A DNA stretch of 64,000 nt from Eledone cirrhosa (Eukaryota). The notes beneath the pieces are model-generated. The model ran no database searches. It had not been told where the DNA came from and worked only from the letters and a program-made list of their open reading frames with translations. Shown piece by piece: positions 1 through 64,000 of this stretch (position 1 is its first letter; each line of letters begins with the position of its first letter). Location: NCBI GenBank assembly GCA_964016885.1, contig OZ024744.1:89900001-89964000 (forward strand). Direction: 5' to 3'. Position numbers and translations under genes: made by a program.

Positions 1-377
1 CTTTGTTTCTGTGCCTTTCCTTTCTTCTATCCTACGCCATTTTGTTTCTGAAACAAAATGGCGTAGGATAGAAGAAAGGAAAGGCACAGAAACAAAGAAA
101 GGAATCCCCAGTCACTGAAGAGGTCACAGAGTGTGTGACGAAAGGACTATGACTATATATAAACAACTATCTGGTTGTGGAACCAACCAACCAACCAGAA
201 ATTTATAAGTTTGTAGATTTGTAAATTTATAAATTTATAAATATATAATAAATTGAAGTGAAAGCAACTGGTGCGTGTGTTTCTTATTGGCAACATGACC
301 CTCCCAAAGTATAACAATATCGGTTTCAACACACGATTTCAGATAAAGAATCTTGCTAAACAAATTCAGAAACGACA

Positions 378-378
<1 letters not shown>
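1..378 (+). mobile_element. Penelope-like element 3'-end fragment with fold-back arm (family P1)
   Basis: 1-48 is the exact reverse complement of 50-97. A hammerhead-like motif lies at 110-154 and the fragment ends in (TA)n. Reverse-complement copies occur at ~26925-27140 and ~43837-44150. Confidence 0.65.
110..154 (+). ncRNA. Minimal type I hammerhead-like motif
   Basis: AGTCA-CTGAAGAG-GTCACA(gagtg)TGTGAC-GAAA-GGAC-TA-TGACT: stems I and II pair. The copy at ~44047-44092 (minus) has a palindromic AAGTACTT stem III, typical of PLE minimal hammerheads. Confidence 0.6.
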
Positions 379-421
<43 letters not shown>

Positions 422-584
422 ATATAAGATCAAAAGATGGTTAAAGGAGTTCCATGTATTTTATTATGCGCATTTCAAAAACAAACATCATCATGCAATA
501 ATATTTGTGTTTTCATCAGATAAAACAGGAGAACATGATATGAAGGCTAAAAAACACTTGTGGATAGTGCAGTTTTAAATCAAC

Positions 585-644
<60 letters not shown>

Positions 645-674
645 TATAAATATATATATATATATACATATACA

Positions 675-749
<75 letters not shown>

Positions 750-959
750 TAGATACATACACATATATTCCACTCTCCGACCTTAATAAAATTAATGAAA
801 TTTTAGACAATTCAAGGGAAATAACTCACGTTCTAACTATGCGTTATCTTATCTTCTTTTAATTTAAGACAATTGCAGGTTATAATATATATGTATATAT
901 GGATTGTGTAGAGACATGCATAAACGAAATATTACTCATACATACGCCCACACCCTCAC

Positions 960-1755
960 ACCAACAGAATGGCCCGGCGTTGCTCGGGATTTGCTATAGG
1001 GTTCTTATATATTTGATATATATTTATCCTTATCGAACCTCGTGAAATAAATACGTTTGTTTATATTTTGTTATTGTGTATGCAAAAATATCTGTCCATA
1101 AATATATAATTATATATATATATATATATTAAAATAACAGACTAAAGTTTAAGCAAAGAATCACTGCTTTCACCCTTAACGGGATATTCTACCTAAAAGC
1201 AGTATGCAGTACACTAAGACTAATTGATGTAATCTTTGGCCTTGTTTGTTTATATTTTGTTTTTGTGTATGCAAAAATATCTGTACACGAATATCTATAT
1301 TAAAATAACATATTAATGTTTAAGCAAAGAATCGCTGCTTTCAACCTCAACGGGATCTTCTTAAACTAAAAAAAATCAATCTGGAAAACAGGAAGACGAT
1401 ACTTTGGTTCGTGAAGACGTTCCCTGGCATAAGAATATATATACACACACACACACTGATCGCGTCATAATGACGTAATGCAGACAGTCAGGCATACAGA
1501 CAGATATTATGAAGGCGCGACGTCATATCTATGTATCTATCTAAAAAGAGAAAGACTAAGAGAAAGAGAAAGAGAAAGAGATCGCTAAATCGCCTAATCC
1601 GGTCCCTAGGGCATTGAAAATTTGAAAAAATTTTTGCTCAAAACACTTCCGGGGTCATACGAGTTACGTGTATAAAGTTTGAAAAAAACCGGTTGGGTAC
1701 TTCTCGAGTTTTAGGTAAACAGCCACACAGACATCCTCTGTTTTATATATATAGA
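960..1755 (-). mobile_element. Non-autonomous Helitron
   Basis: Minus-strand 5' end TCTATATATATAAAACAGAGG at 1755. The 3' hairpin CCCGAGCAACGCCGGG lies near 970-989 with a degenerate CTAG. Homologous to 45124-45990. Confidence 0.7.
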
Positions 1756-1792
1756 CTAGCAGAAAACCATACGAGGGGCAGTTTTCTGCTAC

Positions 1793-2070
1793 TCTATATA
1801 TCTAAAACAGAGAATGTCTGTCTGTCTATCAGCTCACTAAAACTTGAGAACCATCCAACCGATTGTTTTCAAACTTTAGACATGTAATACTTATGGTCCT
1901 GTGAGTGTTTTGAGCAAAAATTATTTCAAATTTTCAATGCCCTAGGGACCGCATTAGGCGATTTAGCGTTCTCTCTATATAATTCTTAGTCTTTCTTTTT
2001 AGATAGATACATAGATATAACGTTGCACCCTTATAATATCTGTCTGTATGTCTGGCTGTCTGCATTACGA
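1793..2070 (+). mobile_element. Non-autonomous Helitron 5' portion, inverted relative to 960-1755
   Basis: Starts TCTATATATCTAAAACAGAGAATGTCTGTCTG; reverse-complement similarity to ~1480-1755 and ~45770-45990. Confidence 0.65.
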
Positions 2071-2433
2071 TTCCCTCGGCCTCAGTGACCAAAGTCAGTG
2101 GAGAGGGGAAGGTAATGTTTCTGTAGCACGTGTTTTAGCGTCTATTCACTCTCTCTCTCTCTCCCTCTCTCCCTCCCGCTATCCCCCTCTCGTAGTCTGT
2201 CTCTTTCTTTCACTCTCACTCTCTCTCTACACACGTGTTTCCACTGTCGGACAGACAGACAGAGAAATTGCTGGTTATATATATAAGTAGATATTATAAC
2301 CTGCAATTGTCTTAAATTAAAAGAAGATAACAACGCATAGTTAGAACGTGAGTTATTTCCCTTGAACTGTCTAAAATTTCATTAATTTTATTAAGGTCGG
2401 AGAGTGGAATATGTGTGTATGTATATATATATA

Positions 2434-2506
<73 letters not shown>

Positions 2507-2511
<5 letters not shown>

Positions 2512-2692
2512 AACAAGTAAGACCCCGACGGCTGAGCTCAAGCCGTTTCGACGGCTAATTCGAATTAGCCGTCGAAACGGCTTGAGCTCAGCCGTCGGGG
2601 TCTTACTTGTTCCTATTACCCACTCTACTACCCTAAGTATTGAGTACTTTGGTGCGTTATGGTCCACCTGGTTCCTTACCACATTTCCTTCG

Positions 2693-2694
<2 letters not shown>
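2507..2694 (+). mobile_element. Short palindrome-headed element in (TA)n (family H, probably a PLE 3' end)
   Basis: Perfect 110-bp palindrome at 2507-2616 plus an ~80-nt tail, with (TA)n on both sides. Other copies at 42968-43149 (minus) and 49808-50007 (plus). Confidence 0.6.
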
Positions 2695-2726
<32 letters not shown>

Positions 2727-3536
2727 TGTATATGTATATATATATATATATATATATACTAGCAGAAGTGCCCGGCGTTGCTCGGGGCTGAATTGCTTGA
2801 AAGTACTGTTAATGATTGCACTGAATTATGATTATTCAGGCAAAGATTGATATAAGTTTACGCCGAATGAATCTATTTGTAAGTGTATAGAAAGCCCTGT
2901 AAAGGGGTTCTTACCCCCTCGTAGAATGGTGTAAGAATTGAATGTGAGGTTGCCTTGAAAAGGGCCATGTTATTGTTCTCATAATTGTAAGAATTTGATA
3001 GTCGTGGAAGGGGGTGTAAAACGTTCGCAGATGAATAGGGCCTCTTCGTTTTCCACGAACGGCAGGGGAATTAAGTATGGGTAAGTAAATACGGGTAATT
3101 TATAAAATCTAGAACAATAGCATCTACTCATCATATGTCAGACCGGCAAGACTGTAGTGGTGCTGAATAGATGAATCACAACACGTCTGTGGTGGAGATG
3201 TTTTCATTGATCGGCGTTATGAGTAAATTTGTTGTTGTATAAAATGATCTGTTGCTTAGTTTTGAAAGTGTATGTTGCGATCGTGTTGTCGCTGATGTAA
3301 AGTTTAATAGTGAGAGTGTAGATGTAGAGGTAGATGTCTCATGTACGTTGGATATAGAAGATGAGGCTGCTGGTTTGATGACGAATGGATGGAAATAGAG
3401 GTGAACGGAGGACAGGTGTTGGTTAAGTGTGAAGTAATTCCAGGAAACGCCTAAAAATGTAAATGCCATCATAAAAGGGAGTCGTATGTAAGTGAAATAC
3501 TAACGTGTTGTTCCAAAATGATGAAGCGTAGTAATC

Positions 3537-6500
3537 CTATAAAACCTCCTTGTACACAATGTTTTTCGTTTTTCGTTGTGGAACGAACGCGAAAGCATCA
3601 CTGTTGCTGCCAACACGCGAGCAGCCAACGTAAAGCTGACCATGAGAGAAACATGGCTCCCCCAAATGTATTCCCGTCACAGACAGTGTTTGACCCTGCG
3701 CTTTGTTAATTGACATAGCGAAACATGGCCTTACTGGGAACTGGGACCTCCGAAATGTGAAAGGTAGGTCTGCTCCTGATGGGAAAAGATGCATCCTCGG
3801 TATGAGCACAACCTTGCTCCGACCGCACCCTGTGATTATCGTGGCCTCAATCAGATTGGGAGATAAGGACTTAACGATCAAACGTGTGCCATTGCATTGT
3901 TTCGGGGGAACCAAATTTCTAATGAGCATTATAGGGGCACCAACTTTAAGTTTGAGAATGTGTGGTGGTAGTCCGGGGGGGTTCAAAGGAATTGAGTACC
4001 TCTATTGGATAGTTGATGATGTCCTCTGGGTCAGGAGTTGTATCGATAGACTTATATACATAGCCATCCCCAGGAATGAGTTTTAGTATTTGATCATTAA
4101 TATTGTGAACAGTTTTATTCCTCGGGGCCAGAATAGCCCTTTGGCCAATCCAATCCATATTCTGATAATTAGCTTGTAGATCTGGGAACACTGCATCTGT
4201 GAGATCAGAAGGCGTATTAATAATGGTACAAATGGAATCGATGGCAATATTACCATTTTCATCCCCAGTTATTTTGCCTTCGCTAAGTGCAAGGAGGGTG
4301 TGAGAAAATGCTGCTGATGTGATATCACGTCGCATATGAGCACGCATGTTAGTGTTAAGTTTGAGAGTGTTCACCAGTGGCCACAATGTGGATGACTTAA
4401 GACACGCACTTACTGCATCAGCTCTAGTCCCCTTGGGAATAACGGGAAGTGTTTGCCGGAAGTCCCCTGAAAGAAGAAGTGTTATGCCTCCCATGGGAGC
4501 TCTAGAGTGTTTGATGTCTCTGAGAGATCTATCTAGTGCCTCAAGAGCACCTCTGTGGGCCATCGTGCATTCATCCCAAACGATAAGCTTGCATCGTCTG
4601 AATACTTCTGCCTGATCGGAGCTGTTACTGTTGTTGCAAGTTGGTGTCTCAGTCTTCGCTAAGTCAAGCGGGAGCTTGAAAGTGGAGTGAGCTGTCCTGC
4701 CGCCTGGCAACAAAGTAGCCGCAATTCCAGATGATGCCACAGCTAGGGCAATGCCTTGTGTTCGCCTAATCTCAGTCAATATTAATTTGTTGACAAAAGT
4801 TTTCCCAGTGCCCCCAGGAGCGTCCAGGAAAAAAATCCCCCCAGCTTTGGCTCGGACTGAATTAACAACGGAGTTGTAAGCGAACTTCTGTTCTGGAAGT
4901 AGCTTTGGCTCATTCTCGGCTATGTACTGTGCAAGCTCGTCAACATTAAAACATGTCTCACGCAGCAATTCTGAAGACAGTGTTTGTGCGTTCCCGGTTT
5001 GTTGAAGGTAGGCCATATACCGCCAAGGCACTACCGCCCATATCAAGTACAGTATATTCGATTTCAAGCAGCGCCCTGTTGTAAATGAGGTCACTGTACC
5101 CGACCTCCATTGATGGATGTAGCCATTGAGCGTGACGCAGGAAATCTTCAGACATATAATCTTTGTAGGTAAGCCATAAAGAGGCGGGATCAGCCAAGTC
5201 ACACCATAGGAGTAGAATAGCGAAAAGCGATCTGATTTTTTTAGGAGATTTTAACGAAACACCCTCCGCCATAGTGGTGCCCCATTGTGAATCATCCTCC
5301 AAAAGGCCACGCCTAAAGCAGGCTTCCCGGAAAGTATCACATAATTCACCGTCAACAGTTATGATGTCTTGAAAACTGTGTGGGCCTAAAACCTCATGGA
5401 GTAGAAGGCGCAGGTGAAAACACTCATGCTGGTTGGGAGGTACAGTGTACACACTTCCTAGACAACTGTCAAACTTGACACCAGGATGTCCTTCAACATC
5501 CTGACCTGACTTCCTACGCACCCAATTGTTGTTTGACCACACATAGTAGGACGGGACCTGAGGGTATAAAAGTGTTTTGGCAAATGTGTCAATTTGGCAA
5601 AGCCTAAAGAAACAGGTCAAAGTTGTTTGTTTTGGATTTGCCGCCAATTGAGCAGCAGTCTGTTCAGTAAAGTAAGCTCGCTGGCCATTTTCCAAATGAA
5701 CCGCTAGTTGTATGATGGCGGGGTGCCTTTGGTGAAGCGGAAACCCGAATATCCGCCAAAAAGCTTCACCACTGCTTATGTATCAACCTGCCAAGTACTC
5801 CGACACCTCGTCCATGCTATTGTCGTTTTGAAGGCCGAACATAGCAGCGTCAGAACCCTTGTTAACATATTTACATATATACTTTATAGACTTCACTGTA
5901 TGACTGAACTCCACATTTATGTGAGCGTTAAAAGTTTTCATCAGAAATGGACAGTACGGGACTACCCACCTATTATCCACTTGATGACCCCGTAACGTCA
6001 TAGTGAATCCACCATTGTCAGGCTGCCTTCGTCTGTACAGTGGGTATCCGTCGCGGCCGGTCTGGGTCTCCTGCACGAACCTCTTTGGGTATCGTTTAGT
6101 GCACAGATGGTCTTTGTGGCATGAGGAGAACTTTTGAAAACCGGGACCGCACGGACCGTGCACCATGTGTGCCTTGACAATGTCGTACAGCTGCCGGTCA
6201 ACAGTTGGGTCCGGGATTTCTGCTGCGGTGATGTCATCAAGAACTGTCGGGTCTATTTTGTTGACCAACCAAAGCAAAATGTGCGCGTGTGGCAACCCTC
6301 TTTTCTGCCACTCAACAGTATACATGTGGCACTTAACAGGCCCAAAAACCTGCCCTTTTTTTTATTAAATCAATGAGCTTAGCGAGCTTCTGCCTGAAAA
6401 CCCTTGCAATAATATCATGGCGATGGCATTACTGCTGCCCTGGGAGAAGTTCTCGCGTTACCTCAACCCACTTTGGGTTACATGTAAACGTGATGAATAA

Positions 6501-8258
6501 ATCGGGTCGCCCATAATGCCGAACGTAAGTCATAGCGTCTTGTGTTCGCTCGTGCATGTACCGTGGACCCCCTGTATAGGTTGAGGGGAGAATGCACATC
6601 TTGCCGATGTTGCGGGCGTCAGCGTCATTCCTGATGCCGTCACGCAAATGGATGTAGGAGTCTGAGCGCAGCTGCTTCTGATTCAATTTGATGAAGCACA
6701 GTCTCTCGGACTCCATCTTTGCAGCCATGTCAACTGCAAACTGGTGAAACAGTTCCCGTGACCTGTGCAGGGGGCTAAAATCGTTAGGCCTCGTCATGAA
6801 GCGGTATGAGTAGAAAGCCATACATGAAACAGTTTTAGATGTCGCAGCAGTGGGATCGTTTGGTTTGTGGTGAGGAATGCCGACATGGTACCCGTCTTCT
6901 CCGTACGGAAAAAGAAGGGGATACTGCAGGGCGTCGTATGAACGATGCGTCTCATTAATACGTTGAAGACCACTGTCACGGCTTTGAAGAACTATGTCTC
7001 GCTTATTGTGCTGTCCACCATGGAGAACTATGGCTACTTCAGGAGCGTTATATCGGCGTGCGTGCTCCCCAGAAGGTCTTTTGTCAGCATCGATGACAAT
7101 GGTGAAGTTTGGTGAAGGGGCTGTTTCCAAGGCGTATTTGAAACTGTGAATGTAGCTGTTGTGCTCATGAAGCATGTTTTGCAGACTGAGCAGCACGACC
7201 CTGTCAAAATTGTCAGCGTCGGTGTTTGCAGGTGGTGGAATAACGCCGAAACGTACATCAATTTGCGTATTGTAGTTTGAAATGAAGTAAATTTGAAGGA
7301 ACGAAGGTTTGGAATTTTGTAGTGGCTGGAGTGACCCAATGAGGTGGTACACCTGGCCCTGGACCTTGAAAGTAGGCATCCAACCAGTTTCTCTGACAAC
7401 GTTAGCCCCGAAAGAAGTCATCTGAAATGCACGATTGTACTTCCTGATGAGTTGAAGGAATTTTGATGACCTTGAGGTCGAACCAGTAAGTAATTCCTTC
7501 AAAGGGTCTGGCAGCTCCCGAAGAGGGGGCAAGCTGACCTTACCGTTTAAGCAGCACATTGCAGGTGGTTCCCCAGCCCACTTTTTAGCATTGCAGAATT
7601 TGCAATTGAAGCACATTTCCCCAATTTTTATGTCGGTGCGCATCGAGTAATTGAAGTTGGGCTCATACTTGAAAGCCCATAGATGCCAGTAAGGGCTGTG
7701 TGGACTCGTCAGACCGCGGGTAGCCTCGCGCCGTCGACTGTTCCGCTGGAATGTAGAACGTTGCTGGTCTGAGTCGTGGGAAGGTGTCGCATCAGTAGCA
7801 GAAGCGACGTTTGCAATGGTAATGGACCGGCCTTCTGCATCTTGAGAAGGCATGGAAGCAGTGAAAGCCGCCTTGTCCCTATGAAGGTGAGTGGTCGGTA
7901 GTTCGAAACGTTCCGAAAATCTTGAAGCAGTAGTAACCGCAGCGTTTTTAGCCAGTCGAGTGGCCCTTTGTTGTGGGCCCTCTGAAGCCCTTGAAGCAGC
8001 AGCAGCCTTTATAGCCATGCGATTCGACCTTGTTTCTGGACGCTCTGAAGCCCTGGAAGCAGCATCGTATGAAGCCTTTTTTGCTCGGCGTGCGTTGCGC
8101 TGTTGGAAAGTTTCAGCAGCTCGTGATTCCGCTGAACGTAAGGCGCTCTGTGACAGTCTGAAATCCTTTTTGTCGGAGGACTCGTTTGCGGTAATCGCCT
8201 TTTGCACGGCTGCTGCTGCCGTATGGCGGCCGAGGCGACTTCTCTTTTTCGGTGGCAT
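3537..8258 (-). pseudogene. Helitron Rep/PIF1-family helicase (RepHel), split into about 5 ORFs by stops and frameshifts
   Basis: Zn finger CKFCNAKKW..CCLNGKV. Rep motifs PDLFITFTCNPKW, VEWQKRGLPHAHILLW (HUH) and KYICKYVNKG. Helicase motifs [38 protein letters not shown] and [13 protein letters not shown]. Confidence 0.93.
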
Positions 8259-8586
8259 TTTATGTGAAAAATAAAGGGTGAAAGTTACTTAAAGATAGAA
8301 ATTGTAATGTGAATGAAATGTGGAAAAATTTTGACCGTGGAAGGAAAAGAAACAAATATTTGGAGCTGAAAGAAATTGTTTAGGTAAGTATAGCGACAGA
8401 GTGTGTAAAGTGTATTGAAACGTGAGTTAAAAGAAAAAAAATGAAGTGAAATTTGTAAGAAAGGAAGTTGTTTACGTACATGTGAAAATATTTGTGTAAA
8501 GTGTATAGAAACGTAAATTGAAACAAATAAAATGAACTGACATTTTTAAGAAAGGAATTTTTTTATGTACATGTTGCAAATGGCAA

Positions 8587-9035
8587 ATGTTTGTGGTTAT
8601 AAATCCCGCACGTTGTTTAATTGCTTTAAATTTTTTTTTATCAATTTATGTGAGTGTGTGTTTGTATGTGTTTGTAAATAAATCATTAAGTTTGAAGCAA
8701 CTAAAAGTTAGTGTGATTATAAATCACGCACGTTGTTTAATTGCTTTAAATTTTTTTTATCATTTGAAGTGAGTGTAAGAAAGGAAGTTAATGAATAGTC
8801 GTGTTTTTGTGGTTATAAATCCCGCACGTTGTTTAATTGCATAAAAATTTTTTTTATCAATTTATGTGAGTGTGTGTTTGTATGTGTTTGTAAATAAATC
8901 ATTAAGTTTGAAGCAACTAAAAGTTAGTGTGGTTATAAATCACGCACGTTGTTTAATTGCTTTAAATGTTTTTTTATCATTTGAAGTGAGTGTGTGTTTG
9001 TATGCGTTTGGAAATAAATCAGTAAGTTTGAAGTA
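8587..9035. repeat. ~120-bp tandem units in the Helitron 5' region
   Basis: The motif ttataaatc(c/a)cgcacgttgtttaattgc recurs at ~8597, 8717, 8813 and 8933. Confidence 0.8.
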
Positions 9036-9430
9036 TAAAAGAGAAAGTAGCAAAATGTGTGGGTTGTAGATAGAGGTAAGCAGATGATATGAGAGAGTAA
9101 AACGGACAGTATCACCATCAAGCTTGGAAAGAGAAAGTAGCAGAAAGTATGAAGTTGTATAGATTTTGAATGGTAATGGAAAGAGGTCAGTAATTCAAAT
9201 GAGAGAGGTAAATCGTAAAATATTGAGTTTTATCGATTTTTTGCGTAATTGTGGGTGAAATTGAAAAAATTATATGTGCCAAGACCCAATCGAAGCTATT
9301 TCGAATACTGAATTGTAAATTTCAATTGAAGAAATTCTATATCGTAGATTTCTATAACAAAGGTGCATGACCACACACTGAGCTTTGTAGATTATGATAT
9401 ATACTGTATATATATATATATATATATATA

Positions 9431-10047
9431 TATGAATGAAAAATAGAGCGAGAAACGGGACTGTCCATCATCAGTGATCTTCTGACTACCATCGATATTT
9501 CTTCACATTAAAGACCAGATACCTCAAAATCAGTGCGAGCAATAACTAAAATAAGTTATTGGGACAGAGCAAATTGGGTGGAGAAAGAGGGAGAGTAAAC
9601 AAACAAATAGTAATGCAACGTAAAGAGAGGAAATGAGAGACAAGTCAATGATACGTGTGAACTTAAGTTCGACAAAATCAACGACGAGAAGACGGCAGAC
9701 GCGTCCGAACCCTGCGAAATGTGAGCAAGAAAAGGATTTCACACAGGTCAGACGGGAGGAAGTGAAAGAGGGGGAGAAACATAGAGTGAGTGAGTGATTT
9801 GGTCGAACTTAAATTCACATGTATCATTGTCTTGTCTCTCATTTCCTCTCTTTACGTTGCATTACTACTTCTGTTTGTTTACTGACCCTCTTTCTCCACC
9901 CAATTTGCTCTGTCCCAATAACTTATTTTAGTTATTGCTCGCACTGATTTTGAGGTATCTGGTCTTTAATGCGAAGAAATATCGATGATAGTCAGAAGAT
10001 CACTGATGATGGACACTCCCGTTTCTCGCTCTATTTTTCATTCATAT
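9431..10047. mobile_element. PLE-like 3' fragment with ~250-bp inverted arms
   Basis: 9431-9680 is the reverse complement of ~9795-10047 with few mismatches. It carries a CTGATGATGGAC hammerhead 5' half, has TA-rich flanks and is related to ~39130-39600. Confidence 0.65.
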
Positions 10048-10082
10048 GTATCACACTCGCAACAACGCACGCAATTTTTTCA

Positions 10083-10117
<35 letters not shown>

Positions 10118-10169
10118 CTTCTACTATCTATCTATATATAAAAGGATTCTGGAGAAAATCGAGAGGGGA

Positions 10170-11725
10170 CGTTATAGAATAGGTTAATAAATTGAGATTA
10201 GAAGATAATAAATAAATAAAAAAATATATAAAAATATAAAGTTGGATAGTAAGAAGTAATAAAAAATCTCTAGAGTCTAAAACAGCTGCTATATTTAGTT
10301 GGTATTGCGTTTTCGGCCAATGCTATAGAATAGGTTAATAAATTGAGATTAGAAGATACTAAATAAATAAAAAAATATATAAAATTATAGAATTAGATAG
10401 TATAAAGTAATAAAAAATCTCTAGAGTCTAAAACAGCTGCTATAATTAGTTGGTATTCCGTTTTCGACCAATGCTATATATAATTTACTGGGGTGGGGGT
10501 ACTGAGGCTACAAAAGCCCGATGGGCTGCCTCAGGATAGGCGAAAGGGGAAAAGGGAAGAGGATAGGGAGTGGAAGGAAGTGATAGGAAGAGATAAAAGG
10601 AAGAAGAAAATAAAAAGGAAAAGAAAAGAAGTACATCTACCTATGTTAGCTGGGGTTTCCCCTATCTTGTTCGGCAAGTGGAGAAAAGGAGGATGTTGCA
10701 GCCATTGTCTACCCACCCGGGTCATGAGGGGGTTTGAGGGCGAGGTAAGTCCTACGCAATCGGTGTTTGCATGCAGTTACAAGTTCGTCTTTTTTGTTTA
10801 GGAGTTGGTCCTTCGTAAACAGCATTTGTAATGTTTCCTCCGAGCATAAGTTACACGGACGACGTCCTCACGTGTAGGAGTTAGCCGTGGACAGTAATCT
10901 CCAAGTAAGATTGTATATTATGTTATTATCTTGGAGGTCCCAGATGTGGCCCGAAAGTGTAGTGGAATATCGCCGAGCCGGGTTTCGGAACGTATGTCGG
11001 TGTTGGTAGAGCCGGGTCTTAAAGTCACAAACGGTTAATCCTATATAGGCTTTGTTGGAGGTTTCCGTCCTCACGTTGCATTAGTAGATCACGTTACGTT
11101 CTCGGCATCTGTTGTTGAGGGGGAACGTAGATCTATCAGGGCAGTTACACTCCTGGTCGGCTCTCCACTAATGTCTAGGTTGTTTCTTCCATAGGGGTTG
11201 AGTTTCTTGTTGTTTGAGGAGGCCGTGTTTTGTGCAAAGTTGGATGTGGTGCTGTAGGAGAGTTTGATAGTGTTTTTTGCTGATTATGTTGTGATAGCGG
11301 TGTTGTGGTGGGAAGTGTTTTTCGAGGAGCATAAAGACGATTTTCCCGATAGGTGTTGCCACCTCGGCATTGAGGGAAGGGTTGAACCACGTTACGTGGC
11401 GTGAGCGGAGGCGTCACCTGCTGGTTCCGCTAAGGGAAGCTGGCTAAAAGGAGATTTGCTTCCGGAAGCCGCTTCGCTTGAGAGCCTTGTTGTAATGAGG
11501 CTCATGTTCATCGAATATCTGCTCATTAGCGGACAAACGAGATATGCGGAGGGAGATGTTTTTAACCAGATTATTGGTGATGTTTCTAGGATGGTTAGAG
11601 CGGCGGTGGATGTAGTGCAGGTTGACGTTTGGTTTCCTGTATGGGTAGTGCAGATAATTTTCCAGGTTGAGGGTAACGTCCAGAAAATTGACTCGGGTTA
11701 GGGACGTTTGTAGGGTCATTTTAAA
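10170..11725 (-). mobile_element. Penelope-like retroelement remnant (RT C-terminus plus GIY-YIG)
   Basis: NFLDVTLNL..YPYRKPN..YIHRRSNHP (11444-11719) and YIGLTVCDFKTRLYQHRHTF (10868-11074). An ~150-bp tandem duplication lies at 10170-10470. Confidence 0.85.
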
Positions 11726-12249
11726 CCCGGAAGAAGTTGATTAGTAACTAATCAAGTTCAGATTTTGGAAAACATCCTGCCATTATACTCATCAAAGGTC
11801 ATTTATTGAAATGGAACCAGCAGGAGGGCACTTTTACGACCCCTTTCTAAAACATTCCTTAAAACCCCAACACTTCCCAACTCTACTTCTAATCAATTAT
11901 CTTGCTGTCACCATTCACTATTTTATGTATATATATATGCTTTAATCCCTTTAAATCTTCAACATTCCTCCACTCCCACACTCAACAACCCACCCCCACC
12001 CCAGACACACCCAAATCTCTCTTATATAGAGAGTCACACATCACAACACAACCTGAGGTCAGTTTGACAATCGCTACCGACGAATGCGAGAAAGTTATGC
12101 AGAAAAGTTAACCAGGAATTTTTAACGATCTCCCAACCGAAGTTAACAAAGAACTTACTAGATCTACAAAACCAAATTATAAAATTAAAGTATAAAATTA
12201 AATTAAATTGTTTAGAACTACAAGTGAAGTCATTATTTTCGTGTCACAA

Positions 12250-12690
12250 TCATGGAAAGCATATGTTAGCAAGGCAGCAAAGAAGATGGAGAGCAGGAAT
12301 ATCACCTTTCTTTACCCTGTTGACAATTGAGATTTCCCCAGATAGTTGACCATTGAAGGTAACCCAAGCTTTCATATTTCTGTGCAGCTGCTTTAGCATA
12401 CTCACAAACTTGGGTGGACATCCCACTTTTCCAAGTATTATCCAGAGTGCATCTCTGTTAACTGTGTCAAAGGCCTTCTTTAGGTCGACAAAGACTTGAT
12501 ATAGAGGGTCACACTGCTCAATGCATTTTTCTTGTATTTGTCTTACAGAGAGAATCATGTCAACTGTTCTCCTTCCTCTTCTAAAGCTATTCTGAGATTC
12601 TGGGATAGCTATAGGATAGATATCCTCCTCCAATCTGTTGAGCAATAGTCTTGCAAGAACCTTCCCAGCAGCTTCCAACAGAGTGATGCC
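12250..12690 (-). mobile_element. RTE-clade LINE reverse transcriptase fragment
   Basis: PESQNSFRRGRRTVDMI..RQIQEKCIEQ..FVDLKKAFDTVNRDALW..GCPPKF. Confidence 0.85.
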
Positions 12691-12698
12691 ACATACAT

Positions 12699-13207
12699 GA
12701 TGGCTGACCCCTCGTTATCGAGTATGGCCATTGCATGATATAACATTATTAATAATTATCAATTAATGCTATCGTGCAATGCCTGTACGAGAAGATTTTT
12801 TTTAAAGTGAGGAAAGACTGTGCACTGAGCCAATCCCACTCTCTGAGTGACAGTAGCTATAACCCGAAAAGAAGAAAAGATCTACATCATCGGTAACCGC
12901 AGGTTTTATGTCGGAGTTGTCCCCGTTTCCTGAGTTGCCTTATGGTTTAACCAAGCGATCAGGTATCCAACCCGATTAGTTCTAAGTCCCCGCGCATATA
13001 TACACATATGTATACATCTATATACATATATACATACACACATATATACACATGCATACACATTTTTGGATGGCCGTTGACTCTTATGAGTTCTTCCGCC
13101 CTTTGTCAGGTTTTGCTTTTTGTCCTGCAGGGTGTCCAAAATCACCCTCCTCACCAAGTAAACTTGGTGGGGTTGCCGGTTTAGTCGCCGACGACCCGAT
13201 CATGTCA
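12699..13207 (-). mobile_element. RTE-derived non-autonomous element, divergent subfamily, split by a CA/TA repeat
   Basis: Minus-strand 3' end GGCCATACTCGATAACGAGGGGTCAGCCATC-(ATGT). 13065-13207 matches the 5' part of 14078-14678. Confidence 0.55.
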
Positions 13208-13277
13208 CATACATACATACACGCATACATACATACATACATACATACATACATACATACATACATACATACATACA

Positions 13278-13305
<28 letters not shown>

Positions 13306-13308
<3 letters not shown>

Positions 13309-14062
13309 GACATCACACCTTGAGGGATATCTCTATGCAATACAGGAACAAGAACTCCCTACCAAATATCTGCTGCACAAAAGAGGAGGGCCAGCAGCTG
13401 ACAATAAATGTAGGCTATGTAAAACAAAGATCGAGGATGTAAGCCACATTGTTGCCAGCTGCGAAAGAATGTCATCTCGCTACTACCTCCCCATGAGACA
13501 CGATGGGATAGCTAGAACTATCTGGAACGCACTTCGGAAAACAAAATTAACAACAAACGAGGAAGAATATATTGAGACAGATGGCACTAAGGAATACTGG
13601 TGGAACCTGAAAATAAAAACTGCCACCAAATTAAAGCACAACCGGCCTGATATTGTAGTTTGGGACCACACATTGAAAACGTGTTCTGTTGTGGAGATCA
13701 GCTGCCCACTTGATGTAAACGTTGTCAGAAAAATACAGGAGAAGGAGGACATCTACGGACCATTGATGAGGAGTTTACAAATCCAGTATCCAAGATACAC
13801 CTTTAGCTTCATACCCATCATTATTGGTGCTACGGGTTATATACCAACCCGCTTGGACCAAAGTATGACTGAACTTGGATTTGCGGACAAAAAGCGCAGC
13901 TCCCTAATTCATAGTCTACAAATGGGTGCGATAGCTGGCACCTTCAAAATTTGCAAAACATTCTTGCGATTCAAGGGATGACAATTTCTTTTCTTTTACA
14001 ACCTTGCCACCAGGAAGGTGGCCGGTCAAAAAAATATACTCGAAATTAAGAGAAAGAGAAAA
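13306..14062 (+). mobile_element. 5'-truncated copy of R4/Dong-like element A in (CATA)n
   Basis: Nearly identical to 20441-21197; CCHC knuckle, RHD and RPD..E RLE motifs; (CATA)n on both sides. Confidence 0.93.
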
Positions 14063-14077
14063 CATACATACATACAT

Positions 14078-14678
14078 GGTGGCTGCAAACTCGTTTTCGA
14101 GTACGGCCACTACTTTATATCCATGTAGGAGAACCCCTACCGATGCGCTGAACAAGTGTGACTTTTTAGTCCAGCCAGCAACTTGAAAACTGGTACAAAT
14201 ACTACACTTGTGACAATTATTGACACTTAGTGCTGGGCCCATGGTACCATGTGACGACAAGTGCAGAGAGATCTCCATATACAAAGCAATGCCTGTGCCC
14301 TGAAGCTTTTATAGTGAACAAAGGCACTGCACAAAGCCAGTCCCAACTCTTAACCAAAACGATATTTACCAAAAAGAAGAACAAGTCAACATCATTGGAT
14401 ACCATCAGGGTTGCAGGTATTATATCAGAGTTTTCCTTCTAGAATTCTGCCTTGACAAAGACTAAGGGGTCATCTCTCCCGGTGATTTTGGATGGCCATT
14501 GACTCTTAAGAGCGCTTTTGCCCTTTGACAGGTTTTGTTTTTAGTCCTGCAGGATGTCCAAAGTCACCCTCCTCAACAAGAAAACTTGGTGGGGTTACCA
14601 GTTTAGTCGCTAACGACCCGACCATGGGACAGGTTGTACTGGGATACATGTTACCAGTAGCACCAACTGGTGACCTGA
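14078..14678 (-). mobile_element. ~600-bp non-coding RTE-derived (bipartite) element with (TATG)n tail, copy 1
   Basis: The minus strand contains CTAGAAGGAAAACTCTGATATAATACC, resembling the RTE 5'-UTR motif. It ends GGCCGTACTCGAAAACGAGTTTGCAGCCACC-(ATGT)n. A second full copy is at 15093-15698. Confidence 0.7.
14598..14675 (-). ncRNA. Candidate HDV-like ribozyme at the element 5' end (also 15619-15695)
   Basis: The order P1 GGTCA / P2 CCAGT / L3 ACCTGTC / P1' TGGTC / GG / P4 GTCG-TTAG-CGA / J4-2 CTAA / P2' ACTGG fits the nested double pseudoknot. P3 is imperfect in both copies. Confidence 0.45.
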
Positions 14679-14773
14679 CATACGTACATACATACATACA
14701 TACATACATACATACATACATACATACATACATACATACATACATACATACATACATACATACATACATACAT

Positions 14774-14959
14774 GATGGCTGCAAACTCTCCTAAGAGTAC
14801 TGCAATCGCTTGTCAGATTACAGAAACTGAACAAGCAATGCCTGTGCTTTTAAGGTGAAGTGGGGAAAGGCCTTGCACTCGACCAATCGCACTCTCTGAA
14901 CATCGAAAACACTACCCGAAAAGGAGAACTGGTCAACATCATCGGATGCTTCCGAAGCG
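14774..14959 (-). mobile_element. 5'-truncated divergent RTE-derived element
   Basis: Same (CATA)n-GATGGCTGCAAACTC end; shares the aagcaatgcctgtgc and gtcaacatcat motifs with 14078-14678. Confidence 0.6.
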
Positions 14960-15092
14960 TACATACATACATACATACATACATACATACATACATACAT
15001 ACATACATACATACGTACATACATACATACATACATACATACATACATACATACATACATACATACATACATACATACATACATACATACAT

Positions 15093-15698
15093 GGTGGCTG
15101 CCAACTCGTTTTCGAGTACGGCCACTACTTTATATCCGTGTAGGAGAACCCCTACCGATGCGTTGAACGAGTGTGACTTTTTAGTTCAGCCAGCGACTTG
15201 AAAACTCTGGTACAAACACTACACTTGTGACAATTATTGACACATAGTGCTGGGCCCATGGTACCATGTGATGACAAGTGCAGAGAGATCTCCAGATATA
15301 AAGCAATGCCTGTGCCGTGAAGCTTTTATAGTGAGCAAAGGCACTGCACAAAGCCAGTCACACTGCCTTAACCAAGATTATATTTACCAAAAAGAAGAAC
15401 AAGTCAACATCATTGGATACCATCAGGGTTGCAGGTGTTATATCAGAGTTTTCCTTCTCCTAGAATTCTGCCTTGACAAAGGCTAAGGGGTCATCTCTCC
15501 CGGTGATTTTGGATGGCCATTGATTCTTAAGAGCTCCTTTTCCCTTTGACAGATTTTGTTTTTAGTCCTGCAGGATGTCCAAAGTCACCCTCCTCAACAA
15601 GAAAACTTGGTGGGGTTGCCAGTTTAGTCGCTAACGACCCGACCATGAGACAGGTTGAACTGGGATACATGTTACCAGTAGCACCAACGGTGACCTGA
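15093..15698 (-). mobile_element. ~600-bp RTE-derived element, copy 2
   Basis: Colinear with 14078-14678, with the same 5' (TCAGGTCACC) and 3' ends and (CATA)n on both sides. Confidence 0.7.
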
Positions 15699-15768
15699 TA
15701 TACATACATACATACATACATACATACATACATACATACATACATACATACATACATACATACATACA

Positions 15769-16759
15769 GAGTGAGAGTAATATAGATAAGGATTGTAGTC
15801 TATCTTGGACCAACAACCGCTATATTGGCTCCCACTTTGAAGATACGCTTTTGCAATCCAGGAACAGGAGATTAACACGAAATACCTGATTCACAAAAGA
15901 AATAGGGATGCAGGCAAAACACCTAGATGTGATAACAACTGCATACTCTGCAGAACTAACATCGAGGATATCACCCATGTCATCAGCAGCTGTCCAAAGA
16001 TGTCATCGCGGTACTATCTACCTACGAGGCATGATGTAGTGGCCAAAACAATGTACAATGCAGTTCGTAAAAAAGATAGCCCCGATAATAAACACATTAA
16101 AAGCTACAGCAATATGGAAGACATCAAGGTACATAATATGAAAGAGTACTGGTGGAATGTTCCAGTAAAAACCCCAATAAAATGCAGGCATAACAGACCA
16201 GATATTATGATATGGGACAGGGAGAAGAAAGCACACACAGTAGTGGAAATTAACTGCCCAGCAGATGCCAATATAATATCAAAGATTAGTGAAAAGGAGA
16301 ATATTTATGCAGAACTGATGAAAAATCTGCAGATACTCCACCCTGATTACACCTTCAGATTTATGCCTGTGATTATTGGGGCACTGGGATATGTTAGTAA
16401 CTGCCTCAATACAAATCTTGAGAAGCTAGGCTTCACAGGAACAGAAATAACACAACTAGTTAGGAAATTACAAGTACAATCCATTAATGGAACAGTAAAA
16501 ATATGTAAAACATTCCAAAAATGTTGCATCTAATAACTGCATATACACATGTACAGATACAAAGCATATACATATGCACACATACAACTCAAAACATACA
16601 GATCCACACATACAATAACATCCATATCTACACATACATACATACATATCTACCTAGTTGATGTTGTGTAAATTCCAATGAGAGAGTTTTGTGTCTGTGT
16701 TAGAGACCGACTCTCTCTCTCTATTGGTAAAATGTTGTGAAATTATAAAACCAGAAGAA
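15769..16759 (+). mobile_element. 5'-truncated R4/Dong-like element of a second family (C) in (CATA)n
   Basis: [50 protein letters not shown]: homologous to element A but clearly diverged. Ends CCAGAAGAA|CATAC. Confidence 0.9.
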
Positions 16760-16969
16760 CATACATACATACATACATACATACATACATACATACATAC
16801 ATACATACATACATACATACATACATACATACATACATACATACATACATACATACACACACACATACATACACACGTACATACATACATACATACATAC
16901 ATACATACATACATACATACATACATACATACATACATACATACATACATACATACATACATACATACA

Positions 16970-19900
16970 ATGGCGACCGTTGTGGTCAGTGTCCGATAAT
17001 TGGACGTGTGTAATTACGGCTTACATGAAGGCAACATACCATATATTGGAAAAAGTTGAGCTACATTACGCGGTAAGATTACATACAATAATTAATTCTA
17101 CATAAGTGTTTGAACTGTAAGTGTGTTGTAAAACACCTATTTATATGAACGATACATACACTTATGATATATGAACGATACATACACTTTAACATATAAA
17201 TGCAACGTTGTTATATTACATTTATAAAGAAATATAAAAGTAACGTTTTCGATTCAGAAACAAAAATATAAGTGTTTGAACTGTGAATGTTGTGAATATG
17301 TTGTAGAACACCTATTTATATGAATGATACATAAACTTTAACATATAAATACAGCGTTGTTATATTATATTACATTCGTAAAGGAATATACTAAGTAACG
17401 GTTCTTTTTGTTCTCGATTCAAACGATTCAAGAACAACGTTTAAAACACAGTTGTAGAATTAAAAACTAACTGAAAAGAAATATTACCCAAGCTGTGAAT
17501 AACTTTAAATTTGATTCTGACAGAACTTTGTCGTAACTTTTAAAGAAGATCATCGACTATTTAAAAAAAATAAATACAAAATATTAGTGAATAGACGAAC
17601 TCATCATGGCAAAAAGTACAAGTCTCCTTCGACCAAATCGCAATTACAACCGTTGTATACAGTGGAGCTACGAGCTTAACAAAGAATTATATGAAGCATA
17701 ACAAACAATCTGAACCCCAAAAGTTCGGTTTTATGCAAAGGCTAAAAACTTTATGGAACTCCAAACACCCAGAATTAGACTTTTCTCCAAAGCATCTAAA
17801 TGAACAGGCAAAACGTATCATTAGATGTAAATTGATACATCTAACGGAATCGAGTGATACTACAAATACAGCCCTTGTAGACAACCACCCCACCTCCACT
17901 GACAGACAAAGAGAATGGCCGGCTAAATCTAACAGTGAACAGCTCACCAACAATTTTGCTGAAATCCATCCCACTTCCACTGAAGAACAGCGAGAAAGGT
18001 CAGCTGACTCTAGTAGTAATTGTCACCACATCAACAACGAGGCTGCAATTCATGACTCTACTGAACAAACAGAGCACCAAAAACTTGTGGGCACCCTACA
18101 AGTGATATGGAACGATATGTTTCAAGAGATACACAGCCTTAATGTGAGTGACAGACCATACAACACTAGAGTCAGTAAAGAACCCACTAAATTGGAATTG
18201 GAAGCGGTGAACGAAATAGCTGGCAATTATCTGAAGGCTATACGATCTAAAGGTGTAGAAACGACATTTGAAACGCTCAATGTTTTGTTATATGTTTCAG
18301 CTGTCACATTGCTATCATATAACACACATCTAAAACCACGCAATCAAGATACAAACAGAAAGCCTGAACCAGCGTGGATGCGAAATTTAAAAACCAAAAT
18401 TTTGTCCCTGAGACGAAGTATCTCACACATCGCAGTCGTTATGAAATGCAACATAGAGAGAAACTTCACACGACACCAGGAAGACCTAAAGAAAAAGTTA
18501 GAGAGACGATTTGGAGATACCAAATTTAAAACTTTGAACTCCAAATTACACCAGTTGAAACAACAACTCACAGCTACAACAGAAAGACTAAAATATAAGT
18601 CAACAGCCCATAAACGACAAGTGCTAAATAGATTGTTTGCCAGAGATCCTAAATCAGTTTATCGCAGCTTCGGTGGCAAAAGCTCAATCCCTGTAAACGA
18701 CACCCCTTCAAAAGAACAGGTTGAGAACTACTGGAGATCTGTATGGGAAACGGATGACGGATTCAACAGACAAGCTAATTGGCTAAAACAACTGGAACAG
18801 GACTACTGCCAACATGTCCAGACAAAACAATATGACATAGATGGGTCAATACTGGAAACAGCTCTACAGAAAATGTCGAATAGGAAATCGCCAGGCCCAG
18901 ACCTCATTACAGGATACTGGTTGAAGAATTTCACTTTCTATCGGCAAGATCTCATACGGCTGTTTACAGAAACCATTAAGGGCACACAAGAACTGCCCAG
19001 ATGGTTATCAACTGCCACTACTCTCCTCATTCCCCAAAATAGCCAAACCACCCTTGCTAAAAATTACCGCCCAATTGCCTGCCAAAACATCATGTATAAA
19101 TTATATACTGGGTGCCTTAACCTGTTCTTACAGGATCACTGTGCTACCAACAACATCATAACACCTGAGCAAGCTGGTGGAAAGAGGGAGGTGTGGGGTT
19201 GCATAGATCACCTACTAACTAACAAAATGATTCAGGAAAAAACAACAAAGAATCGCAGAAACATGACTGTCGTGTGGCTGGACTATCAAAAAGCATTTGA
19301 TAGTGTACCTCATGGGTGGATTATTAAGGCTTTACAGTTAGCTAAAGTCCCACAACCATTAGTAGCTGCTGTTGAACGCCTGACCAAGAACTGGTACACC
19401 AATTTGATCCTTAGAGGTGAGAAGGAGCAGGTTAAGACTGATAGGATACATTACCAGAAGGGCATCTTTCAGGGTGATAGCTTGTCAGTACTACTCTTCG
19501 TTCTCTCACTGAATCCACTATCTTACCTACTCAGGAAACAAGGTGGACAAAGAAGTGGGCCCAGAAGTATCTCCCATCTTTTCTTTGTTGATGACCTGAA
19601 GTTGTATGGGCCAAATATCAATGACATCAAGAAACAATTGGACCTCATTACACAATTTTCAACCGACATCAAAATGAAATTTGGTGAGTCCAAGTGTGCA
19701 TATTTGGCAGTAAAACGTGGAAGAGCTGTGCCCTCCTCTAGAAATCTAGATATGAACGGCCTGACAATACAACCTCTGCAGTCAGGTGACAACTACAGAT
19801 ATCTTGGACAGGATGAGAATGTCAGATATGATGGACCCATAAATAAGGAGAGAACCAGAACTGAATACCTCAGAAGAGTAAAAAAAATATGGTCATCAGA

Positions 19901-21197
19901 ACTGTCAGCATACAACAAATACATTGCCCACAATACCTATGCTGTGCCAATTCTAACGCCAACATTTGGCCTACTGAACTGGTCATTGCAAGAACTAAGT
20001 GAGATGGATGTTAGAACTCGTAAACTTCTCAGTGTTACTGGGAACTTTAACATCAATGGTGATGTGGATAGGCTATACTTCTCACGCAAGGAAGGTGGCC
20101 GGGGTCTAAAATCAATATTAACAACATATGAGACCCGGATAGTAACACTGAAGCAACACCTTCAACAGAGGAAAAAGGTTGGCGACCATCTTGCTCAGGT
20201 TTATGAGCATGAAAAAAGAAATATCATTAGAATAGCGACTGATCTGGAGGAGAGATATGGAATAAAGCCTGATATAAATCTCTCACCCAGAGAAATCGGA
20301 AGATCCTATTCAATGTTCAAACAAGAAAAAAAAATTGACCAATTTACAGAGAAAGTTGTGCATGGATACTTGAGGCGTAAAACACAGACCATAGAGGGGA
20401 TAAACCACTCAAAAAGCCTGGCATGGAGTTCCGACAAGTTTATGACATCACACCTTGAGGGATATCTCTATGCAATACAGGAACAAGAACTCCCTACCAA
20501 ATATCTGCTGCACAAAAGAGGAGGGCCAGCAGCTGACAATAAATGTAGGCTATGTAAAACAAAGATCGAGGATGTAAGCCACATTGTTGCCAGCTGCGAA
20601 AGAATGTCATCTCGCTACTACCTCCCCATGAGACACGATGGGATAGCTAGAACTATCTGGAACGCACTTCGGAAAACAAAATTAACAACAAACGAGGAAG
20701 AATATATTGAGACAGATGGCACTAAGGAATACTGGTGGAACCTGAAAATAAAAACTGCCACCAAATTAAAGCACAACCGGCCTGATATTGTAGTTTGGGA
20801 CCACACATTGAAAACGTGTTCTGTTGTGGAGATCAGCTGCCCACTTGATGTAAACGTTGTCAGAAAAATACAGGAGAAGGAGGACATCTACGGACCATTG
20901 ATGAGGAGCTTACAAATCCAGTATCCAAGATACACCTTTAGCTTCATACCCATCATTATTGGTGCTACGGGTTATATACCAACCCGCTTGGACCAAAGTA
21001 TGACCGAACTTGGATTTGCGGACAAAAAGCGCAGCTCCCTAATTCATAGTCTACAAATGGCTGCGATAGCTGGCACCTTCAAAATATGCAAAACATTCTT
21101 GCGATTCAAGGGATGACAATTTCTTTTCTTTTACAACCTTGCCACCAGGAAGGTGGCCGGTCAAAAAAATATACTCGAAATTAAGAGAAAGAAAAAA
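16970..21197 (+). mobile_element. Apparently full-length R4/Dong-clade non-LTR retrotransposon (element A) in (CATA)n
   Basis: ~640-nt 5' UTR with an internal ~165-bp duplication, a single RT-RLE ORF, a short 3' UTR ending GAAAAAA|CATAC, and (CATA)n on both sides. Confidence 0.9.
17691..21116 (+). CDS. RT + CCHC + restriction-like endonuclease polyprotein (1141 aa; true start probably ATG 17606 with a 1-nt insertion near 17700)
   Basis: KSPGPD, YRPIAC, DYQKAFDSVPH, GIFQGDSLS, FVDDLK, YRYLG, GGRGL, CRLC..HIVASC, RHD and RPDIV..EISCP. Confidence 0.92.
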   Translation: MKHNKQSEPQKFGFMQRLKTLWNSKHPELDFSPKHLNEQAKRIIRCKLIHLTESSDTTNTALVDNHPTSTDRQREWPAKSNSEQLTNNFAEIHPTSTEEQRERSADSSSNCHHINNEAAIHDSTEQTEHQKLVGTLQVIWNDMFQEIHSLNVSDRPYNTRVSKEPTKLELEAVNEIAGNYLKAIRSKGVETTFETLNVLLYVSAVTLLSYNTHLKPRNQDTNRKPEPAWMRNLKTKILSLRRSISHIAVVMKCNIERNFTRHQEDLKKKLERRFGDTKFKTLNSKLHQLKQQLTATTERLKYKSTAHKRQVLNRLFARDPKSVYRSFGGKSSIPVNDTPSKEQVENYWRSVWETDDGFNRQANWLKQLEQDYCQHVQTKQYDIDGSILETALQKMSNRKSPGPDLITGYWLKNFTFYRQDLIRLFTETIKGTQELPRWLSTATTLLIPQNSQTTLAKNYRPIACQNIMYKLYTGCLNLFLQDHCATNNIITPEQAGGKREVWGCIDHLLTNKMIQEKTTKNRRNMTVVWLDYQKAFDSVPHGWIIKALQLAKVPQPLVAAVERLTKNWYTNLILRGEKEQVKTDRIHYQKGIFQGDSLSVLLFVLSLNPLSYLLRKQGGQRSGPRSISHLFFVDDLKLYGPNINDIKKQLDLITQFSTDIKMKFGESKCAYLAVKRGRAVPSSRNLDMNGLTIQPLQSGDNYRYLGQDENVRYDGPINKERTRTEYLRRVKKIWSSELSAYNKYIAHNTYAVPILTPTFGLLNWSLQELSEMDVRTRKLLSVTGNFNINGDVDRLYFSRKEGGRGLKSILTTYETRIVTLKQHLQQRKKVGDHLAQVYEHEKRNIIRIATDLEERYGIKPDINLSPREIGRSYSMFKQEKKIDQFTEKVVHGYLRRKTQTIEGINHSKSLAWSSDKFMTSHLEGYLYAIQEQELPTKYLLHKRGGPAADNKCRLCKTKIEDVSHIVASCERMSSRYYLPMRHDGIARTIWNALRKTKLTTNEEEYIETDGTKEYWWNLKIKTATKLKHNRPDIVVWDHTLKTCSVVEISCPLDVNVVRKIQEKEDIYGPLMRSLQIQYPRYTFSFIPIIIGATGYIPTRLDQSMTELGFADKKRSSLIHSLQMAAIAGTFKICKTFLRFKG

Positions 21198-21275
21198 CAT
21201 ACATACATACATACATACATACATACATACATACATACATACATACATACATACATACATACATACATACATACA

Positions 21276-21625
21276 TGATGGCAACCCCACTGTGATCGTG
21301 AATGGCTATCAATCAACGACATCAGCTTGGGTCGTGTGGGCACAACAAATAGATATGGCTTTTTAGGCCTGCTAATCACTTCCAATGTTTTCCGATTAGA
21401 TCACCTTTTAAGACTTCGGTCATCTATTTTACATCATTCAAAGATCCTATGATATCGAATGGTGCATGTGCGTGGAGTTTTTTTATTTTGAGGAAATACC
21501 TTTCACTGGACCAAGCCCACTCACTGAATAACAATAGATATAATCCGAAAGTGACATCAGAGTTTCCCTCTCCTAGAGAGATAACCTATCGAGGATCAGG
21601 TTATCTCACTTCCAGTCAGCTTACC
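21276..21625 (-). mobile_element. Divergent RTE-derived element
   Basis: (CATA)n-GATGGC end; minus-strand CTAGGAGAGGGAAACTCTGA motif at ~21557-21576. Confidence 0.5.
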
Positions 21626-22107
21626 GCACTCTCAGACACCAGCCTGTGTATTTCTATGTCGCTGCGTGTATATATATATATATATATATATATGATATTA
21701 AATAAATGGAAACTATATTTATAAAACCATATTTATTTCGTTATATATATTTCAGGGATATCATATTAACAATATGTTATGCCATCTTCAGACAAAATAC
21801 AATATAAACAGTCTTATAAATAAATAGATACGACATACCTTTCAATCACCTTGCATTTGGGAGGTTGATTTGTCAGTAAAAAATATTGTGGACAGTTGTA
21901 AAAAGAAAGAGATAAAGAGACAAAGAAAGAGAAACGAAGAAAAAGAAGAAATGCATGTGACTAAATAGAGGGATATAGAAAGATAGATAAAGAGAAGAAC
22001 TTCATGTAAAGAAACAGAGAGAAATATATATAGAGAGAGGAAAAAAAAAGAAAGAGATAGATAGAGATAGATAGAGAAATTAGGAAGTTGAGTATCGGTT
22101 GATACAT

Positions 22108-22138
<31 letters not shown>

Positions 22139-22444
22139 GCTCTAGTATTAATGTAAAGAGAGATGTATGTAGTTAAGAGAGAAAATAGCCGTTATATAGA
22201 GAGAAAAAAGAGAAAATGAAAAAGAGAAAATGAAACATAACCAGACATAAACAATGCAGAATTTAAAACCGCTATGTTTTACCCGTAGAAAATATTAGTT
22301 CGTATAAAACAGGCATTATAATGTAAGTACCAGTATTCATGAATGAGACATGTATCTATAATGTGTGAAAAGTAATGATCTTATGTCTAGTTTTTAAAAA
22401 TTCATATGTTTATATCATAATTATAAACAAACTCCCAATTCATA

Positions 22445-22665
22445 TATATATATATATATATATGTTTGTGCGCGCGCGTGTGTGTGCGTGTATCTGTGTG
22501 TCTGCGCACACTCAGACACCAGCCTGTGTATTTCTATGTCGCTGCGTGTATTTATATATGCTTGCTTGCGCGCGCGCGTGTGTGTGTGTGTGTGTATTTG
22601 TGTGTCTGCGCACACTCAGACACCAGCCTGTGTATTTCTATGTCTCTGCGTGTATATATATATGT
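22445..22665. repeat. ~115-bp tandem duplication with a partial third copy at ~21627-21680
   Basis: ctcagacaccagcctgtgtatttctatgtc occurs three times. Confidence 0.75.
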
Positions 22666-23045
22666 ACTAAGTGTCTACTTACTACGTATATAACTTCCTG
22701 TTTTTTGTTTTGTTTTGTTTTCCACGTGTAAATTCTATTAGTTGATAATACAACAGTAAGTCGTTCACATATTTATTTAAAGTTCAAATATGGTTTATTC
22801 TATATCCATATATCACTTTATTTTTTTTATTTATTTTTTTTATTTGTATTACTTTATTTTGATGGAAGATAATATTAGAGAAAAGCAATGAAGAATGACA
22901 TGATGCTGAATGAAAACAAAAGCAATATATACAAACACACACACACACCAACCACAACTAAATATGGAATGATACGCGATGGGCATCCCCAGCCCCCACC
23001 CACACAAACACACACCACCACCAGCACCACCACCACCACCACCAC

Positions 23046-26000
23046 ACAGCCCCGGCGGTCAGAATGGAGAAGGCGTTTCCCCGGAGGACAGCAATGGAGA
23101 CGCGCTGGAAAAACCACTCCAACTCGCGGGGCTCACACCTGCGGCTGGCCAGCTCAGCGCCTATGGTGGTCAGTAGGGAGGTAGCCCTAGGGCCAAGGAC
23201 ACCAGAAGTCTCCACTGCCAGGGGTACGACCGCAAACCTGTCGGAGAGCGACCGGTATTTGAGGAGTTTGGCCCCCTCAGCCCGACGTGCAGCAGAACCC
23301 GGGTTAATCGCAGACTGCACCAGGTTGCGCCTGCAGAAAGTGTCGGTGCAAGTGGCATCCCAGACGAGGGGTTTTCCACCGCGGAACGGGAAGATGGTCA
23401 GGCCTTTTGCCGTCCCCTCGGTCCAGCGCCACCGGCTTGAGCTGGGAAGAGAAGCCTGCAGCGCCCAAGCCATGCTTTATCACATTGTTGAGAGCAGCAT
23501 GGCGTGGAAGGCAGCTGGCACTGTGGCGACAGGAAAGCGGGTGGAGGCCGAAAGGGTCCACGGTGGATCCGCAGCGACATTGGTGTGGCTCGCAGATCCG
23601 GAGGCCGAGCCTCAAGGAAACGCCAATGCGCAGGCTATTATTGTCTAGCTGCGTGCCAGTGGAGAAGGAGGGCAGGGCATGGAGCCTGGCACCACTGTGG
23701 GGTTTGGAGGCCGCACGAAAACAGGCAAGGCGATGCTGGTCGATCTGGTGCGTGAGCCTGTCTGAGGCCAGGCTGGACTGGATGGCATGCCAAGTGCTTT
23801 GGGGAGACTTGGCGTCAACAGGGGGAGAAGGAGGAGGGACGTCTACTGGGCTGAGTCCCAGCCGGTCCCACGTCTGACAGGAGGCCTCACGTTCTCTGAA
23901 CACAGAGGGTTCTATTGTGTTTAGAAGAACCCTGCTGACGAGCACGCGACACGAGGTTACCGACGAAAGATACGTCGGCAAAGCCAGTGAGCTCGAGGAC
24001 CGGAGGCCAAGGCCACCATACCTGACAAGTAAAGTGGCTTGTTGCCAGCCAATGTCGTCAAACTTGACGTTGTATATCTCCTCGGCTGCTTCTCGGATAT
24101 AAGTATCGAGGTCAGCGAGGAGAGATGTGTGGGTGTAGCACGGAGCGCTGCGAAGGGTATAGGGGAGCTTCGGCATGGCGAAGCAGTTCCTCAACAGAAA
24201 GAGGGCTGGGTGGCCGTCGATCAAGTCCAGTCGGCTTGTGAGAGTCTGGAGTTGTTGAAGCCTGGACCTGATGGTGGAGCGGATGGCCGGCGGGTGGATC
24301 GGTGACCTGAGGATGAGGACATCCTCTGTGGGGATCACCTGTACCTGGTGGAGAATGGACCCCACGCCTGAGACGGAGGCTGCAAAGCTCTCAGGATCGT
24401 GGCTGACATTCACTATCTCCGACTTAGCCGAGTTGACCTGGAGGCCGATTCCTGCCAGGGCAGGAACCATCGAGTGTAGGTCATAGCAGACAGTCTGTAC
24501 GGGCCCGCCCAACGTAGCATCATCCAGGTACCAAACATTGAGAGGGGCCGTGATACTCCGGGCGATGTGGTCTATACCAAGGGCAAACAGGAGGAGTCCA
24601 AAAGGGTCGCCCTGTTGGACCCCAGTGACCGAAGGTATGACCGTATCAGCAGCAAGGAGCATGCTCGGGGCTCCATACGACAGATAGGCCAGCGAGTAGG
24701 CAGAGGGGGCTCGGCTGAGGCAGGCATCGAGCAGATGGTCCCAGCGTAAGCAGTTGAAGGCATTCCTCATGTCAAGCCTGACAATGAGGTGCCTGGAGTC
24801 CCTTGATGCTGGTTCCTGTGGGCAGCTGTTGAAGAACTGCCTGGTTGCATGTGCGGCCCCCTCACAGCCACCGGACACGCCGATACCCAGTTGCACCGGA
24901 TTGAACTCCTCACCCAGTTCGGGTGTTATGAACCTGCAGACCACCTTGGCAGCCAGCTTCCGGAAGATATTGCCCACGGTGATGGGGCATATGCCACCCT
25001 CTTTCTTCCTGAGAGCGGTGAGGCTAGCCGAAAAAAAAGAGGCAGCAGGCGTGAGGGTCTAGGGTGCCATGGATGAGCCTATGGGTGAGCGCCACAATTG
25101 CACCCAGAAGGCGGTGCCCGGCCTCAGCGGAGAGGGGGAATATGAGCTCCTTCAGGTGGCCTCGTCGGAGATCATCAACACCTCCGCTGCTGCTAGCTGG
25201 GAAGGACTTGATGGCGGACATGCTGTCTGCATCAGAAGCCACAAGGAGCAAGTGGGGTCGGGTGGGGGTATGGGTCTGAGATCAGCGGGTGGCTCAGGGT
25301 GCTTAAGTCGCAGAGCAGCCAGGACCTCCTCGGTGGGTTGGAGGACAGTGTCCTCTGAGGCAACCACTCTGACTGCGGCCGAGACATCACCCATGATTAA
25401 TTTAGCATTTACGCGGTCGCGCAAATGCTTAGTGCTGGCCTCATGGGTGGAGGGTTGGGGGTACCCGAGGGTTGGGTGTGTGGCATCCCTGGGCACGCTT
25501 GGAATGGGTGCTTGCCAAAAAGGACGAAAAATTGGCCTTAACGAAGGCTGTTGTTGACCGGCCAGAGCTGGGGAGGCCGAGGGAGAGTGGGACGAAATAA
25601 TAGAGTCGCTCTCACTCGATGGCTCGATTAGAGTCCAGGGCGCTCTCAATCAAGGAGGCGAGGGCATCGGCTACCGGCACCCGAGCCCTCTAGGGATCTT
25701 GAGTGGGATCTTCCGGAGCCGCCTGAGCCGAGCGACGTTGACTAGCGAGGCGCGGGCGTCAGACAAGCTCGCTGTCGCATCTGGTGGTGTGCTAGACGGC
25801 CATGGCTGGGCAGACGAGGGAAAGAGGCAGTTCCTGCATCTCTACGCTGCGAGGGGACTAGAGGCTCGACGTATCAAGCCAACACAGGTGAGGTGGTGGA
25901 AGCAGCCGCACCTCGAACAGTTCCGGCCCCTCTTCCGTCTGTTAGTGGTGCTGCAAGTGCTGCAGGTGTCGGCTTGAAGAGATGGGATGGGGCGAGGGGG

Positions 26001-26110
26001 CAGGGACTGGGGCACCGCGCGGCATCGGGGATGAGTGGCTCGCGTGTGTGGGTGGAAGGGAAAGTGCTGGTAAGAGGGCCTCATAGCTCACCTACATCAG
26101 ATATATAGGC
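23046..26110 (-). mobile_element. CRE-clade (RLE-type) non-LTR retrotransposon, frameshifted
   Basis: RT motifs RLDMRNAFN, GVQQGDPFG and WYLDDATL. CRCG..H..C knuckle. RLE motifs DGKRPD, LVWDATCTDT and VPLAVETSGVLG. N-terminal Cys/His cluster. The 3' end runs into (TGG)n. Confidence 0.88.
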
Positions 26111-26195
26111 GTCCGAGAGATATTTCAGGTAAATCCAGTTGGTATACTTCCAGTCACCTTAGATTTATACCCACAGAGAATATATTAACAGAAAA

Positions 26196-26320
26196 TAGAT
26201 CACCAATGTTCAACAGTTAAAACATAATTCATTTGATTCACACGTGTCTACAGCGAATGAAACAGTGTGAATCAAATAAACAATGTATTAATTGTTTAAT
26301 TGTTGAACTTTGGTGATCTA
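26196..26320. repeat. Imperfect fold-back, PLE-end-like
   Basis: Arms atagatcaccaatgttcaaca / tgttgaactttggtgatctat and atttgattcacac / gtgtgaatcaaat. Confidence 0.55.
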
Positions 26321-26507
26321 TTTTTTTGTTTTTTTTATATTTATATGCATGTGTGTGTGTGTACATACACACACACACGCACACACACGTATATATTTCC
26401 CTTCCCAGCTCTGAATACATACATACACACCCTTATATTATTTTAGTTACATCTACATATCTTCTTAGCTTCGTACGGACGTATAATAACACACACAGAC
26501 ACACACG

Positions 26508-26546
<39 letters not shown>

Positions 26547-26778
26547 ACACACGCGCGCGCGCACAAGTATAACTCTTTATACAAAACGAGTTTTTTTTTC
26601 CATTTCAGGAAAACGCGCTCCATCATCCACGTTTCTAAAAAAATAAATCATGCACAAAACGCCAGCATCAACAGTTTTCCAAGAGATGTCAACATGAATG
26701 GACCTGTTATTTTTCTCTAAAGACATTTTTCCAATTCCAACCCGCCCGTCCCTCCAATCTGTCTTATTTCTCATTCTT

Positions 26779-26814
26779 TCTTTTGATGGAGGACTAGCGT
26801 CCGAAACGTTAAGA
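26779..26814 (+). ncRNA. Degenerate minimal hammerhead (PLE type)
   Basis: TCTT-TTGATGGA-GGAC(tagc)GTCC-GAAA-CG-TT-AAGA; the core is mutated. Confidence 0.4.
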
Positions 26815-26924
26815 CCCTCTTCCTGCTATTTCAAGCGTTAACCTAATATATACCTTCCATATACTGTACCGATTGAGTTGTTATTTCTGTTTACCTTTTA
26901 CATACATCTATATAATTCGTTTTT

Positions 26925-27140
26925 TAATTTGTTTTGCAAGATTTCTTATCTGAAAACGTGTGTTGTAACAGATATTGTTATACTTCAGGAGGGTCATGCT
27001 GCCAATAAAAACACATGCACCTGTTGCTTTTCACTTCAATTTAATATAAGTGTCCGGTTGGTTGGTTGGCTGGTTCGAAAACCGGAAGGCTGTTTATATA
27101 TTGTCAAAGCTCTTTCGTCACACATTCTGTGACCTCCTTT
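26925..27140 (-). mobile_element. PLE family P1 fragment
   Basis: Reverse-complement similarity to ~120-370. Confidence 0.65.
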
Positions 27141-27436
27141 GTTCTGTCCTACAAAAAAACTTGCCTCAACACTTAATTTTAAATCTTTAATTTTTATTTT
27201 TTAATTCTTATTAATTCTTTTTTAATTATAATACTCAGCATTTGATAAGATAATTTTACTAATCCATCGAAACCCGTTGTACTTTATATACTTTATATAC
27301 ATCATAAAACTCTTTTTTAAAAGAATTATCCCACTCATTTTGTTAATAATGTCATCTTGGTGAATCAAAGAAAGAAAAAAAAACAGACTATTAAATATAT
27401 TTTCCGTGCTATTTCCAATTTCAACTTTTCTCTCTC

Positions 27437-27529
<93 letters not shown>

Positions 27530-27629
27530 ATATATATTATAGTTAAAACAGAAAACAAAAAAAAACAAAAACAAAGCGAAGAGGCGATACAAAGTGTTAG
27601 CCTCTCACGCTTGAGAGTGGGGGTGGGGG

Positions 27630-27662
27630 ACGACGTTTCGTGCATAAACCCTTCATCAGGAA
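27630..27662 (-). ncRNA. Degenerate minimal hammerhead next to a probable PLE fragment (~27770-27900)
   Basis: Minus strand CCTGATGAAGGGTTTATGCACGAAACGTCG; stem II is mismatched. Confidence 0.4.
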
Positions 27663-28377
27663 AAAATGGGCAGGAAAAGAGTTCCGAGGGTGTGAGGGGG
27701 AGTGGTGGAAAGACATTAAAAGGGGGGAGGGGTTAGAGGTATATATATATATATATATATATATAAGGAGACACAAACAAGAGATGGACAGTCTCCCTCC
27801 GTCAGTAGTTTACTACGGGTCACGGATGTTTCGGTGCATTATAAACTATACATCTATCCGTAGCGCGCCCAGAGCCTTTTATCTATCAAAAGGCCACGAG
27901 GGAGAGAAAGAAAAGAAGAAAGAGAGAAGAAAAAAAGGAAAAATAAAAGGTAAAAAAGGAAAGAAAAAAAAGAAGTAAACATACCGATAGAAGGGGGAAC
28001 ACGGTACAGAAAATGCAACAGGAGTCTTTTAAGAATATTTATTTATTTACTTTACCGGTTTCACAGTTCTTATGCTTTTCAAAAGTGGATGGAGGGTTTG
28101 TGTTTCTGTTGTGGTGTGTCTCATATATATATAAACTGATAATAAGAATTGCAGCTTTTTGTAAACTTTATTACATATTACAATTTGTTCCCATATAGAT
28201 CAGCTCGGGTGTGATCATGTGATCGGATCCCGACTCTTAATCGACACTTCAATTATGAGACTTTACATAGGTGGTCCCATCCAAACTGTTAACATATGAC
28301 CCGCATTCGTTTTATTTACATCTTATTGGTTATGGTGAGTGATGAATTGTAAAGAATTGTAAATAATAACTCTCATA

Positions 28378-29145
28378 AGGGCGGTGGGCTGGCATTATCA
28401 ATAGAATGTCCGACAACATACTTCGTGGCATAGAGTTATGACCCTTTACGTTCTGGGTTGAAATCCTGCCGAGGTTAGCTTTGCGTTTCATCCTTAGAAG
28501 GTCGATAAAATAAAGTACCAGTAACGTACTGATGTCGATTTAATCGACATTTCACTTCCCTAAAATTGTAGGGCATGTGCCTGAATCAGGAACCATTATT
28601 AACTGTCATGGTCGGTGGATAGGAAGTCTCGGTAGAGGGTCTGACGCCATGCTTTTCAGCAAAGAGTTACGTCCCTTTACGGTCTGAGTTCAAATCCCGC
28701 CGAGGTTAACTTTACCTTTCATTCTTACGGGGTTAATAAAATAAAGCACCAGTAATACATTGGCATAATTCCTGGCCTTGTGCCAAAAGTAAAAACAATT
28801 ATTAATTGTCATATACACAATTAATTGTAATTAAGATGGCCATAAAAATGTCTTTAGATGAAATTATAAATACCAAAATTGGGAAGAATGAAAGGGAAAA
28901 AAGATGGGTGGAGAAGAGCCAGTGGTTAAATGGTTAGCAGAGATTCGAATGTTGGCCAGTATAACGGTTTCTACTTTTGGCACAAGGCCAGCAATTATCC
29001 CAGTACATTACTGGTACTTTATTTTATCGACCTCGTAAGGATGAAAGGTAAAGTTAACTTCGACGGGATTTGAACGCATAACATAAAGGGCTGTAACTCT
29101 ACATTGCATAACATGGCGTCAGACCCTCTACCGATACTGCCAATC
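28378..29145. mobile_element. Three tRNA-derived SINE copies (two plus, one minus at ~28965-29145)
   Basis: tRNA-like head with B box GTTCAAATC and conserved body gcctttcatccttacggggtcgataaaataaagtaccag. Confidence 0.85.
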
Positions 29146-29174
29146 CAAGGGACATATTGCTGTGAGAGATAATG

Positions 29175-29288
29175 GTATGTATACAAGGGAGAAGAAGAAG
29201 AAGAAGAAGAAGAAGAAGAAGAAGAAGAAGAAGAAGGGAGGAGGAGAAGAAAGAGGAAGAGGTGGTGGTTGTGTTGTTTATGGTGAAT

Positions 29289-29326
<38 letters not shown>

Positions 29327-29327
29327 A

Positions 29328-29366
<39 letters not shown>

Positions 29367-29420
29367 GCGGTGGTGGTGGTGGCGGTGGTGGTGGCGGTGG
29401 TTATGATGATAGTGATGGTA
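29175..29420. repeat. Compound (GAA)n/(GAT)n/(GGT)n microsatellite
   Basis: Direct reading. Confidence 0.95.
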
Positions 29421-29569
29421 AAGTAGAAGATGAAGAGGAAGATGGTGAGTTTGGATATGAATGGGTGGAGGAGGGACGAATTAGTGTTTAAGTTTCGCTG
29501 TTTTAGGGATGGAGCTGTTTGAAGTTAGAAGAAATGAATGAAATGAAATGAAGTGATTAAAAAAAGTTG

Positions 29570-29740
29570 GACACTTCTGGTGTCCTCGACCCTAGGGCTA
29601 CCTCCTTACTCACCACCATGGGCGCTTAGCTGGCCAGCCGCAAGTGTGAGCTTCGCGAGTTGGAATGGCTTTTCTAGCGCATCTCCCGTGCCGTCCTCCG
29701 AGGAAACGCCTTCTTTATTCTGTCCGCTGGTGCTGTGGGG
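29570..29740 (+). mobile_element. CRE-like 3' fragment
   Basis: Matches the reverse complement of ~23050-23215. Confidence 0.7.
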
Positions 29741-30087
29741 CGGCCACCATTATGATTGACTGACTTGTTATGTTATCAGTCAACTGTTGCTGTCGTTAGA
29801 TAACTAGGTATCCGTAGATGTTTTTAGACTCATTTTGTATATGCAGTTACCAAGTTAATTCAATTGATCTATCAATATAATACAGTCTTTTCCAGAGTTG
29901 GATCTCTTAGGAATTAAATTCCTAACACATATAACCTCAATATTCTACAAGTGTCTACCAGAATGTTTCATCTTGGCACATGTTTCTTAATATACGTAAA
30001 TTGGGGGTTAAGTGAGATACATGGAAAGAGGCCGGATGGGATTGTTGAATAAGGTGAATATATGAAGTGAAATGGATTAAAACAATA

Positions 30088-30900
30088 TTACTTGGTTGGG
30101 GTAGCTCGATATGGGTAGTTAGCGTTTGTTGGGCTGGTATGCCTGAATGATAGGGCCGAGAATGTTGTGTTTCTGGCGTGTCGGCATCTCAGCAGTATTT
30201 CGGAATTCAGGTTCACTGTTTTTTTTTTAATTTGGTGATCTCCACGGCTTTGCCAATACAAAGCCGGCACTTTCTCTGGGCCGGTGATTGAGGTGTTGCG
30301 TGTTTAACCAAACTCCTGTACAATTTGAACCCGGTTTGCGAGTCCTTGAGCCTCCATTCAAAGTTTGCCAGTTTAGTGAATGATCGCTTGCTCCTACCAT
30401 TGGAGGTGCTCTTATGATTGTAGTAACGGACCTTGAATGTTCTGTATGTGGCCCCGATGTATGCGTGTCTGGAATTATGTGTTTGGTCCTCGGACTTGTA
30501 CATTATGTTTTTGGCCAAACAGTTATTTTGCAGGGGGCACTGGTTTCTGACTCGTCAATTGCATGTTTTGTTGTTATGTCCGCAGTTGGTGTTGGCGGTA
30601 GCTTCTAAGGATGAATGTGGTGTGGAGTTCGACCTGCCGTTCAGTTCTGTATTATTGCTGTAGGTGATAGATTGAACTTCACCGTTTGCCGATTAAATAT
30701 CTTTTGGTACTTGTATTGGGGTGAGAACGAATCGTCCAATGCCCTGAAAAATGCGGTCAGGATGTTAGTCTTTACATGTTTGGAAAATGGCGCGTTGTAC
30801 ATGTCATGCGTCTTGACCTGGTCCTATATTTTCGTGGCTGTTGGGTGATGGGTGTGTAGATGGTGTTACTGCCACTAAGTTGATTAGAAAGTTGATTCGT
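30088..30900 (-). mobile_element. Penelope-like remnant (GIY-YIG)
   Basis: NIMYK..YIGATYRTFKVRYYNHKST..TKLANFEWRLKD..KCRLC. Confidence 0.8.
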
Positions 30901-31294
30901 TCGTCGCCGTTGCCGTCATTATGAGTGTTGTTGTGGCCATCTGCGCCAGTCAAGGGTGTGACTGGGGATTCTGCGTTGATGTTATTTAGAGGACCGCGCT
31001 CCACGTGGATATGGGTTTTCGAAATGTTGTGCTTTTGCGATCAGGTGGTACGGCAGTTTTCCCCTCTTTGGGTTTTGAAACTGTTGTTCGCACGTCGGTT
31101 GTTGCCTTCTGCGGTGTGTTCCTGGGTGGATTTCAGTACTTTCGGACTCCTGAGGATCTTAGAGTCTTTGTTGTTTGGTGGTGCTGCCGTGTTGGAAAAC
31201 ATGTCCTGGTGTGGTGGGGAGGGGACAGGAGAGGAGAAGGTGTATGTGTACATACGTGTGGGTGAGTGTATGTATGTCTGGAGGAAGGAGCGTG

Positions 31295-31472
31295 GGGCGT
31301 GGTGGGGTGGCATAACTCTATGCTTTGACGCATAGAGTTACGGCCCTTTCCATTCTGAGTTCAAATCCCGCCGAGGTCAACTTTGCCTTTCATCCTTACG
31401 GGGTGGATAAAATAAAGTGGCAGTAATGTACTGGGTAATTGCTGGCCTTGTGCCAAAAGTAGAAACAACTAT
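31295..31472 (+). mobile_element. tRNA-derived SINE
   Basis: gagttcaaatcccgccgaggtcaactttgcctttcatcc. Confidence 0.85.
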
Positions 31473-31997
31473 TAGTAGGGTGGTGAGGTATGGGTGTGTG
31501 TGTGGGTGGAGGTTAGTGGTGCATGCGCATACACGCATATAAGGTTTATAAAATGTGTGCGTGTGAGAGGGGAGAAGAAAGAAAAATCTTATATAAACAC
31601 ATGCGCACATATACATATATACACACACACATAGACGCGCGCACACACACACACACACATACACACACACGCACATACACACACACACACAATGGCTGAT
31701 AGGTAATAACATTCTGCTGTAATTATGAACACCGAGATCTCACAGGTGCGCCTTCAGCACGGTCATACGTCGTTTTATGAGTGTACACTCCTTTGTGTTG
31801 TACATAAAACGCTTACTTTTCCTATTTTCTTTCAATTGCGGTAGGGGCGAATATTGGAATAGCGAGGACATACGGATGCGCCTTCTAAACAGACTGTGAG
31901 ATTTTCTTTCTATGGAACTCGCTAACGTGATGTATGCGGTTCTTTGCGGTTAAGTGTTTATCATTTTATTTTTTTTCAACTTACAGGGTACTTCATG

Positions 31998-32136
<139 letters not shown>

Positions 32137-32155
32137 TATACATACACATACACAC

Positions 32156-32242
<87 letters not shown>

Positions 32243-32714
32243 CCAGAGTCGGTGATAGAAAACGATGAGGTGAAGGTGCTGTGGGATTTTAGGATACAGA
32301 CGGACAAGAAACTGGAACACAATAAACCTGACCTGGTGGTTTTGGACAAGGAAAAAAGATCGTGGCTGATTGTGGATGTGGCCTGCCCATTCGACACGAG
32401 AGTGCAAGAGAAGGAGAGGGAGAAAATTAACCGATACCAGGACTTAAAGTGGGAGGTAAAAAGGATTTGAAACTGCCATGAAGTCAAAGTGGTCCCGATT
32501 GTCATAGGCGCACTAGGTACTATCTCCAAAAGTTTCCAGGGATGGTTAAAGAAAATTGGCCCCTTCACGCTTTTTGGAACGCTTCAAAAGGCATGCTTGC
32601 TGGGAACAGCAAGAACCCTCCGATACGTCCTGAATATCTGAGGCTGCAGGTAGTGGCTTGATATTCATTTCAACAAACTTTCCAGTTAACTAACATCAAT
32701 GACTGAGACTCAAA

Positions 32715-32715
<1 letters not shown>
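32243..32715 (+). mobile_element. 5'-truncated Dong/Rex6-like (R4 clade) element in (TAA)n
   Basis: PESVIENDEVKVLWDFRIQTD..HNKPDLVV..IVDVACPFD..VPIVIGALG; (AAT)n on both sides; in-frame stop at ~32468. Confidence 0.9.
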
Positions 32716-32751
<36 letters not shown>

Positions 32752-32752
<1 letters not shown>

Positions 32753-35700
32753 TTTTCTTTATTAACCACAAGGGTTCACATAAAGTAGACATTAAGGACA
32801 GTACAGGACAATACAGGACGGTACTAATGGGCATTTCTGCGCGTAAAAAAACAGAGGTTGAAATAAAATAACAAAGAAAAATTCCCCAATAGGGGGGAGA
32901 CTTCCAAGGGACATTTGTGGAGAAAGCCCATTAAAAGACCACAGTGGCCCTGACCACCAGGGCAAGTGCCCTCTCCCAGTTTTCCACCTTTAATTTACAG
33001 ACACATACTCAGAGAAGGCCCATTCATTCGGGCCATACTTGCTTCTCTCACCCATCTTTCAACAAAATCTGGGAAGAGAGCACTTCCCTCTCTACCCTGA
33101 TTTTCCTTTTCAAATGAAATTTGAAAAAGTTAATCAGGGCATCACCGAAGAGGTAAGTGCTCGTCTTCAGCCCTTTCAAACGTGTCCACCATACTATCTC
33201 TTTCGCCATGGCCACCAGACAGATAAAAACTGCCTGCCCTTCCAGGCTAAAGGAAGGGGGCGGGGCAATCCTCACGATGGACTCAGCTGATAGCCGGATC
33301 CGTCCTACACGTGACAGCAGGTGTTCGACATAAACCCACAAGTCAGCAATGCTCGGACACTGGACGAGTGCGTGCAGGACGGTTTCGTCGCCCTGCGCGC
33401 ATCTCGGACATGCCCGTCTGACGGCACCTCCATGCCTGTAGAGTTTATCCCTAACTGGAAAAGCTCCTCGGTAGCACTGCCAGGCCAGGGATTTCTGGAA
33501 GTTGTCCATAGGCCCCGGCCCGAAAGTCCTTCCGAAGAGATTGGCTAGTTGATTTTCGTCGACGCCTAGAGTTTCTCCAAGTACGTCGTCGCTCTTCCCC
33601 TCCACTAATCCCCTATAGAACGCCAAGGTGGAGTTTCCACCGATCACATTGCCCGATTGGTCGAGGGCTGTGAGCGACTGAAGACATTCCAGTCTCCAAG
33701 CGCTCCCTCTCGATCTTCGCTTGACCCAGGACTGCAGCTCCGTCAAGGAGACGAGCTGGGGAAAAACGCGTCTTGCAAACGGCGACCACACCTGATCACC
33801 GTCGAGGAAGAGGTGGAGATGTCGTAGCCTGAGCGCGTGTCTGCGCATCATCAGCCACGGCATGCCCAGCCCTCCACGTAGCGGGTGTTGACAGCAGATG
33901 GACCGCCTGACCATCGGAGCGCGTCCCTTCCACAAGAAGCGAAAGAGCAAACGCTCCAGCGCAGTCAGGCGGGGCTTAGGACAAGGTACGACGGTCAGGC
34001 GGTAGTAGATGACGGATGCGATGTACGCATTCGCCACCTCCGCTCGACCTTTCAGGGATAGCTTCCTCTCCGCCCATTTCTGGGTGAGAGAAGCCACCCT
34101 GCTCGTCACCTCGTCCCAGTTTTTGTCCGTCTGGAGGTCTGGACCGAACCAGACCCCTAGCAATTTAACCGGTCCGTCCGTCCAGCGCCCGACGACGCTG
34201 TTGGACGGCATGGACCTGCCTCTCCAGGTGCCGAGCTGCAGGCCCACTGACTTTTCCTGGTTGATCATTGCTCCTGTCACCGCTTCGTATTCTCTTAGTG
34301 TAGTGCCGATCGCCTCGATGTGTTTGGCGTTCGACACCACTACGGTGACATCGTCGGCATATGCTGACACGGATCTTCCGCATCCTAGTTCGCGCGGGAC
34401 CCCCCTCAACGTCTCCAGTTTGTGCAGTAATGGCTCGAGAGTCAATACGTACAATAGGGACGAGAGGGGACATCCTTGGCGGACCGAGCGCATGATGTTG
34501 AACGGTTCCGAAAGGTGACCGTTCACTCTCACTACAGAGCAGATGTCGCTGTGCATGGCAGCGATCCAGCCTCTGAAGACGGGCCCAAAGCCAGCCGCCC
34601 TCAGGACTGCCGTTAGGTAACGATGGTCGACCCTATCGAAGGCTTTCGACTGATCTAAATTGATCAAAGACCCACCCGTGCCAGGTTCCCTAGCTACCCT
34701 CTCTACGATGTATCGCATGAGGTGGAGGTTGTCGTGGATGGATCTGTCGGGAGTGGCGCATGTCTGTGCCTCTCCCACCAGACCACCAACGACAAGCGCC
34801 AACCTCTTTGCTAGCACCTTGGCCAAAATCTTGAACTCTGTGTTTAGCAGAGTTATGGGCCTAAAATTATCTATGTTATCCCCCTTGTTCGGATCCTTTC
34901 TCAGCAGCACGACCGCTCCTCGGCTCACAGAGCTGGGAATTCTCCCGTTCTGTTGCCAGTTGCAGTAGACATCCGCCAAGAGGCCTCCGAACAAGTTTGG
35001 CATTTGTACGTAAAGTTCATAGGGCAGACCATCCAAACCAGGCGATTTACCCCTTGTGCAACTAGTCATTGCATCCCGTACTTCAGCGGTTGTTATCGGC
35101 TTTTCGCAACACTCCGCCTCAGTGGCCGAAAGCCGCGGCAGTCCGTCGAGGTAGACACTAAAGTCCATCCCTCGATCCGGCCCGCCACTGCCCCCGAACA
35201 GTTGAGCGAAGTGTCGCTGAAAAGCTTCACACATTTGCCCGGGATCGAGTAGCATGCGCCCGTCGTGGTCCACCAAAGACCGGATCGTGGCTTTGTTGCC
35301 ACGACGCGCCTCCGCCACTCGGGCCCATTGAACGGCTTTCGTCCCCTCGTGTCTGAGAGCACGCACCCTAGCTCTGACAACGCAGCCTTCGTGCTTTGCA
35401 TTGAAGAATTGGTCAAGGGCCAATTTCGCCGCAAGTACGTCGGTCGCGATGCCTTTGCTAAGCGCCTCATCTAATTTTCTAACTAATTCTCCCTCTGCTC
35501 TATTTTTCTCTATTGCTAAAGCCTTACTAAACCTAATGGATTCTATTCTAATCGCTCTTTTCAGAGCAAACCACCACTTGTTGTTGACGATGGCCCCCGT
35601 CAACGCCCGCTTAACTAGTTCGCTAATCCGGTCTCTGTAGGCCTTGCGCGCTGGTAAGGACGCGTTTAGCTTCCAGTAGCCGGGTCCTCGTCTATGAAGC

Positions 35701-37414
35701 CTATCTAAGTCAAGCACACAGATCACGAATTTGTGGTCCGTGTAGCTGACTATCTTGAATTGTGGACAGCCTATGCTAGACCTATCTATTTCCCTACACA
35801 ATACTCTATCTAGATATGATCTGGATGACCCTATGCGATTTGTCCAAGTCCACATTGGCACATTCGGGAAATCCAATCGGTACCTGTCAGACAGTTCAAA
35901 ACGCCTGAACAGGTTGGTGGGGCTCTTGCACCCTCCTCCCCTATCCGCTAATCCCACACAGTCCCAGCGTGCATCTAAGATCCCATTCCAGTCGCCCACT
36001 AACACTAAAGAGCGGGACGTTCCAAGAAAGGTATCCAGACGCCGGAAGAAATCAGGCCGCCCTGCTCCTGTCAGGGCATAGACGGCCACTAGCCTGAAAG
36101 CTTGTCCGTCTCCGCTGGTCACGTCAAGCACCACCAACTTACCCTCTGGGTCCAGGAAGATGGCCCGTATGGCGAGATCCAAACCTCTCCGAAAAAGCAC
36201 AGCAACTCCACCCCCCGATCCCGGACGACTGGGAGATGCGTACACATCGTAGCCGCCGAAGATCGGTGCGAAGGCCCGTGCTTCGGAGATTCTGGTCTCG
36301 CTGATGGCCACTACATCTATGTTTTGTGACCTGAGGTCGTTGAGCAGGTGGCCCTGCTTCCATGACGACCCCAAGCCACGCGCATTTATGCTGCCTATTC
36401 TGAGTGAGGTCATGTTGAAATGGAGTGGAAAAGATGGGAAAGACCACTTACCTTACTTCTCGTAGAGGAAGGATGGTGTGTCCATCCTTTTCACTGCTTG
36501 TGGCCTCCTCCGGAAGGATGTCCTTATAAATCCTCCTGGAGAGTGCTTGTCGGAAGTCTCCGATGTCTTTGGGGAATTTTTGTTTCAGTGTCATGTATAT
36601 TTTCTGTGTGATGCGAGTGATTTGTATGTGTGGAGATGGTGTGAACATTTGGGTTGTTGTGCACTCTTTTTCTGTGATGCTGGTGTTGTGTTGGATGTAG
36701 TGTAATGATTGGTTGTTGTTCAAATTTATTGCTGTGTAGTGTGTATCGTTTTGGTTGTTTTGTTTTGTTTGCGTTTGTTGTGGGTTTGTTTCTGTTACGC
36801 TTTTTGGTGACTTTTGTGGTGTTGGTGAAGGTGGTGTTGGGGTTAATGATGGTGATGGTATTGGTGTTTGTGGTGATGGGGTTGGTGATGCTGGTGTGGA
36901 TGGTGGCATAGCTGTCCTAACTTTTTTGTTTGATAGTTTATTTATTTCCTTCTGTATTTTGTTTTTGGAGGGGGAGGGAAGGGGATTTTTTTCTTTTGGG
37001 GTTTCTTTTTCTTTTTTTCTTTTTTTCTTTTTTTCTGATACCGTTTCTCACTCCTCGTCGTCACAATCTGTCTCCAGTTGGGATAGGTCGGGGAGTGGAA
37101 AATCCTCCACAGGCGTTGGTTTTGGTTGTGGTCAGTTTGGTCAGGAATCTGGCTGTCGAAAATAAATGTTGTGGTATTTATATCTTTTCTGATGGTAGGA
37201 GAGGGTGGGGAGTGGGATGGGTAGAGGCCATTGGTTGAAAGAAAAGGGAATTCATTAAAAGCTAATTCTTTAAGGCTATAATTTATATTTAGAGTGATAA
37301 AGGCAGAAAGAATTCTAAAAACAAGTTCAAATTGGGGTGCCACTCCCCACCCTCTCCTACCACCAGAAAAGATATAAATACCACAACATTTATTTTGGAC
37401 AGCCAGATTCCTGA
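32752..37414 (-). mobile_element. L1/Tx1-clade retrotransposon with 5' inverted segment
   Basis: ORF2 at 33048-36413 and a low-complexity ORF1-like remnant at 36448-37340. The 3' end is AATAAAGAAAAC|(ATT)n. 37340-37414 is an inverted copy of 37141-37215. Confidence 0.88.
33048..36413 (-). CDS. Tx1-like ORF2: AP endonuclease + RT + C-terminal CCHC (1121 aa)
   Basis: SINARGL, ISETR, GDWNG, SYLDRV, TDHK (APE). GPGYWKLN, KSPGLDGLP, FRPITLLN, DQSKAFDRVDH, RQGCPLS, YADD (RT). CPRC..ETVLHALVQC. Confidence 0.92.
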   Translation of the reverse strand: MTSLRIGSINARGLGSSWKQGHLLNDLRSQNIDVVAISETRISEARAFAPIFGGYDVYASPSRPGSGGGVAVLFRRGLDLAIRAIFLDPEGKLVVLDVTSGDGQAFRLVAVYALTGAGRPDFFRRLDTFLGTSRSLVLVGDWNGILDARWDCVGLADRGGGCKSPTNLFRRFELSDRYRLDFPNVPMWTWTNRIGSSRSYLDRVLCREIDRSSIGCPQFKIVSYTDHKFVICVLDLDRLHRRGPGYWKLNASLPARKAYRDRISELVKRALTGAIVNNKWWFALKRAIRIESIRFSKALAIEKNRAEGELVRKLDEALSKGIATDVLAAKLALDQFFNAKHEGCVVRARVRALRHEGTKAVQWARVAEARRGNKATIRSLVDHDGRMLLDPGQMCEAFQRHFAQLFGGSGGPDRGMDFSVYLDGLPRLSATEAECCEKPITTAEVRDAMTSCTRGKSPGLDGLPYELYVQMPNLFGGLLADVYCNWQQNGRIPSSVSRGAVVLLRKDPNKGDNIDNFRPITLLNTEFKILAKVLAKRLALVVGGLVGEAQTCATPDRSIHDNLHLMRYIVERVAREPGTGGSLINLDQSKAFDRVDHRYLTAVLRAAGFGPVFRGWIAAMHSDICSVVRVNGHLSEPFNIMRSVRQGCPLSSLLYVLTLEPLLHKLETLRGVPRELGCGRSVSAYADDVTVVVSNAKHIEAIGTTLREYEAVTGAMINQEKSVGLQLGTWRGRSMPSNSVVGRWTDGPVKLLGVWFGPDLQTDKNWDEVTSRVASLTQKWAERKLSLKGRAEVANAYIASVIYYRLTVVPCPKPRLTALERLLFRFLWKGRAPMVRRSICCQHPLRGGLGMPWLMMRRHALRLRHLHLFLDGDQVWSPFARRVFPQLVSLTELQSWVKRRSRGSAWRLECLQSLTALDQSGNVIGGNSTLAFYRGLVEGKSDDVLGETLGVDENQLANLFGRTFGPGPMDNFQKSLAWQCYRGAFPVRDKLYRHGGAVRRACPRCAQGDETVLHALVQCPSIADLWVYVEHLLSRVGRIRLSAESIVRIAPPPSFSLEGQAVFICLVAMAKEIVWWTRLKGLKTSTYLFGDALINFFKFHLKRKIRVEREVLSSQILLKDG

Positions 37415-37455
37415 TGATTTCTAAAGAATGAAACAGTTCTAGTCCTGTAGAATCT
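37405..37455 (+). ncRNA. Type I hammerhead ribozyme candidate
   Basis: AGATTC-CTGATGA-TTTCT(aa)AGAAT-GAAA-CAG(ttctagtc)CTG-TA-GAATCT. Core and stems I and III are complete; there is a U-U pair at the base of stem II. Confidence 0.7.
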
Positions 37456-37694
37456 CATCTATATTAAAACTATATATATATATATATAAATTTTAGTACA
37501 GCATAGACGAAGCTCTAGTATACGGCCAAGCTAGGGTGTATGCTTATTCGGTTTGTAGCTTTAGCACTCAGATGAGGTAAGACCCCAGAGTATAACATTA
37601 TGTTGAGACAGCTTAGCAAATTAGATATAGCAGTCGGCAGTCCGACCGCATCACTAGAGCAACGAAATTACAAGACCCAGGTAAAGATATATAT

Positions 37695-37764
<70 letters not shown>

Positions 37765-37767
<3 letters not shown>

Positions 37768-38305
37768 TGAAATATGTGCCCACTAAAGCAAATAACCATA
37801 ATAATTATCGATCACTATAAATAATAATTCAGAAATCGAGTGAAGTACTCCTTAGCCGAAAGAAAAGGAAACAGAATCGTCAACTAGAGATCGAACTCCA
37901 CATTTCTTGAATACTTGGCGAGTGCGTTAAACACTACACTAAAGACTCGTTGGTTGCCTTTTCCGTCGTTTTAGAAAATGTTAAGCTTCTATGTAGAAGT
38001 GTAAACAAAGTTTGTTGAACATTTAAAATTTGAAAATAAGTGCGTCCCAATGCAAATAACCATAACAGTGGCCGATAACTATAAATAATAGTTGAGAAAA
38101 ATCAGGTAAAGTACCACTGGAGACGGAAAAATAGTGAACAGAGGTACCCCCGACGGAATCAAACCGCGTATCTCCTTGGGTGCAGGATGAATGCGTTAAT
38201 CACTACGCTCCTGGGGTACTTAGCCCAATTTTTGTCGAATGTTATTTATAGTGATTGACTATTATTAGGGTCATTTGCTTTCGGTCGCACACATTTCAAA
38301 CTTCT
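37765..38305 (-). repeat. Two diverged ~270-bp tandem units, each with a tRNA-like segment, plus an inverted partial third
   Basis: Shared gcaaataaccata..actataaataata. tRNA-like at 37877-37948 and 38143-38219 (GTACCCC..GGGGTAC acceptor-like stem, A/B-box-like motifs). Confidence 0.55.
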
Positions 38306-38424
38306 TAGGTCAACAGCTTTGTTTATATTATATGTATGTATCAATATGTACATGTATATATGTGTATATGTATATATGTGTGTATATAAATGTATAAGAA
38401 CATGTATGTATGCGTGTATATATG

Positions 38425-38511
<87 letters not shown>

Positions 38512-38517
38512 TAAAGA

Positions 38518-38622
38518 AGCGTGGCTGTTGGTTAGAAAATTGGATTCGCAATCGTGAGGTTGTGAGTTCGATTCCCAGACCGTGTGAAGCGTCATGTCCG
38601 TAAGCAGGACACTTTATTTCAG
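38518..38622 (+). mobile_element. Head of a second tRNA-SINE family (related copy at ~57660-57800, minus)
   Basis: gcgtggctgttggttag..gtgagttcgattcc..gtccgtaagcaggacactttatttc. Confidence 0.6.
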
Positions 38623-38699
38623 TAGGATTCCTGGATTTGTGACCGGTAGATAGTAGTTAGTGAAGTTAGTAGCAGAAAGGTGTAGGTGGTGGTCAGTTA

Positions 38700-39746
38700 G
38701 TGGATTAGTGGTTTCTGTCGGGAGGGGGTGTAGGGAGGGCTAAAGGAAGATAGGTGATGAGTTCAAACCAGTGGCGGTTCAGGTTTTGAAGCCGGAAAAT
38801 GGTTTGTTATTCGACCCTCAGTCAGGGTTCCGGAGCACGCAATAAAGCTGCAGACAGACAGAATACGGACGGAATGACCGGCGGAGCGGAAGTGCCGGGT
38901 GATGTGGGAATGGAGGCCGATGCGGATGTCGTGGAGGGGTTCGACAAACCGGTTGGCCAAACGGCGTCCTGTCTGTCCGACCATAGGTCGCTCTGCATTC
39001 CGTGCCGCGTCGTCTGTAGACAAGGGTGGAGGAGGTGCAGTGAAAGGGGTGCCGGATATTGAAGAAGTGGCCGTTATATATATATATATCAAAATAAGGA
39101 CGCTGCGGAGTTGCAAATGGGTTACATATGAAAAAGGTTAGTCCTTCATCAGTGATCTTCCAACCATCATAGGCATTTCGTCGCTTTAAAGACCATATAC
39201 CTCCGGTTGGTGCGAGCAACGGCTAAAAAAAGTCGTTGGGACACGTAAATAAAGGGGACACGAGTGTAAACAAACAAAGATGGTGAAGCAACAGAAAGTG
39301 AGGAAGAAAGAGAAAAGTCCCAGATTTCTATGAATTTAAATTCGGTGAAATCGTGAACGAGAGAATAAAGACCATCAAACCTGGTTGGAATGTGAGCAAG
39401 GAAGGAATTCCGTACAGGTCTAATGGGAGGAAGAAGGGGTCTGGTTTGCGAATTCGGTAAACATAAGTTCTGTGAAATCGTAGACGAGAGAGAGAAAAAA
39501 TTCATACCAGCTTGGCCAGCGTGCAGAAGAAAAGAATTACACACAGGTCAAACGGGAAGAAAGAGGAGGAGGAGAGGTAGTGACAGAGAATGAGTGAGTG
39601 AAAGGTGAGGAAGAGGCTAACAGAGAGAGAGAGAGAGACTGCTAGAAAGGGTATAGATACATAGAACGAAAAAGACATGTAGCAGCAGAGGAAAAAATAT
39701 GTGTAAATATGAAAATAAGGGCGCTGCGGAATTGCAAATGGGTTAC

Positions 39747-39750
<4 letters not shown>
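38700..39750 (-). mobile_element. Penelope-like remnant (GIY-YIG fragment plus pLTR-like part)
   Basis: GQTGRRLANRFVEPLHDIR..HITRHFRSAGH; CTGATGAAGGAC at ~39141-39152 (minus); ~37-bp direct repeat at 39091 and 39713. Confidence 0.65.
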
Positions 39751-39818
<68 letters not shown>

Positions 39819-39869
39819 ATATATATTTTATCTAATAATTCTAAGGACATGATTTATGATATATATATA

Positions 39870-41823
39870 TAAAACTAATGTAGGCAAAAAATTCCTAGAG
39901 CTCCTAGATAAACATTTCCCTGAACACATAGGTACTATAAGATCTTTAACAGAAACTGTGTCAAAATTAGCTATTCCTGCGGTCCCCCTATTAAGTCCTA
40001 TATCATCAACAAAATATCACCTAGAGAAAATCAAACTTGCTCCTGTAGAATCAAAAGTGAATGCCCATTACAAGGTAAATGCAACACCAAAGCCATTGTA
40101 TATGCGGCTAAAGTGACAACCATCAGCAACAACCATCCAGCCACCAGTGAACGATATGTGGGTATGACGCAAGACAAATTCAAAACGCGTTTTTACTCAC
40201 ATGTCGCATCCTTTCGACATCCAGAAAAAAGATTTACAACAGCTCTGGCTAGCAGAATTTGGGATTTGAAAGACCAAGGCATCCAATATAAATTAGATTG
40301 GTCGATTTTGAACCAATCTAAAGAATATGCTAGAGGAACAAGAAAATGCACGCTCTGCGTAAATGAAAAATATTGGATATTGCAAAATCTAAAATCACCA
40401 AAGACCTGCCTGAACACAAAGACGGAAATTTTCACCAGTTGCCCACACATGAAATCACACCTGCTTTCCAGCTCATATAAACTTAACACACTTTCAGATA
40501 CTTATCCTCCATAAACTCTTATTATTCTCTTTTTAATTACCCTTTCTGATTTACTTTCATTTTTATCCTTATCATTAATTTCATTTATTTTTATTTTTAT
40601 ATTTATTTTTTTATTTTTACTTCACATCCACCAATACCCCCCCCCCCTTTATTCTCCGATTCACTTACCTAATATTTTCACTTTCCATTTTTTACTTCCC
40701 TATTTCCTTCACTAACTGATTAAACATGTCATTTGTGTTTTCCACTCCAGATATATATATTTTTTTTATTTTTATTTTTTATTTTTGCGCAGCCAATCTT
40801 ACAATTTTATATTTGTACTTACTTATCCACAAGTTTTTTACACCCTGTATCAATGTGGCTGAACGCCTTAATGTGTATATACTTTCTATATATGTACATG
40901 AGCGACTACGTATGTGCGCGCGCGTGCGTGTATATATATATATATATGTATGCGTATGTATATGTGTCTCTATATCCGTGTTTTTACATCTAGGTTTTAT
41001 GTTTTGTTCCTTTTTTCTTCTCCCCCCCTTTTTTTACTTACTCATTTTTATGCGTGTGCATGCAAACAGGTCAATATGCGTGAGTGTAAGTATGTGAGTG
41101 TGTGTGTGTACGTATCGAACGTATGGATGTGTAAGTGTGCGTGTGTATATAAGCATGTATATTTTTGCGTTTCTTTTGTGAGATATACGTGTGTGTGTAT
41201 GTATGTACCTTTTTTGTCTTCTTTTCTTTAATTTTTTCTTTCTAAATTATTGTTCCATTTTTATAAATATATCGAGATTGATACTTTCCTTTAATTATTA
41301 CACTCCCTTACCTCTTTTACTTCCGCATCTAAGTGTACGTGTGTGTAGGTGTGTTTATGCGCGTGCCTTCATATTCTTATGATGTATCTATTCTGTCTGT
41401 AAATTACAGACATACAGATACATTTGCCCTAAATTATATATTTACGCATACTTTTTCACTATACGTATACATATGTGCATACACATATATGCACATCTGT
41501 GAGCGTATATACATACATATACACACACCTAACTATATTTCTTGAAAGATTATTATATATTTCATATTCTAATTAATTTGTCTATATCTTTTTTGTTTTT
41601 TTGCTTTTCTTGATGAGACTTTCCAAGTATTTACCCATGTTTTATATTGCCTCGTCTGACGAACGAATGAAGACGTTTCTTTCGTATTCGCCTCATTCGG
41701 GAAACCTCTGGTAATGAGGTAATTATATTGTATTGATTTTTATACATTAAAATTTGCTCTGATACTTACATAGAGCACTCTTCACTTCTATGACCTTTTC
41801 TGTTTTCAACGGAAATTTCAATA

Positions 41824-41825
<2 letters not shown>
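39870..41825 (+). mobile_element. 5'-truncated Penelope-like element (GIY-YIG, long 3' UTR, hammerhead) in (TA)n
   Basis: TNVGKKFLELLDKHFP; YVGMTQDKFKTRFYSHVASF..TALASRIWDLK..CTLCVNEK..SCPH. Confidence 0.85.
41646..41723 (+). ncRNA. Type I hammerhead ribozyme candidate
   Basis: ATTGCCTCGT-CTGACGA-ACGAATGA(22 nt)TCATTCGG-GAAA-CC(tct)GG-TA-ATGAGGTAAT: 10-bp stem I, 7-bp stem II, GUA cleavage triplet. Confidence 0.75.
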
Positions 41826-41859
<34 letters not shown>

Positions 41860-41939
41860 GGAGGTCATTTTTATTGTAGCACAATAAAGCAATACAAATA
41901 TCGGATAAGTAGCACTCTACAGTTTGTAGGACTGGAGTA

Positions 41940-42836
41940 TCATAATCTATAAAGCTCAGTGTGTGGTCATGCTCCTTCGTTATAGAAATCTACGATATAG
42001 AATTTCTTCAATTGAAATTTACAATTCAGTATTCGAAATAGTTTCGATTGCGTCTTGACGCAGATAATATTTTCAATTTCACCCACAATTACGCAAAAAA
42101 TAGATAAAACTCAATATTTTACGATTTTTCTCTCTCATTTAAACTGCTGAACTCTTTCTACTACCATTCACAATCTATACAACTTCATACTTTCTGCTAC
42201 TTTCTCTTTCCAAGCTTGATGGTGATACTGTCTGTTCACACCACTCCCTACTGTCTTAAATTTAGAAAACACATATCCTCTATGAGGTTACTAAACCTGC
42301 TAGAAACAGCAGCTAACTCTCCCCCATATCACAACCCTCCCTACTGTCTTAAATTTAGAAAACATATCTTCTATGGTGTCATTAAACCTGCTAGAAACAG
42401 CAGCTAACTCTCCCCCATTTCACACCACTCCCTACTGTCTTAAATTTAGAAAACACATATCCTCTATGAGGTCACTAAACCTGCTAGAAACAACAGCTAA
42501 CTCTCCCTCATATCACAACCCTCCCTACTGTCTTAAATTTAGAAAACACACAGACAACCATGCAGAACAACTCCATCGCAGCTCTGTTGTTCGGCTGGCA
42601 TCGTCTACGCGCGTGTTGCGCAAGTACTGTGAAACAATAAATTTCAACACTTTTTTGCACAGAGATAATATCCATAGGCGAAACTACAATTGTCACTGCT
42701 GGCGCAGTTCATGCTTCCAGGTCTGCAATTCATTCACCCAGTGCCTGGCAGACAAAAAAGTGCTGCCATAAAATGGGTGGTGCAACCTAACTTTGGTAAC
42801 TTAATGACCCCGAGCAACGCCGGGCTTTAATGCTAG
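41940..42836 (+). mobile_element. Non-autonomous Helitron sharing termini with 2759-9397
   Basis: A|TCATAATCTATAAAGCTCAG start, ~295 nt matching the autonomous 5' end, ~92-bp internal tandem repeats, and a CCCGAGCAACGCCGGG..CTAG|T end. Confidence 0.9.
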
Positions 42837-42901
42837 TAAATAATATAAGATCAAAAGATGGTTAAGAGAGTTCCAAGTATTTTATTATGCGCATTTCAAA
42901 A

Positions 42902-42967
<66 letters not shown>

Positions 42968-42969
<2 letters not shown>

Positions 42970-43144
42970 GAGGAAATGTGGTAAGGAACCAGGTGGACCA
43001 TAACGCACCAAAGTACTCAATACTTAGAGTAGTAGAGTGGGTAATAGGAACGAGTAGGAACCCGACGGCTGAGCTCAAGCCGTTTCGACGGCTAATTCTG
43101 GAAGTCGAAACGGCTTGAGCTCAGCCGTCGGGGTCCTACTAGTT

Positions 43145-43149
<5 letters not shown>
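42968..43149 (-). mobile_element. Family H palindrome-headed element, copy 2
   Basis: Arms 43044-43089 / 43104-43149; (TA)n flanks. Confidence 0.65.
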
Positions 43150-43217
<68 letters not shown>

Positions 43218-43352
43218 TGATGTTGTTGTTGAGAAAACAACACCATACTTTGGGACAGGGCATATCAGAGGACCGAAATATATATAACAGCGAATAAGGA
43301 TAAATTTTTAATTTAAACCTGTTGACTTATATATATCAATATATATATATAT

Positions 43353-43400
<48 letters not shown>

Positions 43401-43512
43401 ATTCCGGTTTGTAATTATTTTCTTGATTTATTCTTAAATTGAGTCTGGTAAACCCTATTGTCTATAGTTAGTATTCTTTTCACCTTAGCGAATCTGGTCC
43501 CTTACGATTTGA

Positions 43513-43637
<125 letters not shown>

Positions 43638-43744
43638 CGTTTTTCTTTTATATTCAATTATAATATGCGGCTCGGAAAAATCTCTTTCCTAGAGCTATTT
43701 TATTGTAAGAGACTATTTTGAGTTTCTAACTCAATATATACCTT

Positions 43745-43836
<92 letters not shown>

Positions 43837-43838
<2 letters not shown>

Positions 43839-44150
43839 CGTTTCTGAATTTGTTTAGCAAGATTCTTTATCTGAAAACGTGTGTTGAAACCGATATTGTT
43901 ATACTTTGGGAGGGTCATGTTGCCAATAAGAAACACACGCACCAGTTGCTTTCACTTCAATTTATTATAAATTAAATTTATAAATTTAGGAATTTATAAA
44001 TTTCCGGTTGTTTGGTTGGTTCCACAACCAGATGATTATTCATATATTGTCAAAGTACTTTCGTCACACATTCTGTGACCTCTTCGGTGACTGGGGATTC
44101 TTTTCTTTGTTTTTGTGCCTCTCCATTGTTCTGTCCTACGCCATCTTGTT
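43837..44150 (-). mobile_element. PLE family P1 fragment with hammerhead motif
   Basis: Reverse complement of ~55-375. Confidence 0.7.
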
Positions 44151-44323
44151 TTTGTGTGTATTGTGTGCTTAGTTTGCGCATGTGTTGCATCCGGGTGTCT
44201 GTGTGTGTTTATATGTGTTTATTTATTTGTTTATTTATTTGTTTATTTACAGGTTACAACATTTATATTTGTTTATTTATTTGTTTATGTATTTGTTTAT
44301 TTACATGTTACAACAACAGACAC

Positions 44324-45076
44324 AGTCACGGAAAGTGGATATTATCCACTTTCCGTGACTTACCATCTGATTAATTGGTGAAATATATTTCTTTAATGGG
44401 ATATATACAAGGAAAGTTAATCACTCTTAAAGGTAAATATTGCCTAAACTAGCTATACGCGGTTACACGCAAGCTTAAATTATCTCCTGTGATTATTCAT
44501 GTATTTTTATATGTTAATCAATCTCTAGTTATTATAATATGCTCAGATGTATTTATCTTTGAGCTTAATTCTCAGGATATATGGCGCATGCATTATGTCA
44601 TGACACCCATGATTTCGATTTAGATTAAATTCATTTAATTCATTTATCTTAATTTTGGACTTATATATATATATACGGCTCCTTAATTGTAGAGCTATTT
44701 CTGTTGAGAAGAATTTTGACTGTTATTTCTAATTGTCGAATACCTTTTCACGCCACTGAAACGAAACCGCTATCTTGTGTGGACGCAACACGTGGTAACG
44801 GATATTTGAAGATTTGATCTCGCTCTGTAAGCTCGAATGGCTGGATAATTATCTATTTCCTTGTTGACAATCCAATAATATCCACTTTCCGTGACTTACC
44901 ATCTGATTAATTGGTGAAATATATTTCTTTAATGGGATATATACAAGGAAAGTTAATCACTCTTAAAGGTAAATATTGCCTAAAATAGCTATGCGCGGTT
45001 ACACGCAAGCTTAAATTATCTCCTGTGATTATTCATGTATTTTTATATGCTAATCAATCTCTAGTTATTATATATA

Positions 45077-45078
<2 letters not shown>
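44324..45078 (+). repeat. ~200-bp direct repeats (44343-44542 and 44879-45078) with a fold-back at the left end
   Basis: Palindrome agtcacggaaagtggata-t-tatccactttccgtgact; near-identical direct repeats in a pLTR-like arrangement. Confidence 0.65.
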
Positions 45079-45123
<45 letters not shown>

Positions 45124-45125
<2 letters not shown>

Positions 45126-45270
45126 TAGCAGAATGGCCCGGCGTTGCTCGGGATTTGCTCTAGGGTTCTTATATATTTTATATATATTTATCCTTATCGA
45201 GCCTCGTGAAATAAATACGTTTGTTTATATTTTGTTATTGTGTATGGAAAAATATCTGTATACGAATATA

Positions 45271-45352
<82 letters not shown>

Positions 45353-45976
45353 TAACAGATTAAAGTTTAAGCAAAGAATCGCTGCTTTCACCCTTAACGG
45401 GATCTTCTGAAACTACAAAAATCAATCTGTGAATGCAAAAGTAAATATTTCGAAAAACGTTACACACTGTATATATATATACACATACTATATATATATA
45501 TACATATATACACACACACGCGCACACAGCGTCATAATGTCGTAATGCATACAGACAGATATTTGGCAGTATTAGTAGAGGGTCGAACGCCATGCTTTGC
45601 CGTATAGAGTTACGGCCCTTTATGATCTGAGTTCAAATCCCGCTGAGGTTAACCTTGCCTTTCATCCTTAAGGGGTCGATAAAATAAAGTACCAGTCACG
45701 CACAGGAGTCGATTTAATCGACTTTCCCCACCCCCAAAATTGCTGGTCTTGTGCCTATATAAGAAACCATTATAAGGGCGCAACGTTATATGTATCTATC
45801 TAAAAAGAGAAAGACTAAGAATTATAGAGAGAGATCGCTAAATCGCCTAATGCGGTCCCTAGGGCATTGAAAATTTGAAAAGCTCACAGGACCATAAGTA
45901 TTACATGTGTAAAGTTTAAAAACAATTGGTTGGGTGGTTCTCGAGTTTTAGTGAGTGGTCAGACAGACAGACATTC

Positions 45977-45990
<14 letters not shown>
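45124..45990 (-). mobile_element. Non-autonomous Helitron with a nested SINE (~45562-45772, plus)
   Basis: A|CTAGCAGAATGGCCCGGCGTTGCTCGGG on the plus strand is the 3' end; the other end reads ..gacagacattctgttttatatat. Homologous to 960-1755. Confidence 0.8.
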
Positions 45991-46010
<20 letters not shown>

Positions 46011-46013
<3 letters not shown>

Positions 46014-46690
46014 GATTTGAATGGATACAGTTTAGTTGAAAGGAATTTATTGACACGTGTTTCTATAACAGTTACATAACCTGAAAACAGCTGCTATCTA
46101 CAAAGTATTAGTTATGCAGACATTCAATATTTCAATGTTATTATCTACTGTCATTTCATCAGAATAATATTACTGAGGATCTGTTTGGTTTTTATAGAGA
46201 ATATTAGGAGGGAGGGGTGAAGTTGTTAGAAGAATAGTTGAGGGATTGGTTTTTTGATAGCAGTGAGAATTTTTGGTGGCAGTGAGTAATTAGATTCCCA
46301 TCTGTTGTTTTGACATTTTTATAGAATATATTATTGGTTATTTTTCTAAATCTATAGAAGGATTAGAGATAGTAAAGATTCGCGTGGTTGGTTTTGTGTT
46401 TGCACTTAATTAACATTCAGACTTAAATTTTTCTTTCAAGTGTACGTATCCTTTCGCCCACGCATTCACACACAAACATATTTGCACACCTCTACAAAAT
46501 ACATATACTCACATTCACATAGTAACATGTTCATACTTACATACATATACACATGCATACATATATATATACACACATGTATTCATGTACATGCATACGC
46601 GTTCATGTGTATACATTTTCATACTCAACTTATCTTTATATACACACGTATAGACACACACATATATACATACATACTCTAGTCTATGTG

Positions 46691-46786
<96 letters not shown>

Positions 46787-47277
46787 CACTTTAATACATG
46801 AATACACTTACATCTAACTATACACATCAAACATATATATATATTTACTTATTTATATACATTTTCACATATATATACATACTTATGGTCGCTTTTAGAC
46901 ACATTCATTATCGCATATTTGCACCTATTCTCATCAGCATATCTTACCATTATTAGTGTGGTAATTTAAGGTTATTAATATACATATATATATGTTGAGA
47001 AGAGATTGTTTTTATATTTTTATAACTAGATTGAGGTTTATATAGTTGGGGGGATGTCCCTCTTTTATGTAATATTCGGCTTGTAGTGGGAAAAAAGGGT
47101 TGTAACTGTTATAGAAACACGTGTCAATAAATTCCTTTCAACTAAACTGTATCCATTCAAATCTTTCTATTTTTCTCCGGATTACTTTTGGAACTACAAC
47201 TGGAACCGTCGAGCAAACTCTACGTGAGCTGTCAATCTACTGTGTGTAATATTTATATTACAACACAACGGAAAATA

Positions 47278-47280
<3 letters not shown>
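46011..47280. mobile_element. PLE-like remnant with ~65-bp inverted arms
   Basis: 46012-46076 is the reverse complement of 47102-47166 and contains GAAACACGTGTC (hammerhead 3' half with a palindromic stem III). Confidence 0.55.
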
Positions 47281-47346
<66 letters not shown>

Positions 47347-47375
47347 TTCCTGATGATTTCTAATGAATATATATA

Positions 47376-47425
47376 GATTCCTGATGATTTCTAATGAATG
47401 AAACAGTTCTAGTCCTGTAGAATCT
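47376..47425 (+). ncRNA. Second copy of the 37405 hammerhead, with its 5' half duplicated (47344-47369)
   Basis: AGATTC-CTGATGA-TTTC(taat)GAAT-GAAA-CAG..CTG-TA-GAATCT followed by the same catctatattaaaac-(TA)n tail. Confidence 0.7.
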
Positions 47426-47437
47426 CATCTATATTAA

Positions 47438-47475
<38 letters not shown>

Positions 47476-47699
47476 TTCAAGAGTAACCAATCTTAAAGAG
47501 AGAGATGGAGATAGGAGACGAGAGATTGGTGAATTAGTTAGAAGCCAAACATAAATGCATGTGCTCAATGTGCAATATGCAGTAGAAAGCAGCTAGGTGG
47601 CTGGGTTCATGCAGAAGTTAGGCGCGCAGAGCTGGAAATATTCATTAGTTAAGCAAAACGAGACCATAAATTTCACAAGGAAGACATTATTAAAAGATT

Positions 47700-49795
47700 G
47701 TCAACATATTTTAGTTTGATGTAAGGAATGTAGAGAATAATAATAATAATATTAATAATAATAATGTCCGTTTACAATTGTTTCGCTACTCCGTATAATA
47801 TTTCTGGATCAGATGACTATATATCATTATTGATCTGGTTCAGTTGAAAATAATTAACATTTTAAGTTTTTAAATAAACAGAGCGGCTCATCGGAACTTC
47901 AAAGGAATATAAATTAAAATAAGGAGAGAATGTTACATAATGTAATGTTCCATATATTGGTATTTCACTATGGTGTTCTGATTGTATCAATTGTCAGCCA
48001 TAATCAGTATTCATCTGTCGAGGCTGCATTGTGTGAGATCTGCCTATGGGTAACAAGATGGCCGCCAAAGGACATATTTACCTTACTAATTAGAGGGTGG
48101 TTTCAGGGGAAGTAACTCCTCGAGAGATTAGAAATTGTGGGTAGTTTATAGTTAAGTGCTAATTTTTAAATTTTTTAATTGAGAGACAATGTAGGGGAGG
48201 TAACTTATAATTATCTAAGTTAATTATAGCTATTTAACTTATTAGCTACAAGTAAAAATGGGCCTAGATGAATATGTTGGGTCAAATATTCTATTGGCGA
48301 AGGAATTAGCCCTTCGATGTTGACAGCTAATGGTTACCTCCGTTCTATCATTAATCGGTAGAGGTCGTGATAGAGTTATGTAATATGCTTCGGTAATACA
48401 GAGATCACAAGATTTTCTTCGTCCATTGAACGGTTGGGCCCTAGCTACGATATCCCATTTTAGTGAGTGTTCAATGTTGCTTAATTTAAGGTTTTTAATG
48501 AGCCTAGCTAGAGATGTCGAACATCTGTTGCTAGGGTCTCGGGAGGAAAAAGAGTGCGCGTTATAGCGTACCTTAAAAGGGTTAGAGGTAGACCCGATAT
48601 AAGAGCTGGTATTCGAAGCAGTTTTAACCGTGCACCTATAGACTATGTTGGGTGTCACGCAGTGTCCATTTAATGGGCATGCATTAGGGTAACGGCAGTT
48701 GCAGTTGCTTCTGCGGTTAATGAGAGTAGGGTAGTTTAACCTAAGCGGTTGGTCAGTGTTAGAAGGATTAGATGGGGGAGGTGTGCTACTAGAGTAATTA
48801 TTGGTGTAGTGTATTTGATAGGGGTGGTGGTACCGCGGTGTGGGAGTTATACTGTCTTAGTTTATGATGGTTACTGAATGCGATGTGGCTAGCTAGGTTA
48901 GGTGTTGTGGAGAATGAGATTTTAATGTTATTTTTATTAAAGAGTTTGTAATATCTATGGTTGGAGGGGGAAATGTTTAGATAGGATAGAGAAGAAGCGT
49001 TTAGGGATATTAGTGGCGAGATTAGATGAGAATGGGGGGGGGGTTTAAGCCAGGTGATATTTCTAGGGCTATTCCTTCTAGGGGTTCTAGTGGAGTTAGT
49101 AGGAACCTTTCTAGGGTTATTATTACCTGGGGATTTGTTATTTGTCATCCTATTTCTCATTCCTATTCTAGGGTTGATTTTTAGTTTGCTACTTGGAGTG
49201 GGGAGCAGGCCGCTGCCACAATTAAACTTCCCTGTATAGGTGATGTTACTGCTAAAATTCCGGCGAATCTGGCTATATGCTAAGGTATTTCTAGTTCTAG
49301 TGTTAAGTTTATTATGATGAATTGCTGTGTTATGGCATTTAGGTATGTAGTAAATGGATTGTTCATAACCAGATTCAGAAAGAGCCTTATTATAATATTG
49401 TGCATGGTTTATAAATATCTCCTCATTTGCTGATAGCATGGAGATCCTATACGAGATAGATTTGATTACTGCTCTGATGACTGCCGGTGGGTGGTTAGAG
49501 TGTTGGCTAATATATGTGAGTATTTTACCTGGTTTATGGTAAGGGTAATATAGGTTATTGTTGAGATCCAGGGTGACGTCTAGGAAGTTTACTACTTTAT
49601 GGTTCGGCCCGATGGTGATAGAGAGACCGTTATTTTTAAAGAATCTATGTAATTGTTTTTTTAGCAAATCAATGCCCCGATTAGTACAATTGTGGACTGC
49701 AAATAGGGCGTCATCCATGTATATTCCGCCTTGCAAGGATTGGATTTCGGCTCTGATGTTATGTAATAGGTAAATTCCAACTAAATGGGTGATTT
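47700..49795 (-). mobile_element. Penelope-like element (RT C-terminal half plus GIY-YIG), frameshifted
   Basis: GGIYMDDAL, NFLDVTLDL, SNHPPAVIR; IVYRCTV..YIGSTSNPFKVRYNAH..CDLCITE. Confidence 0.88.
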
Positions 49796-49807
49796 ATATA
49801 TATATAT

Positions 49808-50121
<314 letters not shown>

Positions 50122-50693
50122 CACATATATGTATATATATACATTATATATATAATATAAAATCAAAAGATGGTTAAAAGTGTTCCATGTATTTTATTAT
50201 GCGCATTTCAAAAACAAATACCATCATGGGATGATATTGGCGTTCTCATAAGATAAAATAGGGAGACACGATATGAGGCTTAAAAAACACTTGCGAGCAG
50301 TGAAGTGTTAAATCAACATATGTTGTCACTGTAGTGACACTCTCACTTACTTTAAAGTTTCAGCAAACAGAGGAGATAATGCTGACAGAGCTCTGTTTCG
50401 TACTTTTTGGTACTTATCAAAGCTAAGTACTCCATCTGTTTGCTGAAAATCATGAATGTTTGATTCTTATAGAATTCTAGTAATAATCAGGAACTGATTA
50501 TACAGAGCGGTTGCCGGTCAAGCAGAAATTGAAAATTAGAATTGGTGCTCTGAAATAGCGATATATATATATGAATGTTTGCTGAAAATTTTAAGTAAGT
50601 GAGACTGTCACTACTCTAAAACAATAGCGTAAGGTCTTCGAAATGCTTTTAATTAAGCGCATACAGTGTATTGCAAAATACACTATATATACA

Positions 50694-50769
<76 letters not shown>

Positions 50770-51294
50770 GCATATATATATATATAAACAAGATGGTGTA
50801 AATCAGAACAAAGGAAAGACGCAAAGTTATAATAAACAATAAAAGTATATATATGTATACATAAGACACCAACCTTTTACTGCTATCCGCTAAAGGCGGA
50901 AATGTGACTGTTTTGTTGTTGTTGTTGTTTTTTGTTATTTTGTTTTGTTTTGTTTTGTTTTTAGCATGCGGCAAAAAAGATTGGTTAGAGAACATTGTCA
51001 TTGCAAGTACGTCATAGGCGATACCTTTTCCTTTTGCATTGTTAGATTGGTCACCTACTTGTTTATCTGGTTTGCTATTCTTTGTTGCTTCATATTTATT
51101 CTCATGGACAGATTGTCACCTTATTTTCTCTTTTAGTGAGACCGACTAACTAATTTTCAAACTGTAATACTCGCTATCATCAAAAATAAATAAACCTTTA
51201 CTCAAGAAAAATGATGAGAAACAAAAGGCCTTAACTTTACTCCTCAAAAGACAAGAAGAATATATTACTATTCTCTGTGCATACTTTACAACCA

Positions 51295-51517
51295 CGGGTG
51301 GTGGATTATCAGTATCGGTAGAGCGTCAGACACCATGCTTTGCAGCATAGTGTTACACCTCTTTACGATCTGAGTTCAAATCGCGCCGAGGTTAAGTTTG
51401 CCTTTCATCCTTACGGTGTTGATAAAATAAAGCATCAGTTATGCACTGGTGTAGATTTAATCGACTTTCCCGTCCCTCAAAATTGCTGGCCTTGTGCCTA
51501 TAGTAGAAACAATATTT
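51295..51517 (+). mobile_element. tRNA-derived SINE
   Basis: Full head, body and agaaacaatatt tail. Confidence 0.85.
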
Positions 51518-51710
51518 TACAACCACACTGCACTTAGTGGTAGGTTGACTGAACTGAACTGTTCTGACTGGCGTCGTGTTTGTTCAGACCATCGTCTAGT
51601 TCAGACTGGAGGGGTATTTGTACAGACTACTCGTTCTGATTTTACATCTCATTTCCTGCTACCGGGAAAAAAATGTTTGACGTAATAAAACAAATGTTTT
51701 TAAGGAAGTT

Positions 51711-51825
51711 CTTACAGCACCTAGGGTTTACAAGCGGTCACCCATCTAAGTACTAACTAATCTTGACGTTGCTTAACTTGCGTAATCGAACCAGATTATG
51801 TTTTCAGCGTAATATGGGCTGTAAA
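51711..51825 (-). pseudogene. 5S rRNA pseudogene
   Basis: Minus strand ..CATATTACGCTGAAAACA..AAGTTAAGCAACGTC..GTTAGTACTTAGATGGGTGACCGCT..GGTGCTGTAAG is colinear with metazoan 5S but has many substitutions. Confidence 0.8.
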
Positions 51826-52261
51826 TGTCTTTAACTCTAAAACAAGTTTCCTTGAAAATGCATCATAAGCGCCCAACTAAAGCCATTTGAACCTATTCAG
51901 GTGTTAGCATTAATAGCAAAAATAACAAAAAGGGAATAACAGACGAGGGATTATATAAATAACGAACAAAAAAATACAATCAATAACGAAAAAAATTTTC
52001 AATCAAAAACAAAAATAATATTTCTTGTGAATGTTGACCTCAAATATTGTCTAGAACACTTTCAATGCAATGGGAAATATTGTATAAAGTACCCAACCCA
52101 ATAAGCCACATATTGATGTACTTGGTGTTACAAATAATCAAGATTATTATAATAGAAATAAAAATGTTATTTAGCTCAATGACGACAAACAAACGAAGAA
52201 TGGGACTAACGTTATAACAGTAAAAAAAATAAAATAAATAACTAGAGCTGGAGCTGGTCTT

Positions 52262-53350
<1,089 letters not shown>

Positions 53351-53727
53351 TGCATGTACATTCACACACATTCAATAAAGTATATGAAATCACTTATACT
53401 AAACATAGCGGGAAAGTCTCACATAACCCCTTGTATAAAGAAGAAACAAAATATATAAACGTGAACTAAATTTAGATTTATTATGTATTGAGAAAGGAAT
53501 GCCTTACAATAGTGCAATTATTTGAAATCACCATTAATGGCCATTAATGGCCAACAAATAATGATTACATACACACACATCTATGTGATGAGTGTGTTAC
53601 TCATACATTTATATGTATGAGTAACAGAGGTGCAGCGAAAGCTGTTCTCTGTTTTCTATAGTTTGTCACAGCCCCTTTCCTTCCACACTCATCACATAGA
53701 TGTGAGTGTATATAATCATTATTTTGT

Positions 53728-54535
53728 ATGGATTGGCAGTATCGGTAGAGGGTCGGACGCCATGCTTTGCAGCACAGAGTTACATCCCTTTAGGGTCTGG
53801 GTTCAAATCCCGCCCAGGTTAACTTTGCCTTTCATCCTTACGTTGACGATAAAATAAAGTACCAGTAATGCACTGGGGTAATTTCTGGCCTTGTACCAAA
53901 AGTAGAAATAATTATTTTGTATGGCAGTATCGGTAGAGGGTCGGACGCCATGCTTTGACGCATAGAGTTACGGCCCTTGCTATTCTGAGTTCAAATCCCG
54001 CCGAGGTTAACTTTGCCTTTCATCCTTACGGGGTCGATAAAATAAAGTACCAGTAATGCACTGGGTAATTGCTGGCCTTGTGCCAAAGTAGAAACAATTA
54101 TTTTGTATAATTGTTTCTACTTTTGGCACAAGGCCAGCAATTACCAAGTGTATTACTGGTACTTTATTTTATCGACCCCGTAAGGATGAAAGGCAAAGTT
54201 AATCCCGCCGAGGTTAACTTTGCCTTTCATCCTTATGGGGTCGATAAAATAAAGTACCAGACACGTACTGAGGTCGATTTAATCGACTTCCCCCCCCCCC
54301 CCCCCCAAAATTACTGGCCTTGTGTCTATATAAGAAACCATTATTTTGATTGGCAGTATCGGTAGAGAGACGGACGCCATGCTTTCCAGCATAGTTACGT
54401 CCCTTTACGGTCTGAGTTCAAATCCCGCCGAGGTTTACTTTGCCTTTCATCCTTACGGGGTCGATAAAATAAAGTACCAGTAATGCACTGGTTAATTGCT
54501 GGCCTTGTGCCTAAAGTAGAAACAATTATTTTGTA
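53728..54535. mobile_element. Tandem cluster of about 5 SINE copies, one inverted
   Basis: Heads at ~53730, 53921 and 54348. The inverted body at 54108-54202 forms a hairpin with 54007-54100. Confidence 0.88.
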
Positions 54536-54849
54536 TAATGTTTATGTATATGTATGTATTTGTATAACACTGAAACATAGATGAGTTACATCCCTTTGTG
54601 TGACGTACAAAGTCACAAGAGCATGTTATATTAGTAGATATTTATTAGTAGATATTTATAATAGTAAAAATAATTTGATAGAAAAAGAAAAATATTCTTT
54701 TTTAGATTGAAGAAGAAAGAATGCAATGTAAAATAAGAAAAGATTTTTTTAAAAAAACGGAAAAGGAAGGAAAAGGCAAAGGCTCTAGTGTCACGAAAGA
54801 ATCGGGAGGGGGAGGGGGATTTGGCTCTGGGCTTAGGGTGTGGCGGTAA

Positions 54850-55000
54850 TGGGTATGCGCCTCGCGGACTATGACCTGTGTCACCCGCTGCAACAGCCAC
54901 CGCACCTCACGGAGCTCCCTCTTCAGACGGGCTGCTGATGTTCTGATCTTGTGGAGGAGCTTGGCAATGCGAGGTCCAAGTACGCCTGAGGTCTCGACAA
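54850..55000 (-). mobile_element. CRE-like RLE fragment
   Basis: VETSGVLGPRIAKLL..RWLLQRV. Confidence 0.65.
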
Positions 55001-55219
55001 TAAAAGTTTTAAAAAACATACATAAAAAATTATCAAAGATCTCGAAGTCGTCTTTGGGGGAGAGTATTAAGATCAACATTGATTGTCATCCATTCGAGGT
55101 CGATAAAAAAAAAAAAAAACGTGCCATTCAAGTGCTGGAGTCGATTATTCCTCTATATCTGTTTCTCATTTCCACCCTCTCAGTTTATCTATCCTTCTCT
55201 TGAAGAAATCTGCTGTATT

Positions 55220-55745
55220 CAGACTTGGAGAGGAGATAGGTTTCGCCAGATTTTAAAAAGTGCCTTAGAAACGCCGTATCTCAATATGACGGCCCTGCGA
55301 CTCTCTCGGGAGTTGTGGGACCATACATGCATACATTGATTAAGAATAGACTCTTGTTAACAACGGTTGAACATGTCATGTTATGTGGCTGTGAGACGTG
55401 AACACTTGAAAAATAAGCTAGACAGAGTATACTCCTGCCTTTTACAGAAGAGGTTCAACATCACTTGGAAGAGTCACAGCACCAATGTAAGAAGTTGATG
55501 ATGGTCTGACAAAATTAACCCAAAACATAGCTCAGTGAAGACTGCGATTGACAGGTTACTGCAGGAAACGTCATGAAGAAACAGCCTCAAATCTGATGAT
55601 ATGGTAAGCAACAAATAACCCATCAACTTCATCGACACACTTAAAAAAAAAAAAGACTATATCGAAAATATGAATAGTGATGGCAGATCGAAATATCTGG
55701 AACGGGTAAATTTCCTTGGCTTGGTCAGAAGATTGAATAAGATGA
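55220..55745 (+). mobile_element. Degenerate RTE-like LINE 3' fragment
   Basis: gttgaacatgtcatgttatgtggctgtgagacgtgaac resembles the VE..L.YG.ETW motif; many stops. Confidence 0.45.
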
Positions 55746-55757
55746 GATGATGCGAAG

Positions 55758-55996
55758 GATTGGCAGAATCGGTAGAGCATCAGATATGCTTAGCGGCATA
55801 GAGCTATGACCCTTTACGTTCTGAGTTCAAATTCCGCCGAGATTAGCTTTGCTTTTCATCCTTACGGGGGTCGTGTGTGTGTGTGTGTATGTATGTGAAG
55901 TTGTGCTGATTCCAACACATACATACACGCACAGAAAAACGTACATATTCACATGCACACACATAAGCAGACACGCACATCTGCGCGCACGCACAT

Positions 55997-56070
<74 letters not shown>

Positions 56071-56544
56071 ATATAATTGTTTCTGATTTAGGCCAGTAAT
56101 TTTGGGGGAAGCAATTTTGGGGGAAGAGGCAAGCCGACTAAATACACCTTAGTGTATTACTGTTACTTTATTTTATCGACCCCGTAAGGATGAAAGGCAA
56201 AGTTAACCTCGGCGGGATTTGAATTCAGAACGTAAAGGGTTATAACTCTATGCTGCAAAGCATGGCGTCTGGCGCTCTACCGATACTGCCAATCATTATT
56301 AATAGTAATAATGATGAGGGTAATGGATTGGTAGTATCGGTAGAGGGTCGGACGTCCTGCTTTGCAACATAGAGTTACGCCCCTTTATGATCTGAGTTCA
56401 AAACCCGCCGAGGTTAACTTTGCCTTTCATCCTTACGAGGTCGATAAAATAAAGTACCAGTAATGCACTGGGGTTCAATTTAGTCGACTTGCCCCTTCCC
56501 CCAAAATTGCTGGCCTTGTGCTTAAATCAGAAACAATTATATGG

Positions 56545-56576
<32 letters not shown>

Positions 56577-56577
56577 A

Positions 56578-56638
<61 letters not shown>

Positions 56639-56875
56639 ATGTGCGTGCGCGCAGATGTGCGTGTCTGCTTATGTGTGTGCATGTGAATATGTACGTTTTT
56701 CTGTGCGTGTATGTATGTGTTGGAATCAACACAACTTCACATACATACATACACACACACACGACCCCCGTAAGGATGAAAAGCAAAGCTAATCTCGGCG
56801 GAATTTGAACTCAGAACGTAAAGGGTCTTAGCTCTATGCCGCTAAGCATGTCCGATGCTCTACCGATTCTGCCAA
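55758..56875. repeat. ~1.1-kb palindrome of SINE and unique spacer sequence
   Basis: 55758-56293 is approximately the reverse complement of 56326-56875, including the non-SINE segment gtgaagttgtgctgattccaacacatac..gcacatgcat. Confidence 0.85.
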
Positions 56876-56942
56876 GGCCAGCAATTTGCTGGCCTTGTGC
56901 CAAAAGTAGAAATAATTATTAATTGTAATAATTGTTTCTACT

Positions 56943-57402
56943 TTACTGGCTGGAAGATAAGGAGACTTTGGAAATATTTTAGTTTCAGCTGATATCTGCC
57001 AGTCAGGAGGATCATTATTAATAGTAATAATTTTAGGCACAAGGCCAGCAATTACCCAGTACATTACTGGTACTTTATTTTATCGACCCCGTAAGGATGA
57101 AAGGCAAAGTTAACATAGTAATAATTGTTTCTACTTTTGGCACAAGGCCAGCAAATACCCAGTGCATTACTGGTACTTTATTTTATCGACCCCGTAAGGA
57201 TGAAAGGCAAAGTCAACCTCGGCGGGATTTGAACTCAGATCGTAAAGGGACGTAACTATGCTGGAAAGCATGGCGTCCGACCCTCCACCGATACTGCCAA
57301 TCCACTGCCCATAGTAATAATGATCCTCATGACTAGCAGAGATGAGCTGAAACTAAAATATTGTGGCACATTTCCAAAGTCTCCCTATCTTCCAGCCAGT
57401 AA
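56943..57402. repeat. ~80-bp inverted arms enclosing two minus-strand SINE pieces
   Basis: ttactggctggaagata..gaggatcattatta versus taataatgatcctc..tatcttccagccagtaa. Confidence 0.7.
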
Positions 57403-57899
57403 CTACAGAAATCATGCAATAGAACAGAATGCAGTAAATAGCTGTAGAATATATGATGGTTAGAGGAAGGTCATTTTCGATCATGATTGATCATGGATTA
57501 TGTACTCATGGCTAACTGATCATGGGTTTGCCTCTCCGAGCCACATGTCTGGACAGGATACTTTGTGGAATACCGGTAGTCATCCATACCTACAAGCCTA
57601 TCATCTCCATCTCACCGATGGTATCCAAGAAAAAGGAAAAGGCAAATGTAGCTTGGCATCAGTGGCGTCGTAGATCATTTTTCCAGCTGGAGCAACGTGA
57701 ACTAACGTGTCTAGCTCAAGAACATAACGCGCCGGCCGATCCAGAAATAGAGCTCATGCATGACCTCATGATCGTCAGCCCAGCACTCTAACTACTAAGC
57801 CTTGGGAAGAAACAATTAATTGCATTTTTTAGTTGCCTGGTCTTAGCCAAAAGAGAGGTGTAACAAAGTTGGTATTTACATACACTGGAAGTTATGCCA

Positions 57900-58330
57900 G
57901 CATTATGAATACCACCAGAAGAGAGATCACATAAAATTAAATTAGGAAACGCTCTCACAGAATGAATGATAATTTGACTATAGAAATGCCCAACCCATGC
58001 AAACCGGAAGATCAGCTTGGTATTGTCATTTGAAACGAGCAGAAACGGAATTGCCTTGTGATCTAAGTATCAACACAACAGATAACAATATCTCTCTAAA
58101 AGAAATTATTTAAATATAAAGATCTAGGAATAGAGATAAATAAAATGCGGAGGGGGGGGGGGGGGGCTGAAAAGTAAAACATCTATAATAATAGGGTCCT
58201 TGACAATGATTTATAAACACGTGGATAAATACATAACCAAAACCCTAAGACTTACAATATACACAACATACAAAAATTAGCACTACTTGGCACTTGAACA
58301 CTTATTATTCTGAGTACTGTCAAAACAACA
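57900..58330 (+). mobile_element. Highly degenerate R4/Dong-like 3' fragment
   Basis: Remnants aaatataaagatcta..atagagata (KYKDL.IE), ataatagggtccttg (IIG.L) and caaaaattagcactacttggcact (QK..LLGT). Confidence 0.5.
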
Positions 58331-58396
58331 TAAAATACTCATAGCCACGACACACTGACCAGCGCTCGGTATTGCAGTAAAAGTATACAATAAATA

Positions 58397-58738
58397 TACG
58401 AGGGTCAGCTGCAAAGTTCATAGCCTAACCAAGATACTCTCATTGACTGACCAAATGAGGTTTATTTTTCAACATAGTCCCTAGAAAGAAACAATGCAGT
58501 TATTACTAAGAAGAGTTGAAATTGATGCATGTAAGATTTCACATCTCTAGCATCACTCCTTCATAGTTTAAAAAGTTCCTAGGCTGACCAAGATACTCTC
58601 ATGAAATTACCAAATGGTATATATAGCCCCTAGAAAGAAACAATGTAATTATTAATAAGTAGAGTTGAAATTAATGCATGCAAGATTTCACAGCGCCTTT
58701 TCAAAGTCAGTCTATGAAATTTTCAACCAACCCTCATG
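58397..58738. mobile_element. Tc1/mariner-derived MITE with an internal dimer
   Basis: Imperfect TIRs tacgagggtcagctgcaaagttcatag / ctatgaaattttcaaccaaccctcatg; ccaagatactctcat occurs twice. Confidence 0.6.
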
Positions 58739-59124
58739 TGACTGCTAAATGATAATTTTTTTCTTCTTTATTAGCCACCAGACCCCAAGATGTGGAAGGC
58801 AGTACAAGGAATGGGATACAAAGCTGGGGGTGGGGTGGAGGGGTGGAGTTACTTCAAGTAAAAATAGAATTGATAAGGGAAATATTCGCAGTGAAGGGGC
58901 TGTCTCCGAGGGTCTGACATGTAACTCCATAGATCAAGTAAGTATTATTCTGACAACCATGAACTAAAGTCTTCATAGTCGAGTGGAAGAAGGAGGCAAA
59001 TGAGTGAGTCACCGAAATCCTTGTCATTCTTATGGTTATAACAACCAAATTTAATGGCCTACAATGCAAATGTCACTGATTTCATGCCAACCCCCAGGGC
59101 ACATAACGTTCACACCAACTAGAC

Positions 59125-59680
59125 TTAGTCTACCCATGCGGTTCCACGGTGGATACTCTCGGCCTTCATTGTGATACCACCACAGTGTAAAGTCACCTTC
59201 CATGCCATGCTGCTCTTAACGAGAGCATTAACGATGGTTTGTATGTTGTTGACTTTACTTCGAGTAGATGGGGTTAGAATAGACCGCTGGAACGATAGAA
59301 GGCAGAAGGGCATCATAATCATCCCGTTTCGCGGTAGTTAGCCCCCCACCTCCCTCATCTAGAACGTGACGTACAATGACACTTTCTCCAGCGCCATCTT
59401 GGTACATTCCACTATAAATCCAGACTCCATTACAAGATCGCAAGCTGTTGAAGTATAGGGTTACTTTTCGATGAGTTCGTTGTTAAACCCATAAGCGGTA
59501 GAGACATTTATCGTTCTTGGTCCACGAACCACTACCTCCTTACTCGCTGATAACGAAATGAGATAAGAGTTGGCCACCCGAAGGAGTGAACCCTGTAAGT
59601 TCCAATGTCTTATTTCAACGCGTCTCTCTAGCTATCGTCCTAGATAATGCTTTCTCCATTCTGTCCGCTGGGGCCGTGAA
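59125..59680 (+). mobile_element. Degenerate CRE-like 3' fragment followed by (GGT)n
   Basis: CGSTVDTLGLH, HAALN, IPFRG and VET-like remnants colinear with 23050-23600. Confidence 0.65.
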
Positions 59681-60068
59681 GCAACATTCGCCTGGGTCTC
59701 TGCACGTCAGAGAGCGTTCTCCCACATTGGCCAGGCATATATCGTTTTAATGGTGGTGGTGGCGGCGGTGGTGGTGGTGGTGGTGGTGGTGGTGGCGGCG
59801 GCGGCGGCTATGGTAGTGGTAGTGGTGTTGGTGGTGGCGGTGGTGTTGGTGGTTGCGGCGGTGGTGGTGGTGGTGGTGGTGGTGGTGGCGGTGGTGGTGA
59901 CGGTGACGGTCTGTGTATTATTCTTAATTATTCGTGTTCTTTAAACGCAGGGGGGGGGGGGGGTTGGAATAAAAGACAACGTCCTTAACATCACCATCAT
60001 CATCATCATCATCGTCATCGTCGTCGTTATCGTCATCATCATCATCACCATCATCGTCATCACCATCG

Positions 60069-60105
<37 letters not shown>

Positions 60106-60597
60106 TATCATCACCATCGTCACCGTCGTCATGATGATGATGATGATGATCATCATCATCATAACCTTAAGGTTAGCATATAGTTTTACCACCAGTGCAC
60201 TTCGTCTGAATATAATTTCGTCGAAAAGATCTCCCAAAATTTCCTTTATTTTTTCTTGGGACTAATCTCGCCATTTCCCACGCTATGTGAGAAATTCCCT
60301 TCTTCGTTGTGAGATAACCTACTGAAGTTTTAAACAATATTAGGCGTCATTTCGACTGTGATCAACTAAATCACCTATTATAAAAATGTTTTTCTGTTTG
60401 TTTCTGTTTTTTGTTGTTGTTTTTTTTGTTCATCTGTTATTTTTTTGGCGAGTGTTTTTTGCTGTTGTTGTTGTTGTTGTTGTTGGGGTTGTGTTTTTTT
60501 TTCATTTGTTTGTTTGTTTTTTGTTGTTGATTTTTGTTGTCCTTTTTTTTTAAAGAATTTCCTCATCACCTCGTTTTCTTTTTACTATAATGTACTA

Positions 60598-61012
60598 GGG
60601 CAGTGGATTGGCGTCAGTAGAGCGTCGGACAATATGCGGCATAGAGTTGTGGTCCTTTACATTCTGAGTTCAAATCCCGCCGAGGTTAGCTTTGCTTTTC
60701 ATCCTTACGGGGTCAATAAAAAATAAAGTACCAGCAATGCACTTGGGTAATTGCTGGCCTTGTTCCAAATGTAGAAACAATTATTCTGTTAGCGGTGGAT
60801 TGGCAGTATCGGTAGAGGGTCAGACGTCAGACTTTGCAGCATAGAGTTACGGCCCTTTACAGTTTGAGTTCAAATCCCGCCGAGGTTAAACTTAGCCTTT
60901 CATCCTTACAGGGGTCAATAAAATAAAGTACCAGTAATACACTGGGTCGATTCGGTCGACTTTCTCCTCCCCTTCAAATTGCTGGCCTTGTGCCTAAAGT
61001 AGAAACAATTAT
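60598..61012 (+). mobile_element. Two tandem SINE copies
   Basis: Heads at ~60600 and ~60792. Confidence 0.85.
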
Positions 61013-61996
61013 TTGAAGAGTTCTTCAGCGCGTTGTTGTGGCTGTTCTTGTTGTTGCTGCTATGGTGGTTGTCGCTGTTGTTCTTTGATGTTGTTGTCGT
61101 TGTTGTTCCTATTGTTTTTGATGTTGATGTTGTTGTTGGTGGTGGTGGTGGTCGTGGTTTGTGGTGGTGATGGTGGTGATGGTAGTAGTGGTGGGGTGGG
61201 GGAGATGGTAGTAGTGGTGGGGTGGGGGAGATGGTGGTGGTGGTGGTAGTGGTAGTGGTGGTGGTGGGGTGGGGGGTTATGGTGTGGGGTGGGTGTTGGG
61301 ATTGATAGTAGTGGTGATGGTGGTGGTGGTAGTGGTGGTGGCGGTTGTGGTGTGTTTGTGTGTGTGTGTGTGGGGGGGGGGGGGGGGTTATTGTTCTTGA
61401 TGTTATTTTTGTTTTTGCTGTTGTTATTGTTGTAATTGTTGCTGTTGCTGTGGTGATTGTTGTGATTGTTATTTGTGTATTGTTGTTGTTGTTCTGTGTG
61501 TTGTTTTTGTGGATCTTGTTGTTGTTGTGGTGGTGGCTGTTGGTGCTGTTGTTGGTGGTGTTCTGTGTTGTTGTTGTGGATCTTATGGTTGTTGTTGTTG
61601 TTTTTTGTTTTTGTTTTGTTTTTTGTTGTTTTTGTTGTTCTGTGTGTTGTTTTGTTGTTGTGGATCCTGTTGTTTTTGTTGCATCCCTTTGAACTAAGTC
61701 AGCAGCTGAGCCCTTGCCTATGTGTTCTATCGAGATCAGAGTTGGATTTAGACCTGCAGGGTTTTTTTTTGTGGCGGGGGGGGGGGGGGTCATATTTGGC
61801 GGGCCCTTCATACACAAAGAATTAGAATACACAGCAAATCTCCCCGGCCCCGCCAATTTTACATATCAAAGTTATCTTTGCGCAAGTAATTCGAATTGAG
61901 AAATTATACATAGAGTTATTAAACTCAAAGATTCTAACCATCCTAAAACTAATAGGCCCAGCTGTAGGTACAAGTAAATTGCTACGGCTGTCGCCT

Positions 61997-63945
61997 GCCC
62001 ACACCACCACAGCCCACACCACCACAGCCCACACCACCACAGCCCACACCACCACAGCCCACACCACCACAGTCCACACCACCACAGCCCAGCCCACCAC
62101 AGCCCAGCCCAGCCCACCACAGCCCAGCCCACTCCACTACAGCCCACACCAGAACCACAGCCCACACCACCACAGCCCACACCACCACACCACCACAACA
62201 CCATAGCCCACACCACCACAGCCCACACCACCACACCACCACAATACCATAGCCCACACCACCACAGCCCACACCACCACACCACCAGAGCCCAACCCAC
62301 ACCACCACACCACCACAGTCCACACCACCACACCACCACACCACCACAGCCCAAACCACAGCCCAACCCACACCACCAAACCAGCACAGCCTACACCACC
62401 ACACCACCACACCACCATAGCCCAGCCCACACCACCACAGCCCACAACACCACAGCCCACAACACCACAGCCCACACCACCACAGCCCACACCACCACAG
62501 CCCAGCCCACACCACCACAGCCAGCCCACACCACCACACCACCACAGCCCACACCACCACAGCCCACACCACCACAGCCCACACCACCACAGCCCACACC
62601 ACCACACCATCACACCACCACAGCCAGCCCACACCACCACAGCCTACACCACCACAGCCCAGCCCACCACACCATCACACCACCACAGCCAGCCCACACC
62701 ACCACAGCCCACACCACCACACCATCACACCACCACAGCCAGCCCACACCACCACAGCCCACACCACCACAGCCCAGCCCACTACAGCCCAGACCACCAC
62801 AGCCCACACCACCACAGCCCACAACACCACAGCCCACACCACCACAACCCACACCACCACAGCCCACACCACCACAGCCCACAACACCACAGCCCACAAC
62901 ACCACAGCCCACACCACCACAGCCCACACCACCACAGCCCACACCACCACAGCCCACAACACCACAGCCCACACCACCACAGCCTACACCACCACAGCCC
63001 ATACCACCACACCACCACAGCCCACAACACCACAGCCCACACCACCACAGCCCACACCACCACAGCCCACACCACCACAGCCCACACCACCACAGCCCAC
63101 AACACCACAGCCCACAACACCACAGCCCACACCACCACAGCCTACACCACCACAGCCCATACCACCACACCACCACAGCCCACAACACCACAGCCCACAC
63201 CACCACAGCCCACACCACCACAGCCCACACCACCACAGCCCACAACACCACAGCCCACAACACCACAGCCCACACCACCACAGCCCACACCACCACAGCC
63301 CACAACACCACAGCCCACAACACCACAGCCCACACCACCACAGCCCACACCACCACAGCCCACAACACCACAGCCCACACCACCACAGCCCACACCACCA
63401 CAGCCCACACCACCACAGCCCACACCACCACAGCCCACAACACCACAGCCCACAACACCACAGCCCACAACACCACAGCCCACGCCACCACAGCCCAGCC
63501 CACACCACCACAGCCCACATCACCAACACAGCCCACACCACCACACCACCACAGTCCACACCACCACACCACCACAGCCCACAACACCACAGCCCACACC
63601 ACCACAGCCCACAACACCACAGCCCACGCCACCACAGCCCACGCCACCACAGCCCAGCCCACACCACCACAGCCCACACCACCACCACAGCCCACACCAC
63701 CACATCACCACAGCCCACAACACCACAGCCCACACCACCACAGCCCACACCACCACATCCCACACCACCACAGCCCACACCACCGCATCCCAGACCACCA
63801 CAGCCCACAACACCACAGCCCACAACACCACAGCCCACGCCACCACAGCCCAGCCCACACCACCACAGCCCACACCACCACCACAGCCCACACCACCACA
63901 CCACCGTAGTCCACATCACCACAGCCCACACCTCCACACACCACA
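61997..63945. repeat. ~1.95-kb minisatellite with a 15-nt unit ACACCACCACAGCCC and variants
   Basis: Direct reading; ACAACACC and CAGCCCAGCCC variant units. Confidence 0.97.
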
Positions 63946-64000
63946 GACAAACACTGGCGGTTTCATTTGTCAGATGACATCCTCTGGTCTACCGACACAT

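What the first reader, a model, noticed from the sequence alone, without database searches (positions are those of the whole stretch)
12699..21625. A (CATA)n nest shared by two unrelated retroelement classes on opposite strands
Seen: about 9 kb alternates (CATA)n arrays with three R4/Dong-like insertions (all plus) and five RTE-derived insertions (all minus, (TATG)n-tailed). Known: Dong/Rex6 target (TAA)n, and RTE elements end in short tandem repeats. Inference: RTE tails create or extend the microsatellite that the RLE elements then target, and each insertion leaves new target. This would be a self-feeding two-partner system.
Basis: partly seen in the sequence, partly recalled or inferred. 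Interest (0 to 1): 0.75.

Follow-up and report, generated by a model that had tools for sequence, protein, structure and literature searches.

The report
Two retroelements share one CATA microsatellite
Two unrelated kinds of jumping gene pile up in the same CATA repeat, almost always facing opposite ways, at thousands of places in this animal genome, most likely because each inserts into that repeat on its own rather than because one builds the repeat for the other.

Summary
In detail: three R4/Dong-like LINE copies (+) and five RTE-derived elements (−) alternate with (CATA)n arrays. Strand polarity is genome-wide and nearly absolute: family A 1,225 junctions on the CATA strand, 0 on the other; RTE-derived ends 6,991 versus 3. 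The 'RTE tails make the target' reading is not supported. The tails are mostly target DNA: 4,825 RTE-derived ends abut (TA)n instead; all 18 full-length copies with a CATA tail side also have CATA on their 5' side; flank type is not clustered on their tree. R4 copies do not need an RTE neighbour: 25 of 50 have none on either side, and an RTE 3' end lies across the array in 27 of 90 R4 loci versus 9 of 39 background arrays (p=0.52). Best reading: two independent tenants of one microsatellite; each insertion splits an array into two targets, so nests grow. Such nests occur in 4 of 120 evenly spaced 10-kb samples. What is new: a Dong-like lineage on (CATA)n instead of (TAA)n, and a microsatellite-seeking RTE. 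The scan noted both before, on two other pieces of this genome.

The parts
12242..12692 (-). Old RTE reverse-transcriptase fragment at the left edge of the nest; its upstream part was not found on the far side, so it is likely a 5'-truncated copy, not a split host
   Evidence: Pfam RVT_1 E 9e-12; 58% aa to RTE family R, the only RTE-level tblastn hit in the window; about 87% to nearest fetched relatives
12699..13206 (-). B1, bipartite RTE derivative (5' UTR piece plus 3' stem-loop); only ACATACAT (12691-12698) at its 3' end
   Evidence: 86% over 215 nt to the R 5' UTR and 97% over the last 37 nt of R; about 89% to nearest relatives
13207..13307 (+). (CATA)n array, about 25 units
13308..14061 (+). 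Family A R4/Dong-like LINE, 5'-truncated
   Evidence: 99.3% to A 3473-4226
14062..14077 (+). (CATA)n array, 4 units
14078..14677 (-). B2, full-length copy of the B4 family
   Evidence: 94% to B4
14678..14773 (+). (CATA)n array, about 24 units
14774..14960 (-). B3, 5'-truncated RTE derivative of an older subfamily
   Evidence: 75% over 89 nt to the R 5' UTR, related 3' stem-loop; about 87% to nearest relatives
14961..15092 (+). (CATA)n array, about 33 units
15093..15699 (-). B4, full-length 607-nt bipartite RTE derivative: 5' UTR block, remnant of the last C2H2 finger of the RTE ORF, 3' stem-loop; at least 21,071 exact 3'-end matches in the genome
15700..15768 (+). (CATA)n array, about 17 units
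15769..16758 (+). Family C R4/Dong-like LINE, 5'-truncated (CCHC plus nuclease part, 3' UTR); at least 4,576 exact 3'-end matches
16759..16969 (+). (CATA)n array, about 53 units, interrupted
16971..21196 (+). Family A R4/Dong-like LINE, full length; ATG at 17607, reading frame shifted near codon 31 in this copy, then open to 21116; at least 1,849 exact 3'-end matches
   Evidence: the copy in L017 reads through this stretch in one frame
21197..21276 (+). (CATA)n array, 20 units
21277..21668 (-). B5, diverged RTE derivative; 5' side abuts (TA)14 at 21669-21698
   Evidence: 76% over 90 nt to the R 5' UTR; nhmmer hit 21668-21558 to the R 5' UTR block; no close relative among fetched loci

Best explanation
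Two unrelated retroelement lineages sit in the same (CATA)n·(TATG)n microsatellite on opposite strands throughout this genome, likely because each inserts into existing arrays independently. Families A and C (single ORF, restriction-like nuclease) read along the CATA strand and would nick the TATG strand to prime reverse transcription (orientation shown, nick inferred). A young autonomous RTE (family R) and its short bipartite derivatives (B) read along the TATG strand, insert after an AT in (TA)n, (CATA)n or mixed arrays, and would be primed on the CATA strand by a short match to their 3' end (flanks shown; priming, and mobilisation of B by R, inferred from the shared 3' stem-loop). Every insertion leaves array on both sides, turning one target into two, and B adds a 12-24 nt duplication; the arrays would then keep attracting both lineages and build nests like this one. 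The feedback is real but needs no partner and no tail-made target.
For: Polarity: A 1,225 vs 0; B-type 6,991 vs 3; 46 vs 0 opposite/same-strand adjacencies in 90 R4 loci. B flank varies with site: 4,825 ends after pure (TA)n; in 75 copies not chosen through R4 loci the tail side is CATA 25, TA 31, mixed 5, none 14. All 18 of 48 full-length B4 copies with a CATA tail side have CATA on the 5' side as well. Flank type needs 20 changes on a 54-copy tree vs 17.7 for shuffles. R copies also end in mixed TA/TATG/TG tracts (14 of 19 with the 3' motif matched). R4 independence: 25 of 50 without a B/R neighbour vs 22 of 39 background arrays, p=0.67; 27 of 90 vs 9 of 39 for a B/R 3' end across the downstream array, p=0.52. 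A and C are 50% identical in protein and both use CATA, which suggests the target is older than B1 and B4 (inference); in L164 a C-like copy at 84% neighbours a B4 at 95%.
Against: Per array, B ends are about 25 times more common at CATA than at TA arrays (7% vs 0.3%), which fits preference or creation. 17 of 39 background CATA arrays touch a B/R element (16 by the script). For A alone, the least favourable counting gives 23 of 60 vs 7 of 39, p=0.04; the corrected counting gives 21 of 60 vs 9 of 39, p=0.27. In this nest the RTE-derived copies are older than A, and both outer edges are RTE-derived elements without a long CATA array beyond them. B4 has more CATA on its 5' side than its tail side (19 vs 6, p=0.015), which co-tenancy does not explain. 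The B4 tree is star-like (1 of 51 branches starred), so that test is weak. The background sample is small (39 arrays), and some loci are not independent (L098/L099 duplicates; L116/L117 and L223-L226 share nests; L001, L031, L061 are the window itself).
Confidence: 0.75

Rival explanations
1. RTE-lineage elements are net suppliers of the R4 target, but through their 5' end, their target duplications and the repeats in their own UTRs rather than a 3' tail: full-length B starts with one TATG unit, which in a (TA)n array could expand by slippage into (CATA)n that A/C then use.
For: Full-length B4 is followed on the CATA strand by CATA in 28 of 35 unselected copies tallied, also in TA arrays and unique DNA. 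More CATA on the 5' side than the tail side: 19 vs 6 unselected, 28 vs 8 all, after skipping that first unit. TA-tail/CATA-5' 11 vs CATA-tail/TA-5' 2 among 125. R's 3' UTR carries (TATG)3-4. Duplications of 12-24 nt in 7 of 48.
Against: The same asymmetry arises if the RTE enzyme prefers (TATG)n upstream of its nick in compound arrays. 16 of 39 background arrays touch no known element on my manual reading (17 by script). Half of the R4 copies have no B/R neighbour.
Confidence: 0.15
2. One reading: RTE 3' tails lay down (TATG)n de novo, and R4 elements target those tails.
For: 17 of 39 background arrays touch B/R; 21 of 60 A copies face a B/R 3' end across the array; B5 has CATA on its tail side and TA on its 5' side; seeding by LINE tails is described in snakes (PMC8303610, passages).
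Against: 0 of 18 full-length CATA-tail copies lack a 5' array (upper 95% bound 15%); 4,825 ends carry pure TA instead; no CATA-tail sub-lineage; the asymmetry runs the other way. Twelve truncated copies scored CATA-tail/no-5'-array: of the 7 printed, 6 have CATA units at or within about 35 nt of the alignment end and in 1 the element continues after an internal gap; 5 were not inspected.
Confidence: 0.07
3. The nest is a local tandem duplication or assembly artefact rather than a series of insertions.
For: A1 and the full A are 99.3% identical; arrays can recombine, and L030 holds tandem B4 copies, three of them cut at the same point.
Against: A1 is as close to unlinked copies (99.5%) as to its neighbour; B2 and B4 differ by 6%, no closer than unlinked pairs (median 96%); seven of the eight elements have distinct lengths or subfamilies; similar nests occur in 4 of 120 samples. 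Reads were not examined.
Confidence: 0.03

Closest known systems
Dong (R4 clade; Bombyx Dong, DongAg, snail DongBg, ostracod Dong)
   Same: Single ORF with RT and C-terminal restriction-like nuclease, a diverged Myb-like N-terminus without zinc fingers, insertion into a microsatellite (PMC7998251 and PMC3812793, passages).
   Different: Target is (CATA)n, not the (TAA)n reported for most insects, molluscs and cnidarians (PMC7998251). No named Dong sequence was compared.
Waldo (R1 clade; WaldoAg1, WaldoAg2, WaldoFs1)
   Same: Targets ACAY microsatellites, which include this repeat (PMC3812793, passage).
   Different: AP-endonuclease elements of insects; A and C have a restriction-like nuclease. 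Same target reached by another enzyme class.
Bipartite RTE derivatives (Bov-A, RTE-N2_Lch, AfroSINE bodies)
   Same: 5' UTR piece joined to the extreme 3' end of an RTE, ending at a microsatellite (PMC5786205, passages); 3' microsatellite linked to choice of site and priming (PMC6007223, passages).
   Different: Those have a fixed repeat tail and a weak site signature; here the flank follows the site (TA, CATA or mixed) and most copies lie inside arrays with fixed polarity.
Microsatellite seeding by LINE 3' ends (CR1-L3 in colubroid snakes)
   Same: LINEs enriched next to one microsatellite class (PMC8303610, passages).
   Different: The two-sided flank test points to insertion into arrays, not seeding from the tail.
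Active Dong-R4 and RTE families of Octopus vulgaris
   Same: Both clades are abundant and recently active in octopus: 1,129 Dong-R4 and 182 RTE recent insertions (PMC13282606, first third of the text plus passages; PMC8967140, passages).
   Different: The main text of PMC13282606 holds neither 'target' nor 'nested'; its supplement was not read. Whether these are the same families was not tested.

Membership tests
R4/Dong clade | Single ORF with central RT | tested here: met
   RVT_1 at 483-730 of a 1,173-aa open frame; the first 30 codons lie in another frame in this copy, in frame in L017
R4/Dong clade | C-terminal CCHC knuckle and PD-(D/E)xK restriction-like nuclease; no AP endonuclease | tested here: met
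   Cys/His motif and NRPD..E..K conserved across 12 aligned proteins; no Exo_endo_phos hit. Motif names are recalled.
R4/Dong clade | N-terminus with a diverged SANT/Myb-like domain and no zinc fingers | tested here: inconclusive
   No N-terminal Cys/His finger; a W..E....W...P..L..Q...I block aligns with insect homologues; no Pfam Myb hit; no profile-profile search run
R4/Dong clade | RT phylogeny with named R4, Dong, Rex6 | not tested
   No named reference turned up. Indirect: 34% over the whole RT-nuclease region to Bombyx and Pediculus proteins (E 1e-123 to 1e-132) versus E 1e-28 to R2 structures (different databases)
Dong proper | (TAA)n target | tested here: not met
   First 100 listed 3' junctions of A and of C run into CATA-type repeats, read by eye
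RTE clade (family R) | Single ORF, AP endonuclease plus RT, short 3' terminal repeat | tested here: met
   Exo_endo_phos and RVT_1 in a 1,207-aa frame; 3' ends abut AT/ATG-type repeats. Clade name rests on this layout and on recall; no tree with named RTEs
Bipartite RTE derivative (B) | 5' UTR part plus 3' end of an RTE, no tRNA head needed | tested here: met
   B1, B4, B3, B5 match the R 5' UTR; B1 and B4 match R's last 30-37 nt; B4 keeps a C2H2 remnant. No tRNA scan was run; Rfam showed no tRNA hit on L031
Bipartite RTE derivative (B) | Mobilised in trans by the RTE protein | not testable with these tools
   Inferred from the shared 3' stem-loop and shared target type; A/C share only microsatellite-like stretches with B/R
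Microsatellite-seeding LINE | Array present on the 3' side only and inherited with the element | tested here: not met
   0 of 18; no clustering on the tree; tested for B4 only

The most novel reading that the evidence does not exclude
A microsatellite-seeking RTE lineage converts the genome's abundant (TA)n tracts into (CATA)n by planting a TATG unit at its 5' junction and duplicating 12-24 nt at each insertion, and so manufactures the niche of a site-specific R4 lineage working on the other strand: niche construction between two retrotransposon clades, at some ten thousand nests.
Probability: 0.15. Interest if true: 0.65.

Novelty: new variant of a known kind. Interest (0 to 1): 0.35.

Why it matters
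It gives a new target, (CATA)n, for a Dong-like lineage with two active families and thousands of copies. Waldo reaches the same repeat with a different nuclease, so the pair could show how a restriction-like nuclease element changes its microsatellite target. It also shows an RTE lineage with near-absolute polarity inside microsatellites, in a clade described as having weak site preference. For octopod genomics, (CATA)n arrays act as insertion sinks: roughly 10,000 mixed nests (range 2,700-25,000 from 4 of 120 samples), which matters for repeat annotation and for microsatellite markers. The two-partner feeding loop, the striking claim, is not shown.

Tried and rejected
Heritable CATA-tail sub-lineage of B4: no signal, on a poorly resolved tree (54 of 125 copies used: long, >=92% identical, flank CATA or TA). 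Target-site duplication of A/C: undetermined; two interrupted candidates of 28 and 33 nt (L022, L120), but several copies cap it at 10-20 nt. Longer array upstream than downstream of A/C, as R2-like binding would predict: 42 vs 32 of 44 with >=5 units (Wilcoxon p=0.02, sign test p=0.32), but the 8 of 52 dropped for unclear junctions all had 0-2 upstream units, so inconclusive. B1 inserted into an intact RTE host: the host's upstream part is not on the far side. Ribozyme in A or B 5' regions: no Rfam ribozyme hit; RNAalifold on 14 partly misaligned copies gave only weak hairpins. Named R4/Dong references: none found; PMC4400214 is not held. A third background batch could not be fetched, so the background is 1.2 Mb. 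No reads, structure prediction or cross-species target check were run. The search of earlier findings by sequence returned nothing.

Full report
Setting. The window lies in a 3.0-Gb animal assembly. The closest named homologue of the main ORF is an Argonauta hians protein at 67% identity, so the genome is likely an octopod (inference).

Observation. There are 9 perfect runs of at least four units, none in 200 shuffles and none in the other 55 kb of the window. The plus-strand elements are a full-length A (16971-21196), a truncated A (99.3% identical) and a truncated C (50% aa to A). A encodes RT, a CCHC knuckle and a PD..E nuclease and shows no AP endonuclease; its best solved relatives are R2 proteins at E 1e-28. 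This is the R4/Dong layout described in PMC7998251 (passages); I had no named R4 or Dong sequence to place it with. The window copy is frameshifted near codon 31.

The minus-strand elements are RTE-derived. A search with the RT fragment at 12242-12692 found a young autonomous family, R: AP endonuclease, RT and C2H2 fingers, 99.0% median identity over 121 pairs of copies. B1, B3, B4 and B5 match its 5' UTR, B1 and B4 match its last 30-37 nt, B4 keeps a remnant of the last finger, and most fold a similar 3' stem-loop. They are bipartite derivatives of the kind described in PMC5786205 (passages). B5 extends to about 21668 and abuts (TA)14.

Genome-wide counts (exact patterns, lower bounds). A 3' end: 1,849 with a non-G base 46 nt on; 1,225 directly followed by two CATA units; 0 followed by the opposite-strand repeat. 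C 3' end: 4,576. By eye, the first 100 listed for each run into CATA-type repeats, a few with only one unit, and none starts with a TATG array. B4 3' end: 21,071. B-type 3' ends after pure CATA: 6,991; after pure TA: 4,825; after the opposite-strand repeat: 3. In 90 A/C loci, 46 adjacencies to B/R were opposite-strand and none same-strand; 36 A/C-to-A/C adjacencies were all same-strand. The strand rule is therefore real, but it follows from each family's own orientation to the repeat.

Do RTE tails make the array? Among 125 distinct B4 copies, the 75 not chosen through R4 or RTE loci have CATA on the tail side in 25, TA in 31, mixed in 5, none in 14. Among 48 full-length copies, all 18 with a CATA tail side have CATA on the 5' side too; 10 others have CATA only on the 5' side. 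Twelve truncated copies scored tail-only; the 7 printed are explained by alignment ends, degenerate units or an internal gap, and 5 were not inspected. Flank type is not clustered on a tree of 54 copies (20 changes vs 17.7 shuffled; star-like, weak). R copies end in varied TA/TATG/TG tracts. Seven of 48 show interrupted duplications of 12-24 nt (chance matches are possible in repeats). So the 'tail' is mostly target, and B extends rather than creates arrays. This fits the priming role proposed for RTE 3' repeats in PMC6007223 (passages). Against this reading: B ends are about 25-fold denser at CATA than TA arrays, and the 5' side is richer in CATA than the tail side (19 vs 6, p=0.015; 28 vs 8, p=0.001), which I cannot explain and which keeps 5'-end seeding open.

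Does R4 depend on RTE neighbours? A B/R 3' end lies directly across the downstream array in 21 of 60 A loci (plus 2 internal hits) and 6 of 30 C loci. In 120 evenly spaced 10-kb samples there are 39 arrays; the script scored 7 with a B/R 3' end downstream, and I raised this to 9 on inspection (a 37-nt B1 stub seen and one hit labelled internal). Fisher tests: 27/90 vs 9/39 p=0.52; 21/60 vs 9/39 p=0.27; least favourable 23/60 vs 7/39 p=0.04. Of 50 A/C copies with both junctions visible (of 90), 25 have no B/R neighbour and 9 no known element at all; background 22 of 39, p=0.67. A modest enrichment is not excluded, a dependence is. Three loci are the window itself and a few share nests.

Order. 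Identity to the nearest fetched relatives: RT fragment and B3 87%, B1 89%, B2 95%, B4 97.6%, C 97.5%, A 99.5-99.9%, B5 none. But A and C diverged far earlier and share the target, and an 84% C-like copy neighbours a 95% B4 in L164.

How common. Four of 120 samples hold both classes on CATA arrays, about 10,000 nests genome-wide (2,700-25,000). This nest is a long example of an ordinary feature of this genome.

Mechanism. Shown: anatomy, polarity, arrays on both sides, variable B flanks, R4 copies without RTE neighbours. Inferred: which strand each enzyme nicks, priming by a short AT match, mobilisation of B by R, and growth of nests because each insertion doubles the targets.

Literature. Dong on (TAA)n and Waldo on ACAY: PMC3812793 (passages). 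RLE elements on microsatellites, Togen on (TG)n: PMC4640811 (passages). Active Dong-R4 and RTE in octopus with no word on targets: PMC13282606 (first third and passages), PMC8967140 (passages). Seeding in snakes: PMC8303610 (passages). Nine searches listed no paper whose title or passages describe a (CATA)n-targeting R4 element or shared nests; subscription papers, Repbase and all supplements were not seen and may bear on this. Two earlier unreviewed notes of this scan on other pieces of the same genome reached the same co-tenant reading; I had committed to it before looking.

Verdict. Real, genome-wide, a new variant of known kinds; the self-feeding two-partner claim is not supported in the form given. 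Interest 0.35.

Noticed in passing
L251-L268 (e.g. L257:1641-6230): Young autonomous RTE family R, about 99% identical copies, ORF near 1,180 aa ending in several C2H2 fingers; both UTRs carry (TG)n, (TAT)n, (TA)n and (TATG)3-4 tracts, and a B4 copy sits inside that 3' UTR tract in L256.
   Followed up: partly
window 15431-15510 (-), 21558-21668 (-); R 5' UTR: A 5' UTR block conserved in R, B4 and B5 with a short hairpin whose stem differs between subfamilies; could be a structured RNA, but no Rfam hit.
   Followed up: partly
L030:1818-3297; L161: Tandem B4 copies cut at the same point (three at 404 nt plus a fourth running off the locus in L030; two at 133 nt in L161), suggesting duplication through the flanking arrays.
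   Followed up: no
window 22449-22664: Two tandem 104-nt units, each holding the 5' piece of the B5-type element next to (TA)n.
   Followed up: partly
window 3946-8288 (-): Helitron Rep/PIF1 helicase spread over several reading frames.
   Followed up: no
window 33048-36452 (-): LINE with AP endonuclease, RT and zinc knuckle in one 1,134-aa open frame.
   Followed up: no
window 23304-25058 (-): GC-rich RT-coding frame of 584 aa, another retroelement.
   Followed up: no
L036, L200, L209, L063: Other short repeats that abut (ATC)n·(GAT)n tracts next to TA or CATA arrays, one with the B-type 3' stem-loop.
   Followed up: no
window 61000-64000: Extreme strand skew (GC skew +0.55 then about -0.77, AT skew up to 0.9), probably long simple repeats.
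   Followed up: no
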